A stretch of 62,235 nt of DNA, the filler included, from Sphacelaria rigidula (lineage: Eukaryota), in the NCBI GenBank assembly GCA_964200075.2. It is 10 parts of 10 records of this genome, joined end to end, with 100 filler letters (N's around TTAATTAATTAA, not from the genome) between each part and the next. Parts side by side here need not be neighbours in the genome. Positions count along the whole stretch, not along the records: positions 6,236 to 12,369 come from CAXNAA020022009.1; 9 more parts are not named here. The stretch is one strand, 5' to 3'. Positions 1 to 62,235 of the stretch are shown in pieces. Within the stretch, counting starts at the first letter, position 1; the number at the start of each line of letters is the position of its first letter. Both the position numbers and the translations under genes were made by a program. Under the pieces are notes generated by a model that saw nothing but the letters and a program-made list of their open reading frames with translations, made no database searches and was not told the DNA's origin.

Positions 1-2846
1 TTCTGACGCTGACTACTGTAGTGTCCTGCTTCTGTCTGTACCAGTCGGGAAGCACACGCCCCCGAGCTGCCACCCCATGTTTACCGTCATTGCGAAGGTA
101 CCAAGACAAGAGCACAAACAGCAGCTGTTGTGGCCGCTGCACATCAACGTAACTGCAGTGAAAGGCGTGCCTGACATAGTGCTGGAACGAGAAAGTACGG
201 AAATTTGGAGATCGTGAGCAGCACCGTCGCGCATGCAAAAACTACTGAGAACGATGCTGACGATGCTGTGTTGTTGACGATCAAGAGTTTTACGCTGTGC
301 GGATTGGCTACGCGCTGCATGTCTACACACGGCTATGACTGCGGGATTGGAGAGATTTCTCATGGGCCCCCATGGGGTCATGATCGTGGCATGAGTGGAA
401 GGAATCCCATCTTGTCAGTCGCTTGGCCACGGTCTGGTTCTCCCTGTCCAAATCAACATTTTCAGTATATACAGGCAGTTACTTGAAACATTGTGGCTCT
501 GCCGACCTAGGCATACATGGTGCGCAGTCTGAAATCAAATTGACTCCTCGCGCCTTGGCTTCTCTGCTGGAACCCTCAGACACAACAGCCGAAGTTCATG
601 TGTGACCTCTCGCTTTGCAACTCAATACATGAAGGATACTCGCTGTTGCAAGGCGAATTTGCCCTTTGTGCACAACCGTACAGAACGAAGCAGCACCTGG
701 TGACATGCCACAATCTGAACTGCCATCCGCCACACACTGCTCGCCGCAAGAAAAAAACACGCATCCCAGAACGAAGCTTGTCGAACATCGCACAGTTTGC
801 CTCTTATTCTGATACTATTAATAGTATATACCGCCAGTCACTAAATACATGACCGCGGTCGCCAGCAGATGTAGCCGCACATACTCGTACTAAAATCAAT
901 CTCGACGCCTTGGCTTCTGCACTGGAGTCCTGCATGAAGCAGCCGCCAGCTTTGTCCTACTTCTGTCAACTTTCCCTCTGTAATTCGACACTTCAGAGGA
1001 AACTTTGCCATTAAAAGGTGAATTTGTTTTCCGTGCACAGCCGCACAAAACAACGCAGCGCCTGGGGGCAAACCAAAGTGCATGCTGTCAGAACTTGCTT
1101 GAGGCAGGAAAAGAAGTATACGCACCGATTTTTTTAATTTGCCACCTTCGACCTCGAAAGACGCTACTGATCCTCATCCCAAAAGTGCCGATCGCGCAAC
1201 GCTTACAAATCGACACCGAAGCGGGAGATTAGACTGCGATTTCTTGCGTGCGCTTGCCACACACCCAAGCTACGTCGCCTAGTTTGATTTTGCGTTTGAG
1301 CGCGATGCTGACTCGCAAATAACCAAAATGTACCAACATAATAAGGTGTTTTCCGCTCTGGGGGGGGATTTTCGGGACGCTGACGACGCCAGAAAAATAT
1401 CAAACTACGTCTCCTAGATCTTGTGTGTATGCGGGGGGCTGTCAAGTGCCGTGGACCGGTTTGCTTCCTGTGTCGAGCACCGAGCGATCTCCAGTGCTAC
1501 AGGTTTCCTATACTAGACCAAGTGAATGCACCCGCAAACTCTGCTCCAGTGCTCAGTAAGTTGACATTGCTAGAAGGACACTACCATAACCACCTCGCCG
1601 GCTGCCAGACTGTCACAGACTCTCAGGACGTAGGATCCGCTAGCATTGCTGCTGTCTGTACGGGGGTGTTGCCCCCTTGTCAGGTACATTTTGGAGCATG
1701 ATACTAGATAGATGAAGATCACCCTTCCTTGTACGTGAGCACCAAACGCTGGGGGTTCTCTCTCAATACTTCGATTTGGAGGATGAAACTAGGTAGAGAA
1801 CAGCAACTGCTGTGTGCCCAGGTGCCCCTTGGAGCAGGATGCGCTTGGTGTCCGTTTGAAGAAGTTATTCCCAGAAAACCGAAATCGATAAGGGTTTTAG
1901 GCCGGCAAATTCTACCACAAAAACTATCGCAAGGATCCGATCGCAAGAATCACGACGACGCAAAAACGTAGTCGCAAAAAACCTCTTGGTCGATTTTTTA
2001 CCCGCAGCAGAAACCGACCTCACTTTGTGAAATTGGAATACAATCTGTCAATAGTCATCGTCATCAATAGATTTGGCACGCAGTCTATCGATAGTCATTG
2101 CAGGCATCAATAGATTTGGAAAGCTATCGCACCTTGTACAACTATCCAGCTGACTTGAGCTTTACTTGCTGATGATGCGCCGGTCAACTAGATAGTTGCA
2201 ACTATTTAGACAGCCATATAGCGCTCAAACCGGTCTGGCTTCCGGTGTGCTGCGCGCAGCAACGCGTGAAATGGCGCAAAATTCGACCCCGTGGCTATGA
2301 CCCGCGGTGGTATTATTCACACGTATTTTTGTCCCCAGTGGCGAAGTAAATCGATATTCCAGTGTATTAGTTGTCACGGATAGTTGTACAGGGTGTGAAA
2401 GCTATCGATCGGTGCATTTGGTCGGCCGCAATAGATTTCGGTGTAGGGTCACAGTAGACTGCTGCCCAGACAACAGTGTGGGAAACTGGTCTGTCGATAG
2501 ACATTGCCAACGGCAATAGAAAGATAAAATTGACGATCGATGGTCATTACAGACGACAATAATGGCATGTTCTGCAGCAGATTCTATTGCTATCGCAATA
2601 GATGCCGTCTATTGTCCAGGGTGTGATCTCGTCATCGACACGCGTGTACGCCGCATTCTTTCGGCGGTGCACCCAGCCACAACTGATTCACTGCTGCAGA
2701 GTTTCGGGAGGAAAGATGGTCTCGCTCTGTGTAACTGTTTCGCGCCATCCCTGCAAGAAAGATATGCCACTTGCACCATATTGTTGAGATCGCTCCCATT
2801 TTCCAGGATTCGCTCTTGAGTCGAATTGTGTGTTCGCATGACATGG

Positions 2847-3148
2847 AACAATGCTTTCGTGAAATTGAGAGTAGATCGTTGACCGAGAGATGGTTTGATC
2901 ATTCGCTTCAACTTGACCAATTTCTCATTCGGTGTGTGCTTTTCTTTGCCTGTAGCACTGGCGTGTGCATACAGCTACACGACGATATCCTACTCAGGGA
3001 TATCAAGGGCTTCGGTGGCAAGCTGCGGCAGAAAGCGAATGGGGCCTCGTGGAGGGGTATTTCGGAACTGAAGCTACGAATTCAGTTATCAACCGCTTCT
3101 CACTCTAAATCGTATCCTCCACCACTCTCAACCTCACGGAAACATTCT
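2847..3148. mobile_element. ~300-bp MITE, family with TIR AACAATGTTTTCGTGAGATTGAGAGTAGA
   Basis: Left end aacaatgctttcgtgaaattgagagtaga, right end ctctcaacctcacggaaacattctt. Homologous copies at ~4803-5111, 47769-48067 and partially 37405-37484. Confidence 0.7.
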
Positions 3149-3177
3149 TCTTACAGTTGCTCTCCACTTTGGGGCAT

Positions 3178-3268
3178 GAGAAAAATCCCAGGTCACTCCG
3201 AGATTCGGACCCACGACCCATCCATCGCAAGGTTTCGAGCTTACCAACTGAGCCACTAGGGCGACCGG
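3178..3268 (-). repeat. tRNA-derived SINE head / tRNA pseudogene
   Basis: Minus strand reads gtggctcagttggtaagctc (A-box) ... gggtccgaatctcgg (B-box-like), then T-run. Related copy at 6240-6325. Confidence 0.6.
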
Positions 3269-3428
3269 CGCCATATCTCGAGATATGTAACGAATTGGGT
3301 GAAGGTGAGGGTATTCATCGTTTCCCCGTGCTCTAGGGAATGCCGACACCAAAGCTCGTCACCATCCGCTGTATATATCGTTCGAGGTTTTATAGACTTT
3401 GGTATGGACGCGATCTCCGTACGGTATA

Positions 3429-4787
3429 CTCCCTCTGGTCGGGGATATAAGCAAGGTCTGGAGAAAAAGCGGCTTGACTCCTGCCTGCAGAACTCTATCT
3501 CCGAACGGTTTTTTTATTGGTTCCGCCGAACCAGCGCGCAGCGCGCAGAACCGCGGTCTTTTTGGCGCCACCTCGCAAAAGTGTGTTGCACCCCAGCAGA
3601 CCACGCCCGATCTCACCACCCCTACTTTGGAGGTCCGGTCAAACGCCTTCCCATCTGCTGTTGGGGCATGTCTGCTGCTGGGAGTGCCTCTCGGGGGCAA
3701 AAACGCAGGAATTTCAACCTTTCGCAGAGGGAAGAGGTGGTTCGCTACCTCCTCGCCAGCAGCAAAGATGGGGTTCGGCGCCATGGTTCGTTCCAGGATG
3801 CCGCGGAGAAGTACGGGTGCCATTGGGAGACGATAAAGAGGATTTGGGTGAAGCACCAGAAGCGGGAGGAAGCTGGAGACCCCGATGCGTACATTGGGAA
3901 CGACCGCAAGGGCCATTCCGGCCAAAAGGGCATCGATGTTGAGAACCTACGTGAACGCGTCAAGGAGATTCCGCTGAATGAACGCGCCACACAGCGCCGC
4001 TTGGCCGCGGCGATAGGGATTTCCCAAAACCACGCTGAACGACAACCTCAAGGCGCTTGGGTTGAGAGCACACTCGAACGCGCTCAAGGAGGGGGGCTGC
4101 TGCAGGACAAGGAGGGGGGGCTGCTGCAGGACAGGGAGGGGGGGCTGCAGGGGGGGACGGGACGGCGGCCGTGTAGAATGAGGTGGTTGCGGTGTACGGA
4201 GTAGATCAAGTGTGACCGACGAGTACTCCGGAGTACTCTGGGAGTAACAGGGAGCGGCTGCAGTAGGGAAAGGGGCGGCCTATTGCGGAGAAGTGTCGCC
4301 GTACTGCTGTGTAGACGGAGACGGCTGCCATGGAGTACTCGGAGTAGAGTTGTTTGGCTACCGAGGCTGAGGCTGCACAGGCAGTTGGTTCGGGGCGCGG
4401 GTCAAGTTGGTTTTCCACGTTCGCCAACACGGGGATGAGAATAAACTGTCCCCTCCCTTTTCGAGAGGCACCATGTTTTTTTTCATTGAAATAATGTTAT
4501 GCCTAATTCCAACTCTCTCTTCGGAGTACTCTCGTCACACTTGACAGGAAGTATGTCCTGTCGCTGGGTACAAAAATGCCGGATTTCCGCCATTTCCCTG
4601 GCCCGGGGATGGTAACGCACCATCCCCCCCCTGTGGAGCGGATTTTTTTTTTTATGGGATGTGTGATCATTTGCCGTCGTTGTCCGACCTCCACCGTGCC
4701 CAAATGGCTCGTTTCTGTCAATATTGTGGAAACCTCGCTTATATTCCCAGATTTCCAAACCTTGCTTATATCCCCGACCAGAGGGAG
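3429..4787 (+). mobile_element. Internally deleted Tc1/mariner DNA transposon (plant-mariner/Stowaway-type ends)
   Basis: 29-bp perfect TIR CTCCCTCTGGTCGGGGATATAAGCAAGGT at 3429 and inverted ending at 4787. TA duplication at 3427-3428 and 4788-4789. Contains a transposase N-terminus. Confidence 0.9.
3668..4088 (+). pseudogene. Truncated, frameshifted mariner transposase (HTH DNA-binding region only)
   Basis: ...CHWETIKRIW...NDRKGHSGQKGIDVENLRERVKEIPLNERATQRRLAAAIGI; after a 1-nt insertion at ~4021 it continues PKTTLNDNLKALGLRAHSNALK. This matches the plant-type mariner pattern RKG.CGRK...IPL..RTT.R.LA.ALG...HSNALKP. No catalytic domain follows. Confidence 0.82.
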
Positions 4788-4802
4788 TAGAAATTAGACA
4801 TG

Positions 4803-5111
4803 GGATTGAGAGTAGGAGATACGATTGAGAGTAAGTAGGAGAGGTTACGACTGAGAGTGAGAAGCGGCCAATCAGTGAATGGATCGTTTCAGTCTCTAAA
4901 TGCCCCTCCACGAGATCCGATATGCTTTCTGCTAGCTTGCCACTGAAGCCCTTGATATACATGAGTAAAATATCGATGTGTAGCTGTATGCACACGCCAG
5001 TGCTACAGGCAAAGAAAAGCACACCAAATGAGAAATGGGTCAAGTTGAAGCGAATGGTCAAACCCACACTCTCAATCAAAGCTCTACTCTCAGTCTCACG
5101 AAAACATTGTT
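4803..5111. mobile_element. Second copy of the ~300-bp AACAATG-TIR MITE (one end eroded)
   Basis: Reverse-complement homologue of 2847-3148, ending ctctactctcagtctcacgaaaacattgtt. Confidence 0.65.
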
Positions 5112-6239
5112 ACACTTTGTGACCCTGTTGTGATGAAGTACGTGTATCGTAGACTTCTATGCTACACCAGAAGAGACAGGTTTCAAACACGTGAAACGTT
5201 CGGTCTACATACATATTAATCTCACAATTCCATCCACTCAAAATTGACGCTCAAGGCAACAAAACGCTGAAGACAAAATCTTACCCCATCCCAATAAACA
5301 GTACAGTAGTACTTGCTGCAAGAAAGGAAAGACGGGCTCTGTGTCTACGACGAAATAAAGGGCTGCACAAAGCACACACATGATTTTCGAGGCGTTTTGG
5401 AGCGCGCTTGGGCTACGATGCCGCTTGGTTGTTGGCCACCGAACGCACCCACCGCCTACACACACGTGCGCGTTGGGGCAAACCACGACACAAATACGTA
5501 ATCTAGACGCACACTCGATAGACCCACAGACCAACTCCTTCCCGGGTTGGACCACGTAGAAAAACCAAACACCGTACAGAAACGATCCCATCCCGTCCGG
5601 AGAAGTTCTTGATTCTGTTGATCGCTCTGGGCTATCCGTAAACTGTTTACGGATCTTGCCGATAATCTGAGTGATACAACCGAAACCTTCAACGGCGGAA
5701 GATTGAGGCTTCAGGCCCTGGCAAACTTCATTTTTAATCTGACAAGTACGAGCATGTGATCTCCGTCGTTGACAAAGTGACCATGTTACGCAGTAGCAAG
5801 AAACACCTTCTTTACGACAGTCAAAGCGGTGCGGGAGTGCTGGTCATGATCTAATCCGTGATACCAAAATGTACGGCGTAGACTGCTTCGGGGGGAGGCG
5901 TGCTGAAATGTTGCTAGCGTCAGTCATGTGACCATTAACCACGCATTTCTTTCGAGACGGAGCACTGTATCGAGGGAGAAGACATGGGTCGACCTCTTCC
6001 AAATACAAACTCGTTCCGAGAAGGTGACAGAAAAAACGTACTACGGTGAGTGGGTGGGTGGGTGGGTGGGTAGGTGGGTGGGGGGGGGGGGGGGGGGGGG
6101 GGTGGAAAAAGAAAAAAAACCAGAGGGGGAAAAAANNNNNNNNNNNNNNNNNNNNNNNNNNNNNNNNNNNNNNNNNNNNTTAATTAATTAANNNNNNNNN
6201 NNNNNNNNNNNNNNNNNNNNNNNNNNNNNNNNNNNAAGA

Positions 6240-6325
6240 AAAAACCCCAGAGCGCTCCGGGAATCGAACCCCACAACTCAACCATCAGAAGGTTATGAGG
6301 TTACCAACTGAGCCACCCGAGCGAG
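6240..6325 (-). repeat. tRNA-derived SINE head
   Basis: Minus strand: ggtggctcagttggtaacc...ggggttcgattcccggagcgctctgggg followed by a T-run. Pol III A and B boxes are present. Confidence 0.65.
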
Positions 6326-6443
6326 TAGGATACTTCAAAGTATGTATTTGCAACATGATACACATGTGTATCTTTTTGAAGATGGGTTGTGGATTGCCGT
6401 TCATATGGTCTCGTCGCGAATTCACCGTGCAAAAAATGTGCAG

Positions 6444-8256
6444 ATCGAGCGACGTGGACCTCTTCATCTACGGCCTAACTGAGAAGGAGGCCACGGAGAA
6501 AGTTCGCCAGATATATCAAGCCGTCAAGCGAGCGAATAAGAAGGTGACACGCCATACCTATATTTAATGGAGTAGCTCAATCCTTTTTCATTCACCGCGA
6601 AGATTTTAGGATACTTCTCGTGGGGGCGTTTTTGCACAAAAGTCAACTCACGAAACATTTACATTTACGCACAGCAGGGGTCCCACCACAGTGCTCGATC
6701 CCACCACTATACGATCAGAATTAGGTGTCACGTCCGACCCGCCATACTGTGAGTAATTTCAATATACCCGTACATCGCGGGGTCCGACAAAAGTGCTGTC
6801 ATGAGAGATTGGCAACCCCCCCCCCCCACTGCAGTTGAACCGCCGCTGTATGTTGTTATCTGTCTCCTGTATGGGCCGGCTCGCTCTGGATATTGCCCCT
6901 GGNNNNNNNNNNGACTCCCCGGGGTCCGCCAAAAGTGCTGTCATGAGGGATTGGCCCCCCCCCCCCCCCCCACTGCAGTTGAACCGCCGCTGTATGTTGT
7001 TATCTGTATCATGTATGGGCCGGCTCGTTCTGGATATTGCCCTCGGGCATTGAGTGTTTCGCGAACCGGGGGTGGTGTCTACTGCAAGCCACCGCAAATG
7101 ATGGAACCGTACTCATCTCAGCCTCACCTTTTTCGATGCTGTTTCTGTGCTGACCAGCAAAATAACGACTATGATAGTTCGGAGCACTGGGCAGTCGAAG
7201 AGTTCGTACCGCCGCCGCTTTTATCACCAGGAGGTCGAATATGTGGTCATGGCTGTCTTGGCTTCCACCAAGGACTAGCCCCGCACGTGGGTGCTGCGCA
7301 AATATGACCGAAACTGAAAAAGGACGTATTGCAGTATTTCCGACGCTACAAATAGCACCACTTTTGCTCTGCGATGCACCTCCGGTTTCACATTTTGTTG
7401 TCGTACGTTGAAAGTGGTTCGAGATGCCAGGTTTTGAGCGGTTTACCTGCGCTCAAATATTTAGAAACTTCAGCACCCACGCTCACCCCCACCCTCCAAC
7501 TACCCATCCGTTCATTCGTCTTGCCCCACCTGTTTCGCATGAAAGATTTTCGCAGTACGGTCGCTTCGGGCCATCACTCTGGTGTCGGAGTTCCCATACC
7601 GGAAAGTGCAAATCGTGCTGCGCCTGTACAAGACTCTGGCGGAGGTTCTACACGGCTTCGACGTGGACGCCTGCAGCGTGGGATTTGATGGCCACACGGT
7701 GAACTCTTAACCCCTTGACTTCCTGGCGGGGGTTGTCTGCCTCTGCCTATCGGGGTCACCTTTCGAGCGAAGATGGTATCGATTAAACGGATGACCCACG
7801 CAAGCGCTCATAGAAGGGGCAAAACAAGACAAGAACATTTACCCAAGGGTCGCGACCAACCGACATACCGGGGTCATGTGGTCATGCGCATCTTGCGAGT
7901 CGTGCGTGTATACGGCAAGTACTGCCCGTACCTTGTTTTGTTGTCTGACGGTAAATATTGGCTGTGAGACATACACGACCCAATCTCGGGACAAGCAGGC
8001 ATGATTCATTCTGATGAACGAAGCATACTTTTGAAGAATTCATAATTTCTAATTGGATGGTACCAACCAAGGTTGACTTTCTTCTTTTCCCTCACTCCCT
8101 CTTTTGTCCGTTGTTTCTTGTTTTCATGTGACTGGTGGGCCAGGTATGGGCGACAAACCGCGCGGCACGGGCGATATGCAAGCAGTACAACGTGGTGGAT
8201 CTGTCGCGCCGCAGCCCCTCCTACGAGCACCGCTTGTTCAAGTACGGCAAGCGAGG
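6444..8256 (+). CDS. Partial multi-exon gene for an uncharacterised nucleotidyltransferase-fold protein (exons 6444-6543, 7546-7698, 8144-8256)
   Basis: All introns are GT-AG with matching phase. Spliced: SSDVDLFIYGLTEKEATEKVRQIYQAVKRANKK|IFAVRSLRAITLVSEFPYRKVQIVLRLYKTLAEVLHGFDVDACSVGFDGHT|VWATNRAARAICKQYNVVDLSRRSPSYEHRLFKYGKRG. DxD motif and downstream motifs resemble (from recall) the NTase-like domain of fungal and giant-virus proteins usually annotated 'ankyrin repeat protein'. Confidence 0.85.
6775..7047 (+). repeat. Intronic direct duplication of a ~130-bp unit around a small N gap
   Basis: ggggtccg.caaaagtgctgtcatgag...ctggatattgccc occurs twice (6775-6902, 6917-7047). Confidence 0.7.
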
Positions 8257-8759
8257 GTGAGTATGCTCCAAAATGTATCCAACGACTACTAGTTCTCCTT
8301 CTACAGTGCCTGGCGGTAGCTGCCGTCTTGTTGGGGCCCAGAACTATTGTTTTCGCGGCCAGCCAAAGCGCCTCTTCGCCGCGAGAACCGTGAAGGTTTT
8401 TTTTTTCTTTCATCGTCGTACATTATGCGGACCTTCTTCCTATGGAAGAATCCGTCGACTCACGGAATCAATTCATCTCTCCCGCTGGAATCTGCCTTGA
8501 AAATTATTTTTCGAGTTCCGGAACACCAGTCCCGCACCCCTATCGTGTTTTCCTTTCTTTTTTTTGACCTGTCAACTCGACGTTTTCTCGTTTTCCAGGA
8601 CGGAAACCAGTGGAATAGACCATTCCTGTCGAAATTCGAATCCATTCCCCGAACCAAACTGGCCAATGGTTTCCGATCGATCGCTTCATGGTTGCAGTGA
8701 TTGAAGTGCATTACGTACTCAAGCGCTCAGTTGCCGCTACAGCGGGAACGGTTTTACCA

Positions 8760-10260
8760 CGAGCTGGTCCAGCCTAGACGCGAATTTATAGTTTGCAGGC
8801 CCCGCCTCACCTCAATTTCAAGACGTGGACTTTCAAATTTGGTACGGAGAATGAATAGGGGGTAAACGAAAAGAATAGGACGATGTGTTTTTTTTTCACG
8901 AGTCAACGGCATTTTATTGAAAACTCAAGAACGATTATTGCCTTCAAATCATGAAAAAAGAGCATACGGTCCGGATATTTTTATTATGCTCCATTCATTC
9001 CCCGTACCAAAATTTGAAAGTCCAACTCTCAAAATTGAGGTGAGGCGGGGCGAGGTGATTCAGAAACCGGGACGGTCGAAAGTCGAAATTTTCGAGGTAA
9101 CTCACCGGCCCCGGTTCGATACTTGTGTTTTGAAATTTTGTGTATGACCTCGCTAGGGCATACGGAATCAAAGAATGGGACAGGTCCATTTATTTGTTCT
9201 TTTAAGTAATCAAGGGCGTTTTGGTATAGCAAAAAACATTTTTTTTCACGAGGATGCCCTTAGCTCTCAATAACTACATTGAAGGCCCACTTGAAAAAAA
9301 AATCAGTATGCCTTTGCGACTCTTCATGCCAAGTTTCAAATCACAGTTCTAAGAATTGAGCTGGAAAATTGGAGTAGGGGCCAAGGGCAATGTGCGCTTT
9401 TACTCAAAACTCGCCTAAAAAACGGAACACAATTTTACAGAGGAAAGCATCTCAAGAATCCGTTTTTAAATGTCCTACCGATTCTCCATACCAAATATCA
9501 AAGCTCTACTCTCAAAAGGAGGCAGGTTAACCGGCGTTGGGGTACCAATGCTCATGGTTGACACAATTCTACAAGTATTGCTACCGCCATCCTTAACCCT
9601 AACCCAACGCATACGGAGAACCCTCTGGCAAAGGCGTCACTTAGCATTCCCCAGGCAAAGTGCGGCTTTCGTAGACCCCAAATCGGCGCCTGTGGCACCG
9701 ATTTCAACGAAAACGGGTTCTGCGCACGCTAGGAGCATGTTCGGAGCTCCAGCCTCACGAAAGGTCCGATTCTCGTTGTACCCACTCAAATCAAGTAATC
9801 TCAACCATGGACATTTGTAGCCCAACGCCGGTTAACTGTACTGCTCAAAAACGAGACCCAAAATTCAGATTTAGTGCGTTTGGTGCATCTTCTCGTAATA
9901 TACTGATTACAGTATGGAATACTATGTGCGCCATATCTCGAGATATATGACGAATTAGGTGAAGGTGACAGTTTCGATCATTTCCCCGTGCTCCAGGGAA
10001 TGTACACACCAAAAACCGACGTCAAATGCTGAATGTATCCTTCGGGGTTTCACGCAGACTTTGGTATGGACCTTATTTCCGTACGGCATAGGAATTACTG
10101 GACATGGAGTTTAATCAACCAGAAAGGATCGGTCAGACTTTTGAGCACATGGGCATCCTTTCCTTGATTAGATGATGAATACGATTTGTGGATCACGGCT
10201 CAACTCGTCTGTGTAGATAAGATATGGCTTGGAGAGCTTCAATCCGTGTCTAGGCTGGAC
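8760..10260 (+). mobile_element. ~1.2-1.5 kb non-coding dispersed repeat with internal foldback
   Basis: Colinear with 13255-14400 (starts gagctgg.ccagcctaga). Internal inverted arms at ~8797-8860 and ~8990-9052. Its distal part also occurs at 3268-3428. Confidence 0.6.
9519..9843. mobile_element. ~320-bp MITE nested in the foldback repeat, containing a CCCTAA telomere-like motif
   Basis: Inverted ends gttaaccggcgttggggtaccaatg / catttgtagcccaacgccggttaac. Flanked by a ctcaaaa duplication and absent from the host homologue near 14030. Related sequences at ~17119-17345 and ~16225-16480. Confidence 0.7.
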
Positions 10261-10832
10261 TAGCTCATTCATGAAGCAGAAATGAGATACTAGATCGGGC
10301 TGCACACCTTGCGGTTGCTCAACCGCAACACTTTGTTCCTGCACCTGAAGTACGCGCATACTGCTGCGAAAAAGCCACCGAAACACACCGAAGCAAGTTG
10401 GTTCTATTTCTGCAGTTACTCATCTAGACGAAGGCTTCATCGTTTTCAAGGTCGAATGCTTGGAGGCTCATGTTTCGCACCGGCGATGTAGCGGACCGGT
10501 GTTGCTCCAATCAAGGGGTACTCGGTACTTGGGCCCAGAGTGACCTGCTGCGGGGTGATGTGTGGTGTGAGGTGTTGTGTGTTATGTGTTGTGAGGGCTG
10601 TATAGGGCGTGTGGGTAAATTTTGGAACACAGGGTGCACCGGGGTGGCTGAAATGACCGCCCTACACACGGTTTGGAGATCAACGCAAAAATGGAAAAAT
10701 AATCGAGAATTGAAACTCGATGCTCGATATTGATTAGAACCGATAAATTTGGTTTTTCAGCCGGCGATTTCGATACGCAGAATCGTCTATGTAAACCACA
10801 ATTTCCCGTGCAATTCGATACCAAGCTTCTAC

Positions 10833-10863
<31 letters not shown>

Positions 10864-11129
10864 GGGAAGGCGTATCGCTAGAGTGGTCAGATACCTACGG
10901 GGGAGACTGCCGTCCTGATGCCGAAGGAACTCCGAGGCTGCCGATGATTTACTCTTGTATAGTAGGCAAGAGGGGGTCAGACTAGAAGTGGTCGCTAGGG
11001 GCGACCAGGACCTCGGGGGATGTTGGACCGTCCTAATATTAGGCTCTTCCTGGCATCACCCCGGGTTGTCTAGTTACGTCGGCATTACAGGGTCCTCGGT
11101 AATCTGGTCCTTCCGGACCGTTCCTGCCT

Positions 11130-11395
11130 CGTCCCTGCTTGCGCTGGTTCTTCACACGTGTGTGGCATCAGTCTCTGATATGTCACTGCAAAGTGGTATC
11201 TTCCACATTATTATGTACATGTGTTGGTCTACTCTGTCGTTTTGTTCGACTTTTTGTTTTTGTTTCTGTTCCTTCTTTTCTCCAGCGAGTGCTTCAGTTG
11301 TGTTTTGTCTTGGGTACGTCTATCATGAGACCACGGCTGGACCCCTGGAGGGTCAGTTAAAGTACGACAATCAATCAAAATCAAATAAAATCAAT
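11130..11395 (+). mobile_element. 3' end of a LINE/SINE-like retroelement with (AATC)n tail
   Basis: ...cttgggtacgtctatcatgagaccacggctggacccctggagggtcagttaaagtacgacaatcaatc; near-identical reverse copy at 26884-27045. Confidence 0.6.
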
Positions 11396-13254
11396 AAAAA
11401 AATCATTCCACACTTTTCACCACTTTTGTCGGGTTTTCTCTGGCGACAGGGCAATTTTTACCGCGCCTCCTTTTGCGTTGCACTGAGAAGGCTCAGCGGT
11501 ACATTACCGTTCAGGTTTGGGTGTCATCTCATATCTGTGGCGCGTGTTCTGGCCACTGAAAGTCGCTCAAACTGTCCCTTTTTACTGGGGTGTCGATCCC
11601 GAACCACGAAAGCCTTTTCAAGATAATGGAAAAAATGAAACGAGAATCCGAACCCCCCCAAAAGCCCGTTGAAGATCACGGAAATCTTCAAACAGGATTA
11701 CTTTTGGCGGGGTATTTTCCCCCCGTGTGTCTCTTTGTCGCGTCATCGTTCATTTGGGAGCACGACACACCGGTTATTATGCCGTCAATGTCCCGAGAAT
11801 ATGAGAGCAAAGCAGTTGAAAACAATTGAACATTGCCTTGGCCTTAGCCAGCAGCAAACACAAGACCTTGTAATGGCCCGTTGGCGAGTCGAACAAGGCA
11901 CAGCAACAATGCAGCACAGGAATGTTTTGCCGCAAAAACAATCAACTTTCCCCGCTGTCATGCCTTTGTGGCACGAGGGTTACTTCGCACTCTGGCACCT
12001 CGGAAATACCACACATGTCCTACGCCGGCGGTTTCGCCGTCGGCCTTCGTCCGAATTACCATTTTTCCGAACGACATCCGATAACACATGCGATGTTTTG
12101 TTCAGCTACAACCACTACTGTACATTGAGATACAACAGCCTCTCTTGACTATATTCTTCCGACTTGCGTCACCCCAGGGAGGCCCGTACCAACCTCCCGA
12201 AGGGGGAACCTTGTATATCTTACTGTATATGGTTGTGTGTATTCGGTCATGTCTACCCCTTTTCAGATTACTCATGTCATGTTCACCCCCCCCCCCCCCC
12301 CCCCCTTTTCCCTCCCCCCTTTCCATTACCACCCCCTTTTCCATATACAAAAGGACCCTCTCGCAACCTNNNNNNNNNNNNNNNNNNNNNNNNNNNNNNN
12401 NNNNNNNNNNNNNTTAATTAATTAANNNNNNNNNNNNNNNNNNNNNNNNNNNNNNNNNNNNNNNNNNNNACCCGGCGTGCTCCGTCCCGGCTTTGTAGCG
12501 ATGCGAGGTCAATGGTCCTATGACTATGGCATCCATGATCATGAGTATACCACCAGAAAAGTCCCCGCAATGTGCCCAGAAATCCCCTCTCTAGAGGAGA
12601 CTTGAGGAACTGCAAAAAAGAACACTTCCTGAAATCCCCTTTTGAAAAAGAATTTCCGGACAGCTTAAAGGGGAACATACATATCCTGCTGACAGGAGCA
12701 CATGCAAAGCCCTAACACACAACCCAACAGGATCCGAGCTACACCTGTGGAACAATACGATTTAGTTTGTTATATCACAACATAGTATAATATGCTGACG
12801 GTGGAGTTTGTCACGCTCACTGCGTTGAGAACCACACACGCTGCGCTCACCATAAATGCATCGCGAATTTTTTTTGCGATGCTGTACAGTCTGAGGAGTG
12901 TATATCTAAAAGAAAACACAACCAATCTATACACACAAAAGCAGCTGGGTTTCCTGCCTGGCAAGCTTGTACGATAAGTTCAAGGGTTGGTGGTGGTGGT
13001 GGTTAGTCTCTGTGTGTGAGCTGTTGCTGTGCGTGTCGTTATGATGCGTCGTCTCTATTGTGTGCGGGGAATTTCAAAAATATGTTCGTCGGACCGGCGG
13101 GTCTGCTCAAACATGCTGGGGAACTGGTTCTACTGTACAGGCAGATTCTGTGAATTCGCCCGTGTACACGCAGATACACGGAGGTCGTGAAATTCATGTA
13201 CAGTTTCGCGAGACGAAGCTCGAAGCTTGCCTGCGGCAAATCTCGGAAAACCTA

Positions 13255-14400
13255 CGAGCTGGGCCAGCCTAGAGGCGGATTTGAAGTTTGCAGACGAATG
13301 CGCCGGCTAATATCCAGAGTTGGAGTATAAAATTCGGTATGGACAATGCATAGAGCATGAAAACAAATCATAAAAAAGCACCAGAAGTTTTTGTTTTTCG
13401 TGAGTTGAGGGCATTTTACTGATACCTGACTGATCATTGCCCTTACCTCACGAAAAACAAACTTCTGGTGCTTCTTCAAAATATTTTTTTCATGCCCTAT
13501 GCATTGTCCATACCAAATTTTACGCTCCTACTCTAAATATTGGCCGGCGCATTCGCCTTCCAAACACCGGGTCGGTAGAAATTCGGAAGAGTACTTCGCA
13601 AGCCACTCACCGGCCCACGTTTGTTTGTTGTGTACTGGAATATTGTGTGGGCCCTCGCTAGGGCATAATTAACAAAACTTAGTGGGTCATTTGTTTTATT
13701 ATTTTTTTCACTGGTTTATGGCGTTTTAGTATGGTAACGACCATTTTTTTACGAGAACGCCCGAACCCCTCCCCCCCCCAAAAAAATGAAGGCCCATTTT
13801 TTTGGGGGGGGAGGGGAGAAGTTCGGGCGTCCTCCATGCTAAGTTTCAAATCACGATTTTCGAAATTGAGCTAAAAATTGAGATAAGGCCCAAGAGCAAT
13901 GTTCATTTCTCCTCACAACTCCCCTAAAAACACGAAACAGAATGAAAAAAAACGAAAGAAAAGTACAAGCTGTTATTTTTATTTCATCATGCACCAGCGG
14001 TCCTCCATACCAAATTCCATAGCACAACTCTCAAAAACTGAGACGCCATATCCAGATTAAGGGCATCCAGTGCCTCTGCTCGTAATATATCGATTCTAGT
14101 ATGGAACCTCATGTGCGCCATATTTCGAGATAGACTACGAATTGGGTGAAAGTGAGGGTATCTTTTGTCTTTTCGTGCTCCAGAGAAGGTCCACACCAAA
14201 AATCGTCCTCATCCGCTGAATGCATCGTTTGGAGTTCCATATAGATTTTAGTGTGGACGCTATCTCCGTACGGTATAGGAATTACTAGACACGGGGTTTA
14301 ATCAACGAAAAAAAAATGGCCCAGATTTTTGAGCAGATGGGCACCTTTCCCTTGATGAGACGATTAGTACGATAGGCGGATCATGGCCCAACTCATCTCT
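13255..14400 (+). mobile_element. Second member of the foldback dispersed repeat family
   Basis: Long imperfect hairpin at 13293-13557. Downstream sequence is colinear with 9060-10220. Confidence 0.6.
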
Positions 14401-17400
14401 GTCGATGATATATTGCTTTGCGATAATAGATCCGTCTTTAGGCTAGCCCAGCTCGTATGAGAGTATGCATGTCGAACGATACAGATGAAACCCCGGTGTT
14501 CGCTGAACGCCATCCTTCATGGCGAAGAAAAGCGCCGAGTTTGGGACGGTACGGTGTAAGCTGCCCGTGAGCATCGATGCCAGGAGTCGGTTGGCATGAC
14601 GTGCTGGCAATTAGTCGGCAAGGAGTGTGGATGCCGTCGATCACGGTGTGTAGGCAATGTGTGCAGTGCGAACAACCGGTGAGGAGTTTCGTATTAGATA
14701 TTCTGTCCGTCTTGGCTGCGTGTGGCGAAGGTGGACTCATATTATCATCTCTCGTGTGAGTGGAGTGTTGTCGGATTATGATACAATTGAACCGTCGCTG
14801 CGAACAATGTATGTCACGTTCTCTGTGAACAGGAAAGAGTGACATGCCCCGGAGCGGTGATCAGTACAACAGTATAGCCACCACAGCATAGTGCCGACAT
14901 AGACGTGACTTTTGAACTTCTCCCACGGCTGATTATTCTGCAGTCGCAGAGGGGTCTGCAGATAGCAACGTGAATGAAGGACGCTATATCCTCACAAACT
15001 AATGCGAGCAAACACGCAGTGTTATAGTCGCCATGATTATGTCTGTTCTGGGACACGCCATGCCCTCTGCCTCGGCTTCTGTGTGGCTGGGTACAGAAGC
15101 GCCAACGTTTTCCTTTGATAATTTTGTCAGAGTGTAGCGTACAAAAAGTGTATGGCATTCTCGCTAGCTATTTTGAGGATACATGATGAATTGATACACA
15201 CGCACAAAAGTTAATCCAACTCAGACCTCGTGACACCCCCACGGTTCTCGGAACCCCTCGCAGCGAACAACAGAAGCAACGAACAGAAGCGCATAATACA
15301 GTCTTCATGACATGTAATCTGTTCAAGCAAACACCACGCGCTCGACGTTGGGCTCAGTGCAGAGCTGTGTACACAAACGTCATCGTTGGTCTCTTGGTGG
15401 TTCGTGTCCTTTTGAGGGGCCCAACATATACGGAAAGTGGGTGTCTGTGCAGTCAAGTTCACCAGTTGGTTTTAATGTGGTTTCCAAAAACTGAATTTTT
15501 TAATAGATTTCAAATAAAAGTTCCAACTTGTAAGAACGTCCAATGCTGATTGTTTCCCACGGTATCGACAGCGAATGTGCAGGGAACGGACTGAGCAATG
15601 AATACGAACAGACCGCAGATCTTGTTCATCCCCTGAAGATGCACGCCGTAAAATCACCCAGAGCACTTCCGATTTGAGTGGGGTTACCATTTCACGGTTT
15701 CGAAGTTTTCTCCTCCCGGAGTACGACCCACGGCGTGGCTCGGCTACTCACCGGCGTGTATTTGTGTGAGCTACGATGTTGGTGCTCACTTTGTCAAAAG
15801 AAGTTATGGTGATCGAAAAAATCGAAAAAAAACTTTAGTTTCCGCACTTAATGCATTATAAAACTCGGATCCTGGTGAGTTAAAAAATTCCAAGCACCGA
15901 TGTTGTAGCTGTGGTTTTGGCGCAGGTAATGCAAAAATTCGTTTCCCAATCGTTGGCCTTGGTTAGGAGTATTTTCTGAAACAGGTTGGGCTATCAGCCC
16001 AAACAAGCGCCTCCAGCCCTCGCCAGTTTCGACGACACGCGAAAACCTCACCCCTGTCCAACGGCCTCTGAATAGATGACACCCATGAATAACTCTTGAT
16101 AGTACAGATGGTTGATACATCGGATATGTAGAATGTTCGAGAGGTGGAGAATTTGAACCTTCGACCGAACCTCCAGAAGCAAGCATAATCTTTGCGACCT
16201 CGTAGCAGCGAATGGAACGAATTATAACACTAACTCTAACCCCAACCCTAACCCTAATCCTAACCACAACGAAGGCATACCGATAACCCTCGCGCAAGGG
16301 GGGTGCCATGTCTTCCCTAGGCAAAGGGTGCGTTACCAGACCTCAAATTGGCGCCCCGGGCGCCAATTTAGACAAAAACGCGTTCTGGGCACGCTAGGAG
16401 CATGCTGGGAGCACAGCCTCATGAAAGATCCGGATTTCGGTTTCCCCACTAAGATCAAGATTGACCAACTTACCCTCCCGGATGGCAAAATATACTGCGT
16501 CAAGATGACACAAAAGACAGCATAAAATCGTCGGCCCACTTTCGCCGAGCCACATGGCACCGAAGCCCCATTCATGTCTTTCAGTGGATCCACCCTTCCT
16601 AAGACACGCGTCTGTTGTATCTGTACTGGTGGGCTACGAACGACCGTTTGTCTTCATTCCCTCTTGCAACACAATATCCGATTAACCCCTAGATCACGAG
16701 CGCCGTGCATCTGGACCATGCATACTTTTTTCAAGTGAAAAATGATGCCGATTCAGCATGTGACAAACCGTCGCGGTCAGGGGGTTATGATATTCATCAA
16801 ATGAAAAGCCATGCCCACAGAACAACAAATTCACTTGCACAAGGCAAGTCATTCATCGACTAAAAGCTGTGGAATGATGGCAGCCAATGAATCAAGCTCC
16901 TCGAAACGTGACGAGGAGGTGGACCAACACCCGCCATGCCCACATGACACACCCGGTGATTATTTGTACTCCACTCGTCTGTGTAAGGGCCGTCCTCGTT
17001 GAGGGCCCTCCTCGTTGAATTTCTTGACTACATATGGCTCTGTCGCATGTTAGCACATTGTGTATGTTGGCCCAATTTCCATCCGCATCCCACCCAAAAA
17101 ATGGTTCAGCTTGGTTTCAGTACCGGCGTTGGGCTACAAATGGTATGGTTGATATTATTTGATTTGAGAGTGTACAGCGAGAATCAGAATTTGAGTACGG
17201 TTGACGGTTCCGTCTGCTCCTCGGGTGTGCAGCACGCGTTTTCGTTGAAATCGGCGCCACAGGCGCCCATTTGAGGTCTACCAAGGCCTCACTTCATTCA
17301 GGGAATGTCTATACCGCGCTGTTCTCGGTGTGCGTTGGGTGGGGTCAACCCAACCAGCCTCCTTGCATGCCAGGGTATCGCAAGCGCGGACGAAATGCGA

Positions 17401-18087
17401 CGCAGCAGTGGCATGTATTATACGACGTATGAGGAACAAGAACGGAAATAACGGTAGGGTTCCGATTTTAGAATCCACTCCACTTTTTCTTTATATGGAT
17501 TTTGTATCCATGCCGTTCTCTTCCAACGACGTGAGGTATATTTTACCCCACGAGCCTGGATAAGCCCCCGAAGTCGGTCTATTTGTGTCTGTTCGCGATA
17601 TTGGTCGGTGACACTTTTTTTGCCCATTTTGGGGGGGTCAGGCGCGCCCATAACTGAGCAATGGAGTACTGGTGTGGTTGGTGCTCTTGTATAATCTGTG
17701 TCGTGATGAGCACATGTCGCAGATACTTATTTACATTTCACGTGGTGCACGATTTTCTTGAAAGAGGCACGCAGAAGACGCCCAAACCACAAGAGCAATT
17801 CAATTCCGTAGTCGAGGCAGGTGCCGCCGCAAGCCACAAGAGGAATTTAATTCCGTAGCCCTCGAGACGCAGTCCAACTCCATAGTCAAGGCGTGTTGAA
17901 AATACTGTTCCGATAAGGATCATTGGTGACTTGAATAGAGAATGGGAAATCCGGACACCGCCGACTTGATCGCAGCGTACAGTGGAGCGACATTGCGCTG
18001 TTGATATATAGGATAATAATAACAATAAAAATACTAGTAATAATAATAATGATGATGACGATGATGATGATGACAATAATAACACAG

Positions 18088-18480
18088 GCTGGGCCAGCCT
18101 ACAGTGATTTTTTTAAGTATTTTGGCGATGCTGTGGGTAATTCGAAGAGTTGGGTGTTGAAATTTTGACACGACATTTTCATCATCACTACGCACCACAT
18201 TTCTTGAGGTGCATCGAAAAAAACAAATAATACAGGAAGTTAGAGCGATTTGAAGTTTCTGCAAAAACTAGAAAAATGCTATGACTCCGTGAAAAAAAAA
18301 ACAGATGCACCTCCAGAAATGTTGCGCGTAGTATTGATAAAAGTGCTGTATCAAAACTTCAGCGCCAACCTCTTCGAATTACTCACAACATGCAATTTTT
18401 CGTGTGGCACCCGGTTGTCAAACTGGTAGAACCGCCTCTTATTACAGAGGTGACGAGTTCGAATCCCGACACGATCATTT
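18088..18480 (+). repeat. Foldback repeat followed by a tRNA-like sequence (18400-18476)
   Basis: Inverted arms at ~18127-18215 and ~18302-18392. Then TCGTGT...CCTCT-tattac-AGAGG...GAGTTCGAATCCCG-ACACGA (acceptor, anticodon-like and T stems). Diverged homologue at 57079-57512. Confidence 0.55.
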
Positions 18481-18956
18481 TTGTTTTGCGCATAATCTAG
18501 CATAGCGCCTTGCATCTGGGGGTGTATAGCGCGATTTGAGAAAGAACTTCTCTCTCTTGCGGTGGTGAATGACCGTCGGCTGGGAGGTTCTCGCCCATGA
18601 TGGNNNNNNNNNNNNNNNNNNNNNNNNNNNNNNNNNNNNNNNNNNNNTTAATTAATTAANNNNNNNNNNNNNNNNNNNNNNNNNNNNNNNNNNNNNNNNN
18701 NNNCGTCGCATGTTGGGACCTTGATCCCAACTGCGATCACTCCCCTTCCTTCCCTCTTCATCAACAAAGCTTTATACACATTTCTACCTCATCTTGATCG
18801 GCAGTCAGCCGTGTCCATTGATCGACTATCGCAGTCGTGTCCATTGATCGACTATCTGAGTCGAGTCTGCACCCCATCCTCTCACGGGGTCACGAAGCTA
18901 CACTCAAACACTCTAGAGCCCCTACCCAACTTGGGAGCTTTGTGACCAAGGGACCG

Positions 18957-19830
18957 ATGGCGGACTGGAGCACCGCGGAAAGACACTTGGCCGTAGTGGG
19001 AGACACATCGTCTCCAACGGAGATGCTGGAGGTGAAAGAGAATGTCGCCACCTTGCAAGGATCGGTGACGGGAATTACCGAGCAGCTGGGGGAGCTGAGG
19101 ATGATGATGTCCCAGTTAGTGCGCGGGACATCATCCACTGGCCTTGGAGCGGCAGTGGGCGGGGAGGGGGAGGCAGGCGACGGGAGGCACACCGTCGCCG
19201 GTGCCGGAACAGGGGGGGTCCGGTCACCACGCGGTGTAGGGATTGTATCAGGCCCTCTCCGAGCACCCACGGGCGAGGGATCCGCCCAAGTGAGTATGAA
19301 CGAGGAGTCCCCGGCTTACTACCCTCATCTAGCCGTGAAGAGTTGTTTTCGTGTTGATGAATGATTCGATGAGAAGTTTGACGGTAGGGAGGAAACTTGG
19401 CCGTTGTTCCGTGATGACGATTCCCTGACACAAGTTAGTGCCGCAGTTTTCATAAGCGCCCCACGTGACAGACGGGATATATTTCCGTATAACACAGGAA
19501 ACTGGCCAGGACCCCCGTGAAGTGGCAAGGGAAGTCGAAAAAGGGATTGACGAATTTGCAAGGGACCTCGGGAGATACGGGGGATTCGAAACCTGATGGG
19601 CGTGAAAAATGGTTCTGTAAAGGAGAGGTGGTGTTGGATTTGCCGGAAGCAAACAGCACAATTCGCGCGTGACTGTCCGGAACATTATATGAGATGGGAA
19701 AAAAGGGAACACTCTTATCAGGATTGTAATACAGGAGAAAACGAAGATACAGCGATGGCAGTAGGGTCGTCGGGTAGTACCGATTCTTCAGTATGTCCGG
19801 AAGCGGACGCAGAAGCCTTTTTAAAAAATG
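18957..19830 (+). pseudogene. Degraded gag-like ORF, copy 1
   Basis: MADWSTAERHLAVVGDTSSPTE...coiled coil. Eroded zinc knuckles (CWICRKQTAQFARDC) with in-frame stops and frameshifts. Confidence 0.7.
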
Positions 19831-22416
19831 ATGGCATGAGACCTATGCATGACTCAAATACCCCTTTGTTTTTATGTTTTGAGTGTTCGTGACCGTCATG
19901 CAGATAGCGATTCATGTACCCAAGGAAAGGTTGTTGCTCAGGTGGATCGAGATGTTGACATCTCTGGACGATGCTGAGACTATATTTTTGGTATGGACAC
20001 CGAAACTCAGTGTTGATGTTTGACGAGTATTTCTGTCTCGATGATTGCAGACTTGCTTTGCGCGCTTGTTTGACTCGATTGATGAGTAGAAAATCGTCTG
20101 CCGTTTTTGTGAGTGTGAGAAGAACGGGGCACCGCGACTTGACTTGACTGTGGAGCGGTGTCGGTAAAATTGCACAGACTGAAGTGCGTGAAGAGTGTTG
20201 AGGACATGTTTTGACATGGATGCCGAAACTCAACGCTTATGTGTAACATTGTTGCCACCCCGATGAGCGCAGGACTGTGGGGCACCACACACTTACTCGA
20301 TCGGTTGAGGTGGAACCTTGTTCGTCGCCTTGGTGAGTACAGGCACGTGGGGCACCATGGTCTGACTAGACTAGAGGGTGATGTCGGTAAAACGTCTCGC
20401 AGAGGGGTATGCGGATGAACAATGGTTGAGACCACAAAATTTGAGGTGGGTTCCGAAACCCGACATCTAAGTGAAAAAAACTTGTCATCATTCCGAGAGG
20501 TGTAGGATTCACGAGGCATCTGTTTCTTGACTGGATTGGTTGGTGAGACTTCGTTGTTATGGTAGGAGCAAGGACTGAGTATAGCGCAATACTAGTAGCT
20601 TGGCCTGATCATGATAATTTCGGAAGAGTGGCTGTGGGCACAAATGAAATTCCCATATTTGACAAAACGCATGTGACCCATATTTGATGGCTAATAGACG
20701 GAGCTGACGTTATGTGGGAGATGTGGTTCATGTGCCCAGCATGATAAAGGAAAAGTGCATGGTATCACCCATATGGGAGCTGGTCGTTGCTCGGTTGGCT
20801 GGCCAGGCGAATTCCATACAGGTTTACACATGTTGGCACGGCATGTAAAAAATCAAAGTGTACTGTTCCATGCAACCAGGATGCTAGCGGCCGAACTGCC
20901 GTTTGATCCATGCGTGGTACGTGAACGAGAAGTGCAAAGTTGAAATAATTGTGCTGAAGCCGGGTATGATATGTCGGTGTGCGTTCGCGACTGCCGTAAC
21001 GCGACACCACAGTACGGCACGTGGTAAAAGTATGTTCCATCGGTTGGTGATTGACGCGCCTGAGTGACATGGATATTAAAACTTTTCCTTTCTGTTGTCC
21101 CACTGCCCATTCCCTTCTGGTCTGCACGATATGTGAGACGCTGAGCCTCCAGAAATCATCTTTGTCCGACACAGGTGCTGTCTGTACGGCTGAGACGAGC
21201 ACGAGGTGACGGATGGTTTTGGAGGGCGGTGACCGACCAGGACCAAGATCAGCCCCTCGCTGCAAATCTCCCCGCTACGGGGGAAAGATGATGAATGTAG
21301 CACTCCCTCCCCGTGGCCTAGAAGCGGGGGAGGGGGGAGACTTTGATTAGCAAGAATTGGGGGGGGCTGATGCTGATCGTGTGTTTTGTCTGGAGGCGTT
21401 GAGCTGCTTTGCTCCGCCGGTCACCGAGGGGGAATAAGGGGTAAAGTAGATGTAGTGAGTGTCTAGTTTGGTTTGATGACGTAAGCACTACTGTAGTATG
21501 GATTGCTGAATTTGAATTTTGAAAATTGATTCTTGTACTGTAGGCAGCTGGCTGACTGTGAAGTGGATTTTGGAACATGTGATCCGAGTTTCGAAAGTTG
21601 TCAACTGCACTGTGTTCTGTGGGTTCATATATGTTACCTAGGAGCCTGGTCTCGCGTGCGTAGTGCAAGTTACTCGAATGCAAAGTACGACCACCCACGC
21701 TGTTTTAAGGGGCATGGGCTAGTACAGTTGAAGAATTTGACTTGCCTTTCGCATGGATTGACCATCAGGAGCTACAGTGTGGTGAACACACAGCTCATCC
21801 ATCCGTGTTTTTTTGTCATGGTGTGAAAAGAAAGATACCGATGTATTTGATTCTTGGCTGGTCCCATAGTCGTTGAAAGAAGTGACGAGTTTCGGGATTT
21901 GCGGTTGTTTTACGGTTGTGATGAATTTGTTTTTTGAGAGGATACACCTGTTGAATACGCCGTGAGCGGAAGAGTTCTTTTTCCGTGGGTAGCTCTGCTA
22001 ACTAAGTATGGTCCTTGGAACTTACTTTTGATACCCGCAGTCAACGGGGGGGTGTTCGCAGGATGGTCTGGGGTGGTCAATAAGATACACCTTGTCAAAA
22101 TAAGGTACAACAGTCTAGTGATGGTACATACCGGGACTACGCGGGATGACTTTATATTGTGATGTTCGTGACTGGACATACGTGAGTGGTGCTCGTCGCA
22201 TGTTGGGACCTTGATCCCAACTGCGATCACTCCCCTTCCTTCCCTCTTCATCAACAAAGCTTTATACACATTTCTACCTCATCTTGATCGGCAGTCAGTC
22301 ATGTCCATTGATCGACTATCTGAGTTGAGTCTGCACCCCACCCTCTCACGGGGTCACGAAGCTACAAGCACTCCAGAGACCCTATCCAACTTGGGAGCTT
22401 CGTGGCCAAGGGACCG

Positions 22417-23282
22417 ATGGCGGACTGGAGCACTGCGGAAAGACACTTGGCCGTCGTGGGAGACACATCGTCTCCAACAGAGATACTGGAGGTAAAAGAG
22501 AATGTCGCCAGCTTTCAAGGAACGGTGACGGGAATTGCCGAGCAGCTGGCGGAGCTGAGGATGATGATGTCCCAATTAGTGCGCGGGACATCGTCCACTG
22601 GCCCCGGAGCGGCGGCGGACGAGGAGGGGGAGGCAGGCGAAGGGAGGCACACCGTCGCCGGTGCCGGAACAGGGAGGGTCCGGTCACCACGCGGTGTAGG
22701 GATTGTATCGGGCTCTCTCCGAGGATCCACGGGCGATGGATCCGCCCAAGTATGAACGAGGATTCCCCGGCTTACTACCCTCATCTAGGCGTGAAGAGTT
22801 GTTTTCGTGTTGATGAAAGATTCGATGACAAGTTTGACAGTAAGGAGAAAAATTGGCCGTTGATCCGTGATGATGATTCCCTGACACAAGTTAGTGCCGC
22901 TGTTTTCATAAGCGCCTCACGTGACAGACGCGAAATATTTCCATATGACACAGGAAACTGGCCAGGACCCCCCGTAAAGTGGCAAGGGAAGTCGAAAAAG
23001 GGATTTGCGAATTTACAAGAGACCTCGGGAAATACGGGGGATTCAAGACTAGACGGGCGTGAAAATGGTTCTGCGAAGGAGAGGCGATGTTGGATTTGCC
23101 GGAAGCAAACAACACACTTCGCGCGTGACTGTCCGGAACGACATTGTATGAGATGCGGAAAAAAGGAACACTTTTATCAGGATTGTAATACAGGAGAAAA
23201 CGAAGATACAGCGATGGCAATAGGGTCGTCGGGTAGTAGCGATTCTTCAGTATGTTCGGAAGCGGACGCAGAAGCCTTTTGA
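22417..23282 (+). pseudogene. Degraded gag-like ORF, copy 2, with two zinc knuckles
   Basis: CWICRKQTTHFARDC (CX2CX5HX4C) and CMRCGKKEHFYQDC (CX2CX4HX4C). Frameshift near 22752. Confidence 0.75.
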
Positions 23283-26200
23283 AAAATGATGGCATAAGAT
23301 CTATGCATGATTCAAATACCCCTTTGTTTTTTTGCTTTGAGTGTTCGTGTACCCAAGGAAAGGTTATTGCTCAGGTGGATCGAGATGTTGTACATCTCTG
23401 GACAACGCTGAGATCGTACTTTTGATATGGAGACCGAAACTCAGTGTTGATGTTTGACGAATGTTTCTGTCTCGATGAGTGCAAATTTGCTTTGCGCGCT
23501 TGTTTGACTCGATTGATGAATAGGAGATCGTCTGCCGTTTTTATAAGTGTGAGGAGAGCGGGGCACCGCGACTTTACTTGACTGTGGAACGGTGTCGGTA
23601 AAAATTGCACAGAGTGAAGTGCGTGAAGAGTGTTGAGGACATGTTCCGACATGGATGCCGAAACTCAACGCTTATGTGTAACATTGTTGCCACCCCGATG
23701 AGCGCAGGACTGTGGGGCACCACACCCTTACTCGATCGGTTGAGGTGGAACCTTGTTCGTCGCCTTGGTGAGTACAGGCACGTGGGGCACCATTGTCTGA
23801 CTAGCCTAGAGGGTGATGTCGGTAAAATGTTCCGCAGAGGGGTATGCGGATGAACGATGGTTGAGACCACAAAATTTGAGGTGGATTCCGAAACTCGACA
23901 TCTAAATGAAAAGGTTGTTATCATTCCGAGAGGTGTAGGATTCGCGAGGCATCGGCTTCTTGACTGGATTGGTTTCCAAGACTTCGTTGTTACGGTAGGA
24001 GCAAGGACTGAGTATAGTGCAATACTAGTAGCTTGGCCTGATCATGATGATATCGGAAGAGTGACTGTGGGCACAAATGAAATTCCTGTGCTACAGGTCA
24101 GCAAAACGCATGTGACCCATATTTGATGGCTAATAGATAAAGCTGACGTCATGTGCGAGATGCGGTTCATGTGCACAGCATGGTAGAAGAAGAGTGCACT
24201 GTATCACCCATATGGGAGCTGGTCGTTGCTCGGTTGGCTGGCCAGGCGAATTCCATACAGGTTTACACATGTTGGCACGGCATGTAAAAAGTCAAAGTGT
24301 ACTGTTTCATGCAACCAGGATGCTTGCGGCAATGCCGTTTGATCCATGTGTGGTATGTGAACGAGAAGTGAAGAGTTGAAATGATAGTGCTGGACCCAGG
24401 TATAATATGTGGGTATGCGTTCGCGACTGCCGTAACGCGACACCACAGTACGGTACGTGGTAGAGGTATGTTCATCGGTTGGTGATTGACGCGCCTGAGT
24501 AACATGGATATTAATAATTTTCCTTTCTGTTGTCCCACTGCCCATTCCCCTCGGATCTGCACGATATGTGAGACGCTGAGCCTCCAAAAACCATTTTTGT
24601 CCGACACAGGTGCTGTCTGTGAGGCTGAGACGAGCATGACATGACGGATGGTTTTGGAGGGCGGTGACCGACCAGGATCAAGATCAGCCTATCGCTGCAA
24701 ATCTCCCTCGCTACTGGGGAAAGATGATGAATGCAGCACTCCTTCCCCGTGGCCTAGAAGCGGGGGGGCGTACTCATTTTTTGCTTGCCTTAGTCATTTG
24801 ACCATTGACCACGCATCCCTTTCGAGACGGAGCATGGNNNNNNNNNNNNNNNNNNNNNNNNNNNNNNNNNNNNNNNNNNNNTTAATTAATTAANNNNNNN
24901 NNNNNNNNNNNNNNNNNNNNNNNNNNNNNNNNNNNNNCACTACGTCGTCTTTCAAAACAATTCCGTGTCGGTATTTTTGGGTGTCGGCTGTGGTGTGGGG
25001 GGGGGGGGCGTACTCATTTGTTGCTTACCGTAGTCGTTCGACCATTGACCACGCCTCCCTTTCGAGACGTAGCACCGTTCCTACTCCTAATAGAGACACC
25101 TCCAACATTCTCGCGCTCATTACGTTTTTTCAAAAGCTCATTACGTTTCTTCCATACACTACCCAAAAACCTTTCACATATCTTATCCCCATCCTGTTTC
25201 GCCGTCGGTGGCCACCATCCATCTCCTAGTACAGCCATTGTTTTCTCCCTACTGTCTAATGCATCAAACGATTTCATGCCACCTTTGTTCACGTCTCGCA
25301 TTTCATTTCACGTGCTTTGGGGGGTGGGGGGTTGATCCAGCGAGGCATTTCACTGGCTTGTCCCGAGAGAGGGAAAGGGTTGGGAGTGTGACGGGACATA
25401 AGGTAATGACATTTGTAGAAGTTTGTTAGCAGTGAGAGTGGGGTAATGTAAAGAATTGAGCGTGCTTGAGGTTGTACACTCGGACAAAGTACTTGTGGCA
25501 TGCAAGTCGGTGGGTTAAAGGCAAGACAAGATGGGGTGATTATGGTGAGCCTATAATAGTGAACAGTGGCGATGCAAGGGCTGCCGAGAGAAAGCTAGGG
25601 TGACCCACGGCTTTGATGTCATGTGATTCACGCTGCTAGATGTTGAATGATGAGCAGCGTATGCTGATGAGCATGGCTGTTGCTTTTTGTGTATTTCTTG
25701 GTACATTCGGCTGTTGCACTTTTCCATTGAAGACAGGATAACCCACAGATGCACCGACACACTGTACTACACACTTCGTTGTCATGGAAAACCACCCCGA
25801 CAGAAACACGAAAAATACAGGTCCAAGAAGACAACAGAGGTAACCGCATTTTTTCAGATATTTCGTGGCCGACTGACACGCAAACTACCGTCGGGAGGTT
25901 GATTTTCGTACGCTGCACGCGTCAAACGCTGTCTTTGGGTGGTGTACCCTTCTCTTCTCCCTCTCCAATATGTGTACCCCGAGTATATTTTGGACATCGT
26001 GTTCCGAACAAAGTATAAGAAGTAAACAACACCATAATGGTTGACGCGCGGCTCTTGCAGAACGGTGTGTCATATGTGTGCTTCTGTGGGAATTTTACGA
26101 GAGGAGGACTGTCGAAATCAAGAGGAAACTACCGTGGCGTACGGTATATATAATCGTTGTTTACCACCCCGTTGCGTAACATCGTCCGGGGATGATTTTT

Positions 26201-26883
26201 CCTTGGCCAAGCTTGGCACCATACCAGTACCTACATTACTGTAGCGGAGGACGGTGCTTACCACCCCTGTCCTGAAAATCACCCGGGGGTGGTGTGCACC
26301 GTAAGATATGGCAGCGGATCGGTGGGGGTTAGAATTGATGCACGTGGTAGCACACCATCCAGGTATCAGCTGAGAGTAGACATGAAAATGAACATGAACC
26401 AGGCAAGATAAGGTACCACGGAGCAGGCGCAGCGCCTACTTGCCAGTGCGAAAGCGGTCATACCAGCCCAAGTAACCAGCAGTTTGTGGCGGAATAAACG
26501 CGAAAAAGTGCCTTCCATATGCGAAAGGCAGCTAGCAAATCGTTTGATTTTTTTTTCTGCACGCGCGCCAGACGTTACATTTTTTGTCTTCTACTTTGAA
26601 GTTGATTCATTGGTTTGGATATAAACCTGAGTGGGGAAGAGCTCATGAGATTCTGGTAGGTTTCCGGCACTGGTGTCCGCTTCGCCCTACTAATATTTGT
26701 GTTATTTTTCAATGTCACACATTTCTCGAAAAAATGAACTCCCCCCCCCCTGCAGTGCGCCGTCTCGAAAGGGATGCGTGGTCAATGGTCAAACGACTAA
26801 GGCAAGCAACAAATGAGTACGCCCCCCCCAAAGCGATTGAGAATGTCGTCGTACCAGTTTAACCCAACGGGGTGCGACGTGTG

Positions 26884-27045
26884 AGTGATTGATTGTCGTA
26901 CTTTAACTGACCCCTCAGGGGTCCAGCCGTGGTCTCGTGATAGACGTACCCAAGAAAAACGAAACTGAAACACGCTCTAAGAAGAAAAGGAGGAACAGAA
27001 GAAGAAAAAGAGAGGGGTGCGTGTGCGCTGCATAAAGATGTATAC
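26884..27045 (-). mobile_element. LINE/SINE-like 3' end with (AATC)n tail, just upstream of the first MCM2 exon seen (probably intronic)
   Basis: Reverse-complement match to ~11210-11378. Confidence 0.6.
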
Positions 27046-27095
27046 GTGATATGGTGGTTTGCCGTTGTCGATCCCATCGGGGCACGCGGATGCAG

Positions 27096-27994
27096 GGACC
27101 GAGCACGGGGTGGGCGGCTGTCGGGCATCTTGGACGAGTTTGGGAGCGAGGACGAGGAGGACAGAGGCAGGAGGCGCGCGCAGCTAGGGCTCAGAGAAGC
27201 CGCTGGGGACACGCAGGAAGGCGGGCCTGGGGGTGACGATGATGATGAGGACGACGATGGGCAGGCCGAGGTAATTTCAACAGTGCAAGGGTCGGACAAA
27301 TAGTGATTCGTCTAGAAATTACTTGGTTTTAGTACAACTGATTCGACTCGTACGAGTCGATCCCTAGGCTTTGTTTTCAGCGTTGCAACGCGGGTACACG
27401 CAGCCCACACACGTGGAATGGCGCAAAAGTTGCGTGGATACCCCTTGGACCAGCGGTCAACTTTTCTCTCCCTTTTGGGCAATCAGGCAGAAGAAATCGT
27501 GGATGTGGTGATCCTTAGTCGTGATGATTCGTCCTAACCGTGCAACAGTGTGGATACCTGGAGCGATTCTGCCATGGTTGTAAACGATGATGGCAAATGG
27601 TGATGACATCGATGGTGATGATGAGTGTACAGGCAGGGCAGCAAGCAGGCAGGCAATGCCTTTTTCCACTTCTTCTAACCGTCGCATCATGCTGAGAGAG
27701 CAATGAAATCGCCCGTAAGAAACAGATGTCAAGTCCCATGTACTTTTACCTGCTCATGGCAGAATGTACTCTTGAGTTGGGACCGGTTTTGGAGAATGAC
27801 GGCGTTACTGTAGTGTGTAGCCATAACGTTACCCTTTTCTCTCGCTGTGTTCTGTGGCATTTGTTTTTCCCTCACCGAAACTCGACTCCTGGGTGACGGT
27901 CCGGGGAACATTTTCCTTGCTGCTAAAATAGGGCAAAATATGCACGTGACCATGGGGCAAGACTTGACTGTGGTCTGCCCGCCGACGTTATCTT

Positions 27995-28026
<32 letters not shown>

Positions 28027-29925
28027 TGGCCTCCCCACAATCCCCTTGGGCCCCCCGCTTTTGTCTCCCATCTTTTTTTTTGATGGGGGGGGGGACTGCT
28101 CGGTTCACTAAATGTACTGTGCGACCTTCCTGTTTGATCTAATGCATGTTTGTTAATGCGGGGGGGGTGATTGTGTATTGCAAGATGAACCTCGAGGACT
28201 TCCAAGGGGTCCCGCTGCGGGAGTGGATCGCACAAGACGCCACGAGACGAGAGATAAAGAGGCGTTTCCAAAGCTTTCTTCTCACCTTCCAGGTGCACCC
28301 GGTTTTTAATTATTTTCCCTTCTTTTCATGAAGTTCATGTGAGAGTCTAGATATAAATGAGTACTTGTTAGCGCAACTTTCCGATGTAGGGTCGCCTTTA
28401 CTTTACCTTCGTATGTCCATTTTTTTTTTCTCTTGACGAAAGAAGGAACCCTAACCCAAGCAACACTTACCCCGCAAGGGGGTTCGTGTGCCGATTGCCC
28501 GGAGGTTGGGCTAGACTGCCATGTGGCAGTCATGTGGGGTAGGCGCCTCGAGCGTTCGCAAGCTTTGCTTGAGGCAGTGTCGGGGTTGCGCCCACTAAAA
28601 CCCCTTATCAACTTAGCGTAGTGCACGCGCCTCCATGCCCTTATGATGGAGCTAGGAAATGGTATCAGTTATAACTGGCCATTGCTATTATAATGATAAT
28701 AATCGTAGTGGTTATATAAAAGTTTGGGATAATGGTTCCAAACCATTATTGACCGTTTCCGGCTACGTACGCTACATACAGCCCTTGAAAATTGGCCCAA
28801 ATTTAATTTCCTTTTTAGCTCTAGTGACGCCAAATCGCGTAAAAACGTGCCTCCGGCACGGCGCCTCCAGCGTGGGGGTCCCTCTGCCGGGGGGGGCTTT
28901 TTGGCTGCATCGCTCGATGACCAAGCCATTATGTACCATTTGACTGGTTGATGAGTGCGCTGCGCGTAACCATTCAACTGGTTAATGGTTGAGCAAACCA
29001 TTTCCGAGCTCTACGTTATGAGCTTCTGCCCTAGGCCGTATGTCTGTGCTGTGACCGCGGCTGGGTTCCTTGTGGGTCAGCTGACATGCGACAATCAAAC
29101 TGACTTGCAATCGCGATCAGCTTCGACCAGGCAATCATTTCATCAAGTAACTTCTCGAGTATGACGTTTGCATTGATGCAAAGTGGTGTGTGTGTGTGTG
29201 TTTTTTTTTTATATATATCTGTTTTCGCGATACAAGTTACATTGGCGATAGACGGAACGCAACGAGACCCTTTTTTGCCCCCCCGAAGTTTTGGTTCTGT
29301 TTTTCATGTAAAATATGAAGGTATGTATTGTTCGTTTGAAGTGTTTAACATTTTTTTGTTTTTGCTGTTTTGTATCTCGATACACATTCAATCGAGAAGG
29401 TACTATGAAGAGAAGAAGGCCATTTTTTCGCTTTACCCGGGAATTTTGTTTTTGTTTTTGTGAAAATATTACGCATGTACTCATTTGAAGTGGTTGACAT
29501 GTCTGTTTGTTTTTTCTTTCACGGTACAGCAAGAGACATGAAGAACAAAATAATTTTTTCGCCGAACTTTTTTTACTTATTACGAGCGTAGGCGTTGACT
29601 CTAATGTCAGCGCCCGCCCTATTGTCGACTGTACACCTACCGTATTTTTTGGAGTGTCGCTGTTGGTGCGGTGTTGAGCTGCTCATATTTTCCGCCGTCA
29701 GCCAGGGAAAGCACCGGACGCCTCGCGTTTTGACGATCGTCTACAAGTAACATGTGTAGTCCGTAACAATGATCTCATGGCGGCCCCGCACACACATTTC
29801 AACAACAATGTCGTGTGTTTTAAAATACTTTTTTTTTGTGATTCTTCCAGGAAAAAGGAGGGCGGGCCCCCGTGCACGAGTCCAAGATCAACAGCATGTG
29901 TGCTGCCAACCGTGCCTCGCTTGAG
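27096..29925 (+). CDS. MCM2: DNA replication licensing factor MCM2, partial (exons 27096-27270, 28185-28292, 29851-29925)
   Basis: GT-AG in-phase exons: acidic N-terminal region ...DDDDEDDDGQAE|MNLEDFQGVPLREWIAQDATRREIKRRFQSFLLTFQ|EKGGRAPVHESKINSMCAANRASLE. This matches the MCM2 pattern NLE...LREW...R.EI..RF..FL...I..MC..N..SLEV. Confidence 0.9.
27395..27545 (+). repeat. Dispersed ~150-bp repeat
   Basis: acacgcagccca.acacg...ccccttggaccagcggtcaactttt...ggcagaagaaatcgtg also occurs at 31218-31370. Confidence 0.6.
28440..28625 (+). repeat. ~185-bp hairpin-rich repeat, two copies (second at 30255-30432)
   Basis: Direct alignment of the two copies shows several conserved stem-loops. Confidence 0.7.
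28647..29013. mobile_element. hAT-type MITE (367 bp)
   Basis: TIR tggagctaggaaatggt / accatttccgagctcta. 8-bp TSD ccttatga (28639-28646) / cgttatga (29014-29021), one mismatch. Confidence 0.75.
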
Positions 29926-30461
29926 GTGCGTACGTGAAAGGCCGTGTCTTTTTGTCGGGCGAGTAAGAGATGCAGTCATCAGATGTATAGGAATCTACGA
30001 GATAGGAAAACGAGGACATGACACAGTCATTCGTTCATTTTTCTTCTATTATAGCATCTTGCACAAGGACAACGATTTTTTGCCTGCATGATCGATCGTG
30101 CGAGAAAAAGATAGCCCGCACGCGCACACACACATATGCACACGGGAAGGCTTTCTCTTGGTCGCTTGGTGGGGTCCTCAAGATCCCCGACCCCCCGTGT
30201 GCCGTAGTACTGAATAACTGCATGCGTCGTGTATGTTTTTTCCTTGGAGAAAGGAGGAAACCTCACTCAACACTTACACCGAAAGCGGGTTCGTGTGCCG
30301 ACTACCGGGAGGCTCGCTAGACTGCCTCGTGGCAGTCATGTGAGGTAGGCGCCTCGAGCGTTCGGAAGCTTTGCTCAAGGCAGTGTGGGGGTCGAACCCA
30401 CTGAAACCCCCTGTCAAGTGAGCGTAGTGCAGGTGCCGTCCTACTGGTATGATCTTCAGCC

Positions 30462-30958
30462 CTCTCATGACCTTGCATGCCGTAGTCACAAGACCATCGA
30501 CCTCGCATCCCTACAAAGCCGGGACGGAGCACGCCGAGTTTTCGCCGGACCAGGCTCGTAATCAAACCACCAAGCGCGACGCGCCGTGGTATGCTCGGCG
30601 AGTCGCATGAAGGGTGAGCTGCATCCTGCTATGAATGTTCGGCCCGAAGCCTACTGATTTTCTTGCGTATGGATGACGACCTACAATGAGTTACTTCCCT
30701 TTATGGTATATCCGCTTCCAGAGACAATCACGACTTACACACTCCCTCATGGATGTCTCACCATATAAGTGCTTCGTAGTACGATCATCCCCTTTACACA
30801 GAGTTCAGATTCTCGACCCGACACGAGATGACCTAGCCCGACTATCATCCTGGTCACCGCAAAAGAAAACGCAAGCGAAAGAAGATACGGTAGCCTGGTT
30901 CCCTAGCTTCATGCAGCGAGTAGCGGGTTGTAACCGATGCCAACCCTCAAAAGGGGCT
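30462..30958 (+). repeat. Most abundant ~500-bp non-coding repeat family (G-run-GTACTCATGATCTTGCATGCC...)
   Basis: Copies or fragments at 12470-12550(-), 42980-43295, 43338-43440, 43742-43792(-), 47497-48290, 49648-49692, 55163-55460, 55472-55965 and 61098-61140(-). Sister family at ~5890-5968, 24762-24837, 25000-25076 and 26752-26830(-). Confidence 0.8.
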
Positions 30959-32681
30959 ATAGTCGGGGGAGGGCGGGGGGGGGGGGGGGGGGGGGGACCC
31001 CCCCCCTACCTTCCGGTGGGTTGTAGCTTTCTCCCCTCCCCATCTCTCGCCCCGCACCCTGACCCCGTTCCNNNNNNNNNNNNNNNNNNNNNNNNNNNNN
31101 NNNNNNNNNNNNNNNTTAATTAATTAANNNNNNNNNNNNNNNNNNNNNNNNNNNNNNNNNNNNNNNNNNNNCGAGAAGAATGAATCCCCATGACTCAAAA
31201 CAACGGAACAACACAGGTACACGCAGCCCAAACACGGGGAAAGGCGCAAAAGAAGCATGGAACACCCCTTGGACCAGCGGTCAACTTTTCCCTCCCTTTC
31301 GGGCAATCAGGCAGAAGAAATCGTGAATTTGGTGATTTTGAGTCGTGATGATTTGTCCTAACCGTGGAATAGTTAGACCGCCCACTACTGTACCCGACGC
31401 GTGATTGCGATCGCGGGCACTATGGACCCCGTAAATCGCTTGGGCTTACTGGTTGGCCAGGAAAGCGCGCCAATATTTGCTTGACCAGCTTTGTATGGCT
31501 CACTTCTAGGAGCTAGAAGGTGAAATTTTGCCACCGTATTTATACGATAGCCATCGATATGCAGGCGGGGACAGTACGTTCCAAGAAAAAAAAAACGACT
31601 ACCATTTAAGAGCCGGCAAAACAAATATGACAGTACTTGGAATTCCCATACCTCAACGATGCGAAAAGAAACTACTCCTTGAAACGTCCAGCTAAGGGTG
31701 AGAAAGTGATGTCTAGAAGACCCATGACAAAAGTTGGCTCAAAGTTCTTCAAAGTGAGCAACGTATTTAATGTTTTGTGTAGCAATGGATTTCCGGTCGC
31801 GGGTACAGGAGAATGAGTTTTGCACCAAAGTTCAAATTCCAAAGGTGAAAACAGGTAGTCCGGACGAGGCGGTTTTGGACGCATACTGTGCTCGATGTTA
31901 TCATCGTCAAGACTTGGCCAATCGAACAGCGAAAAGGTTCTCCAGCAGCAGGCTGGGCTGCACTTTGCATTGATGGTCTTACATCCGCCTAAATTTGGCC
32001 AGTTATTGTGTGCTAGGGGAATGGAGCTTTCAGGCTGGCCCAGCTGGTACAGCTCCCCTTGGTCTCTTCCCTTCTTTTGATGAAGTGATGTTTTACTCAT
32101 GTTCTGATCGTTTGATGCTTCGTTTCGCAGTTTACACCGTGTACATGATCCATCCTTTTCTCTTTCACACTTTCTGTTTTCCTTAGCGAGCGGTTCCATC
32201 TTGTTTCTTAGCACCTTGGTACGTCTATATTGTGGATAATGACGATCAGGATCAGGTCATGTTAGTGTGCATCAAAGAAACCAGTCAGCCAATATATACT
32301 CAGCATGCCTGAGGCCACGTGCACCCAGAAAGTACTTGCGGGTTACAGCTGACGACCGCTCAATATGTTTCATTTTTCATTTTGATCCTTCGATATGAGC
32401 AGTATGGTATTGTCGAGGAAGAAAAAGATTGCCTCTTGTCTCCAACTGCAGCAGCATCGTTGGCGTCACCATTAAATCATCGTCCACAGATGCGGCTCGT
32501 TGTGAAGAGCGCGCAAATGAGAAACTGATATTCCCCTCTCCTTGTTTTCTTTTCTACCGTAGATACATGTATGCCCGGATAGGGGCCTTTTTACAACGCA
32601 ATGATAAGCAATGCAGTTCCTCACCTTCGTGAAAAAACCAACGAGCCTTGTCCCATTTTTTACGTCTGTTTATGGCGGCGG

Positions 32682-33720
32682 ATGTCATCGGTACAACGGC
32701 AGCAGCCCCAGGACGAGGAGCAAGAGCAAGAACAACAAGAACAACAAGAACAACAGCAACAGCATCAACAACCACCAGAACCATTATTAGTCAAGAGAAA
32801 CGGTAGCAACGGCACCGACAGCGCAAGCAACGCAACCACCGAAGCAGTAGCGGAAAGCACAATTGCAACAACATCGTCGATAACATCACACGATGGTGCC
32901 GAGCGCCGCCATCTCGCGTTACCACAATTACCATCATCAAATGGCCCACTAATACGAACCGGAGAAGCAACAATAGCATCAGCAACCACAACAAAAAAAA
33001 TCAACAAGAAAATATCTAAAGGACACGAGCCACGACGGCCAGACGGAGGGGGTGAGGGAGTGCGATCCTGTCGTGGTAGTATTGTCGGTGATTGTGCGAC
33101 TGCGTCCGGGTACCGGGATGGTGGTGGTAGTGCCGGCGGCGAAGATGATGGGAATGGAGATGTTGGTGCTGTTGAGGTTAGCGTTCGTGTTGCAGAGGAG
33201 AAGAGGTGTGGTGAGAAATTGGCATGGAGAAAACCGGTTGCGGTTGGTGAACCTGCACATGCAAAACATGTATCGGCTGGTGAACCGGCACAATCGAAAA
33301 AGCATGAGCCGGCCGTTGTTATCGACGACGGCGCTGCTGCGCACGACGAGGACGGAGGCGGCGATGCGCGGGCACAAGAGATTCCACGGTCCAACGGTGC
33401 TGGAGTGGGTTCGTACGTCTACCGAAATCATCAATTGCCATCGCTGGGGGAGAAACAGCCATCGCTGGGGGAAAGACAAACCCGGCATTCGAGGGACATG
33501 GGTGAGTCAGAACAAATGTCATCACACCACAGAAAGTTCAAGAACAGGGTAGGTTCTTGATTGTTTTGATAACAACAGCAGCAACAACAATGACCGAGGA
33601 CAATATCCAACAGAATATACAAATTTGCTGCACTACTATACTACTACTACGACTACTACGACTACTACGACTACTACTACGACTACTACTACGACTGCTA
33701 CGACTACTACTACTACTACG

Positions 33721-33785
<65 letters not shown>

Positions 33786-35300
33786 TTGCGTTATTCTGTC
33801 AAAAAGGCCTGAGAACTCGGTTGTCAAGGCCGAGAGCATCCTCTGTCCACTATATTCGCTGTATGATCTTGTTCGCATAGCACACACCTGCCGATGCTAA
33901 ACTTGATATCCAGATCCATATAATTTCTACGTTTTGCGTGCGGACGCATAGGTACGCATATTTCGCTTAACACAAACATAGAAATTGGAAACAAAAATCA
34001 TAACGGATTATACCGGAACAAACACCAGGAGGCGCTGAAATTCCTTGGTGACTCCTTTCCGCAGGTTGTGCGAAACGCTTTAAGTTCATGTTTTTTTTTT
34101 TTTTCAAGATATGCGTCAGACGCAATGACATTTTACACTGTCAGAACTAGCCCGTGTCCTTTTTCGTACTTTTTGTCGAAATTCCAACAGGAAAAACACA
34201 GGAAGCATAGCCATGCCGGAGAGGGACAGAGGCAAGGAAAAGAAACGAGAGAGAGGGGATGGCGTGACACTCCATTTGCTTGTTTCTCCATGTTTCTTGC
34301 TTGCAGTTGTGATTTTACTACACCTGATAGGAGTTTCCCTGCACCAGTACTCGTACGTCTGTGCCCGTTTATGCTGTTTGTTCTCTCTTTCACTTGTTTT
34401 TACGCTACCCCGCCATTCGAATTTCCTGTAGCGAACGTTTCCGTTCTCATATAGTCGCCATGAACACGTCAATCCTGTGATCACAGGTGCGTTCGGTGCC
34501 GGTCGATTATCGTGTGATAGTCTAACGATCAATCAATTAAGCAATCAATCAATTAATCAAGCAAGCAATCAATCAATTAATCAAGCAAGCAATCAATCAC
34601 TCACTAGTATCAGGTGTATTTTCCGAATATTGTGCAGAAAGACTCACAACATTCGATGAACGAAAGTCGACGGGCTGCCAAGGGTGTGCTGATGCTATAG
34701 TAATGATTCATGATTAAATGCCCAATCATGGAGAAGGGGCAAGTGGTGGGGGGAAAATGAGCCGATGGCTCGATCCCCTGCGAGGACGAGCTGGGTCAGC
34801 CTAGAAGCGGATCTGTAGATTGCGGATGCTTCATCACCTTAATTTCGAGGATTCCAATATATATATATATATATACATTTGATATGAAGAAACGCTGGGG
34901 CATACTAAAATAAAGTGATTTCGACGTCGTGATATTTCCCTTATTCGTGGGTTATGGGCAAAAAACAAGATAATCTGCCTTTTGGTTAGACAATTGATCA
35001 GATGTGCAGATCGAGACCCAGTTCGTCTCCGTCGATGAGATATGACTGTACCGGCTTTAGCACGTGTGGAGTCGTCCCGAGAAAGGGGCGGGGGAGGGTT
35101 GAAAATGTATAACGTGGTGTACGACAACAAGAACACGTGATTGCCCAGTTGTGTAAAGTCTAACTCATTGGCGTTTGTACGCGATTTGAACGTTTTTGTC
35201 TCTTCCATGATGTGTGCACGCTGAAAAGAGCAAGACTACGCCGTGGCGGAGGAGGGGAAGGCAGACGAGAAACTAGTTAGAGGACGAATCGTCAGCGTAG
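32682..35300 (+). CDS. Unknown low-complexity protein, partial (candidate exons 32682-33548, 34191-34263, 35229-35300)
   Basis: Long Q/E/G-rich open frame ending at a gtaggt donor. Two further AG/GT-bounded segments continue in phase (EKHRKHSHAGEGQRQGKETRERGW; QQDYAVAEEGKADEKLVRGRIVSV). No family recognised. Confidence 0.5.
33632..33783 (+). repeat. (CTA)n / (CTACGA) microsatellite
   Basis: About 50 trinucleotide units. Confidence 0.95.
34270..34580 (+). mobile_element. LINE-like 3' end with (CAAT)n-type tail
   Basis: T-rich 3'UTR-like tract ending ...gtgtgatagtctaacgatcaatcaattaagcaatcaatc repeats. Confidence 0.45.
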
Positions 35301-35954
35301 GTGAGTTTGACTGTCTGGCGACCTTCGTTTCGCGGTTTTTCACTCACAACGCATATCCTGAGATCGGTTAGACAGTGACAGTACTATCCTATGAACGGCT
35401 GCCCTTGAAAGTAAAATTCTGGATTTGTGATGTACTGATGAAAATACAGCGAACGTAGACCATGCCGCACAACCCATCGATGTGTCTCACTGACGTACGC
35501 ACAACAGCACTCTTTCATAGAAAAAACAAAAAAAACGTCAATGCAACCCAGGAAATAAATCTGGTAAATGTTTATCCAGTTACCGTCTAGAACCGCGGAA
35601 AAAACAGGAATTGTCGCCAGTTAACGTGTCAGCATTCACCATCGCCTCTCCGAATTTTACCTAGAACCTGGCCCATCCCGTGTCTGTAATTGTTCACTAC
35701 CCTCTACCAAAGTTGTAGTATTCTCTGTCGTGTATGTGGAGGCGTTTTTCAATCAAGGCCACAATTTGAAGACATGCGTGGTGCTATCGTTTCAGTCGGT
35801 CGTTGCCCCATCGAATAATTCATGACTAAGTTATATGCTCTCACTTCGTGTTGTACCTAGAGCTGATTGTCGTTTGCTTTCTCTCAACTACTTCGAAAGA
35901 TTACGGTTAAAAGATGTTGAAAACGGAGTGCTATCGCCAGTTATAGGGCGGAGA

Positions 35955-36165
35955 GCACGCTCCTCGAGTTCCTTGGGTTCCTAACAGCATTCCTGACATT
36001 CCTATGGTTCCCCATCACGTTCCTGACGCTCCTTGGGTTTCCAAGAACATTCCTGACGTTCCTAGGGTTACTCAACACGTTTCGTGACGTTCCGTGGGTT
36101 CATAAAAACACCTCTGATGCTTCCAGAGTTCCTCAGCACGTTCGTGACGTTCCTGGAGGTCCTAA
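35955..36165 (+). repeat. Degenerate ~30-bp minisatellite
   Basis: About 7 units of ttcctgacgttcct.gggtt.c.ca.cacg. Confidence 0.75.
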
Positions 36166-39100
36166 GCCGCGGTTCCCCGTAGTTTAAACAACATCTCCGA
36201 GAAGCTTTCCAATATGATAAGGCGGTTTTGCTACCTGATCTTGGTTTTCCTTGAAACACGTCCCTAAAAAACCGGATTCCCCGACCGCCGTTACCCACGA
36301 TTGAGAAAGCATTCACGGCATGTCTTCCAGCGTGATGATCAAGCAACTTGCAGTTTTCCCATCTGGTTATGATACTTCTAGAGAAAAGTATCGCCCTCTG
36401 CGATGGGTAGTGTTGTAGTACAGAACTGTGGTGGCCTGTGCACTCCATACTTGATTCGCTTACCTAGACCCAACATATTTTTTCGTTGAACACCGGCCTG
36501 ACTGAGTCTCCGTGTCTGGGGCCACCCTGCCGTGGGAAGTACGAACCCGAACATACATACACGCATGAGGTCTTTCAATCAATTGTTGGTGAAAGAAATC
36601 AAGGGAAAATAATGAGTGACGCGATGACGGGTGCGTTCATTGGGATCGCGAAGAAGCTCATTTTTTACCAGACTGAGTTTCAACCCCTCAAGGTCTGCGG
36701 CGAGCGAATCCTCTCGATGCCCTTGAAATCTTGATATATACGCGTTGCATACCAAAAGCAAAATATAAATACGTGAAAATGACCGCGTAGACGTACGGAA
36801 ACTATGTAAGAGGACACGCCTGTCTGGAACACTCTCATAAAATTGGAGCCTCCTCGGAGGCGGCAGGCTAGAATATTTTTGTGGCCAATGCCATGAATGT
36901 GAGGCCATGGGGATATGCATCATTTCAACGACATGCCGCGAATGCGTACGCGTGAAAAAGGTTCCGGCTACTCAACTTCAGGCAGAGTAAGAAGCGTGTA
37001 TGTGGAGGTGCGTTTGAGAGGACCCCGGCGTCCTGGTCGTTGGCGTTCCCTTGGGAAGATGTCCCGGTTGTGGTGTGCTCATGCCCCTCCTTCACCCGTC
37101 TATACACACGGTCTCGAAGGCAGTAATTGTGTTCAGCACATGTACAACGAAAATTGTGTCCAACCAAGGAATTGAAAAGACTCAGTGGCCAGCCGAAAAC
37201 GGTGGTGCAGTACTCAAAAACTCAGCTTGTAGTAATTAACAACAAATTGTGAGAATTGAGGTTTAACTTCGAGATGAGGCTCAAGCCTAAAACAGTGCTT
37301 TCCCNNNNNNNNNNNNNNNNNNNNNNNNNNNNNNNNNNNNNNNNNNNNTTAATTAATTAANNNNNNNNNNNNNNNNNNNNNNNNNNNNNNNNNNNNNNNN
37401 NNNNAAACCCGACTCACTTGAAGCGAATGATCAGAGCCCCCCTCAATCGTATCATCTACTCTAAATCTCACGAAAACACTGTTGTGTTTTCCAGTGGCTG
37501 CATAAATGGGTTAATATTTTGGTTAGACTAGCAATTCCTTGGACAAACGATCAATGTTTAGAAAAAGGTTTGATTATTTGCCACGTTTCGGTGTATGCAT
37601 TTGGCGCTTTTCGGTCACTAGCGAGAAAGATTTCCAATCCCCTTCAAGATCGAAAACTGCGAGCACCGCTATAAACACGCAAAAGTGTTCCGAAATCCCG
37701 CTGGATAATATATAAATCATCCTCAGGTAGTAGAATCCGCCTAACCCTCTTTCCGATCACAAAATATATCGCGAAAGAATGGCAAAACATATTGGGTACT
37801 TTCGCGAGAGTTACACTTTTCAGCATTAACATGGATAGAAAAAGCATTGACTATCGTTAATTTTTGGTTTTTCTGAGCTTTGGCTACGTTGGGGCCCATG
37901 TTTAAAAGTAAGGGGCGAATTTACTCCATGTATGCGGTACTTGTGGGGAAAATTCACCTTCCTTCTTGTAACGTTGCAGAAAACCAAACAGAGCGAGAGG
38001 ATGGATCAAGTACAGTGATGAACCGAGAGATGAAGATATTCCACGGATCTTGCTTAATACTTTGAGAGCTTACCAAAGTAGACAGCTATGGCGACCAGTT
38101 TATTGAGCAAACACAATACCGATTCAATCGATAGGCACCCTGCTGCTTTCTCAGCGCCCCCGTGTGCCCATGTCCGACGTACGTAGGCCACAGTGCATCT
38201 CTGTGATTTGGTTTTCAAATATACCAACGATCCCCTGATGAATTTTCCTCAAGTACGGCGCGGCAACGGGGTCAACCGCACGAGTTTCGCCCTCGTGTTC
38301 GCTCCAGGTTCCTCGCAGGACACAGGAGAACGTAGAAGATTGTACCAGGTTCATAGCTCAGTACTTTCCCTCTCTTATTTCTCCTTGTTGATTATAAGCA
38401 TTTACCTGGACATAACACTTAGAACGGTCCCCAAAGGGCCGTTATGAATGTCTGCCTCCGTCTATGACGACTGGCAGACCACTGTAGCCATGGCTTGGGT
38501 TCCATTACCAACCTCCCTCTACATACTCTGTGTAGGCCGCGTGAGGGATGAGGATGCAGACGACCGGGTGAAACATACGTGCCGGTTGTTCGCTGAATTA
38601 GCGTGCAAGTACCACACTGATATTACGTCCACCAATGAGGATTGCCCGTACGTACACATAGCAACTAGCAGCAGCAGCAGCAGCGCTGGTCCTTTACTCT
38701 CTTTCGACCAAAATCAGAAAAAAAACCTCACCACCTTACAGTCAGTCTCGGGCACGCAACGGGCAAGTAACTCGGAGGCTTTCGACACGTTACCGTGTAC
38801 TATTAATGCGGCAACAACAGTATCTTGACTGGGAGGGAGGGGGGCCGGGGAGGCACTCTGCCATTCAATTTACAAGACAGGGCTCCACATGCAGACCACA
38901 TCCCAAAACGTCGCCTCGCCACTCCAACCACTGTTCGTCCCAGCATAGCAACGAAGTCACGACGGGCACACTTTCCCCCGACGTCCCGTGTGTACTCTGA
39001 CTATGTCACGTTCGCACCTACCCGGGACTTTCCTATATATATGCGCCTGGAATTCTTGAAATTATGTGTTCATACTGATTTCAAGACAACGCGCATAGAA

Positions 39101-40169
39101 GCACATGCTGATATAGAAGACGCGACTACCCCGGGAACCTGTCAGTAACACCCCCCGTTCCACCTTCCCCCCCCCTACCCCGCTCCAAAAATCTTTCATC
39201 ACGACGAAGACAATCCGCGCGAAGACGGAAACATGGACGTACGTAGGCAAGCACCTAATTTTGTCCCACCCAGCACGGCAGTAGTGTAAACTCCGATCTT
39301 GTCCGCCATGAGGTGCTTCATGGCGAACGAGATAACCTTTTCACAGTAGGCTTATTGCCCACCATCGCGTAGCTCGGGCCTATTTACCATCTATTACTGG
39401 CTCCTACGCAACCTCTACAGTTATAATGAATGGGTGCGCGCTGTTCTTAAAAACGCTGTGATCTCGGTGAAAAGACACACATACGCCGCCCCCCCCCAAC
39501 CTAGCTCCGTGTATATTCACCTTCGCCCTACCTTTACTCACGCGGCGCATAGGATTTCAAGGGCATTTTCCGAAAAGCAGCAGGACAGACGTATATGCTT
39601 GCTACCTACAACTGCCTGATCTCCATAGCTGACCACCCCTCTGCGACGACCTCACAGGTGCTGCTTCACCGACTACCGCACTCAAAATTTAGCAGTCGAA
39701 GCACCCCGTTCACCCGTCATGAGCCAACATTAGAAAGGCCGCATCCGCACACGAGTCTGCCTGCCATGCGCGTGCACGGATCGTACTTTGCAGCATTGCC
39801 AAACTGCAACAATGGCGGTATTATATATAGCGAGCGAATCGGGCGTCCGACCGCCCGTCCTTGCTTCTCTTCACCGACTCTCTGAAAACACCCCCCCCGC
39901 CTCATTGAAAGGCACCCATCTGAGCGCCACCTGCTGAAGTGGTGCAAACCCTTGACCTACGCTTGACATATGAGCCAACCTCAATTTTTAAATCTCGTGT
40001 ACACCGATCGACGCAAACGTTTCGTGACTTGGATCTCAACAAGAACGAATGCCTTTGCGATGAAAAGGTCCCAAAATCCTTCACTGGCGGGGGTTGACCG
40101 CGAGCGCCTAGAAATACGAACGCGCAACGCTCGTGACGGCAAAAGTAAAACCTCCCCAAAAGTTGACGA

Positions 40170-40217
40170 GACACAGAGACCGAGAGAGAGACCGAGAGAG
40201 AGAGAGAGAGAGAGAGA
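40170..40217 (+). repeat. (AG)n microsatellite
   Basis: Direct observation. Confidence 0.9.
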
Positions 40218-41237
40218 AATCTCCTGACAGCCGAGCAAGCAAACCCAAGAGCCTGTAGATTGTTCCATATTTTACGGACACTTAGCAAAACAACCCGCAC
40301 CGTGAAAGCGTCACAACCCCTCGCATCCAGAAACAAATGTTCCACGTCAATCAGTAAACCAACAGCGAGCAACGAACTCCCATGCCCTATGCTTTCCATC
40401 TAGGGGCGTACCCACACAAACTCCGTCCCCTTCGTCCGCCCCTGGTTTGCACGGCGAATGTAACTATACTCTGGATCACAGGGCCACCAGTCGGACATAC
40501 ATGCGGCGAAGGGCCGGGCCCACACGTGATTATCACCTTCATTCTTCACCGATGGTCCTCTGATCCGATGACCCCCTTGTTCGTGACTGAGCTCCCTCTC
40601 CAGCATATTTCCCGTTGTCAGCTGTTCAATGCGCAGCCCTTTGTGTAGGCATCAGCGTGACCGGAAATAAGGCGGTTCAATCGGCCCCTATTGCGTGCTA
40701 CGCGAGGGAGTGCTGAGCGGACAGCAGCAAACTGAAGGTGAGCGTAGGCCACTCTTCACCCCCCAACAACGCATCATCGATGCCGGATTTTTTTTCGACA
40801 TATCTGTCCGTGATATCTCACCCGCAGTTTGTCATCCAGCGAATCATGCGACGATGTCTACGATGCTAGAAGGTAAGCGGGGATCCATCCGGCCTAACCC
40901 AAGCCATGGGGCACAAGACCCAAGGGCGGCCGGGGCAAACTACTCGTCTGTACTGGTAAGTACTGAGTCACAATTCCCATACCGACGCCGCAGAAGGGGT
41001 GATTACTGGGCAACCGGATCCCAAAATCCAAGCAACAAAGGCGCCCTTGGGGGGAAAACGAAAAAACACAACGACGAACACCTGCAGGCTGCTGTCATTT
41101 ACCTTACAATTTCTCGTTGATCGATACCTCCGAAGAAATCCATGAAATTCGGCGTACAACAATCCCGCTCGTTGTCGCCGTGCGCTACTGGATATCAGCA
41201 CTTGGATGATTCATCTCGACGTGACACAGTTCTACAT

Positions 41238-42899
41238 TTAGCCGGGAAAATAGCCGCCGGGGACAAACACGGGGGCGTCGGCGTCGAGCGCCGGGTCCGC
41301 ACAAATATCTTGAATGTCCAAGTCGAGCCCAGGATCGGTCAGGAGGCTCAAGTCGACCGCGGCGGGAAGTTTAGGGCTGCGGCGAGGGGTCGAGTACGTA
41401 GATGACGACGTTCCGTAAACCGGGGACGCATTATATTTGCTGTGCATCCCCCCCGCTGTTGGTGTCAATCTCGGCGGCGAAGAATAATCCGCGCAAAACG
41501 GAGAACACGAGGAAGAAACGTCCGCGAGAATGCTCGAAAAGTGCCCCCGACCTTCCCCGTTTCTGGTGGCATCCTCGTCACCGAATGACCCTTGCTCGTG
41601 GAGACCCCCGCCACCCCCGCCATTCCTCAGGTCGTGCAGGACTGCCGTTTCAGTGCCGAACCCATGAAACAGCGCGGCAGGGCTATGCTTCTCGTTGCCG
41701 CCGCTGTCGCCACCGATCTCACTCGATGCCCGGTATGCAGGCGACAAAATGGTCCCGGGAACGTTGTGGACAATCGGGTGGCGTTCCTGCGGCATCGACG
41801 ACCCAGAGAGGTCCAACTTAGCGGTAGACAAAGCTAAGTCGCTCAAATACTGCGGCGAATCTGGTGGTGCAAAGCCGGGCAGGAGAGACGGCAGGGACGG
41901 TATTAGCGGGGGTGTGGCAGTCGCCGATGATATCGCCAGAGGCGACCTCATCAAGGCCCGCCCATCGCCAGCACTGTCGCCACCGGAGCTCCCGCTCCCG
42001 CCATTGCCGCGACCGCGTATTAGCGGAGACGCCGCCGCTTCGTGCGGCGGGGAGAGAGAAGAGCCATTCGGCGGCGCCCAGGGATCCCCCTTATCCGATC
42101 CGACACCGAACGGAAAGTGATTTCCAGGGGCAAGGCCGCGACCGCCACCGCCACTGCCGCCCGTCGAGCTTGGGTTTCCGCCTTCCCAGTGGCGCCCTTG
42201 TTGCTGTTGCTGCTGCTGCCCTCGCTTTGCATGTCCAGGGGCGGTAATACCGGCTTCCCCTTCATGGCCAACGGACAGCGAAGATCTTTGCGGAGAGAAG
42301 CAACCAGGATGGCGGTCGTTCCTGCTACGCGAATGTTGCTGCTGTTGCTGCTGCTGGGGACCTCTAAATCCAGCGTGAGGAACAGCAGTACCAGGTGGTG
42401 GATGATGCAGGTGCAACTCACCGCCACCGCCACCGCCACCACCGCCACCGCCAGCTCCACGCCCCCCCCCTGCCCCTCGTCCCGCCCTCAGATTCCGCTT
42501 GCCACGCCCGCGTGGCGCCCCGGCGATTTCTCCTGCCTCAACGCCGCCTGCGGTCGAACCAACGACGGCGCGCTTCTCCCCGCCACCGCGAGATGCCTGA
42601 CTCGGGCTCCCGCCGGTCGCGTGCCTTCCCGTGGAGTTGAGCGGAGGACTGCGGCTCTGCCCGCCTCCGCCACCACAACCGCGCACCGCTGCGGGGCCTT
42701 CACAATCTCCCCGATTCGCCGCGCCATCCCCCCGGCCTGTGGTAGTGGCTCCACCTCCGCGTGGCGCACCCGAGCCCGAGCGGCCGGCGACGGCGTTTCC
42801 TCGACCGGCGCGGCCACCACGACCGCCACGGCCCGCCCTGGCTCCGCGGCCGCGACCGGAAGGCCCTCCTACTGGCTCGTCGCGGTCTTTCCATAGCTC
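41238..42899 (-). CDS. Terminal exon (~553 aa) of a disordered RG/RGG-, polyQ- and polyG-rich protein ending in a PAM2-like motif
   Basis: Acceptor tgctcaacag (AG at 42901-42900), then an open frame ELWKDRDEPVGGPSGRGRGARAGRGGRGGRAGRG... continuous with the 482-aa ORF. Ends PALDADAPVFVPGGYFPG*. GC-rich coding composition. Confidence 0.75.
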   Translation of the reverse strand, partial: ELWKDRDEPVGGPSGRGRGARAGRGGRGGRAGRGNAVAGRSGSGAPRGGGATTTGRGDGAANRGDCEGPAAVRGCGGGGGQSRSPPLNSTGRHATGGSPSQASRGGGEKRAVVGSTAGGVEAGEIAGAPRGRGKRNLRAGRGAGGGRGAGGGGGGGGGGGELHLHHPPPGTAVPHAGFRGPQQQQQQQHSRSRNDRHPGCFSPQRSSLSVGHEGEAGITAPGHAKRGQQQQQQQGRHWEGGNPSSTGGSGGGGRGLAPGNHFPFGVGSDKGDPWAPPNGSSLSPPHEAAASPLIRGRGNGGSGSSGGDSAGDGRALMRSPLAISSATATPPLIPSLPSLLPGFAPPDSPQYLSDLALSTAKLDLSGSSMPQERHPIVHNVPGTILSPAYRASSEIGGDSGGNEKHSPAALFHGFGTETAVLHDLRNGGGGGGLHEQGSFGDEDATRNGEGRGHFSSILADVSSSCSPFCADYSSPPRLTPTAGGMHSKYNASPVYGTSSSTYSTPRRSPKLPAAVDLSLLTDPGLDLDIQDICADPALDADAPVFVPGGYFPG

Positions 42900-43704
42900 C
42901 TGTTGAGCAGGATGCGGGAATAGGTATGCAGAGGGGCGATCAGAAGGAGAACCGCGGGCGGGGTGGAAAGGGGAGCGGGTTGACTCATGAGCTTACGTGC
43001 CGTAGTCATGAGACCATTGACCGAAGCCGGGACGGAGCACGCCGGGTTATCGCCGGACCAGGCTCTCAATCAATCGCCAAGCGCGAAGCGCCGCGATGTG
43101 TCTCGTGAGTCGCATGAAGGGTGAGAGAGCTACATCCTGCCCAGATTGTTTGACCTAATACGCGCTGATTATCTTGCATATGGATGACAACCCATCATGA
43201 GTTGCTTCATTCTCTGGTATCGCCACTGCCTGAGACAGCCACTGCTTACACACTGCATCATGGGTGTCTCACCAACTCAGCACTACGTAGTATGATCGTC
43301 CTCTTTGAGCGGGATTTGGAGGGAAGGGGATGGGGGTGGGGGTACTTATGATCTCGCATGCCATAGTCAGATGACCATTGGCCTCGCATCCCTACAAAGC
43401 CGGGGCGGGGCACGCCAGGCTTCACCGGACCAGGCTCGGACGGAAGGGGGGGATGTTGAAGTGTACAGGGCGTCAGTGAAAGTTCAATGGCTGTGTTGTT
43501 CGGCGCTGCATCCGCACACGTGGGTGGGGGGGGGGTGNNNNNNNNNNNNNNNNNNNNNNNNNNNNNNNNNNNNNNNNNNNNTTAATTAATTAANNNNNNN
43601 NNNNNNNNNNNNNNNNNNNNNNNNNNNNNNNNNNNNNGCGTGTTACTCACACACCCCCCACCTCTGTGCCAAAACCCCCTCCCCCCCCCAATCCCTCCAC
43701 TTCT

Positions 43705-43739
<35 letters not shown>

Positions 43740-44623
43740 CTTGACAATGGTCTGATGACTATGGCAAGCATGATCATGAGTACACCCCCCCCAACTTGAT
43801 GATCCCGACAAACGCGAAAACCCCGTGATATCTTCGCAGGCGTTATCCACTGCAACTACTTTGCTCTGGGACAGAACTGCCGCGCCTGCTCAGACTCATG
43901 TGCTGAAGATGCCGAGGGGGTCTGGCTCGACCAGTTCGGAATCACCTGCAAGCCTTGCGACGCCATCGTTTAAACGAAATAAGCGGGGATACTGAAACAC
44001 TAATCGACGAGGTACTTACGAACACACAATAAACGAATGAACAAGTTACAGTGCAGAACTTATTCCACTTCGGGAGAGGAAAAGAACAAGAAAAAAAAAA
44101 GACGGATGGAGCGGGAACATGGTAACAATACAGGAAACAAACAGAAAGCAAGATATGCAGACGAAGTATAGAGGTCGGAGAGACTGATAGCGACGGCATT
44201 ATTGTGGTCCAATCGTTCCGTATGGTGCTTGGGGTCTGGTTGTGGGGCAAGGTCCCATGTCTTCGTCGGCTGCTTTCTCGGCAATAATATATTGATGTCA
44301 TCGCCCACAGCGATCATATATATTTACACGTAGATATGCTCAGTCTAACCGGAGGTTCAAGTTCAAGTGGGACGAATGAACAAATAATTCCGTCGTCTTC
44401 GACGGTGTTAACCGAGTGTGAATATTTTCGATATATATGGAATGCTGCGACATGGCGGCGAGGGCGGGAGGGGGGGGGGGGGGCGTGGAGGCTCCGTAGC
44501 TGGGTTGATAGGACTTAAAGTCACATTGGGTAGGAGGATGACTTACGACAACTGNNNNNNNNNNATTTAGATGGTTTGTTGGTCGGGGGGGGTTTTAGTC
44601 TTGTTGTTGTTTTGTGGGTGGGT

Positions 44624-44672
<49 letters not shown>

Positions 44673-47325
44673 CGTGGATGCTCCGTAGCTGGGTTGATGA
44701 GACTTCAAGTCACCTTGAGTAGGAGGATGACTTACTACAACTGAGTTTTCGACGGGGGGGCGCTATTCACTTATTTTCATTCGGTTTCATTTGTTTTCAT
44801 TTGTTTTCATTTGTTTTTCATTCGCTTTTATTTGTTTTCATTTGTTTTCATTGTTGTATATTTTTTCAAGTATATCAGCGGGGAGGTAGGTACGTGTTGG
44901 ATGACGGAGGGTTATTTGATGATTTATTACGTAACATGCTGCTTGGAAATTTTCTTTTCTTTTCTTGGCGGAAAAGCCGTACCTCTGCGCCGGTACTTCT
45001 GATACTTCATGGCTTCCTTGCTACCGTCGTTGTTGTTGTCGACGTTGTCCGTTTTTGGTTGTTCGGTTCTTTGGTTTTTTGGTTTCTCGTGTGTATTCGG
45101 GTCGGGCACCATCCATCGAGCTATGGTCGCAACATCATGCTGAGTGTAGTCTGTGGTGTAATGTAAGTGGCGAGGGGTGGAAAAGAGGGAGGAGGCAAGG
45201 TTGAGCGCGGAACAATATACACCGGTTGCACCCCTGCCTTCTCTCCCCCCTCTACCCCAATTTACTGTAGAACCGTCAGCATGCCCGTTTCGGGAATCTG
45301 ACTCGTATGATCTGGTCGAGAGATTGCTCCTGTGTACCGGCCTTTCTTGTGCGTGTATGTGTATGTGAGGTGTGAGGTGTGAGGTATGAAGGCAACGGAG
45401 GGTATAAGGGAATCAAATGCGGACAATATATACTGGGGGGGGTCCATGTTGCAGTGTTTTTTTGTAGGTGTTGTTGTGTCTGAGGTGATATTTATCCACA
45501 CATACACACACGATACATACTTATTTTCTGTGTATTTCTGCGTAAACATGGTGTTATTGTGTTGCTCGCCGTCAGTTTTGTTTGGCTAGGTTGTTACTCT
45601 CCACTTTCCTCAAAATCTCTGTGTGGGAACGGGCGGAGAGCGCAAGAGGAGGGAGGATGGAGGAGGGGTGGGAAGGGGGGGGGGGGCATCGATTCGTCCT
45701 CCTTTTTGTATACAACACGGCGAAGACATCAGAGTGCACACACATTGTTCACAGAAAAGATAAAGTCTATTCATGGAACACGACTCAACAGCGGATCCAA
45801 ATTTCTGGGGTTCATCTCTAACATGTGGTTCAAGTGGCATACATTTTTTTGCAGGGATGTTACCAAACAGTTACACGAGCGAGACCATCTTCCTCCCAAA
45901 TATCTGCAGCAGTGAAGCAGTTGTGGCTAGGTGCACCAAACGAGTACGGTGTGCACGCGTGTCGACGACGATATCACCAGAGAGAGAAGCAACGGTAGAG
46001 AGGAAGCTCCTCGCCCGTGTCCTTTGTGTGTCCTCGCTCGGCGATTACCAAACGCTCGAGAGACTGGCATCATGCATGTTACCAGCATGTACCCAATTTC
46101 TCATGCGCCGGTAGGCATTTTATATTGCTGCGCACTGTTGTAGCGAAATGATACCAGGCCGTAGGCAGAGGCTACAGCACAGCCCCTCAAAAAACATCGA
46201 GGTGCGGAGGGATGCCGTCTCTTCTTGTCGGTGGAGCTCACCAATGCGAAGATCGATTTTTGGACAGGACGCGCCTTTATGCGCTGCAGAACATGTCGTT
46301 GAAAAACAGGGCAATGTTCCCGTCACCGCTACTGTTCTCTGTCACATACAAGCCAGCAAGACCGGTGCTGTGGCAATAACAGATCCAACTTGAACTTGGG
46401 GGGGTGTCATTCATCGTTGATTTTACCCAACATATGAGCATCTGGGTGCCTGACCACAAGAGCGTGCCACACGCCAATTGGGGGGATATATGAGAGATCA
46501 AACACTTGTGGAGACCTTATTTATGTGCGGAGTGAAAGAAAATACATATGGTGGTGATCTAACTGTTGCGAGCGTGGTGCAGAGGGGTGCCTCCATGCTG
46601 CAGCCTGGAGCACACCCCCGCTGCGTGAACCCCGCGGTACAGCAGCTTTCCAGAATAATTACAAGCTGGGGCAGGACACGACCCCACGAGGAACAAGAGC
46701 GCTCTGTGATCAACCAATTGCCGTTGTATTTGACACCCACGCCATTAACCGCCGACCGCAAAGGTCTTGTGACTTTCAAGCAACGCTGGCGGCAGTACGG
46801 CAGGAAAATTCGATCATAGCTAGCTTTCGTTGCTCTACAATACTGACTGCCGTCTGTACAGAGGTCACCCACCGTAACAACATGCAGCGAATTTCGCAAC
46901 AGCTGTAAAAACTAAACTGTTCGATTTTCTCAACCACATCCACACAATTTAAAGGACGCTAAAGACTTGAGGAAGGGTAGCTTCCCCTTTCCCCTGCCAG
47001 GTATTAGAGGACGACGAGAGAGGTTTTGCAAGCGCATGTAACACTGATGGGGGCACAGAGAGTTTCTCCTCTATGAAAATCTGCGTTTTCCCACCTGCAA
47101 ACCGTTTCATGCGCACTGTTTTCTGATAAGCACGTTGAACCTGTCCATTTCTGTTCAGTTCTGTACTGATTGCCGTATGTCAATCCCAGCAGAGTTCGGT
47201 ATTGCTGTTCGACAGCATCTTCGCACGTTTGGCCGGACCCAAAGCGGCCACTTTCACCACCAACTCAATGATAGCCCCCCCGCGCTCAAAAGTGACTGGT
47301 TTGGGAAGGTAAAATCTGCACGTAG

Positions 47326-47408
47326 ATCGAAATGAAAAACGTCGAGCTCAACGAGCAGCTGGGCATTCCCACGTTTGGGTTTGTTTTCGCCAATGCCGCC
47401 TATATGAG
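47326..47408 (+). CDS. Candidate isolated exon, unknown protein
   Basis: cgtag acceptor and gtgcgt donor; IEMKNVELNEQLGIPTFGFVFANAAYM. No partner exons confirmed. Confidence 0.3.
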
Positions 47409-47768
47409 GTGCGTCGTGCAGCCTGGAACCAAACATCAGGCGCTGTATGACCATTTCTTTCGTAACAGTTTCGGGCTGTTTTTTATTTCGGAGAGTGTAC
47501 TCATGGTCTTGCATGCCATAGTCATATGATCATTGACCTTGCATCCCTACAAAGCCGGGGCGGAGCACGCCGGGTTTTCGCCGGAACANNNNNNNNNNCA
47601 CCAAGCGCGAAGCGCCGTGGTGTGTTCGGCGAGCCGCATGTAGGGTGAGCTGCATCCTGCTGAGGCTGTCCGGCCCGAAGCCTACTGAATATCTTGTATT
47701 GGATAACAAACTCCAATGAGTTGCTTTATTTCGTCTTATCGCCACTTCCAGAGACAGCCACGGCTTAC

Positions 47769-48067
47769 AACAATGTTTTCGTGAGATTGAGAGTAGAGAA
47801 TGCGATTGAGAGTGAAAAACGGTCAATTAATGAATGAATCGTTTCAGTGCCGACATGCCCCTCCACGAGGCCCAATATGCTTTCTGTGGTAGCTTGCCAC
47901 TAAGACCCTTGAATTCCCTAAGTAGGATATCGACTTGTAGCTGTAAGCACACGCCAGTGATGGAGGCAAATAAAGCACACATGGAATGAACAAATGGCTA
48001 AGTTGAAGCGAATGATCAAAGCCGCTCCCAATCAGCGCTCTACTCTCAATCTCACTAAAACGTTGTT
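47769..48067. mobile_element. 299-bp MITE inserted into the abundant repeat
   Basis: TIR aacaatgttttcgtgagattgagagtagag / ctctactctcaatctcactaaaacgttgtt. 4-bp TSD ttac/ttat. The host repeat resumes afterwards (acactgcctcatggg). Confidence 0.78.
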
Positions 48068-48399
48068 TTATACACTGCCTCATGGGTGTCTTACCATTCA
48101 AACAGTACGTAGTACGATCATCCCCATCGTGTGGAGTTGAAGTTCTCCCACGCTGCACAACATGATCGAGCTCGACCGCCATCACGGTTACCGCCAAAAA
48201 AACATGAGTAAGTGTGCAAAACAAATCGGTAACCTGGTTGCCTAGCTTACGCAGAGTGGCGTGTTTTACAGCGCCATCGCCAACCAATGCCAACCCCGTC
48301 GTGGGTCCGCCCCTACGAAGACGGAATGGAGCACACCGGATCCTCGCCGGACCAGGCTTTTTTCTTCGGGGGGAGGGGTATCGTAGAAAGACTCTTTTC

Positions 48400-48990
48400 C
48401 ATCTTGCTTTCGTGAGCATGAATCCTAGGTACATGTTTCCCACCTTCCACTCATACGAGGTGAATCAAGCGTACACGTTTAATATTTTTCGCTCATTGCA
48501 GCATGAATCATTGGCATATATATGCTCCCCACCTTCCATTCATACGAGGCAAATCAAGCCTACGTGTTTCTCATTTTCCGTTCATGCAAGATAAATCATA
48601 CGTTCACGCTCTCCGCTATCCATCCATACGAGGCGAATCATGCGTACTGTACATGTTTATCAATTTCCGTCCATGCAACATGAATCACACGTACATGTTC
48701 CCCACCTTCGATTCATAGGAGATGGATCAAGTGCACTGTAAATATTTCCCACGGATGATTCACACTAGAACTGTGATTCGTACATATTTTGCACTCTTGA
48801 TTCGTCAGACAGTACTTGGAGTGTACACATCCCCAGTTCGTGATTCGTGCGATATGACCCTGGGCGTACTACTTTTCCGTCCGTGATCCATGCCGGATGA
48901 CTCATTGGTACATGATTCGCATTCGGCATTCATGGAGAATCAACCCATCCATATGAACATCTATGAACTCTGATTCGTCCGAACCGTGTA
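48400..48990 (+). repeat. Degenerate tandem array (gtacatgtt.cccaccttccattcatacgaggcgaatca motif)
   Basis: The motif recurs several times with increasing decay. Confidence 0.55.
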
Positions 48991-51519
48991 AACAATCAAA
49001 ATTTTCACAATAATTTGTGATGTTTGCCCACGGGAGGATCCCCTCACGTTCAAACGCAACTTCGGGTGAAACGACATCATCTGGCGTTTTCCCTCTCTGT
49101 GTCCAAGGCCTTCGCCGCCGGCACTATTCTTCGCTCGCTACGGCACATCAACACCAAAGAAGAGCTCATAACCGCGTACGTGTGGTGAGTAAGACAGAAA
49201 AGAAAACTATAGTCTACAGTCCACTTCGTGACCAACACGTACGTGCAGGTCAGTGGACAGAGCATATACGTTCAATTCGGTGCACCCTAAAAATGAGTGA
49301 TGCTACGGTAGGGATACACGAATATTTTCTGGGGTTAGAATTGTTAGGAGTCCTTTATCTCATCCAAAACACGACTTAAGAAAATATGCGAGGGCACGCC
49401 AGGATTACTACTACAATGTGCTGGGGATACCCCGAATGAATCTGCAGACAGGGTTGCCCTGACCCATATTCTTGTGCGTCTAGAATCGTTAGGAGCCCCT
49501 GAACCAGACAAAATTTCGCGAAAAAAGTGCACCCCTCCCGTAGCATTGCTCAAATCAGAATATTTCTTCTCTAAATACATAAATACCTTTAGCTCAGCAC
49601 AAGCGATTGATTCTTGTCCGTACCCGAGAGGGATGCTACGATAGGGGTGTGTACTCATGATCTTGCATGCCGTAGTCATATGACCATTGACATTACGATA
49701 TATATACTTCCTGTGTCCCATAAGTAAAGTCCGTCATGGGCTTTTAATCGTTCGTGCATTCAAACTCTTCNNNNNNNNNNNNNNNNNNNNNNNNNNNNNN
49801 NNNNNNNNNNNNNNTTAATTAATTAANNNNNNNNNNNNNNNNNNNNNNNNNNNNNNNNNNNNNNNNNNNNGATCACAAATGCGTGGCTCGGACAATTCAC
49901 GGAGCCCCGCCGAGAGTTTGCAATCGAGAAGGGGGCGGCGTGGATGGCGGGGCAACATGGAGTAAAGAAAACCGTTGAAGACACCAAGTGAACGTGAGAG
50001 GCTCCCAGGCATGCGTACCATACAGAAGAGCATGACTCTCATTTCAGTACGAGCTAGCGCCCAATGATGCCACCATGGCGTCAAAACCGTGATGAATGAT
50101 ATCTCGTCTCCTGTCTCGAGCTGTACGACCCCGTCGATACTCGTCGTTATACCCCTACTGGAGTATCAGAAACCGTGAGAGTGTATGGTTTACGGTGTGC
50201 CAATTTTGTTAGCGCCGCCCAGGTGTCGGGTTATTAGCCGAAACCTTCACACACGTTTTGCAACCTATGGCGCCATCAATGGTGCCGCATGACGTTGATT
50301 TTCTCCGCCAGGGTCGCCTCCTTCAGCAAACGAAAATAATCACTCGTACCCCCGAACCACGGAGCAACTACCTCATCACGTCAGCCGCAGAAGGTAATAC
50401 CGATTTTAAGGCTGAGCATCATCGGCGATTCTCTTGGACATGATCGTGGGCGTTTCTCCGCATTTTCCCTTCAAGTTTCTGATGAGACTCGTTGAGGCAG
50501 CCATACTTTGAGGTCGCTGCTGCGGCAAAGTACATGTCAGAACCACCACTACAATACAGCTCATGTATTGAACCAAGGTCCTCAGCGTTCAATGTGTACC
50601 TGTGGCGAAATATAGAACTCATGAGTAGGGAATTCATGCTGGCTGTTGCGAATGTTTGGTGACGACTTACGCCGCATTATCGGATTTATGAAAATCTGTG
50701 CGGTTCGCCCCCTTGTTGCAAACATTATCCGGAGATGCATTGCTCATATGTGGTGTCGATTGATACAGCTCAAGTATTACCCTGAAACAAAAGAAATCTG
50801 CCAATACTCTTGTACATCTGTCGAAAGCGTTGGGTAACCCGTTCGATTGTGAATACCAACAAATGAACAGTAATATTTATGAGCACCTGGACGGCGGGAG
50901 GCTGTACTTCGACCTCGAAAAAACACACTTGAAAATTAAACGGACGAGCTAAATAGGGAGGCACCCGTCAGCCGGACGTCTCCTTGTTCGGCAGTATCAT
51001 ATAGGATCGAAGCCAAGAGTATAGCGAAAAAGTAGAGGGGCGCACATTGTACTGACTCGCAAAAGTTCACATTGAGTCATGAAATTACATTATGAAAAAA
51101 AATGGACACGGTGGTGGATACTGGGTCCAGGGCCTTCACAATCGGAACCGGCTAGAGCTTGATACCCTCACAACATTATCAAAGGCCCATTACCTGTACT
51201 CACAATACATGTACATTTCCATATACTCCGAGTCGTTCGCAAAATAGAGCACGGCGAACGTCGGTGTTCTGTCTTGCTGTCGAACCGTACCATACCACAA
51301 CATACCCCAGAGTCCTGTATCGATCACTTTTCGTTTTTGGCCCACCGGTTCACCCCTGTCTTGTCACACCTGCACCACGCCTCAAGGGTCAAGTTTGCTG
51401 CGACCAGCAAAACTAAATTCTCCCATTGGTGTGTATGCGTACAAACAGCTCCCATGCCGCAAAAATCCCCGTAAACAGCCAGAAAATGTGACCGCAGTAA
51501 TCGAAGCCGAGTTCTTCAC

Positions 51520-54500
51520 CTGATGGATTTTCCGGAGACCCCTCTCCTCATCGCCACCTGTGTCGCCTCCACCTAGTGCTGCAGGCTGATCCACAAGGGC
51601 CTCGACGTTCAGCAGGGACAGATGCACCGTATCTTCGATGCTTTCCCCTCCGTCTCCCGGAGTTACCGCCCTGGCGAACAACAGCAGAAGGCTAGCGCGC
51701 ATGACCATGACCTTGCTGTTGATATTCGACGGGGTCTGAGTCCGCGATCGATCAAAGACAGGAAGGAAGAGCGGGAAGGGCAACGGAGGAGAAGGGGGGA
51801 GGAAGGGGAGGAAGGGAGAAGGTATTCAAGATGAATCCAGGGAACGGCGGAGAAAGTGGGAAGAAGGGAGGAGGTACTCGAGATACATCTAGCGAGCGGA
51901 GGAAGTAGTCACCCACAGGGAATATATTCGTCATTGCAGTTCTCGACCGAAGATGTTCCGCACCATGGAAGGATGCAAAATATGGTTTGACCGCATGGGT
52001 CAGTTCCTCATAACAGGGTCGATCGGGCAGGCTTCAATCACAAAAATAATCGCAAGCAAAAGAGTTGCTATTCACGACTACTTTCAATAGTAGGGAGGAG
52101 GATTCACCAGGGCGGGTGAGCATACAAGTTACGGCGCATGCGTGGCGCCGCAAAATATGACGCCTCTGCGCTCAGCAAAACAAAACAAGTTACATGAAGG
52201 TAAACCGGAGGTAAGAAAAAGGAGGCGTGAACAGACGCAACGTGTGGAACATGACCCGCAAGCGCGGCAAACACAGCCAACCGTGGCCAAACGCCGTTTC
52301 ATAAACTCGAACATCAGGAGCGGACAGAGCAGAACGCCCGCTCGGTGAAGGCGGGGAAGCGAGGGGGAAAAGAGCGTTTCATGGGGCTTTGGACTCACAA
52401 AACCAAACCATTTCGACCCCCCAGTTATCCGCTCACAATCACGTCGTACCTCGATGAGGTTAATCCTCCAGTCGTTGAGCTCACAGCGCGCAGAGATAGA
52501 GGAAGGCTCTCCCTGACCCTTAGCCCCTTCCACTGCCCCAACGCCGCCAGGCGCATTTGTTTTAGGAGTTGGGATTCTTCCAGTCCCACCCCCTCGAGCA
52601 CGACTGGACTGCTTGACCTTTGTCAACAATACACACATAGAGAAGGAACAAGCCGCGGGGGGTGGGGAGGGGGCGAACACGTTCAGGGAGTGGGGAGTGC
52701 AGGTGCCCATCAACTGAACATAGCCCTTCGAAATAATCTAGGAGAGTTCCGGGGGGAATGGGGGCCGGGTGGCGCCGGCCGAGACAGCAGCGGGGCAGAC
52801 CTACGCTAAACGTTTCATGGGGAAATGCGAGTCTTTTCGAGACAACTTTTCAAACTGGCGGAAAACAGGGCAACTTCAGTCGTCGAGTGACAACGAGGTC
52901 CGGAGTTCATCAATTTCAGCCCCGATTACAACGATAGGTGAAGAGATCTTTACAAAACCTCAGCAGTAGGGTGTGGGTTGGGGAGGGGAAAGGGTACAGC
53001 AAAGAGACGAGCACGCTTTGCGAGCTTATAAACCAATTCTCTGTGAAAGCTGTCGGTGTGATGATGACACACGAGATATATTTGCATGTATACGTGCGTA
53101 TAAATGGAGCAAAATATCCTCATGGCTGGCCAGTGGGATACATCACCAAGGGAAGTCGTTTCGCTACACCGTACCGCCAAAACGCTTCATAAAAACTGGA
53201 GGGGGGGGGGGTGAATCGGATGCCACCACTAGGAGCAGCACATTGTAATGAGTATATGTCGAGAACAGGAGTACTTTTGCGAACAACTAACTGAACAAAA
53301 ATCGTATTACTTCCGTAACCGGTAAAGTGAGAGTAAGACTGTCGATCGATATCTCGACCCGTCATCGTTAATTATCTGACTAAGAACAGGTGTGGATCAC
53401 TCATACTTGTCATACATTCGCTTGCGGGCACGCGCGAGTCGAGGGGATTCTATTCCTCGTCGCTCCGTTTAAACGCCTACCGCGCTCGCCCATGATATTG
53501 CAACGAAGCAGGGGGAGACGGGGGGGGGGAGATATAATAGGTTTTAGTCATCGGTGTACATGCACGTCTGGACACACGCATAAATCTACACCGCAAAAAA
53601 CGTTTTACACAGTGGTATGACGGGAAGAGCTGGGAATAATCTAACGACACTTTGGCAGCACTCACAGGGCCCGTCAGAGCCCCCACTGCATCATTATCCT
53701 CCTGGTCATACTCTTCTTCTTCGTCGATGTCATCCAGATGCTCCACCATGCTGCTTCCTCGCGCCGGCGTCGTCTCGTCATTCCCCGAACCTTGCCCGCT
53801 GCCCGCGCTCTCGGGTGGTGCTAGCATTTCCATGAGCGCTGCGTTGACCCCCATCATGACGACGAGAGACTCCTGCGACATACACGCATGCGGGAAAATG
53901 TAGATACGCGTAGGAACACGGCTGTGGGAACGCGAGACGCCCAAGGATCTTTACTGGCTTGTACCGCTAAACTCGACCTACGCTCGACATATTTAGCAAG
54001 TGAGAGTTGATTGTTCGATTGACCATCGCACATGATCTGACCCCCGAGGAACCCCGGTACCGGTCCCAACATGCATGTACCCAAGGTAACCAAAACGGAG
54101 ACGCTAGCCCGCGAACGTCATACATATCAAGCGTCACACGTACCTGAATGGGCTCCACCATAAGATTGCACGCGAGGCTCGCCAGCGTCATCTGCACGTC
54201 CGTGGCACCCCCCTCTATCTTGGCCTTCAACTGCATCACGGGCTCCACTCTGTCTCCCTATATTGTGGCAAATAGCCAGCAGAAACACTTACTTGGTCAG
54301 GACGCCTAGAGGTTCATCAGCCTTCAGCAGCCATGAACAATCTCCGAACTACTGTCAACGAGAAGGTATTCAAGTGTGTCCTGTGACACTAACGGACACC
54401 GGACAGCAACGAAAAGTGTTTCATACCCGTAACCCCATCGCTTTTTCCTGTGCAAGACGCAAAGCGTAGACGACACTGTATGAAAAAATCTCGTCAAAGT

Positions 54501-55111
54501 TAGGGTAAGTAGCTGATTAAATTCAAATACCCACGTACGCGCGGGACCGTTGAGGGTCAAAGAACTCATTATGAAATGACTAAATGAGAGGTTAATCGAG
54601 GGAAAAGGAAAAGCGCAATTTGTTTCACTTGGTATCAGCACAATTTCGCAACATCCACGACATCCGACAATTCTCGAGTCCATACGTAAACCAAAGTAAA
54701 ACGAAGGCATAGTACATCACGTCACGAAGCACTACATGCAAATCATACACAACCCGCATCGACCAATCATCCAGGTATAGTCAAGAAAGCACCGTGCAGA
54801 AGACTACAAATACTGCATACACGGAAATTGCCGGTACCTGTAAACACCCGAACAGTGACTAACCACAGCACATCACACAACATGGTACTCACATCGCAAC
54901 CCAAGCCAGGCCACCGCCCCGCCCCGCTCCTATCTCGCTCACCTCTTCCTTCATCTCGCCCCCGCTGTCTTTTTCACCAGAACTGTCTCCCTTCGCTGTC
55001 TTCCTGATTGCTCCCCTCGTCCCATCGGGCTCACCGTCGTCATCTTCATCCGCATCCCTCGCGCCAAGTAACGCTTCATTTGATGACGGTAACAGCGGTG
55101 CCAGGATTCCA
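51520..55111 (-). CDS. VPS13-like (bridge-like lipid transfer) protein, partial; exons 55111-54893, 54249-54144, 53872-53666, 52617-52450, 51735-51520
   Basis: All five are GT-AG bounded and phase-compatible. ...VEPVMQLKAKIEGGATDVQMTLASLACNLMVEPIQ|ESLVVMM...|...SISARCELNDWRINLIE|TPSNINSKVMVMRASLLLLFAR...DTVHLSLLNVEALVD. The amphipathic beta-strand repeats are typical of VPS13 repeating beta-groove regions. The family call is inferred. Confidence 0.65.
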
Positions 55112-57207
55112 CTGGAGACAGGCGGCGACGGGTTGGTAGGCGGGCAATAAGGAGGGGGGGCGGGGGTACTTATGATCTCAGTCGTAACACCATCGACCCT
55201 GCATCCCTGCAGAGATGGGACGGAGTACGCCAAGGATTCGCCGGACCAGGCTCGCTATCACCCATCGCGAATCGCCGTGATGCGCTCGGCAAGTCGCATG
55301 AAGGGTGAGCTGCATCCTACTCACATTGTTCGGCCCAAAGCGTACTGATTATCTTGCACAAGGATGACAACTTACAATGCTTGCTGCATTTTTTGGTATT
55401 GTCACTCGCAAAGACAGCTGCGGGTTACACACAGCCTCATGGGTGTCCCACCAGCGGAGGGGGCGGGGGTGGGGGGGGTACTCATGATCTTCCGTGCCGT
55501 AGTAATACCATTGACCTCGCATCTCTACAAAGCCGGGACGGAGCACGCCGGTTTTTTGCCGGATCAGGCTTGCAATCAATCACCAAGCGCCAAGCGCCGC
55601 GATTGTTCGGCGAGTCGCATGAAGCGTGGGCTGCATGCTGCCAAGATTGTTCGGCTTGAAGCGTGCTGCTTATTTTATACATGGACCACAAGGCTCCATT
55701 AACTTGCTGCATTTTCTGGTATCACCGCTTGCAGAGACAGCCACGGGTTACACTGCCTCATGGGTGTGTCTCAAAACTTGAACACTACGTGGTATTATTA
55801 CCCCCTTCGCGCAGAAGGGAAATTCTCGTACCCCGCACAATACGATTCAGCTCGACCACCATTATAGCTTTCGCAAGAAAAACGCAAGCGAAAAAAATCC
55901 CGGTAGCTGGGTTGCCTAGCTCACGCAGTGAGTGGCGTGTTTTACAGCCCCGTTGCCAACCCTATAGGGGTGGGCTGACGGGGGGGGGGGGGGGGGGGGG
56001 GGGNNNNNNNNNNNNNNNNNNNNNNNNNNNNNNNNNNNNNNNNNNNNTTAATTAATTAANNNNNNNNNNNNNNNNNNNNNNNNNNNNNNNNNNNNNNNNN
56101 NNNCATCCTCAATCAATAGCACCATCCTCAACATAGATGATTGGCTGTTCTTACCTCAAGTTTTCAGCTCAATTTTTAGACAGTGTTACGCCCAGTTTAG
56201 TGTCACGTTTCTCACCACCACCCCCAAAATGAAGACGCGACGGAGTCTAAGAAGTGAACATAAGGTTATATCGCAGCTACAGCGATACACAGCTGTAGTA
56301 CGTATCCTACACTACCCCTCCGTCGAAGTCCGGTTCAATTCCATCCAGTACAGCACACGCACGATCGATGGATGACCGGAAAAAAAGCCACGGAAATCTG
56401 TACAAGCCGAAAAGCCATTTTCCATTATGGCCTACCTACACGCGATCGCAGATAACTTGCGCTGCACGAACGGCGGGTAGCTAAAACTTGAGAGATATGT
56501 AGTAATTGCCAATAGCCATCGTTTAACATCAAATTTGCACCAATTAGTTTCCGGGGTCGTGCGCAAAGTGCAAAATATTAACTTTGCTATACGTCAACAC
56601 TGGTCGTTACGGCAAGGGTATGTGCAGCCGCAGCGTGAAGGGCTGATAGCTATGCGTCTTAGCTACACATAGCAATTTGATTTGTCTCTGCAGCTGCTGT
56701 GTGTGTTGAGATATTTCCATTTCAGCGGGGAGTATTGGGACACATGAGATGCGGTGAAAAAGCGTGTCAGATACTCCGGAGTATACAAAAAGAGGTGATA
56801 TCCAAAATAAGCCGGCGGCAAGTGCGCCGCGTTGAGGTGTGTTCGTTGTCGTACATATATATTTTCCACACTCTTTCATGGAAACAACAGCGTTGCCCGT
56901 CAGCAGAGAAGATAGTTCAAACATGTGCATGCCGTTATAGCTGCGGTGGCGCGCGAGGTTGCTGCCCACAGCATAGAGTGCAAACAGATGTATACTGTCG
57001 TCAGCGAGGCCGTGACCCCTCCGCGTCTACGGTCAGTTCTCATGGCAAACAAACAACGCCAAAAAAATACTGTACGAACTGGGCCAGCTGACAGTGATTT
57101 GCGAATGTATCCGGGCCGAGCGGTTGGTAATCCGAAGCGTTGGGCGCTGAAAATTTTACACAATATTTGTATCATCACTGTGGACAACCTTCCCGGGGAT
57201 GCCAAGG

Positions 57208-57208
<1 letters not shown>

Positions 57209-57252
<44 letters not shown>
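57209..57252 (+). repeat. (CA)n microsatellite
   Basis: Direct observation. Confidence 0.92.
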
Positions 57253-57253
<1 letters not shown>

Positions 57254-58772
57254 TTAGAGCGATTGGAATTTTCTGCAAAAACTAGAAGAATGTTATAATT
57301 CCGTGAAAATAAATAAATACTTGGGCATCGCTACCGTAGTTGTGCGTCCTTCACTGGAGGACATCCTGGTGCAATTGCGGCGAAATCTTCCAGAAATTTG
57401 GCGCAGCATCCAACTGTTCGTGTGGCACGGCTGCGCTCCTTTAATCCAAGTGACGCAGTTGACACCAATTATGGAGGCCACGAGTGCGAATCCCGACGAA
57501 TTCCTTTTTTTTGTTCCGTCGGTTGGGTGATATATTATGCCGTACATTTTTTTTTTCTTTCAGTGGCGGTCCCGTGCGTTTCCACGTTGGTCTGCAGGTC
57601 ACACCGATATACTCACGTCGGGCTGGCTTGGCAAACTTGATAAGTTATGGTGCGACATGCAAATGCAGGATTTACCGCTGGCCCAGCCCGTAGCGCTATT
57701 TTTGCTCATGTGTGTTATTTTGCGTCCGAAAGGGAGCTAGGGTAGCATTGACACTTTATACTGGCTTCCTATTCTGCACGAAAAAATACTCGGACACCTT
57801 AATTTTCCATGTAATTGAAGTTTTCTTTTTTTACACATACACTCATCTGCCAGAGTGGTCAAGTCCAGTGGAACAATCCGTGTCATGTTCGCATTTTCCG
57901 GTGGTCGCAGAATTGTTTAGACTACTGGGCTAGCATTTTTGTCGAAGAACAGTCGACACGAGTTGATTAGTGTCATGGATTTCTACACCTGACCACCACT
58001 TTATCCTAAACTCGATCGATGATCATAGTTCTTGAACGAACATAAAACTTCGGCAAAAAACACAAGATACGAGCACCTCAATACGTTCATGTGACGTGGC
58101 AGATTTTCCGACGATGAACGCAAGGCATACCGAGGAGGCAACATTCTCCCAGCCATCACTTACGCCCAAAATGAAGAAGGACAAAAAAACAGCCGTTCAA
58201 CATGTTGTGTTTGCCGTAATAAGCGGTTGATATGAAAAGTGGCGAAAATCGACCCGACGTGTGATGCGCAAGACCGTTGGTGACACGACCCTCCGGTTCG
58301 GTGCACATGGTGCAGTATCAAGGATGTCGGCGAGAGTGCGGCGAAGAACACCAGCCGATGTTTTTCGTCGAACCATTCAGCACAGTAGTGATAGGGATGA
58401 TTCCCGGCAGTTGTCTCCTTGCGCGAACGCTATAGCGTTGAGGCGCGAGCGTTGGCAGTGCTGCACGGTAAATCGAAAGGTTGGCTGACATACTAGGGTA
58501 GGGTCAGATTAGTCGTCTTGCGTTGAAACACTCACTTCATTGACATTACCAGGTAGCCTCATGCACCACAGGCGATTCGCTGACGGGCGCAGCCAGATCA
58601 CCCCCAATACACTTTTGCATTCCACAGTGCACTGCGCATCCACGAACCATCATGGCCATGTAAATGAGGCACGGCTCTTACTACAGCGTGGAAAATACAA
58701 CCTTAAGTTGTACAGAAACGTTTGCGCAATCTATCTACAAAGAACGGCCCCGATATTATCCGCAGACAGAAA

Positions 58773-60670
58773 TCAGAACGCGAAATCTTCCTCATTGTCG
58801 TCACCCGCTGCCGATGCCGAGTTCTCTCTCTCGGACCCGCTGCATTCTGAATCAGGATCTCCGATCCAGATCCCGGCTGCAGAGTTGGACTTGTGTCTGA
58901 CGGGTTTATCAAATCCGCCGTCGCAAAAGTAGCCACCGATGGGATCTTGTCCCGGATGCGCCCCCCCCACCTCCTGCCTCCCGCCACCGTGCCAGTAACG
59001 CCCCCCACCATCGGTCACACCAACAGGTGCCCCTGGCGCGTTGCTTGCTCCACTTGCCGCGCCCCTTCCGCGTGATGCAGCCGACTCGCCCCTTGCATGC
59101 TTCGCTGTTGAGCGGCATTTCCCGTTGCGCGATTGCTCGCGTGCGCAGCCATCTACGCCGGCGGTTTCACTGATCGGATCTGGTCCCGAGTGCGCTCCCC
59201 CCCTCACCTCCCCCCCGGCGCCGCGCCGGCGAGGCTCCTCACCATCAGTCGTATCAACAGGTGTCCCGGGTGCGCTGCTTGCTCGAGATGCCGTCCCCAT
59301 ACCACGTGATGCAGTCGACCCGTCCCTCGAATGCTTCGCTGTTGATCGGCTTCTTCCGTTTCGCGATTGGCCACGTGCACCGCTCTGTCCGTCGCCGGTT
59401 TCCTCAGCGGGATTCGCGGCGACTGCTCGCGAAGGGGGCGGGGGCAGGAAGCAGCGACCCTGGCAACCGCAGCGCAGAGTGCAGTTCCCCAAACACCTGC
59501 AACTCCGGCATCTGTGTTTTGATGCCGTCCTTTCCGGGTTGCATGCACATCTGAGTATTTGCACGCTTCCGGATGTGTCGACGTATGTGTGACTTGACAA
59601 GTACACCACAATGTCAACGCGTGACAGCTCCACCCCCGCTGGTATCGACGATTTTACACCACCCTTGTGGTGAGTCCTCCTCTCAGGTTCTATGCCCCAC
59701 CCGCGTCCGTTGAAGTTCACTGGGGGCATGCTGCGTAGGAAGCTTCCCCCCCAGTATTCCAACACCGCATCGGACTTACTGACGTGCTTCTTACAGGCGT
59801 CCAAGTCTGGGCAGCAGCGGGAAGGCTCCCGACCACCGCGCCTGGCGCCCGAGAGTCACAGAACAGTGCGACCGCCCTGTGTTTTCCATACGATTGGGGA
59901 CTGGGCTCCTCTCCTACTGCGTCTTCATCGCCGACGTGGCCGCCAGCAATTGCCCTCATATTTGACATCGACACGGCAGGTTTTACGCCTGTCGGCCCAA
60001 AACTTCTCTCAATCATATTTGTGGCATGAGCCGGGCGGGATGGCAGCCGCAGATACGCAGGTGTTTCACCACCTGCCCGCGTGATATGCAACAACGCGTA
60101 TGCGTGCAAGAACTTAGTTCTGTGCAATATTTGACGTTTACTGAGTCAGAGTCGGGGAATCTTGTGCATATATATAATCCTATACATATTCCACGCATGC
60201 TCACGTCCTGCGTTTGGTTCGAAAGCCGCAGTCATCACCTGAAAGCAAGCAGCGAGGAGCGTGCGATCATCACCTGCGATAGCTCGCGGGGTTACTACAA
60301 TAGTAAATTGAATATGCTCTTACCTCGGGATCGGTTCTGGTGTCGTATATGACGCTCGGGCTGCCCTAGGCAGCGTCTCAGCAGGCGCCCGGACATCACA
60401 TCCCATGAGTTAGCCCTGTGGATCTTCCACATCTGCCGCGAGGGTATGTACAGTGGGGGTGGTTAAGTGGGGAGTTGAACACCAACGCTTCTGACCGAGC
60501 GTGTCATCTACCCTGCCGTTCTCATGTTCTCGCCTCCTGTGGCGACGGAGGTATATCTTCTCTGTCGCATGAAGCGGTCGCGGCGTCCTACCGTGATTCT
60601 GAAGTACCATGAAAAGTGAGAAGTCGAAATCTATGTCCATGTCAACGACGGAAATCTCGACCCACGCCAT
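58773..60670 (-). pseudogene. Decayed transposase C-terminus with Cys-rich finger, Academ(X)-like
   Basis: SLPAAAQT/LDACKKHVSKSDAVLEYWGGSFLRSMPPVNFNGRGWGIE followed by LRCACNPE...CRSCRCLGNCTLRCGCQGRC. This resembles the LPP..AL..H..R...W.....P....GW + Cys8 finger end of Academ-type transposases. Frameshift at ~59804 and stops upstream. Confidence 0.5.
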
Positions 60671-60880
60671 CAGTTAGTTATTTGATTCCGGGTATCAGAT
60701 CACTAAATCGGACTCCTTCTCCAGCTCGGGACAGACACTACGTGCGAGTTGTACATTCGCTTGTGTACAACGCGAGCCGTCGATTTATTACGGTCCCGCT
60801 GTTTTCAGAACGTGATACAGATACGTCTTCATCACATTGCTTTATATACACTTGTACTATATGTAGCGTTTTCTTCGAAG

Positions 60881-61348
60881 CAGGGAGTTCTAAAAAATGA
60901 GGTCGCACGATGAAATAAGGTTCAAGCCCAAAACAGTGCCTTCCCCACACCTTCCGCGATGGTGCCCAATTATTTTTTTGTCAGCCTAATGCCCCTCGAT
61001 CGCGTAGATACTTCTTTTGCGCAATTTACCGACTCTGTGAGCTAACGGCGGTGACCGAAACCGTCGTTTCCCCTGATATCACCCCCCCCTCCCCCCCTCA
61101 ATGGTCTTATGACTATGGCATGCATGATCATGAGTACATCCCTAAAAAAATGAGGGAAAATGACGGTTCAGGGTAGCGCTGTGTATGTTCTCAGAGTCGG
61201 TAAAATGCGCTGAAGACGTACCTACGCGATCAAGGGGCATGAGGCTGACGAAAAAGTCATCGGGCATAATTGCTGAAAGTGTGGGGAAATCACTGTTTTG
61301 GGCTTGAACCTCATTTCATCGTGCCACCTCATTTCATAGAATTTCCTG
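60881..61348. mobile_element. Foldback MITE with ~195-bp TIRs (CAGG...CCTG)
   Basis: 60881-61076 is the imperfect reverse complement of 61151-61348. A related fragment lies at 37250-37304. No clear TSD. Confidence 0.75.
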
Positions 61349-61412
61349 TTTCTTGCTGTGAACGCCCTTCAGTACCGAGCTATCACTATATACTTCGCCG
61401 GGAGCACAATGC

Positions 61413-61525
61413 TCTGTACTGCACTGAACTTTACTGTACTGTACTACACTGTACTACACCGTACTGTACTACACTGTACTATGCTGTACTCTACTGTGTT
61501 GAACTATACTGTACTGTACTACTGC
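61413..61525 (+). repeat. (CTGTA)n pentanucleotide microsatellite
   Basis: Direct observation. Confidence 0.88.
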
Positions 61526-62235
61526 GCTGCGCTGTGGTGTGCTCTATCTTGCTGTTATGTGCTGTTGGTGCAGTACACAGCAGTCCAGATGGCTCATGCA
61601 TTGGTGCGGATAAAAAATTTAAACCTTTCAAACTTCAGTCACGTCGTTTAAGTTACGATATGGATGGATTTCAACAAAAGCTTTTGCTATGGAAATATTG
61701 ACCTCTCTAGATGGTGAAAAAATCCTCCCAGTCTCAGCCTGTGGCATCATGCGAGCGCCGTGCTCTGCCAAGACACCGGAGGTGAGGTTCGACAGGGGGG
61801 GGGGTGATGTTCGCCCAGGCTGCACGGATTCTGCAAATGCTCCAAGCAGACAGCATCATTGTAGATGAAACTTGCGAGAGGAACTGCTTTTCAGTATATA
61901 AACACACCTCGATCGTCTTCGAGCCCACTCCTTCCACTTGGGCGATGCTTTCAGGTCCGCAGCTGCATGCACAAGGTGCGCGGAACCTCGGGTCGAAATT
62001 AGGATATTTGCCATCATCCACCGTTTCTCGCGGACACTGCGGAGGCGTCTATTTCGCTATAAAATAAAATAAAATTTGCCCGGCGTAACACAACACTGTA
62101 GCAAGGGGCCGTACAGACTGGAATACGCTATTCACCCCCCCAAATTCCCGAAAACCTCATTCTGGGCGACGGGTTGGGGGGGGGGGGGGCGACCCCTTAT
62201 TGGTGGCGGGGGGGCGACCCGGTGAAAGGGGTGAA

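Follow-up and report, generated by a model that had tools for sequence, protein, structure and literature searches.

An internal piece of a probable Gad2-family (PF26128) nucleotidyltransferase gene in the brown alga Sphacelaria rigidula

Introduction

The closest described relative of the gene examined here is the phage protein Gad2, for which an anti-Gabija phenotype has been published and whose fold was predicted to be that of a nucleotidyltransferase, according to the accessible part of a 2023 preprint. The phage Gad2 literature, including 2026 reviews, gives in its accessible parts this phenotype and the predicted fold only, with no product reported for any member, and the accessible text of the 2023 preprint, reviews and surveys contains no reaction and no mention of cellular eukaryotic members. 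The available main text of the EVADES preprint has 0 occurrences of 'Gad2', and its supplements may list Gad2 homologues. Pfam family PF26128 is named 'Gad2', and no paper was found under that identifier. The original prediction for the locus, made before any database search, knew of no assigned substrate for proteins with this order of motifs, in agreement with the literature searched as far as its accessible parts extend.

The founder, SPbetaL7 Gad2 (OQ921347.1, CDS 109563-110765), carries the same Pfam identifier as the brown-algal orthologues described below, and shares with the algal family the colinear motifs hAGG(S/A), D.D, Q, FD..C..FD and R..KY..(R/K)G. The founder is a free-standing protein of 400 aa, encoded by phages or prophages of Bacillales and lacking repeats, whereas the algal orthologues have 1,061-1,307 aa and contain TPR repeats. 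The C-terminal half of Gad2 does not align with the eukaryote profile, the alignment being confined to 145 columns, and the algal gene bears introns, unlike phage Gad2. Gabija blocking has no obvious algal counterpart.

Ankyrin-type members of PF26128 (from fungi, Anaeramoeba, Pithovirus, Fadolivirus and others) contain the same domain of ~430 aa over its whole length (~170-600 of the Ectocarpus orthologue P0010), with 34-54% identity in the best 150 matches. Their partner is an ankyrin array, often in proteins of 1,500-2,300 aa with the domain N-terminal, whereas in the brown-algal and related forms the TPR repeats are N-terminal and the domain is C-terminal. The original prediction placed the same motif order in fungal, protist and giant-virus proteins generally annotated as ankyrin repeat or hypothetical, and the domain does occur in such proteins, mostly under the label 'ankyrin repeat protein' or as hypothetical. 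The class-II enzymes, which add A or CCA or act as bacterial poly(A) polymerase, share the GG...DxD arrangement with the family.

Results and discussion

Three exons of one gene are transcribed and spliced

The window is the whole stretch of DNA analysed, 62,235 nt from the S. rigidula assembly GCA_964200075.2, and it is a chain of unplaced contigs of ~6.1 kb with artificial linkers between them. The nine linkers in the window are all identical and leave contigs of 6,133-6,134 bp each. Arguments from gene neighbourhood have no meaning across the linkers, the window being a string of small contigs joined artificially, and the sequence left of the linker at 6136..6235 lies outside the gene locus. 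The gene-bearing contig spans 6236-12369 and starts 208 nt before the first exon, exon A. Its features, with the linker that precedes it, are as follows.

6136..6235, no strand: artificial linker, N44 + TTAATTAATTAA + N44, joining two unrelated unplaced contigs
6236..6443, plus strand: 3' end of the intron preceding exon A, from the contig start to the acceptor AG at 6442-6443
6444..6543, plus strand: exon A, the last base of a split Arg codon, then SSDVDLFIYGLTEKEATEKVRQIYQAVKRANKK; DxD metal-binding motif; profile E 2.1e-17
6544..7545, plus strand: intron, GT..AG, phase 0, 1,002 nt in the window; spliced out in the X6, X7 and X8 contigs
7546..7698, plus strand: exon B, IFAVRSLRAITLVSEFPYRKVQIVLRLYKTLAEVLHGFDVDACSVGFDGHT; invariant P, R, Q, E and FD.D residues; profile E 1.2e-37
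7699..8143, plus strand: intron, GT..AG, phase 0, 445 nt; spliced out in the X6, X7 and X8 contigs
8144..8256, plus strand: exon C, VWATNRAARAICKQYNVVDLSRRSPSYEHRLFKYGKR and a split Gly codon; invariant R, S, E, R, L, K and Y; profile E 1.8e-24
8257..12369, plus strand: start of the next intron, to the contig end; donor GTGAGT at 8257; no further exon by profile search

The acceptor AG dinucleotides lie at 6442-6443, 7544-7545 and 8142-8143, and the donor GT dinucleotides at 6544, 7699 and 8257. Joined, the exons make 366 nt without a stop, consisting of 1 base of a split codon, 121 whole codons and 2 bases of a split Gly codon. The original prediction of three short exons with GT-AG borders, matching phase and no stops, encoding about 122 aa, thus stands with 121 whole codons by coordinates, and the motifs as first read (SSDVDLF, QIVLRLY...GFDVDACSVGFDG and DLSRRSPSYEHRLFKYGKRG) were recovered exactly.

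A profile built from nine orthologues and close relatives was run unfiltered against the ORFs of the contig in all six frames. It matched the three exons only, far beyond chance, with the next best ORF at E 4.4. Five full-length orthologues were also compared by tblastn and gave the same three pieces end to end, for example residues 742-785, 784-836 and 836-873 of P0012, with no other exon of the gene in the window. An extra tblastn match at 22710-22877 (E 0.72) sits in an unrelated contig and was rejected as spurious. In the Ectocarpus orthologue P0010, the counterpart of the three-exon piece is the stretch of residues 273-394. In alignment A1, which has 16 invariant residues across the family, 15 invariant columns fall inside the piece and all 15 are kept (DxD, P.R..Q, E, FD.D, R and S...E.RL.KY), as are 20 of the 21 near-invariant columns, the 21st being the split Gly codon.

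Read contigs were compared from runs X6, X7, X8 and X1, out of 11 runs listed; the RNA type of runs X6-X9 is a guessed assignment, and X1 is a DNA-type run. One contig each in X6 (2,259 nt), X7 (1,957 nt) and X8 (5,101 nt), all guessed to be RNA, carries both exon joints. These contigs skip 6544-7545 and 7699-8143 at GT..AG ends, with 0 other letters and 0 mismatches. In the DNA-type run X1, 0 contigs have either joint; its contigs cover the introns colinearly, and the DNA depth of exons and introns is equal at ~60. The joints at 6543/7546 and 7698/8144, which had been proposed as the check on the gene model, are therefore present in the three RNA-type runs compared and absent from X1, and the reading of the locus as a piece of an intron-containing nuclear gene is borne out by the spliced RNA-type contigs. 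The second intron, 7699..8143, also occurs in unspliced contigs of low depth (X6 record 9 and X7 record 15).

The RNA-type contigs start matching the window at 6443/6444. In the longest, X8 record 20 (5,101 nt), the exons occupy positions 3458-3826, and the upstream flank of 3,457 nt and the downstream flank of 1,275 nt lie off the gene contig. The N-terminal GG motif and the C-terminus had been expected outside this contig, and this expectation holds, with the contig starting at 6236 and the transcript contig overrunning it on both sides.

The piece has full-length brown-algal orthologues with TPR repeats and a Gad2 domain

The brown-algal orthologues are 84-87% identical to the piece and combine TPR repeats with a C-terminal PF26128 'Gad2' domain. 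The same TPR architecture is found in Ascophyllum, Ectocarpus, Pylaiella, Scytosiphon and Choristocarpus, with 80-94% identity in exon B, and forms with TPR repeats and the domain also occur in more distant relatives (P0017, P0019, P0020, P0140 and P0141). A local Pfam scan of the orthologues gave TPR families, in a Pfam copy that is without PF26128. Fifteen relatives of exon B, 73-94% identical, are all labelled PF26128.2, and five of these are only 91-132 aa long. By comparison with the orthologues, the whole protein would begin with a coiled and low-complexity region, followed by TPR repeats, a helical linker domain and, at the C-terminus, a domain of ~430 aa. For the Sphacelaria gene, we infer the TPR part, the GG motif and the C-terminus from its orthologues and from how long the transcript contig is.

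We therefore read the locus, with a probability of about 80%, as three internal exons of a brown-algal gene that is single-copy, transcribed and spliced and encodes a PF26128 nucleotidyltransferase domain. The original prediction called the gene hidden, which is not so in general, since public proteomes of brown algae already contain predicted orthologues of full length. For the window, the finding amounts mostly to housekeeping, the 'hidden' spliced gene being most probably a fragment of a normal, expressed and conserved gene.

Assignment to PF26128 is indirect, by way of the labels of relatives. The precomputed label PF26128.2 is on 120 of the 120 listed relatives of the orthologue domain, the nearest Atlas clusters are 94-96% PF26128 Gad2, and on this basis the gene belongs to the family. 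Among the listed relatives of SPbetaL7 Gad2, 119 of 120 carry PF26128.2 as well. The eukaryote profile A1 and the phage profile A2 align by hhalign with E 6.5e-5 and a probability of 64% over 145 columns, with all motifs colinear. Borderline values were obtained for A1 against the single Gad2 sequence (E 0.19) and for BLASTP to Gad2 (E 0.028), and tblastn of P0010 against 50,697 phage records gave nothing at E <= 0.01. An HMM built from phage proteins only (25 Bacillales Gad2 relatives) scored the spliced peptide at 7.1 bits over the expected profile positions 47-115, which is not separable from the best of 300 shuffles at 5.5 bits. By profile comparison, homology to the founder is detectable, but remote.

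The family is very large: a threshold of E <= 1e-3 yields 4,492 clusters and one of E <= 1e-10 yields 2,283. Its catalytic residues are strictly conserved, and its one genetic phenotype is that of phage Gad2 against Gabija. Of 150 representatives, 16 long relatives were scanned with Pfam, and the fusion partners were ankyrin repeats in 10/16, TPR in 2/16 and WD40 in 1/16. Two of the 16 have DNA-break repair modules fused to the domain, WGR and PARP in both and also PNK3P and AAA_33 in one of them. By our own count, ankyrin families are present in 37 of the 120 listed relatives. The original prediction held that the gene could encode an undescribed enzyme and was the best candidate for a novel system in the window, a view that is not supported for a named Pfam family whose founder has a published anti-Gabija phenotype. 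The gene adds a member to an already named family and does not amount to a new system. In the accessible literature the anti-Gabija phenotype is reported for phage proteins only. There is no reason to expect such a role in an alga, and a link to host-virus conflict in the alga would be pure inference.

The modelled domain resembles class-II nucleotidyltransferases in fold

An AlphaFold model of the orthologue P0010 (pLDDT 81.9, pTM 0.84) was used for structural comparison. In VIA-align, the best match was 3wfo_A with Z 9.2 (173 aligned, rmsd 3.7), followed by 3h37 (Z 8.0), 3aql (Z 7.4), 9kma (Z 7.2) and 1miv (Z 6.9), on a scale on which unrelated models can reach Z 7-8 and the best value is little above that. 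The class-II enzymes concerned (3wfo, A-adding; 3h37, 1miv, 9kma and 1ou5, CCA-adding; 3aql, bacterial poly(A) polymerase) match the model in the fold of head and neck with Z 9.2-5.5 over 160-200 residues, at only 12-15% identity in the structural alignments. The best rows of Foldseek against the PDB are all Pol-beta nucleotidyltransferases, with a probability of 0.87-0.99 for the top 10 and a best E of 4.5e-3, none reaching 1e-3. In addition, a match to phrog_1614 'nucleotidyltransferase' was found (E 0.002-0.004), and exon A alone gave a weak match to PF18765 Polbeta in the local Pfam (E 0.062 only). With moderate confidence, the domain is predicted to have the fold of the Pol-beta superfamily, whose features are an alpha/beta core, an hG[GS] motif, a DxD motif in the strand that follows and one more carboxylate. 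The original reading of SSDVDLF as the DxD core of a Pol-beta-type nucleotidyltransferase is supported by the fold matches and by the PHROG match.

The resemblance does not extend to orthology. Profile A1 had 0 matches at E <= 1 among 177,635 PDB sequences, and a Pfam search of 7 orthologues gave no match at E <= 0.001 to PolyA_pol, the Pfam family of class-II CCA-adding enzyme and poly(A) polymerase, or to any other nucleotidyltransferase family. There is thus no relation at the sequence level, and the family has invariant motifs of its own (Q, FD.D and S...E.RL.KY), so that the domain is not orthologous to CCA-adding enzyme or poly(A) polymerase.

From the modelled fold, the domain would be a nucleotidyltransferase of the Pol-beta superfamily with a head and neck like those of class-II A-adding and CCA-adding enzymes and bacterial poly(A) polymerase. 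The GG(S) loop, the DxD pair and the invariant FD.D aspartate would bind NTP and Mg2+, and NMP would be transferred to a hydroxyl acceptor. Partner binding or targeting would fall to the TPR array, a role that ankyrin, WD40, BTB and MYND modules may fill in relatives. The likeliest single acceptor is a nucleic-acid 3' end, at somewhat less than even odds, on the basis of the likeness in fold and of the rare fusions only.

The second likeliest acceptor is a nucleotide, in which case the domain would turn nucleotides into a signalling molecule (a linear or cyclic oligonucleotide, in the manner of CD-NTases, cGAS and OAS) instead of tailing ends. We consider this possible but unlikely. CD-NTases appear among the weaker Foldseek rows (CdnC 6u7b, E 0.037; CdnE 6e0k, E 0.086; ClCdnE 7x4a, E 0.091; prob 0.25-0.54), and none is among the best 50 rows of VIA-align; the best matches by both aligners are class-II A-adding and CCA-adding enzymes and poly(A) polymerase. 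Gabija itself is under the control of nucleotide levels. The founder Gad2 acts in the immune conflict between phage and bacterium, which would suit a signal, but the accessible literature reports no product for any family member.

Third, and somewhat less probable again, the domain may nucleotidylylate a protein or a small molecule in the manner of GlnE, MntA or ANT, with the TPR or ankyrin part presenting the target protein. The family is nearly always fused to protein-binding repeats, and the aminoglycoside nucleotidyltransferase 6nmk is a Foldseek row (E 0.1). This row is weak, however, with a prob of 0.13, the top structural matches are RNA-end enzymes, and the fusions to PARP and PNKP point to nucleic-acid ends.

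A broader proposal, which we regard as a long shot, is that the eukaryotic Gad2 branch forms a so far undescribed enzyme class that acts on nucleic-acid ends or makes nucleotide signals and takes part in the response to genome damage or to viruses, with the brown-algal TPR form as the stramenopile version. If so, a phage counter-defence enzyme and a widespread enzyme of eukaryotes and giant viruses would share one chemistry, and the recurrent fusions to PARP/PNKP, ankyrin, TPR and BTB would mark a sensor-coupled effector. The chemistry of any member, once solved, would explain how Gad2 defeats Gabija as well as the role of thousands of eukaryotic 'ankyrin repeat proteins'. The brown-algal member adds a TPR-linked architecture and Ectocarpus as an organism. 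Ectocarpus has genetic tools and a natural giant virus.

The locus is probably a host gene in a contig broken by repeats

Brown algae carry integrated viruses, and the gene could in principle have come recently from a phaeovirus or another nucleocytovirus. The strongest structural matches to the P0010 model are indeed viral, with Fadolivirus first (E 1.3e-32, TM 0.63) and Pithovirus, Bodo saltans virus and Pandoravirus also present (78 rows at E <= 1e-3), and one of the nearest Atlas clusters is commonest in Nucleocytoviricota. However, two spliceosomal GT-AG introns interrupt the piece and are spliced out in the RNA-type contigs, and the orthologues with TPR architecture in five brown-algal genera, together with the TPR forms in distant relatives, argue for a host gene, as the listed viral matches are labelled ankyrin, BTB, VWFA or uncharacterised and never TPR. 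A recent viral integration is therefore very improbable, and an ancient transfer between alga and virus, in either direction, may have occurred.

Least credible of all is a dead fragment, a partial duplicate or pseudogene of three exons with no function of its own. In its favour, the contig holds three exons only, with no C-terminal exon in the 4.1 kb downstream, and several of the publicly available relatives are predicted to be short, at 91-163 aa, with the same KRG end. Against it, the spliced contigs of 1,957-5,101 nt continue for kilobases to either side of the exons without a mismatch, the reading frame has no stop and keeps each of the 15 invariant residues, and the break of the contig is accounted for by the linker 208 nt upstream, which bounds it, and by the high-copy repeats that fill its 3' part. 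The KRG end of the short relatives follows from read-through of the donor GGGTGAGT, which gives Gly and then a stop. As an internal piece of a transcribed gene, the locus lacks the rest of that gene because the assembly broke in repeat-rich introns.

Several repeats were seen in these introns. The intron 6544..7545 contains a tandem duplicate (6778-6898 and 6920-7042) flanking an N10 gap, and the duplicate is absent from the DNA contig of X1, whose record 1 jumps from 6815 to 6958. In the bin 6237-6441, X1 depth is 733,252, vs ~60 in single-copy parts. A very high-copy repeat lies at ~6245-6325 on the minus strand, inside the intron 5' of exon A; it is tRNA-like by our own reading only, and neither an ARAGORN tRNA scan of the window nor an Rfam scan of the contig recognised a tRNA there. 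The 3' part of the contig is highly repeated DNA from ~9500 onward, with X1 depths of 1e4-7e5. Closer to the exons, a hairpin element of 253 nt is located at 8799-9051, in the intron 3' of exon C.

The gene piece is spliced and expressed

The original prediction was a hidden spliced gene for an uncharacterised DxD nucleotidyltransferase, and the same reading of its three peptides was recovered from the sequence. The piece lies on the contig at 6236-12369:

6444-6543, plus strand, exon A (DxD motif), AG|6444...6543|GT
6544-7545, plus strand, intron 1, phase 0
7546-7698, plus strand, exon B, AG|7546...7698|GT
7699-8143, plus strand, intron 2, phase 0
8144-8256, plus strand, exon C, AG|8144...8256|GTGAGT

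Joined by these coordinates, the exons give 366 nt: 121 whole codons with no stops, preceded by a single base, the third of a split codon, and followed by two bases from a Gly codon. They encode the DxD strand and the conserved elements downstream of it, with every invariant residue intact. When five full-length relatives were compared with the whole window, they matched at the three exons and the matches adjoined in protein coordinates (residues 742-785, 784-836 and 836-873 of one such relative, P0012). One extra match of these relatives, on another contig (E 0.72), was dismissed as noise. An unfiltered search of all six-frame ORFs of the contig, with a profile built from nine sequences (orthologues and close relatives), recovered the exons at E 1.2e-37, 1.8e-24 and 2.1e-17, and the next-best ORF scored E 4.4.

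From 11 public runs listed, we compared three from one study that were guessed to be RNA (X6, X7 and X8) with the best DNA-type run (X1). The joints 6543/7546 and 7698/8144 had been set beforehand as the check on splicing. Both were present, with GT..AG ends and no other letters, in one contig each from X6, X7 and X8 (2,259, 1,957 and 5,101 nt), and no X1 contig carried either; in X1, exons and introns were equally covered at a depth of ~60. The RNA label is a tool's guess, which is supported by the confinement of intron-less contigs to these three runs. Unspliced contigs of low depth also extended into intron 2. The gene is expressed, and the original observation is confirmed. In the 5,101-nt contig the exons occupy positions 3458-3826, which leaves 3,457 nt on the upstream side and 1,275 nt on the downstream side for exons off the contig at 6236-12369. 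This size fits a protein like the 1,307-aa Ascophyllum-type relative (P0009), in which exon A starts at residue 952.

The encoded domain belongs to PF26128, the family of phage Gad2

Exon B alone matched 15 proteins, all of them labelled PF26128.2, and the gene is a member of this family. These included full-length "unnamed protein products" of 601-1,307 aa from Ascophyllum, Ectocarpus, Pylaiella and Scytosiphon, and a partial one from Choristocarpus. The long brown-algal relatives carry TPR repeats N-terminal of the PF26128 domain, and four of them were 84-87% identical to the spliced peptide. Short public "proteins" that stop at KRG are gene models reading through the splice donor (GGG TGA).

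The Atlas name for PF26128 is "Gad2". Gad2 is a 400-aa protein of SPbeta-like Bacillus phages, the second Gabija anti-defence protein to be named, and phage SPbetaL7 needs it for Gabija resistance; AlphaFold2 predicted a nucleotidyltransferase, and the study did not establish how it works (bioRxiv 10.1101/2023.05.01.538930). The passages on Gad2 in two 2026 reviews added nothing further. With the SPbetaL7 Gad2 CDS (OQ921347.1) as query, 119 of the 120 matches listed carried PF26128.2. An alignment of eukaryotic domains reached only E 0.19 against the single Gad2 sequence (BLASTP, E 0.028), and a phage-only HMM scored the window peptide at 7.1 bits versus 5.5 for shuffles, which does not separate them. 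Searching 50,697 phage records by tblastn with the Ectocarpus orthologue (P0010) gave no match. A profile of 52 eukaryotic domains matched one of 25 phage proteins at E 6.5e-5 over 145 columns, with the motifs AGG(S/A), D.D, Q, FD..C..FD and R..KY..G in register. The relation to Gad2 is therefore remote, yet it is supported by the curated family and the profile comparison.

The wider family is large and includes fusions to repair domains

A phmmer search of 1.84 billion representatives with P0010 returned 4,492 proteins at E <= 1e-3, 2,283 at 1e-10 and 373 at 1e-30, sharing residues ~170-600 of the query. In a separate listing of 120 relatives of the orthologue's domain, those with names came from fungi (Basidiomycota, Ascomycota, chytrids and Glomeromycota) and Anaeramoeba, and were titled hypothetical, "ankyrin repeat protein" or "reductase". 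By our own count, these 120 rows included 37 with ankyrin families, three with zf-MYND and one with a protein kinase. Sixteen long relatives were scanned: ten had ankyrin arrays, two TPR, one WD40, one nothing else, and two WGR and PARP. In the last two (P0173 and P0234), WGR, PARP regulatory and PARP catalytic domains precede the Gad2-type domain, and P0234 additionally contains PNK3P (polynucleotide kinase 3'-phosphatase) as well as a P-loop domain of kinase type. These fusions place the Gad2-type domain beside DNA-break sensing and end-repair modules, which points to DNA-end biology.

The predicted fold suggests nucleotidyl transfer

A model of P0010 built with 52 sequences had a pLDDT of 81.9 and a pTM of 0.84. 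Its best Foldseek rows were an A-adding enzyme, bacterial poly(A) polymerase, CCA-adding enzymes, TUTases, FAM46 and CD-NTases, the best at E 4.5e-3 and none at 1e-3. In a Foldseek-independent search the top row was 3wfo_A (173 residues, rmsd 3.7) with a Z of 9.2, a value just moderately over the background stated for the tool, followed by 3h37 (Z 8.0), 3aql (7.4), 9kma (7.2), 1miv (6.9) and FAM46B (6.8). From the consistency of the match list, the motifs and a PHROG hit, the model is best read as a Pol-beta-type fold whose head and neck are class-II-like. Orthology to CCA-adding enzymes or to poly(A) polymerase was rejected, since seven orthologues gave no Pfam hit of that kind at E <= 0.001 and a PDB sequence search with the family profile found no chain at E <= 1. 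The original prediction also placed this motif order in giant-virus proteins, which is confirmed by strong structural matches of the model to such proteins (78 rows at E <= 1e-3; Fadolivirus, E 1.3e-32).

We infer that the domain carries out NTP- and metal-dependent nucleotidyl transfer. The likeliest acceptor would be a nucleic-acid 3' end, favoured by the fold resembling class-II CCA-adding enzymes and poly(A) polymerases and by the PARP/PNKP fusions. Less probably, the reaction would yield a nucleotide product or modify a protein target. Binding of a partner or target is the probable role of the TPR repeats. The original interpretation is partly supported: an intron-containing gene with an intact DxD core stands, and novelty as a system does not, since the family is already named. 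In the PF26128 and Gad2 literature searched, we found no text on cellular eukaryotic members. PF26128 is a named family with one genetic phenotype. The locus itself is ordinary, and the family is moderately interesting.

The contig ends in repeats

Nine identical 100-bp linkers (44 N, TTAATTAATTAA, 44 N) split the window into pieces of 6,133-6,134 bp, the central TTAATTAATTAA being a 12-nt spacer with stops in all frames:

6136-6235, artificial linker
12370-12469, artificial linker
18604-18703, artificial linker
24838-24937, artificial linker
31072-31171, artificial linker
37305-37404, artificial linker
43538-43637, artificial linker
49771-49870, artificial linker
56004-56103, artificial linker

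The window is a pseudo-molecule of size-sorted unplaced contigs and no single chromosome stretch, so any finding across a linker is an artefact, and none of the DNA to the left of 6136 or to the right of 12369 is related to the gene's contig. X1 depth was 1e4-7e5 over the first 200 nt of this contig and most of 9500-12369, compared with ~60 over the gene, indicating that the contig ends in repeats on either side. At ~6245-6325, on the minus strand, a stretch resembles by eye tRNA D- and T-arms, for which ARAGORN and Rfam made no call. The bin containing it had a summed depth of ~733,000 in X1 (single-copy, ~60) and 11,000-15,000 in RNA-type runs. A tRNA-derived SINE may have its head here.

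Intron 1 contains a tandem duplicate of ~120-140 nt (6778-6898 and 6920-7042, 92-96% identical) flanking an N10 gap at 6903-6912. An X1 contig passes directly from 6815 to 6958, which makes gap closing or a polymorphism the probable source of the duplicate; the true length of the intron would then be ~860 nt. The 4.1 kb downstream of exon C, where the profile search of the six-frame ORFs found no exon, is the beginning of a long, repeat-filled intron. Within it, a hairpin element of 253 nt occupies 8799-9051; its inverted ends, 42 nt long, are 90% complementary, and its X1 depth is raised. It scored 63 and 58.6 bits on the two strands against Rfam MIR7533, far below the gathering score of 230, and looks like a MITE-type intron repeat rather than a called miRNA. 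The highly repeated DNA at 9500-12369, with summed depths of 6e4-7e5 in X1 and with contigs at 9968, 11304-11310 and 11378 that have loose ends and many variants, is probably transposon remains, and it is because of these repeats that the assembly stops here.
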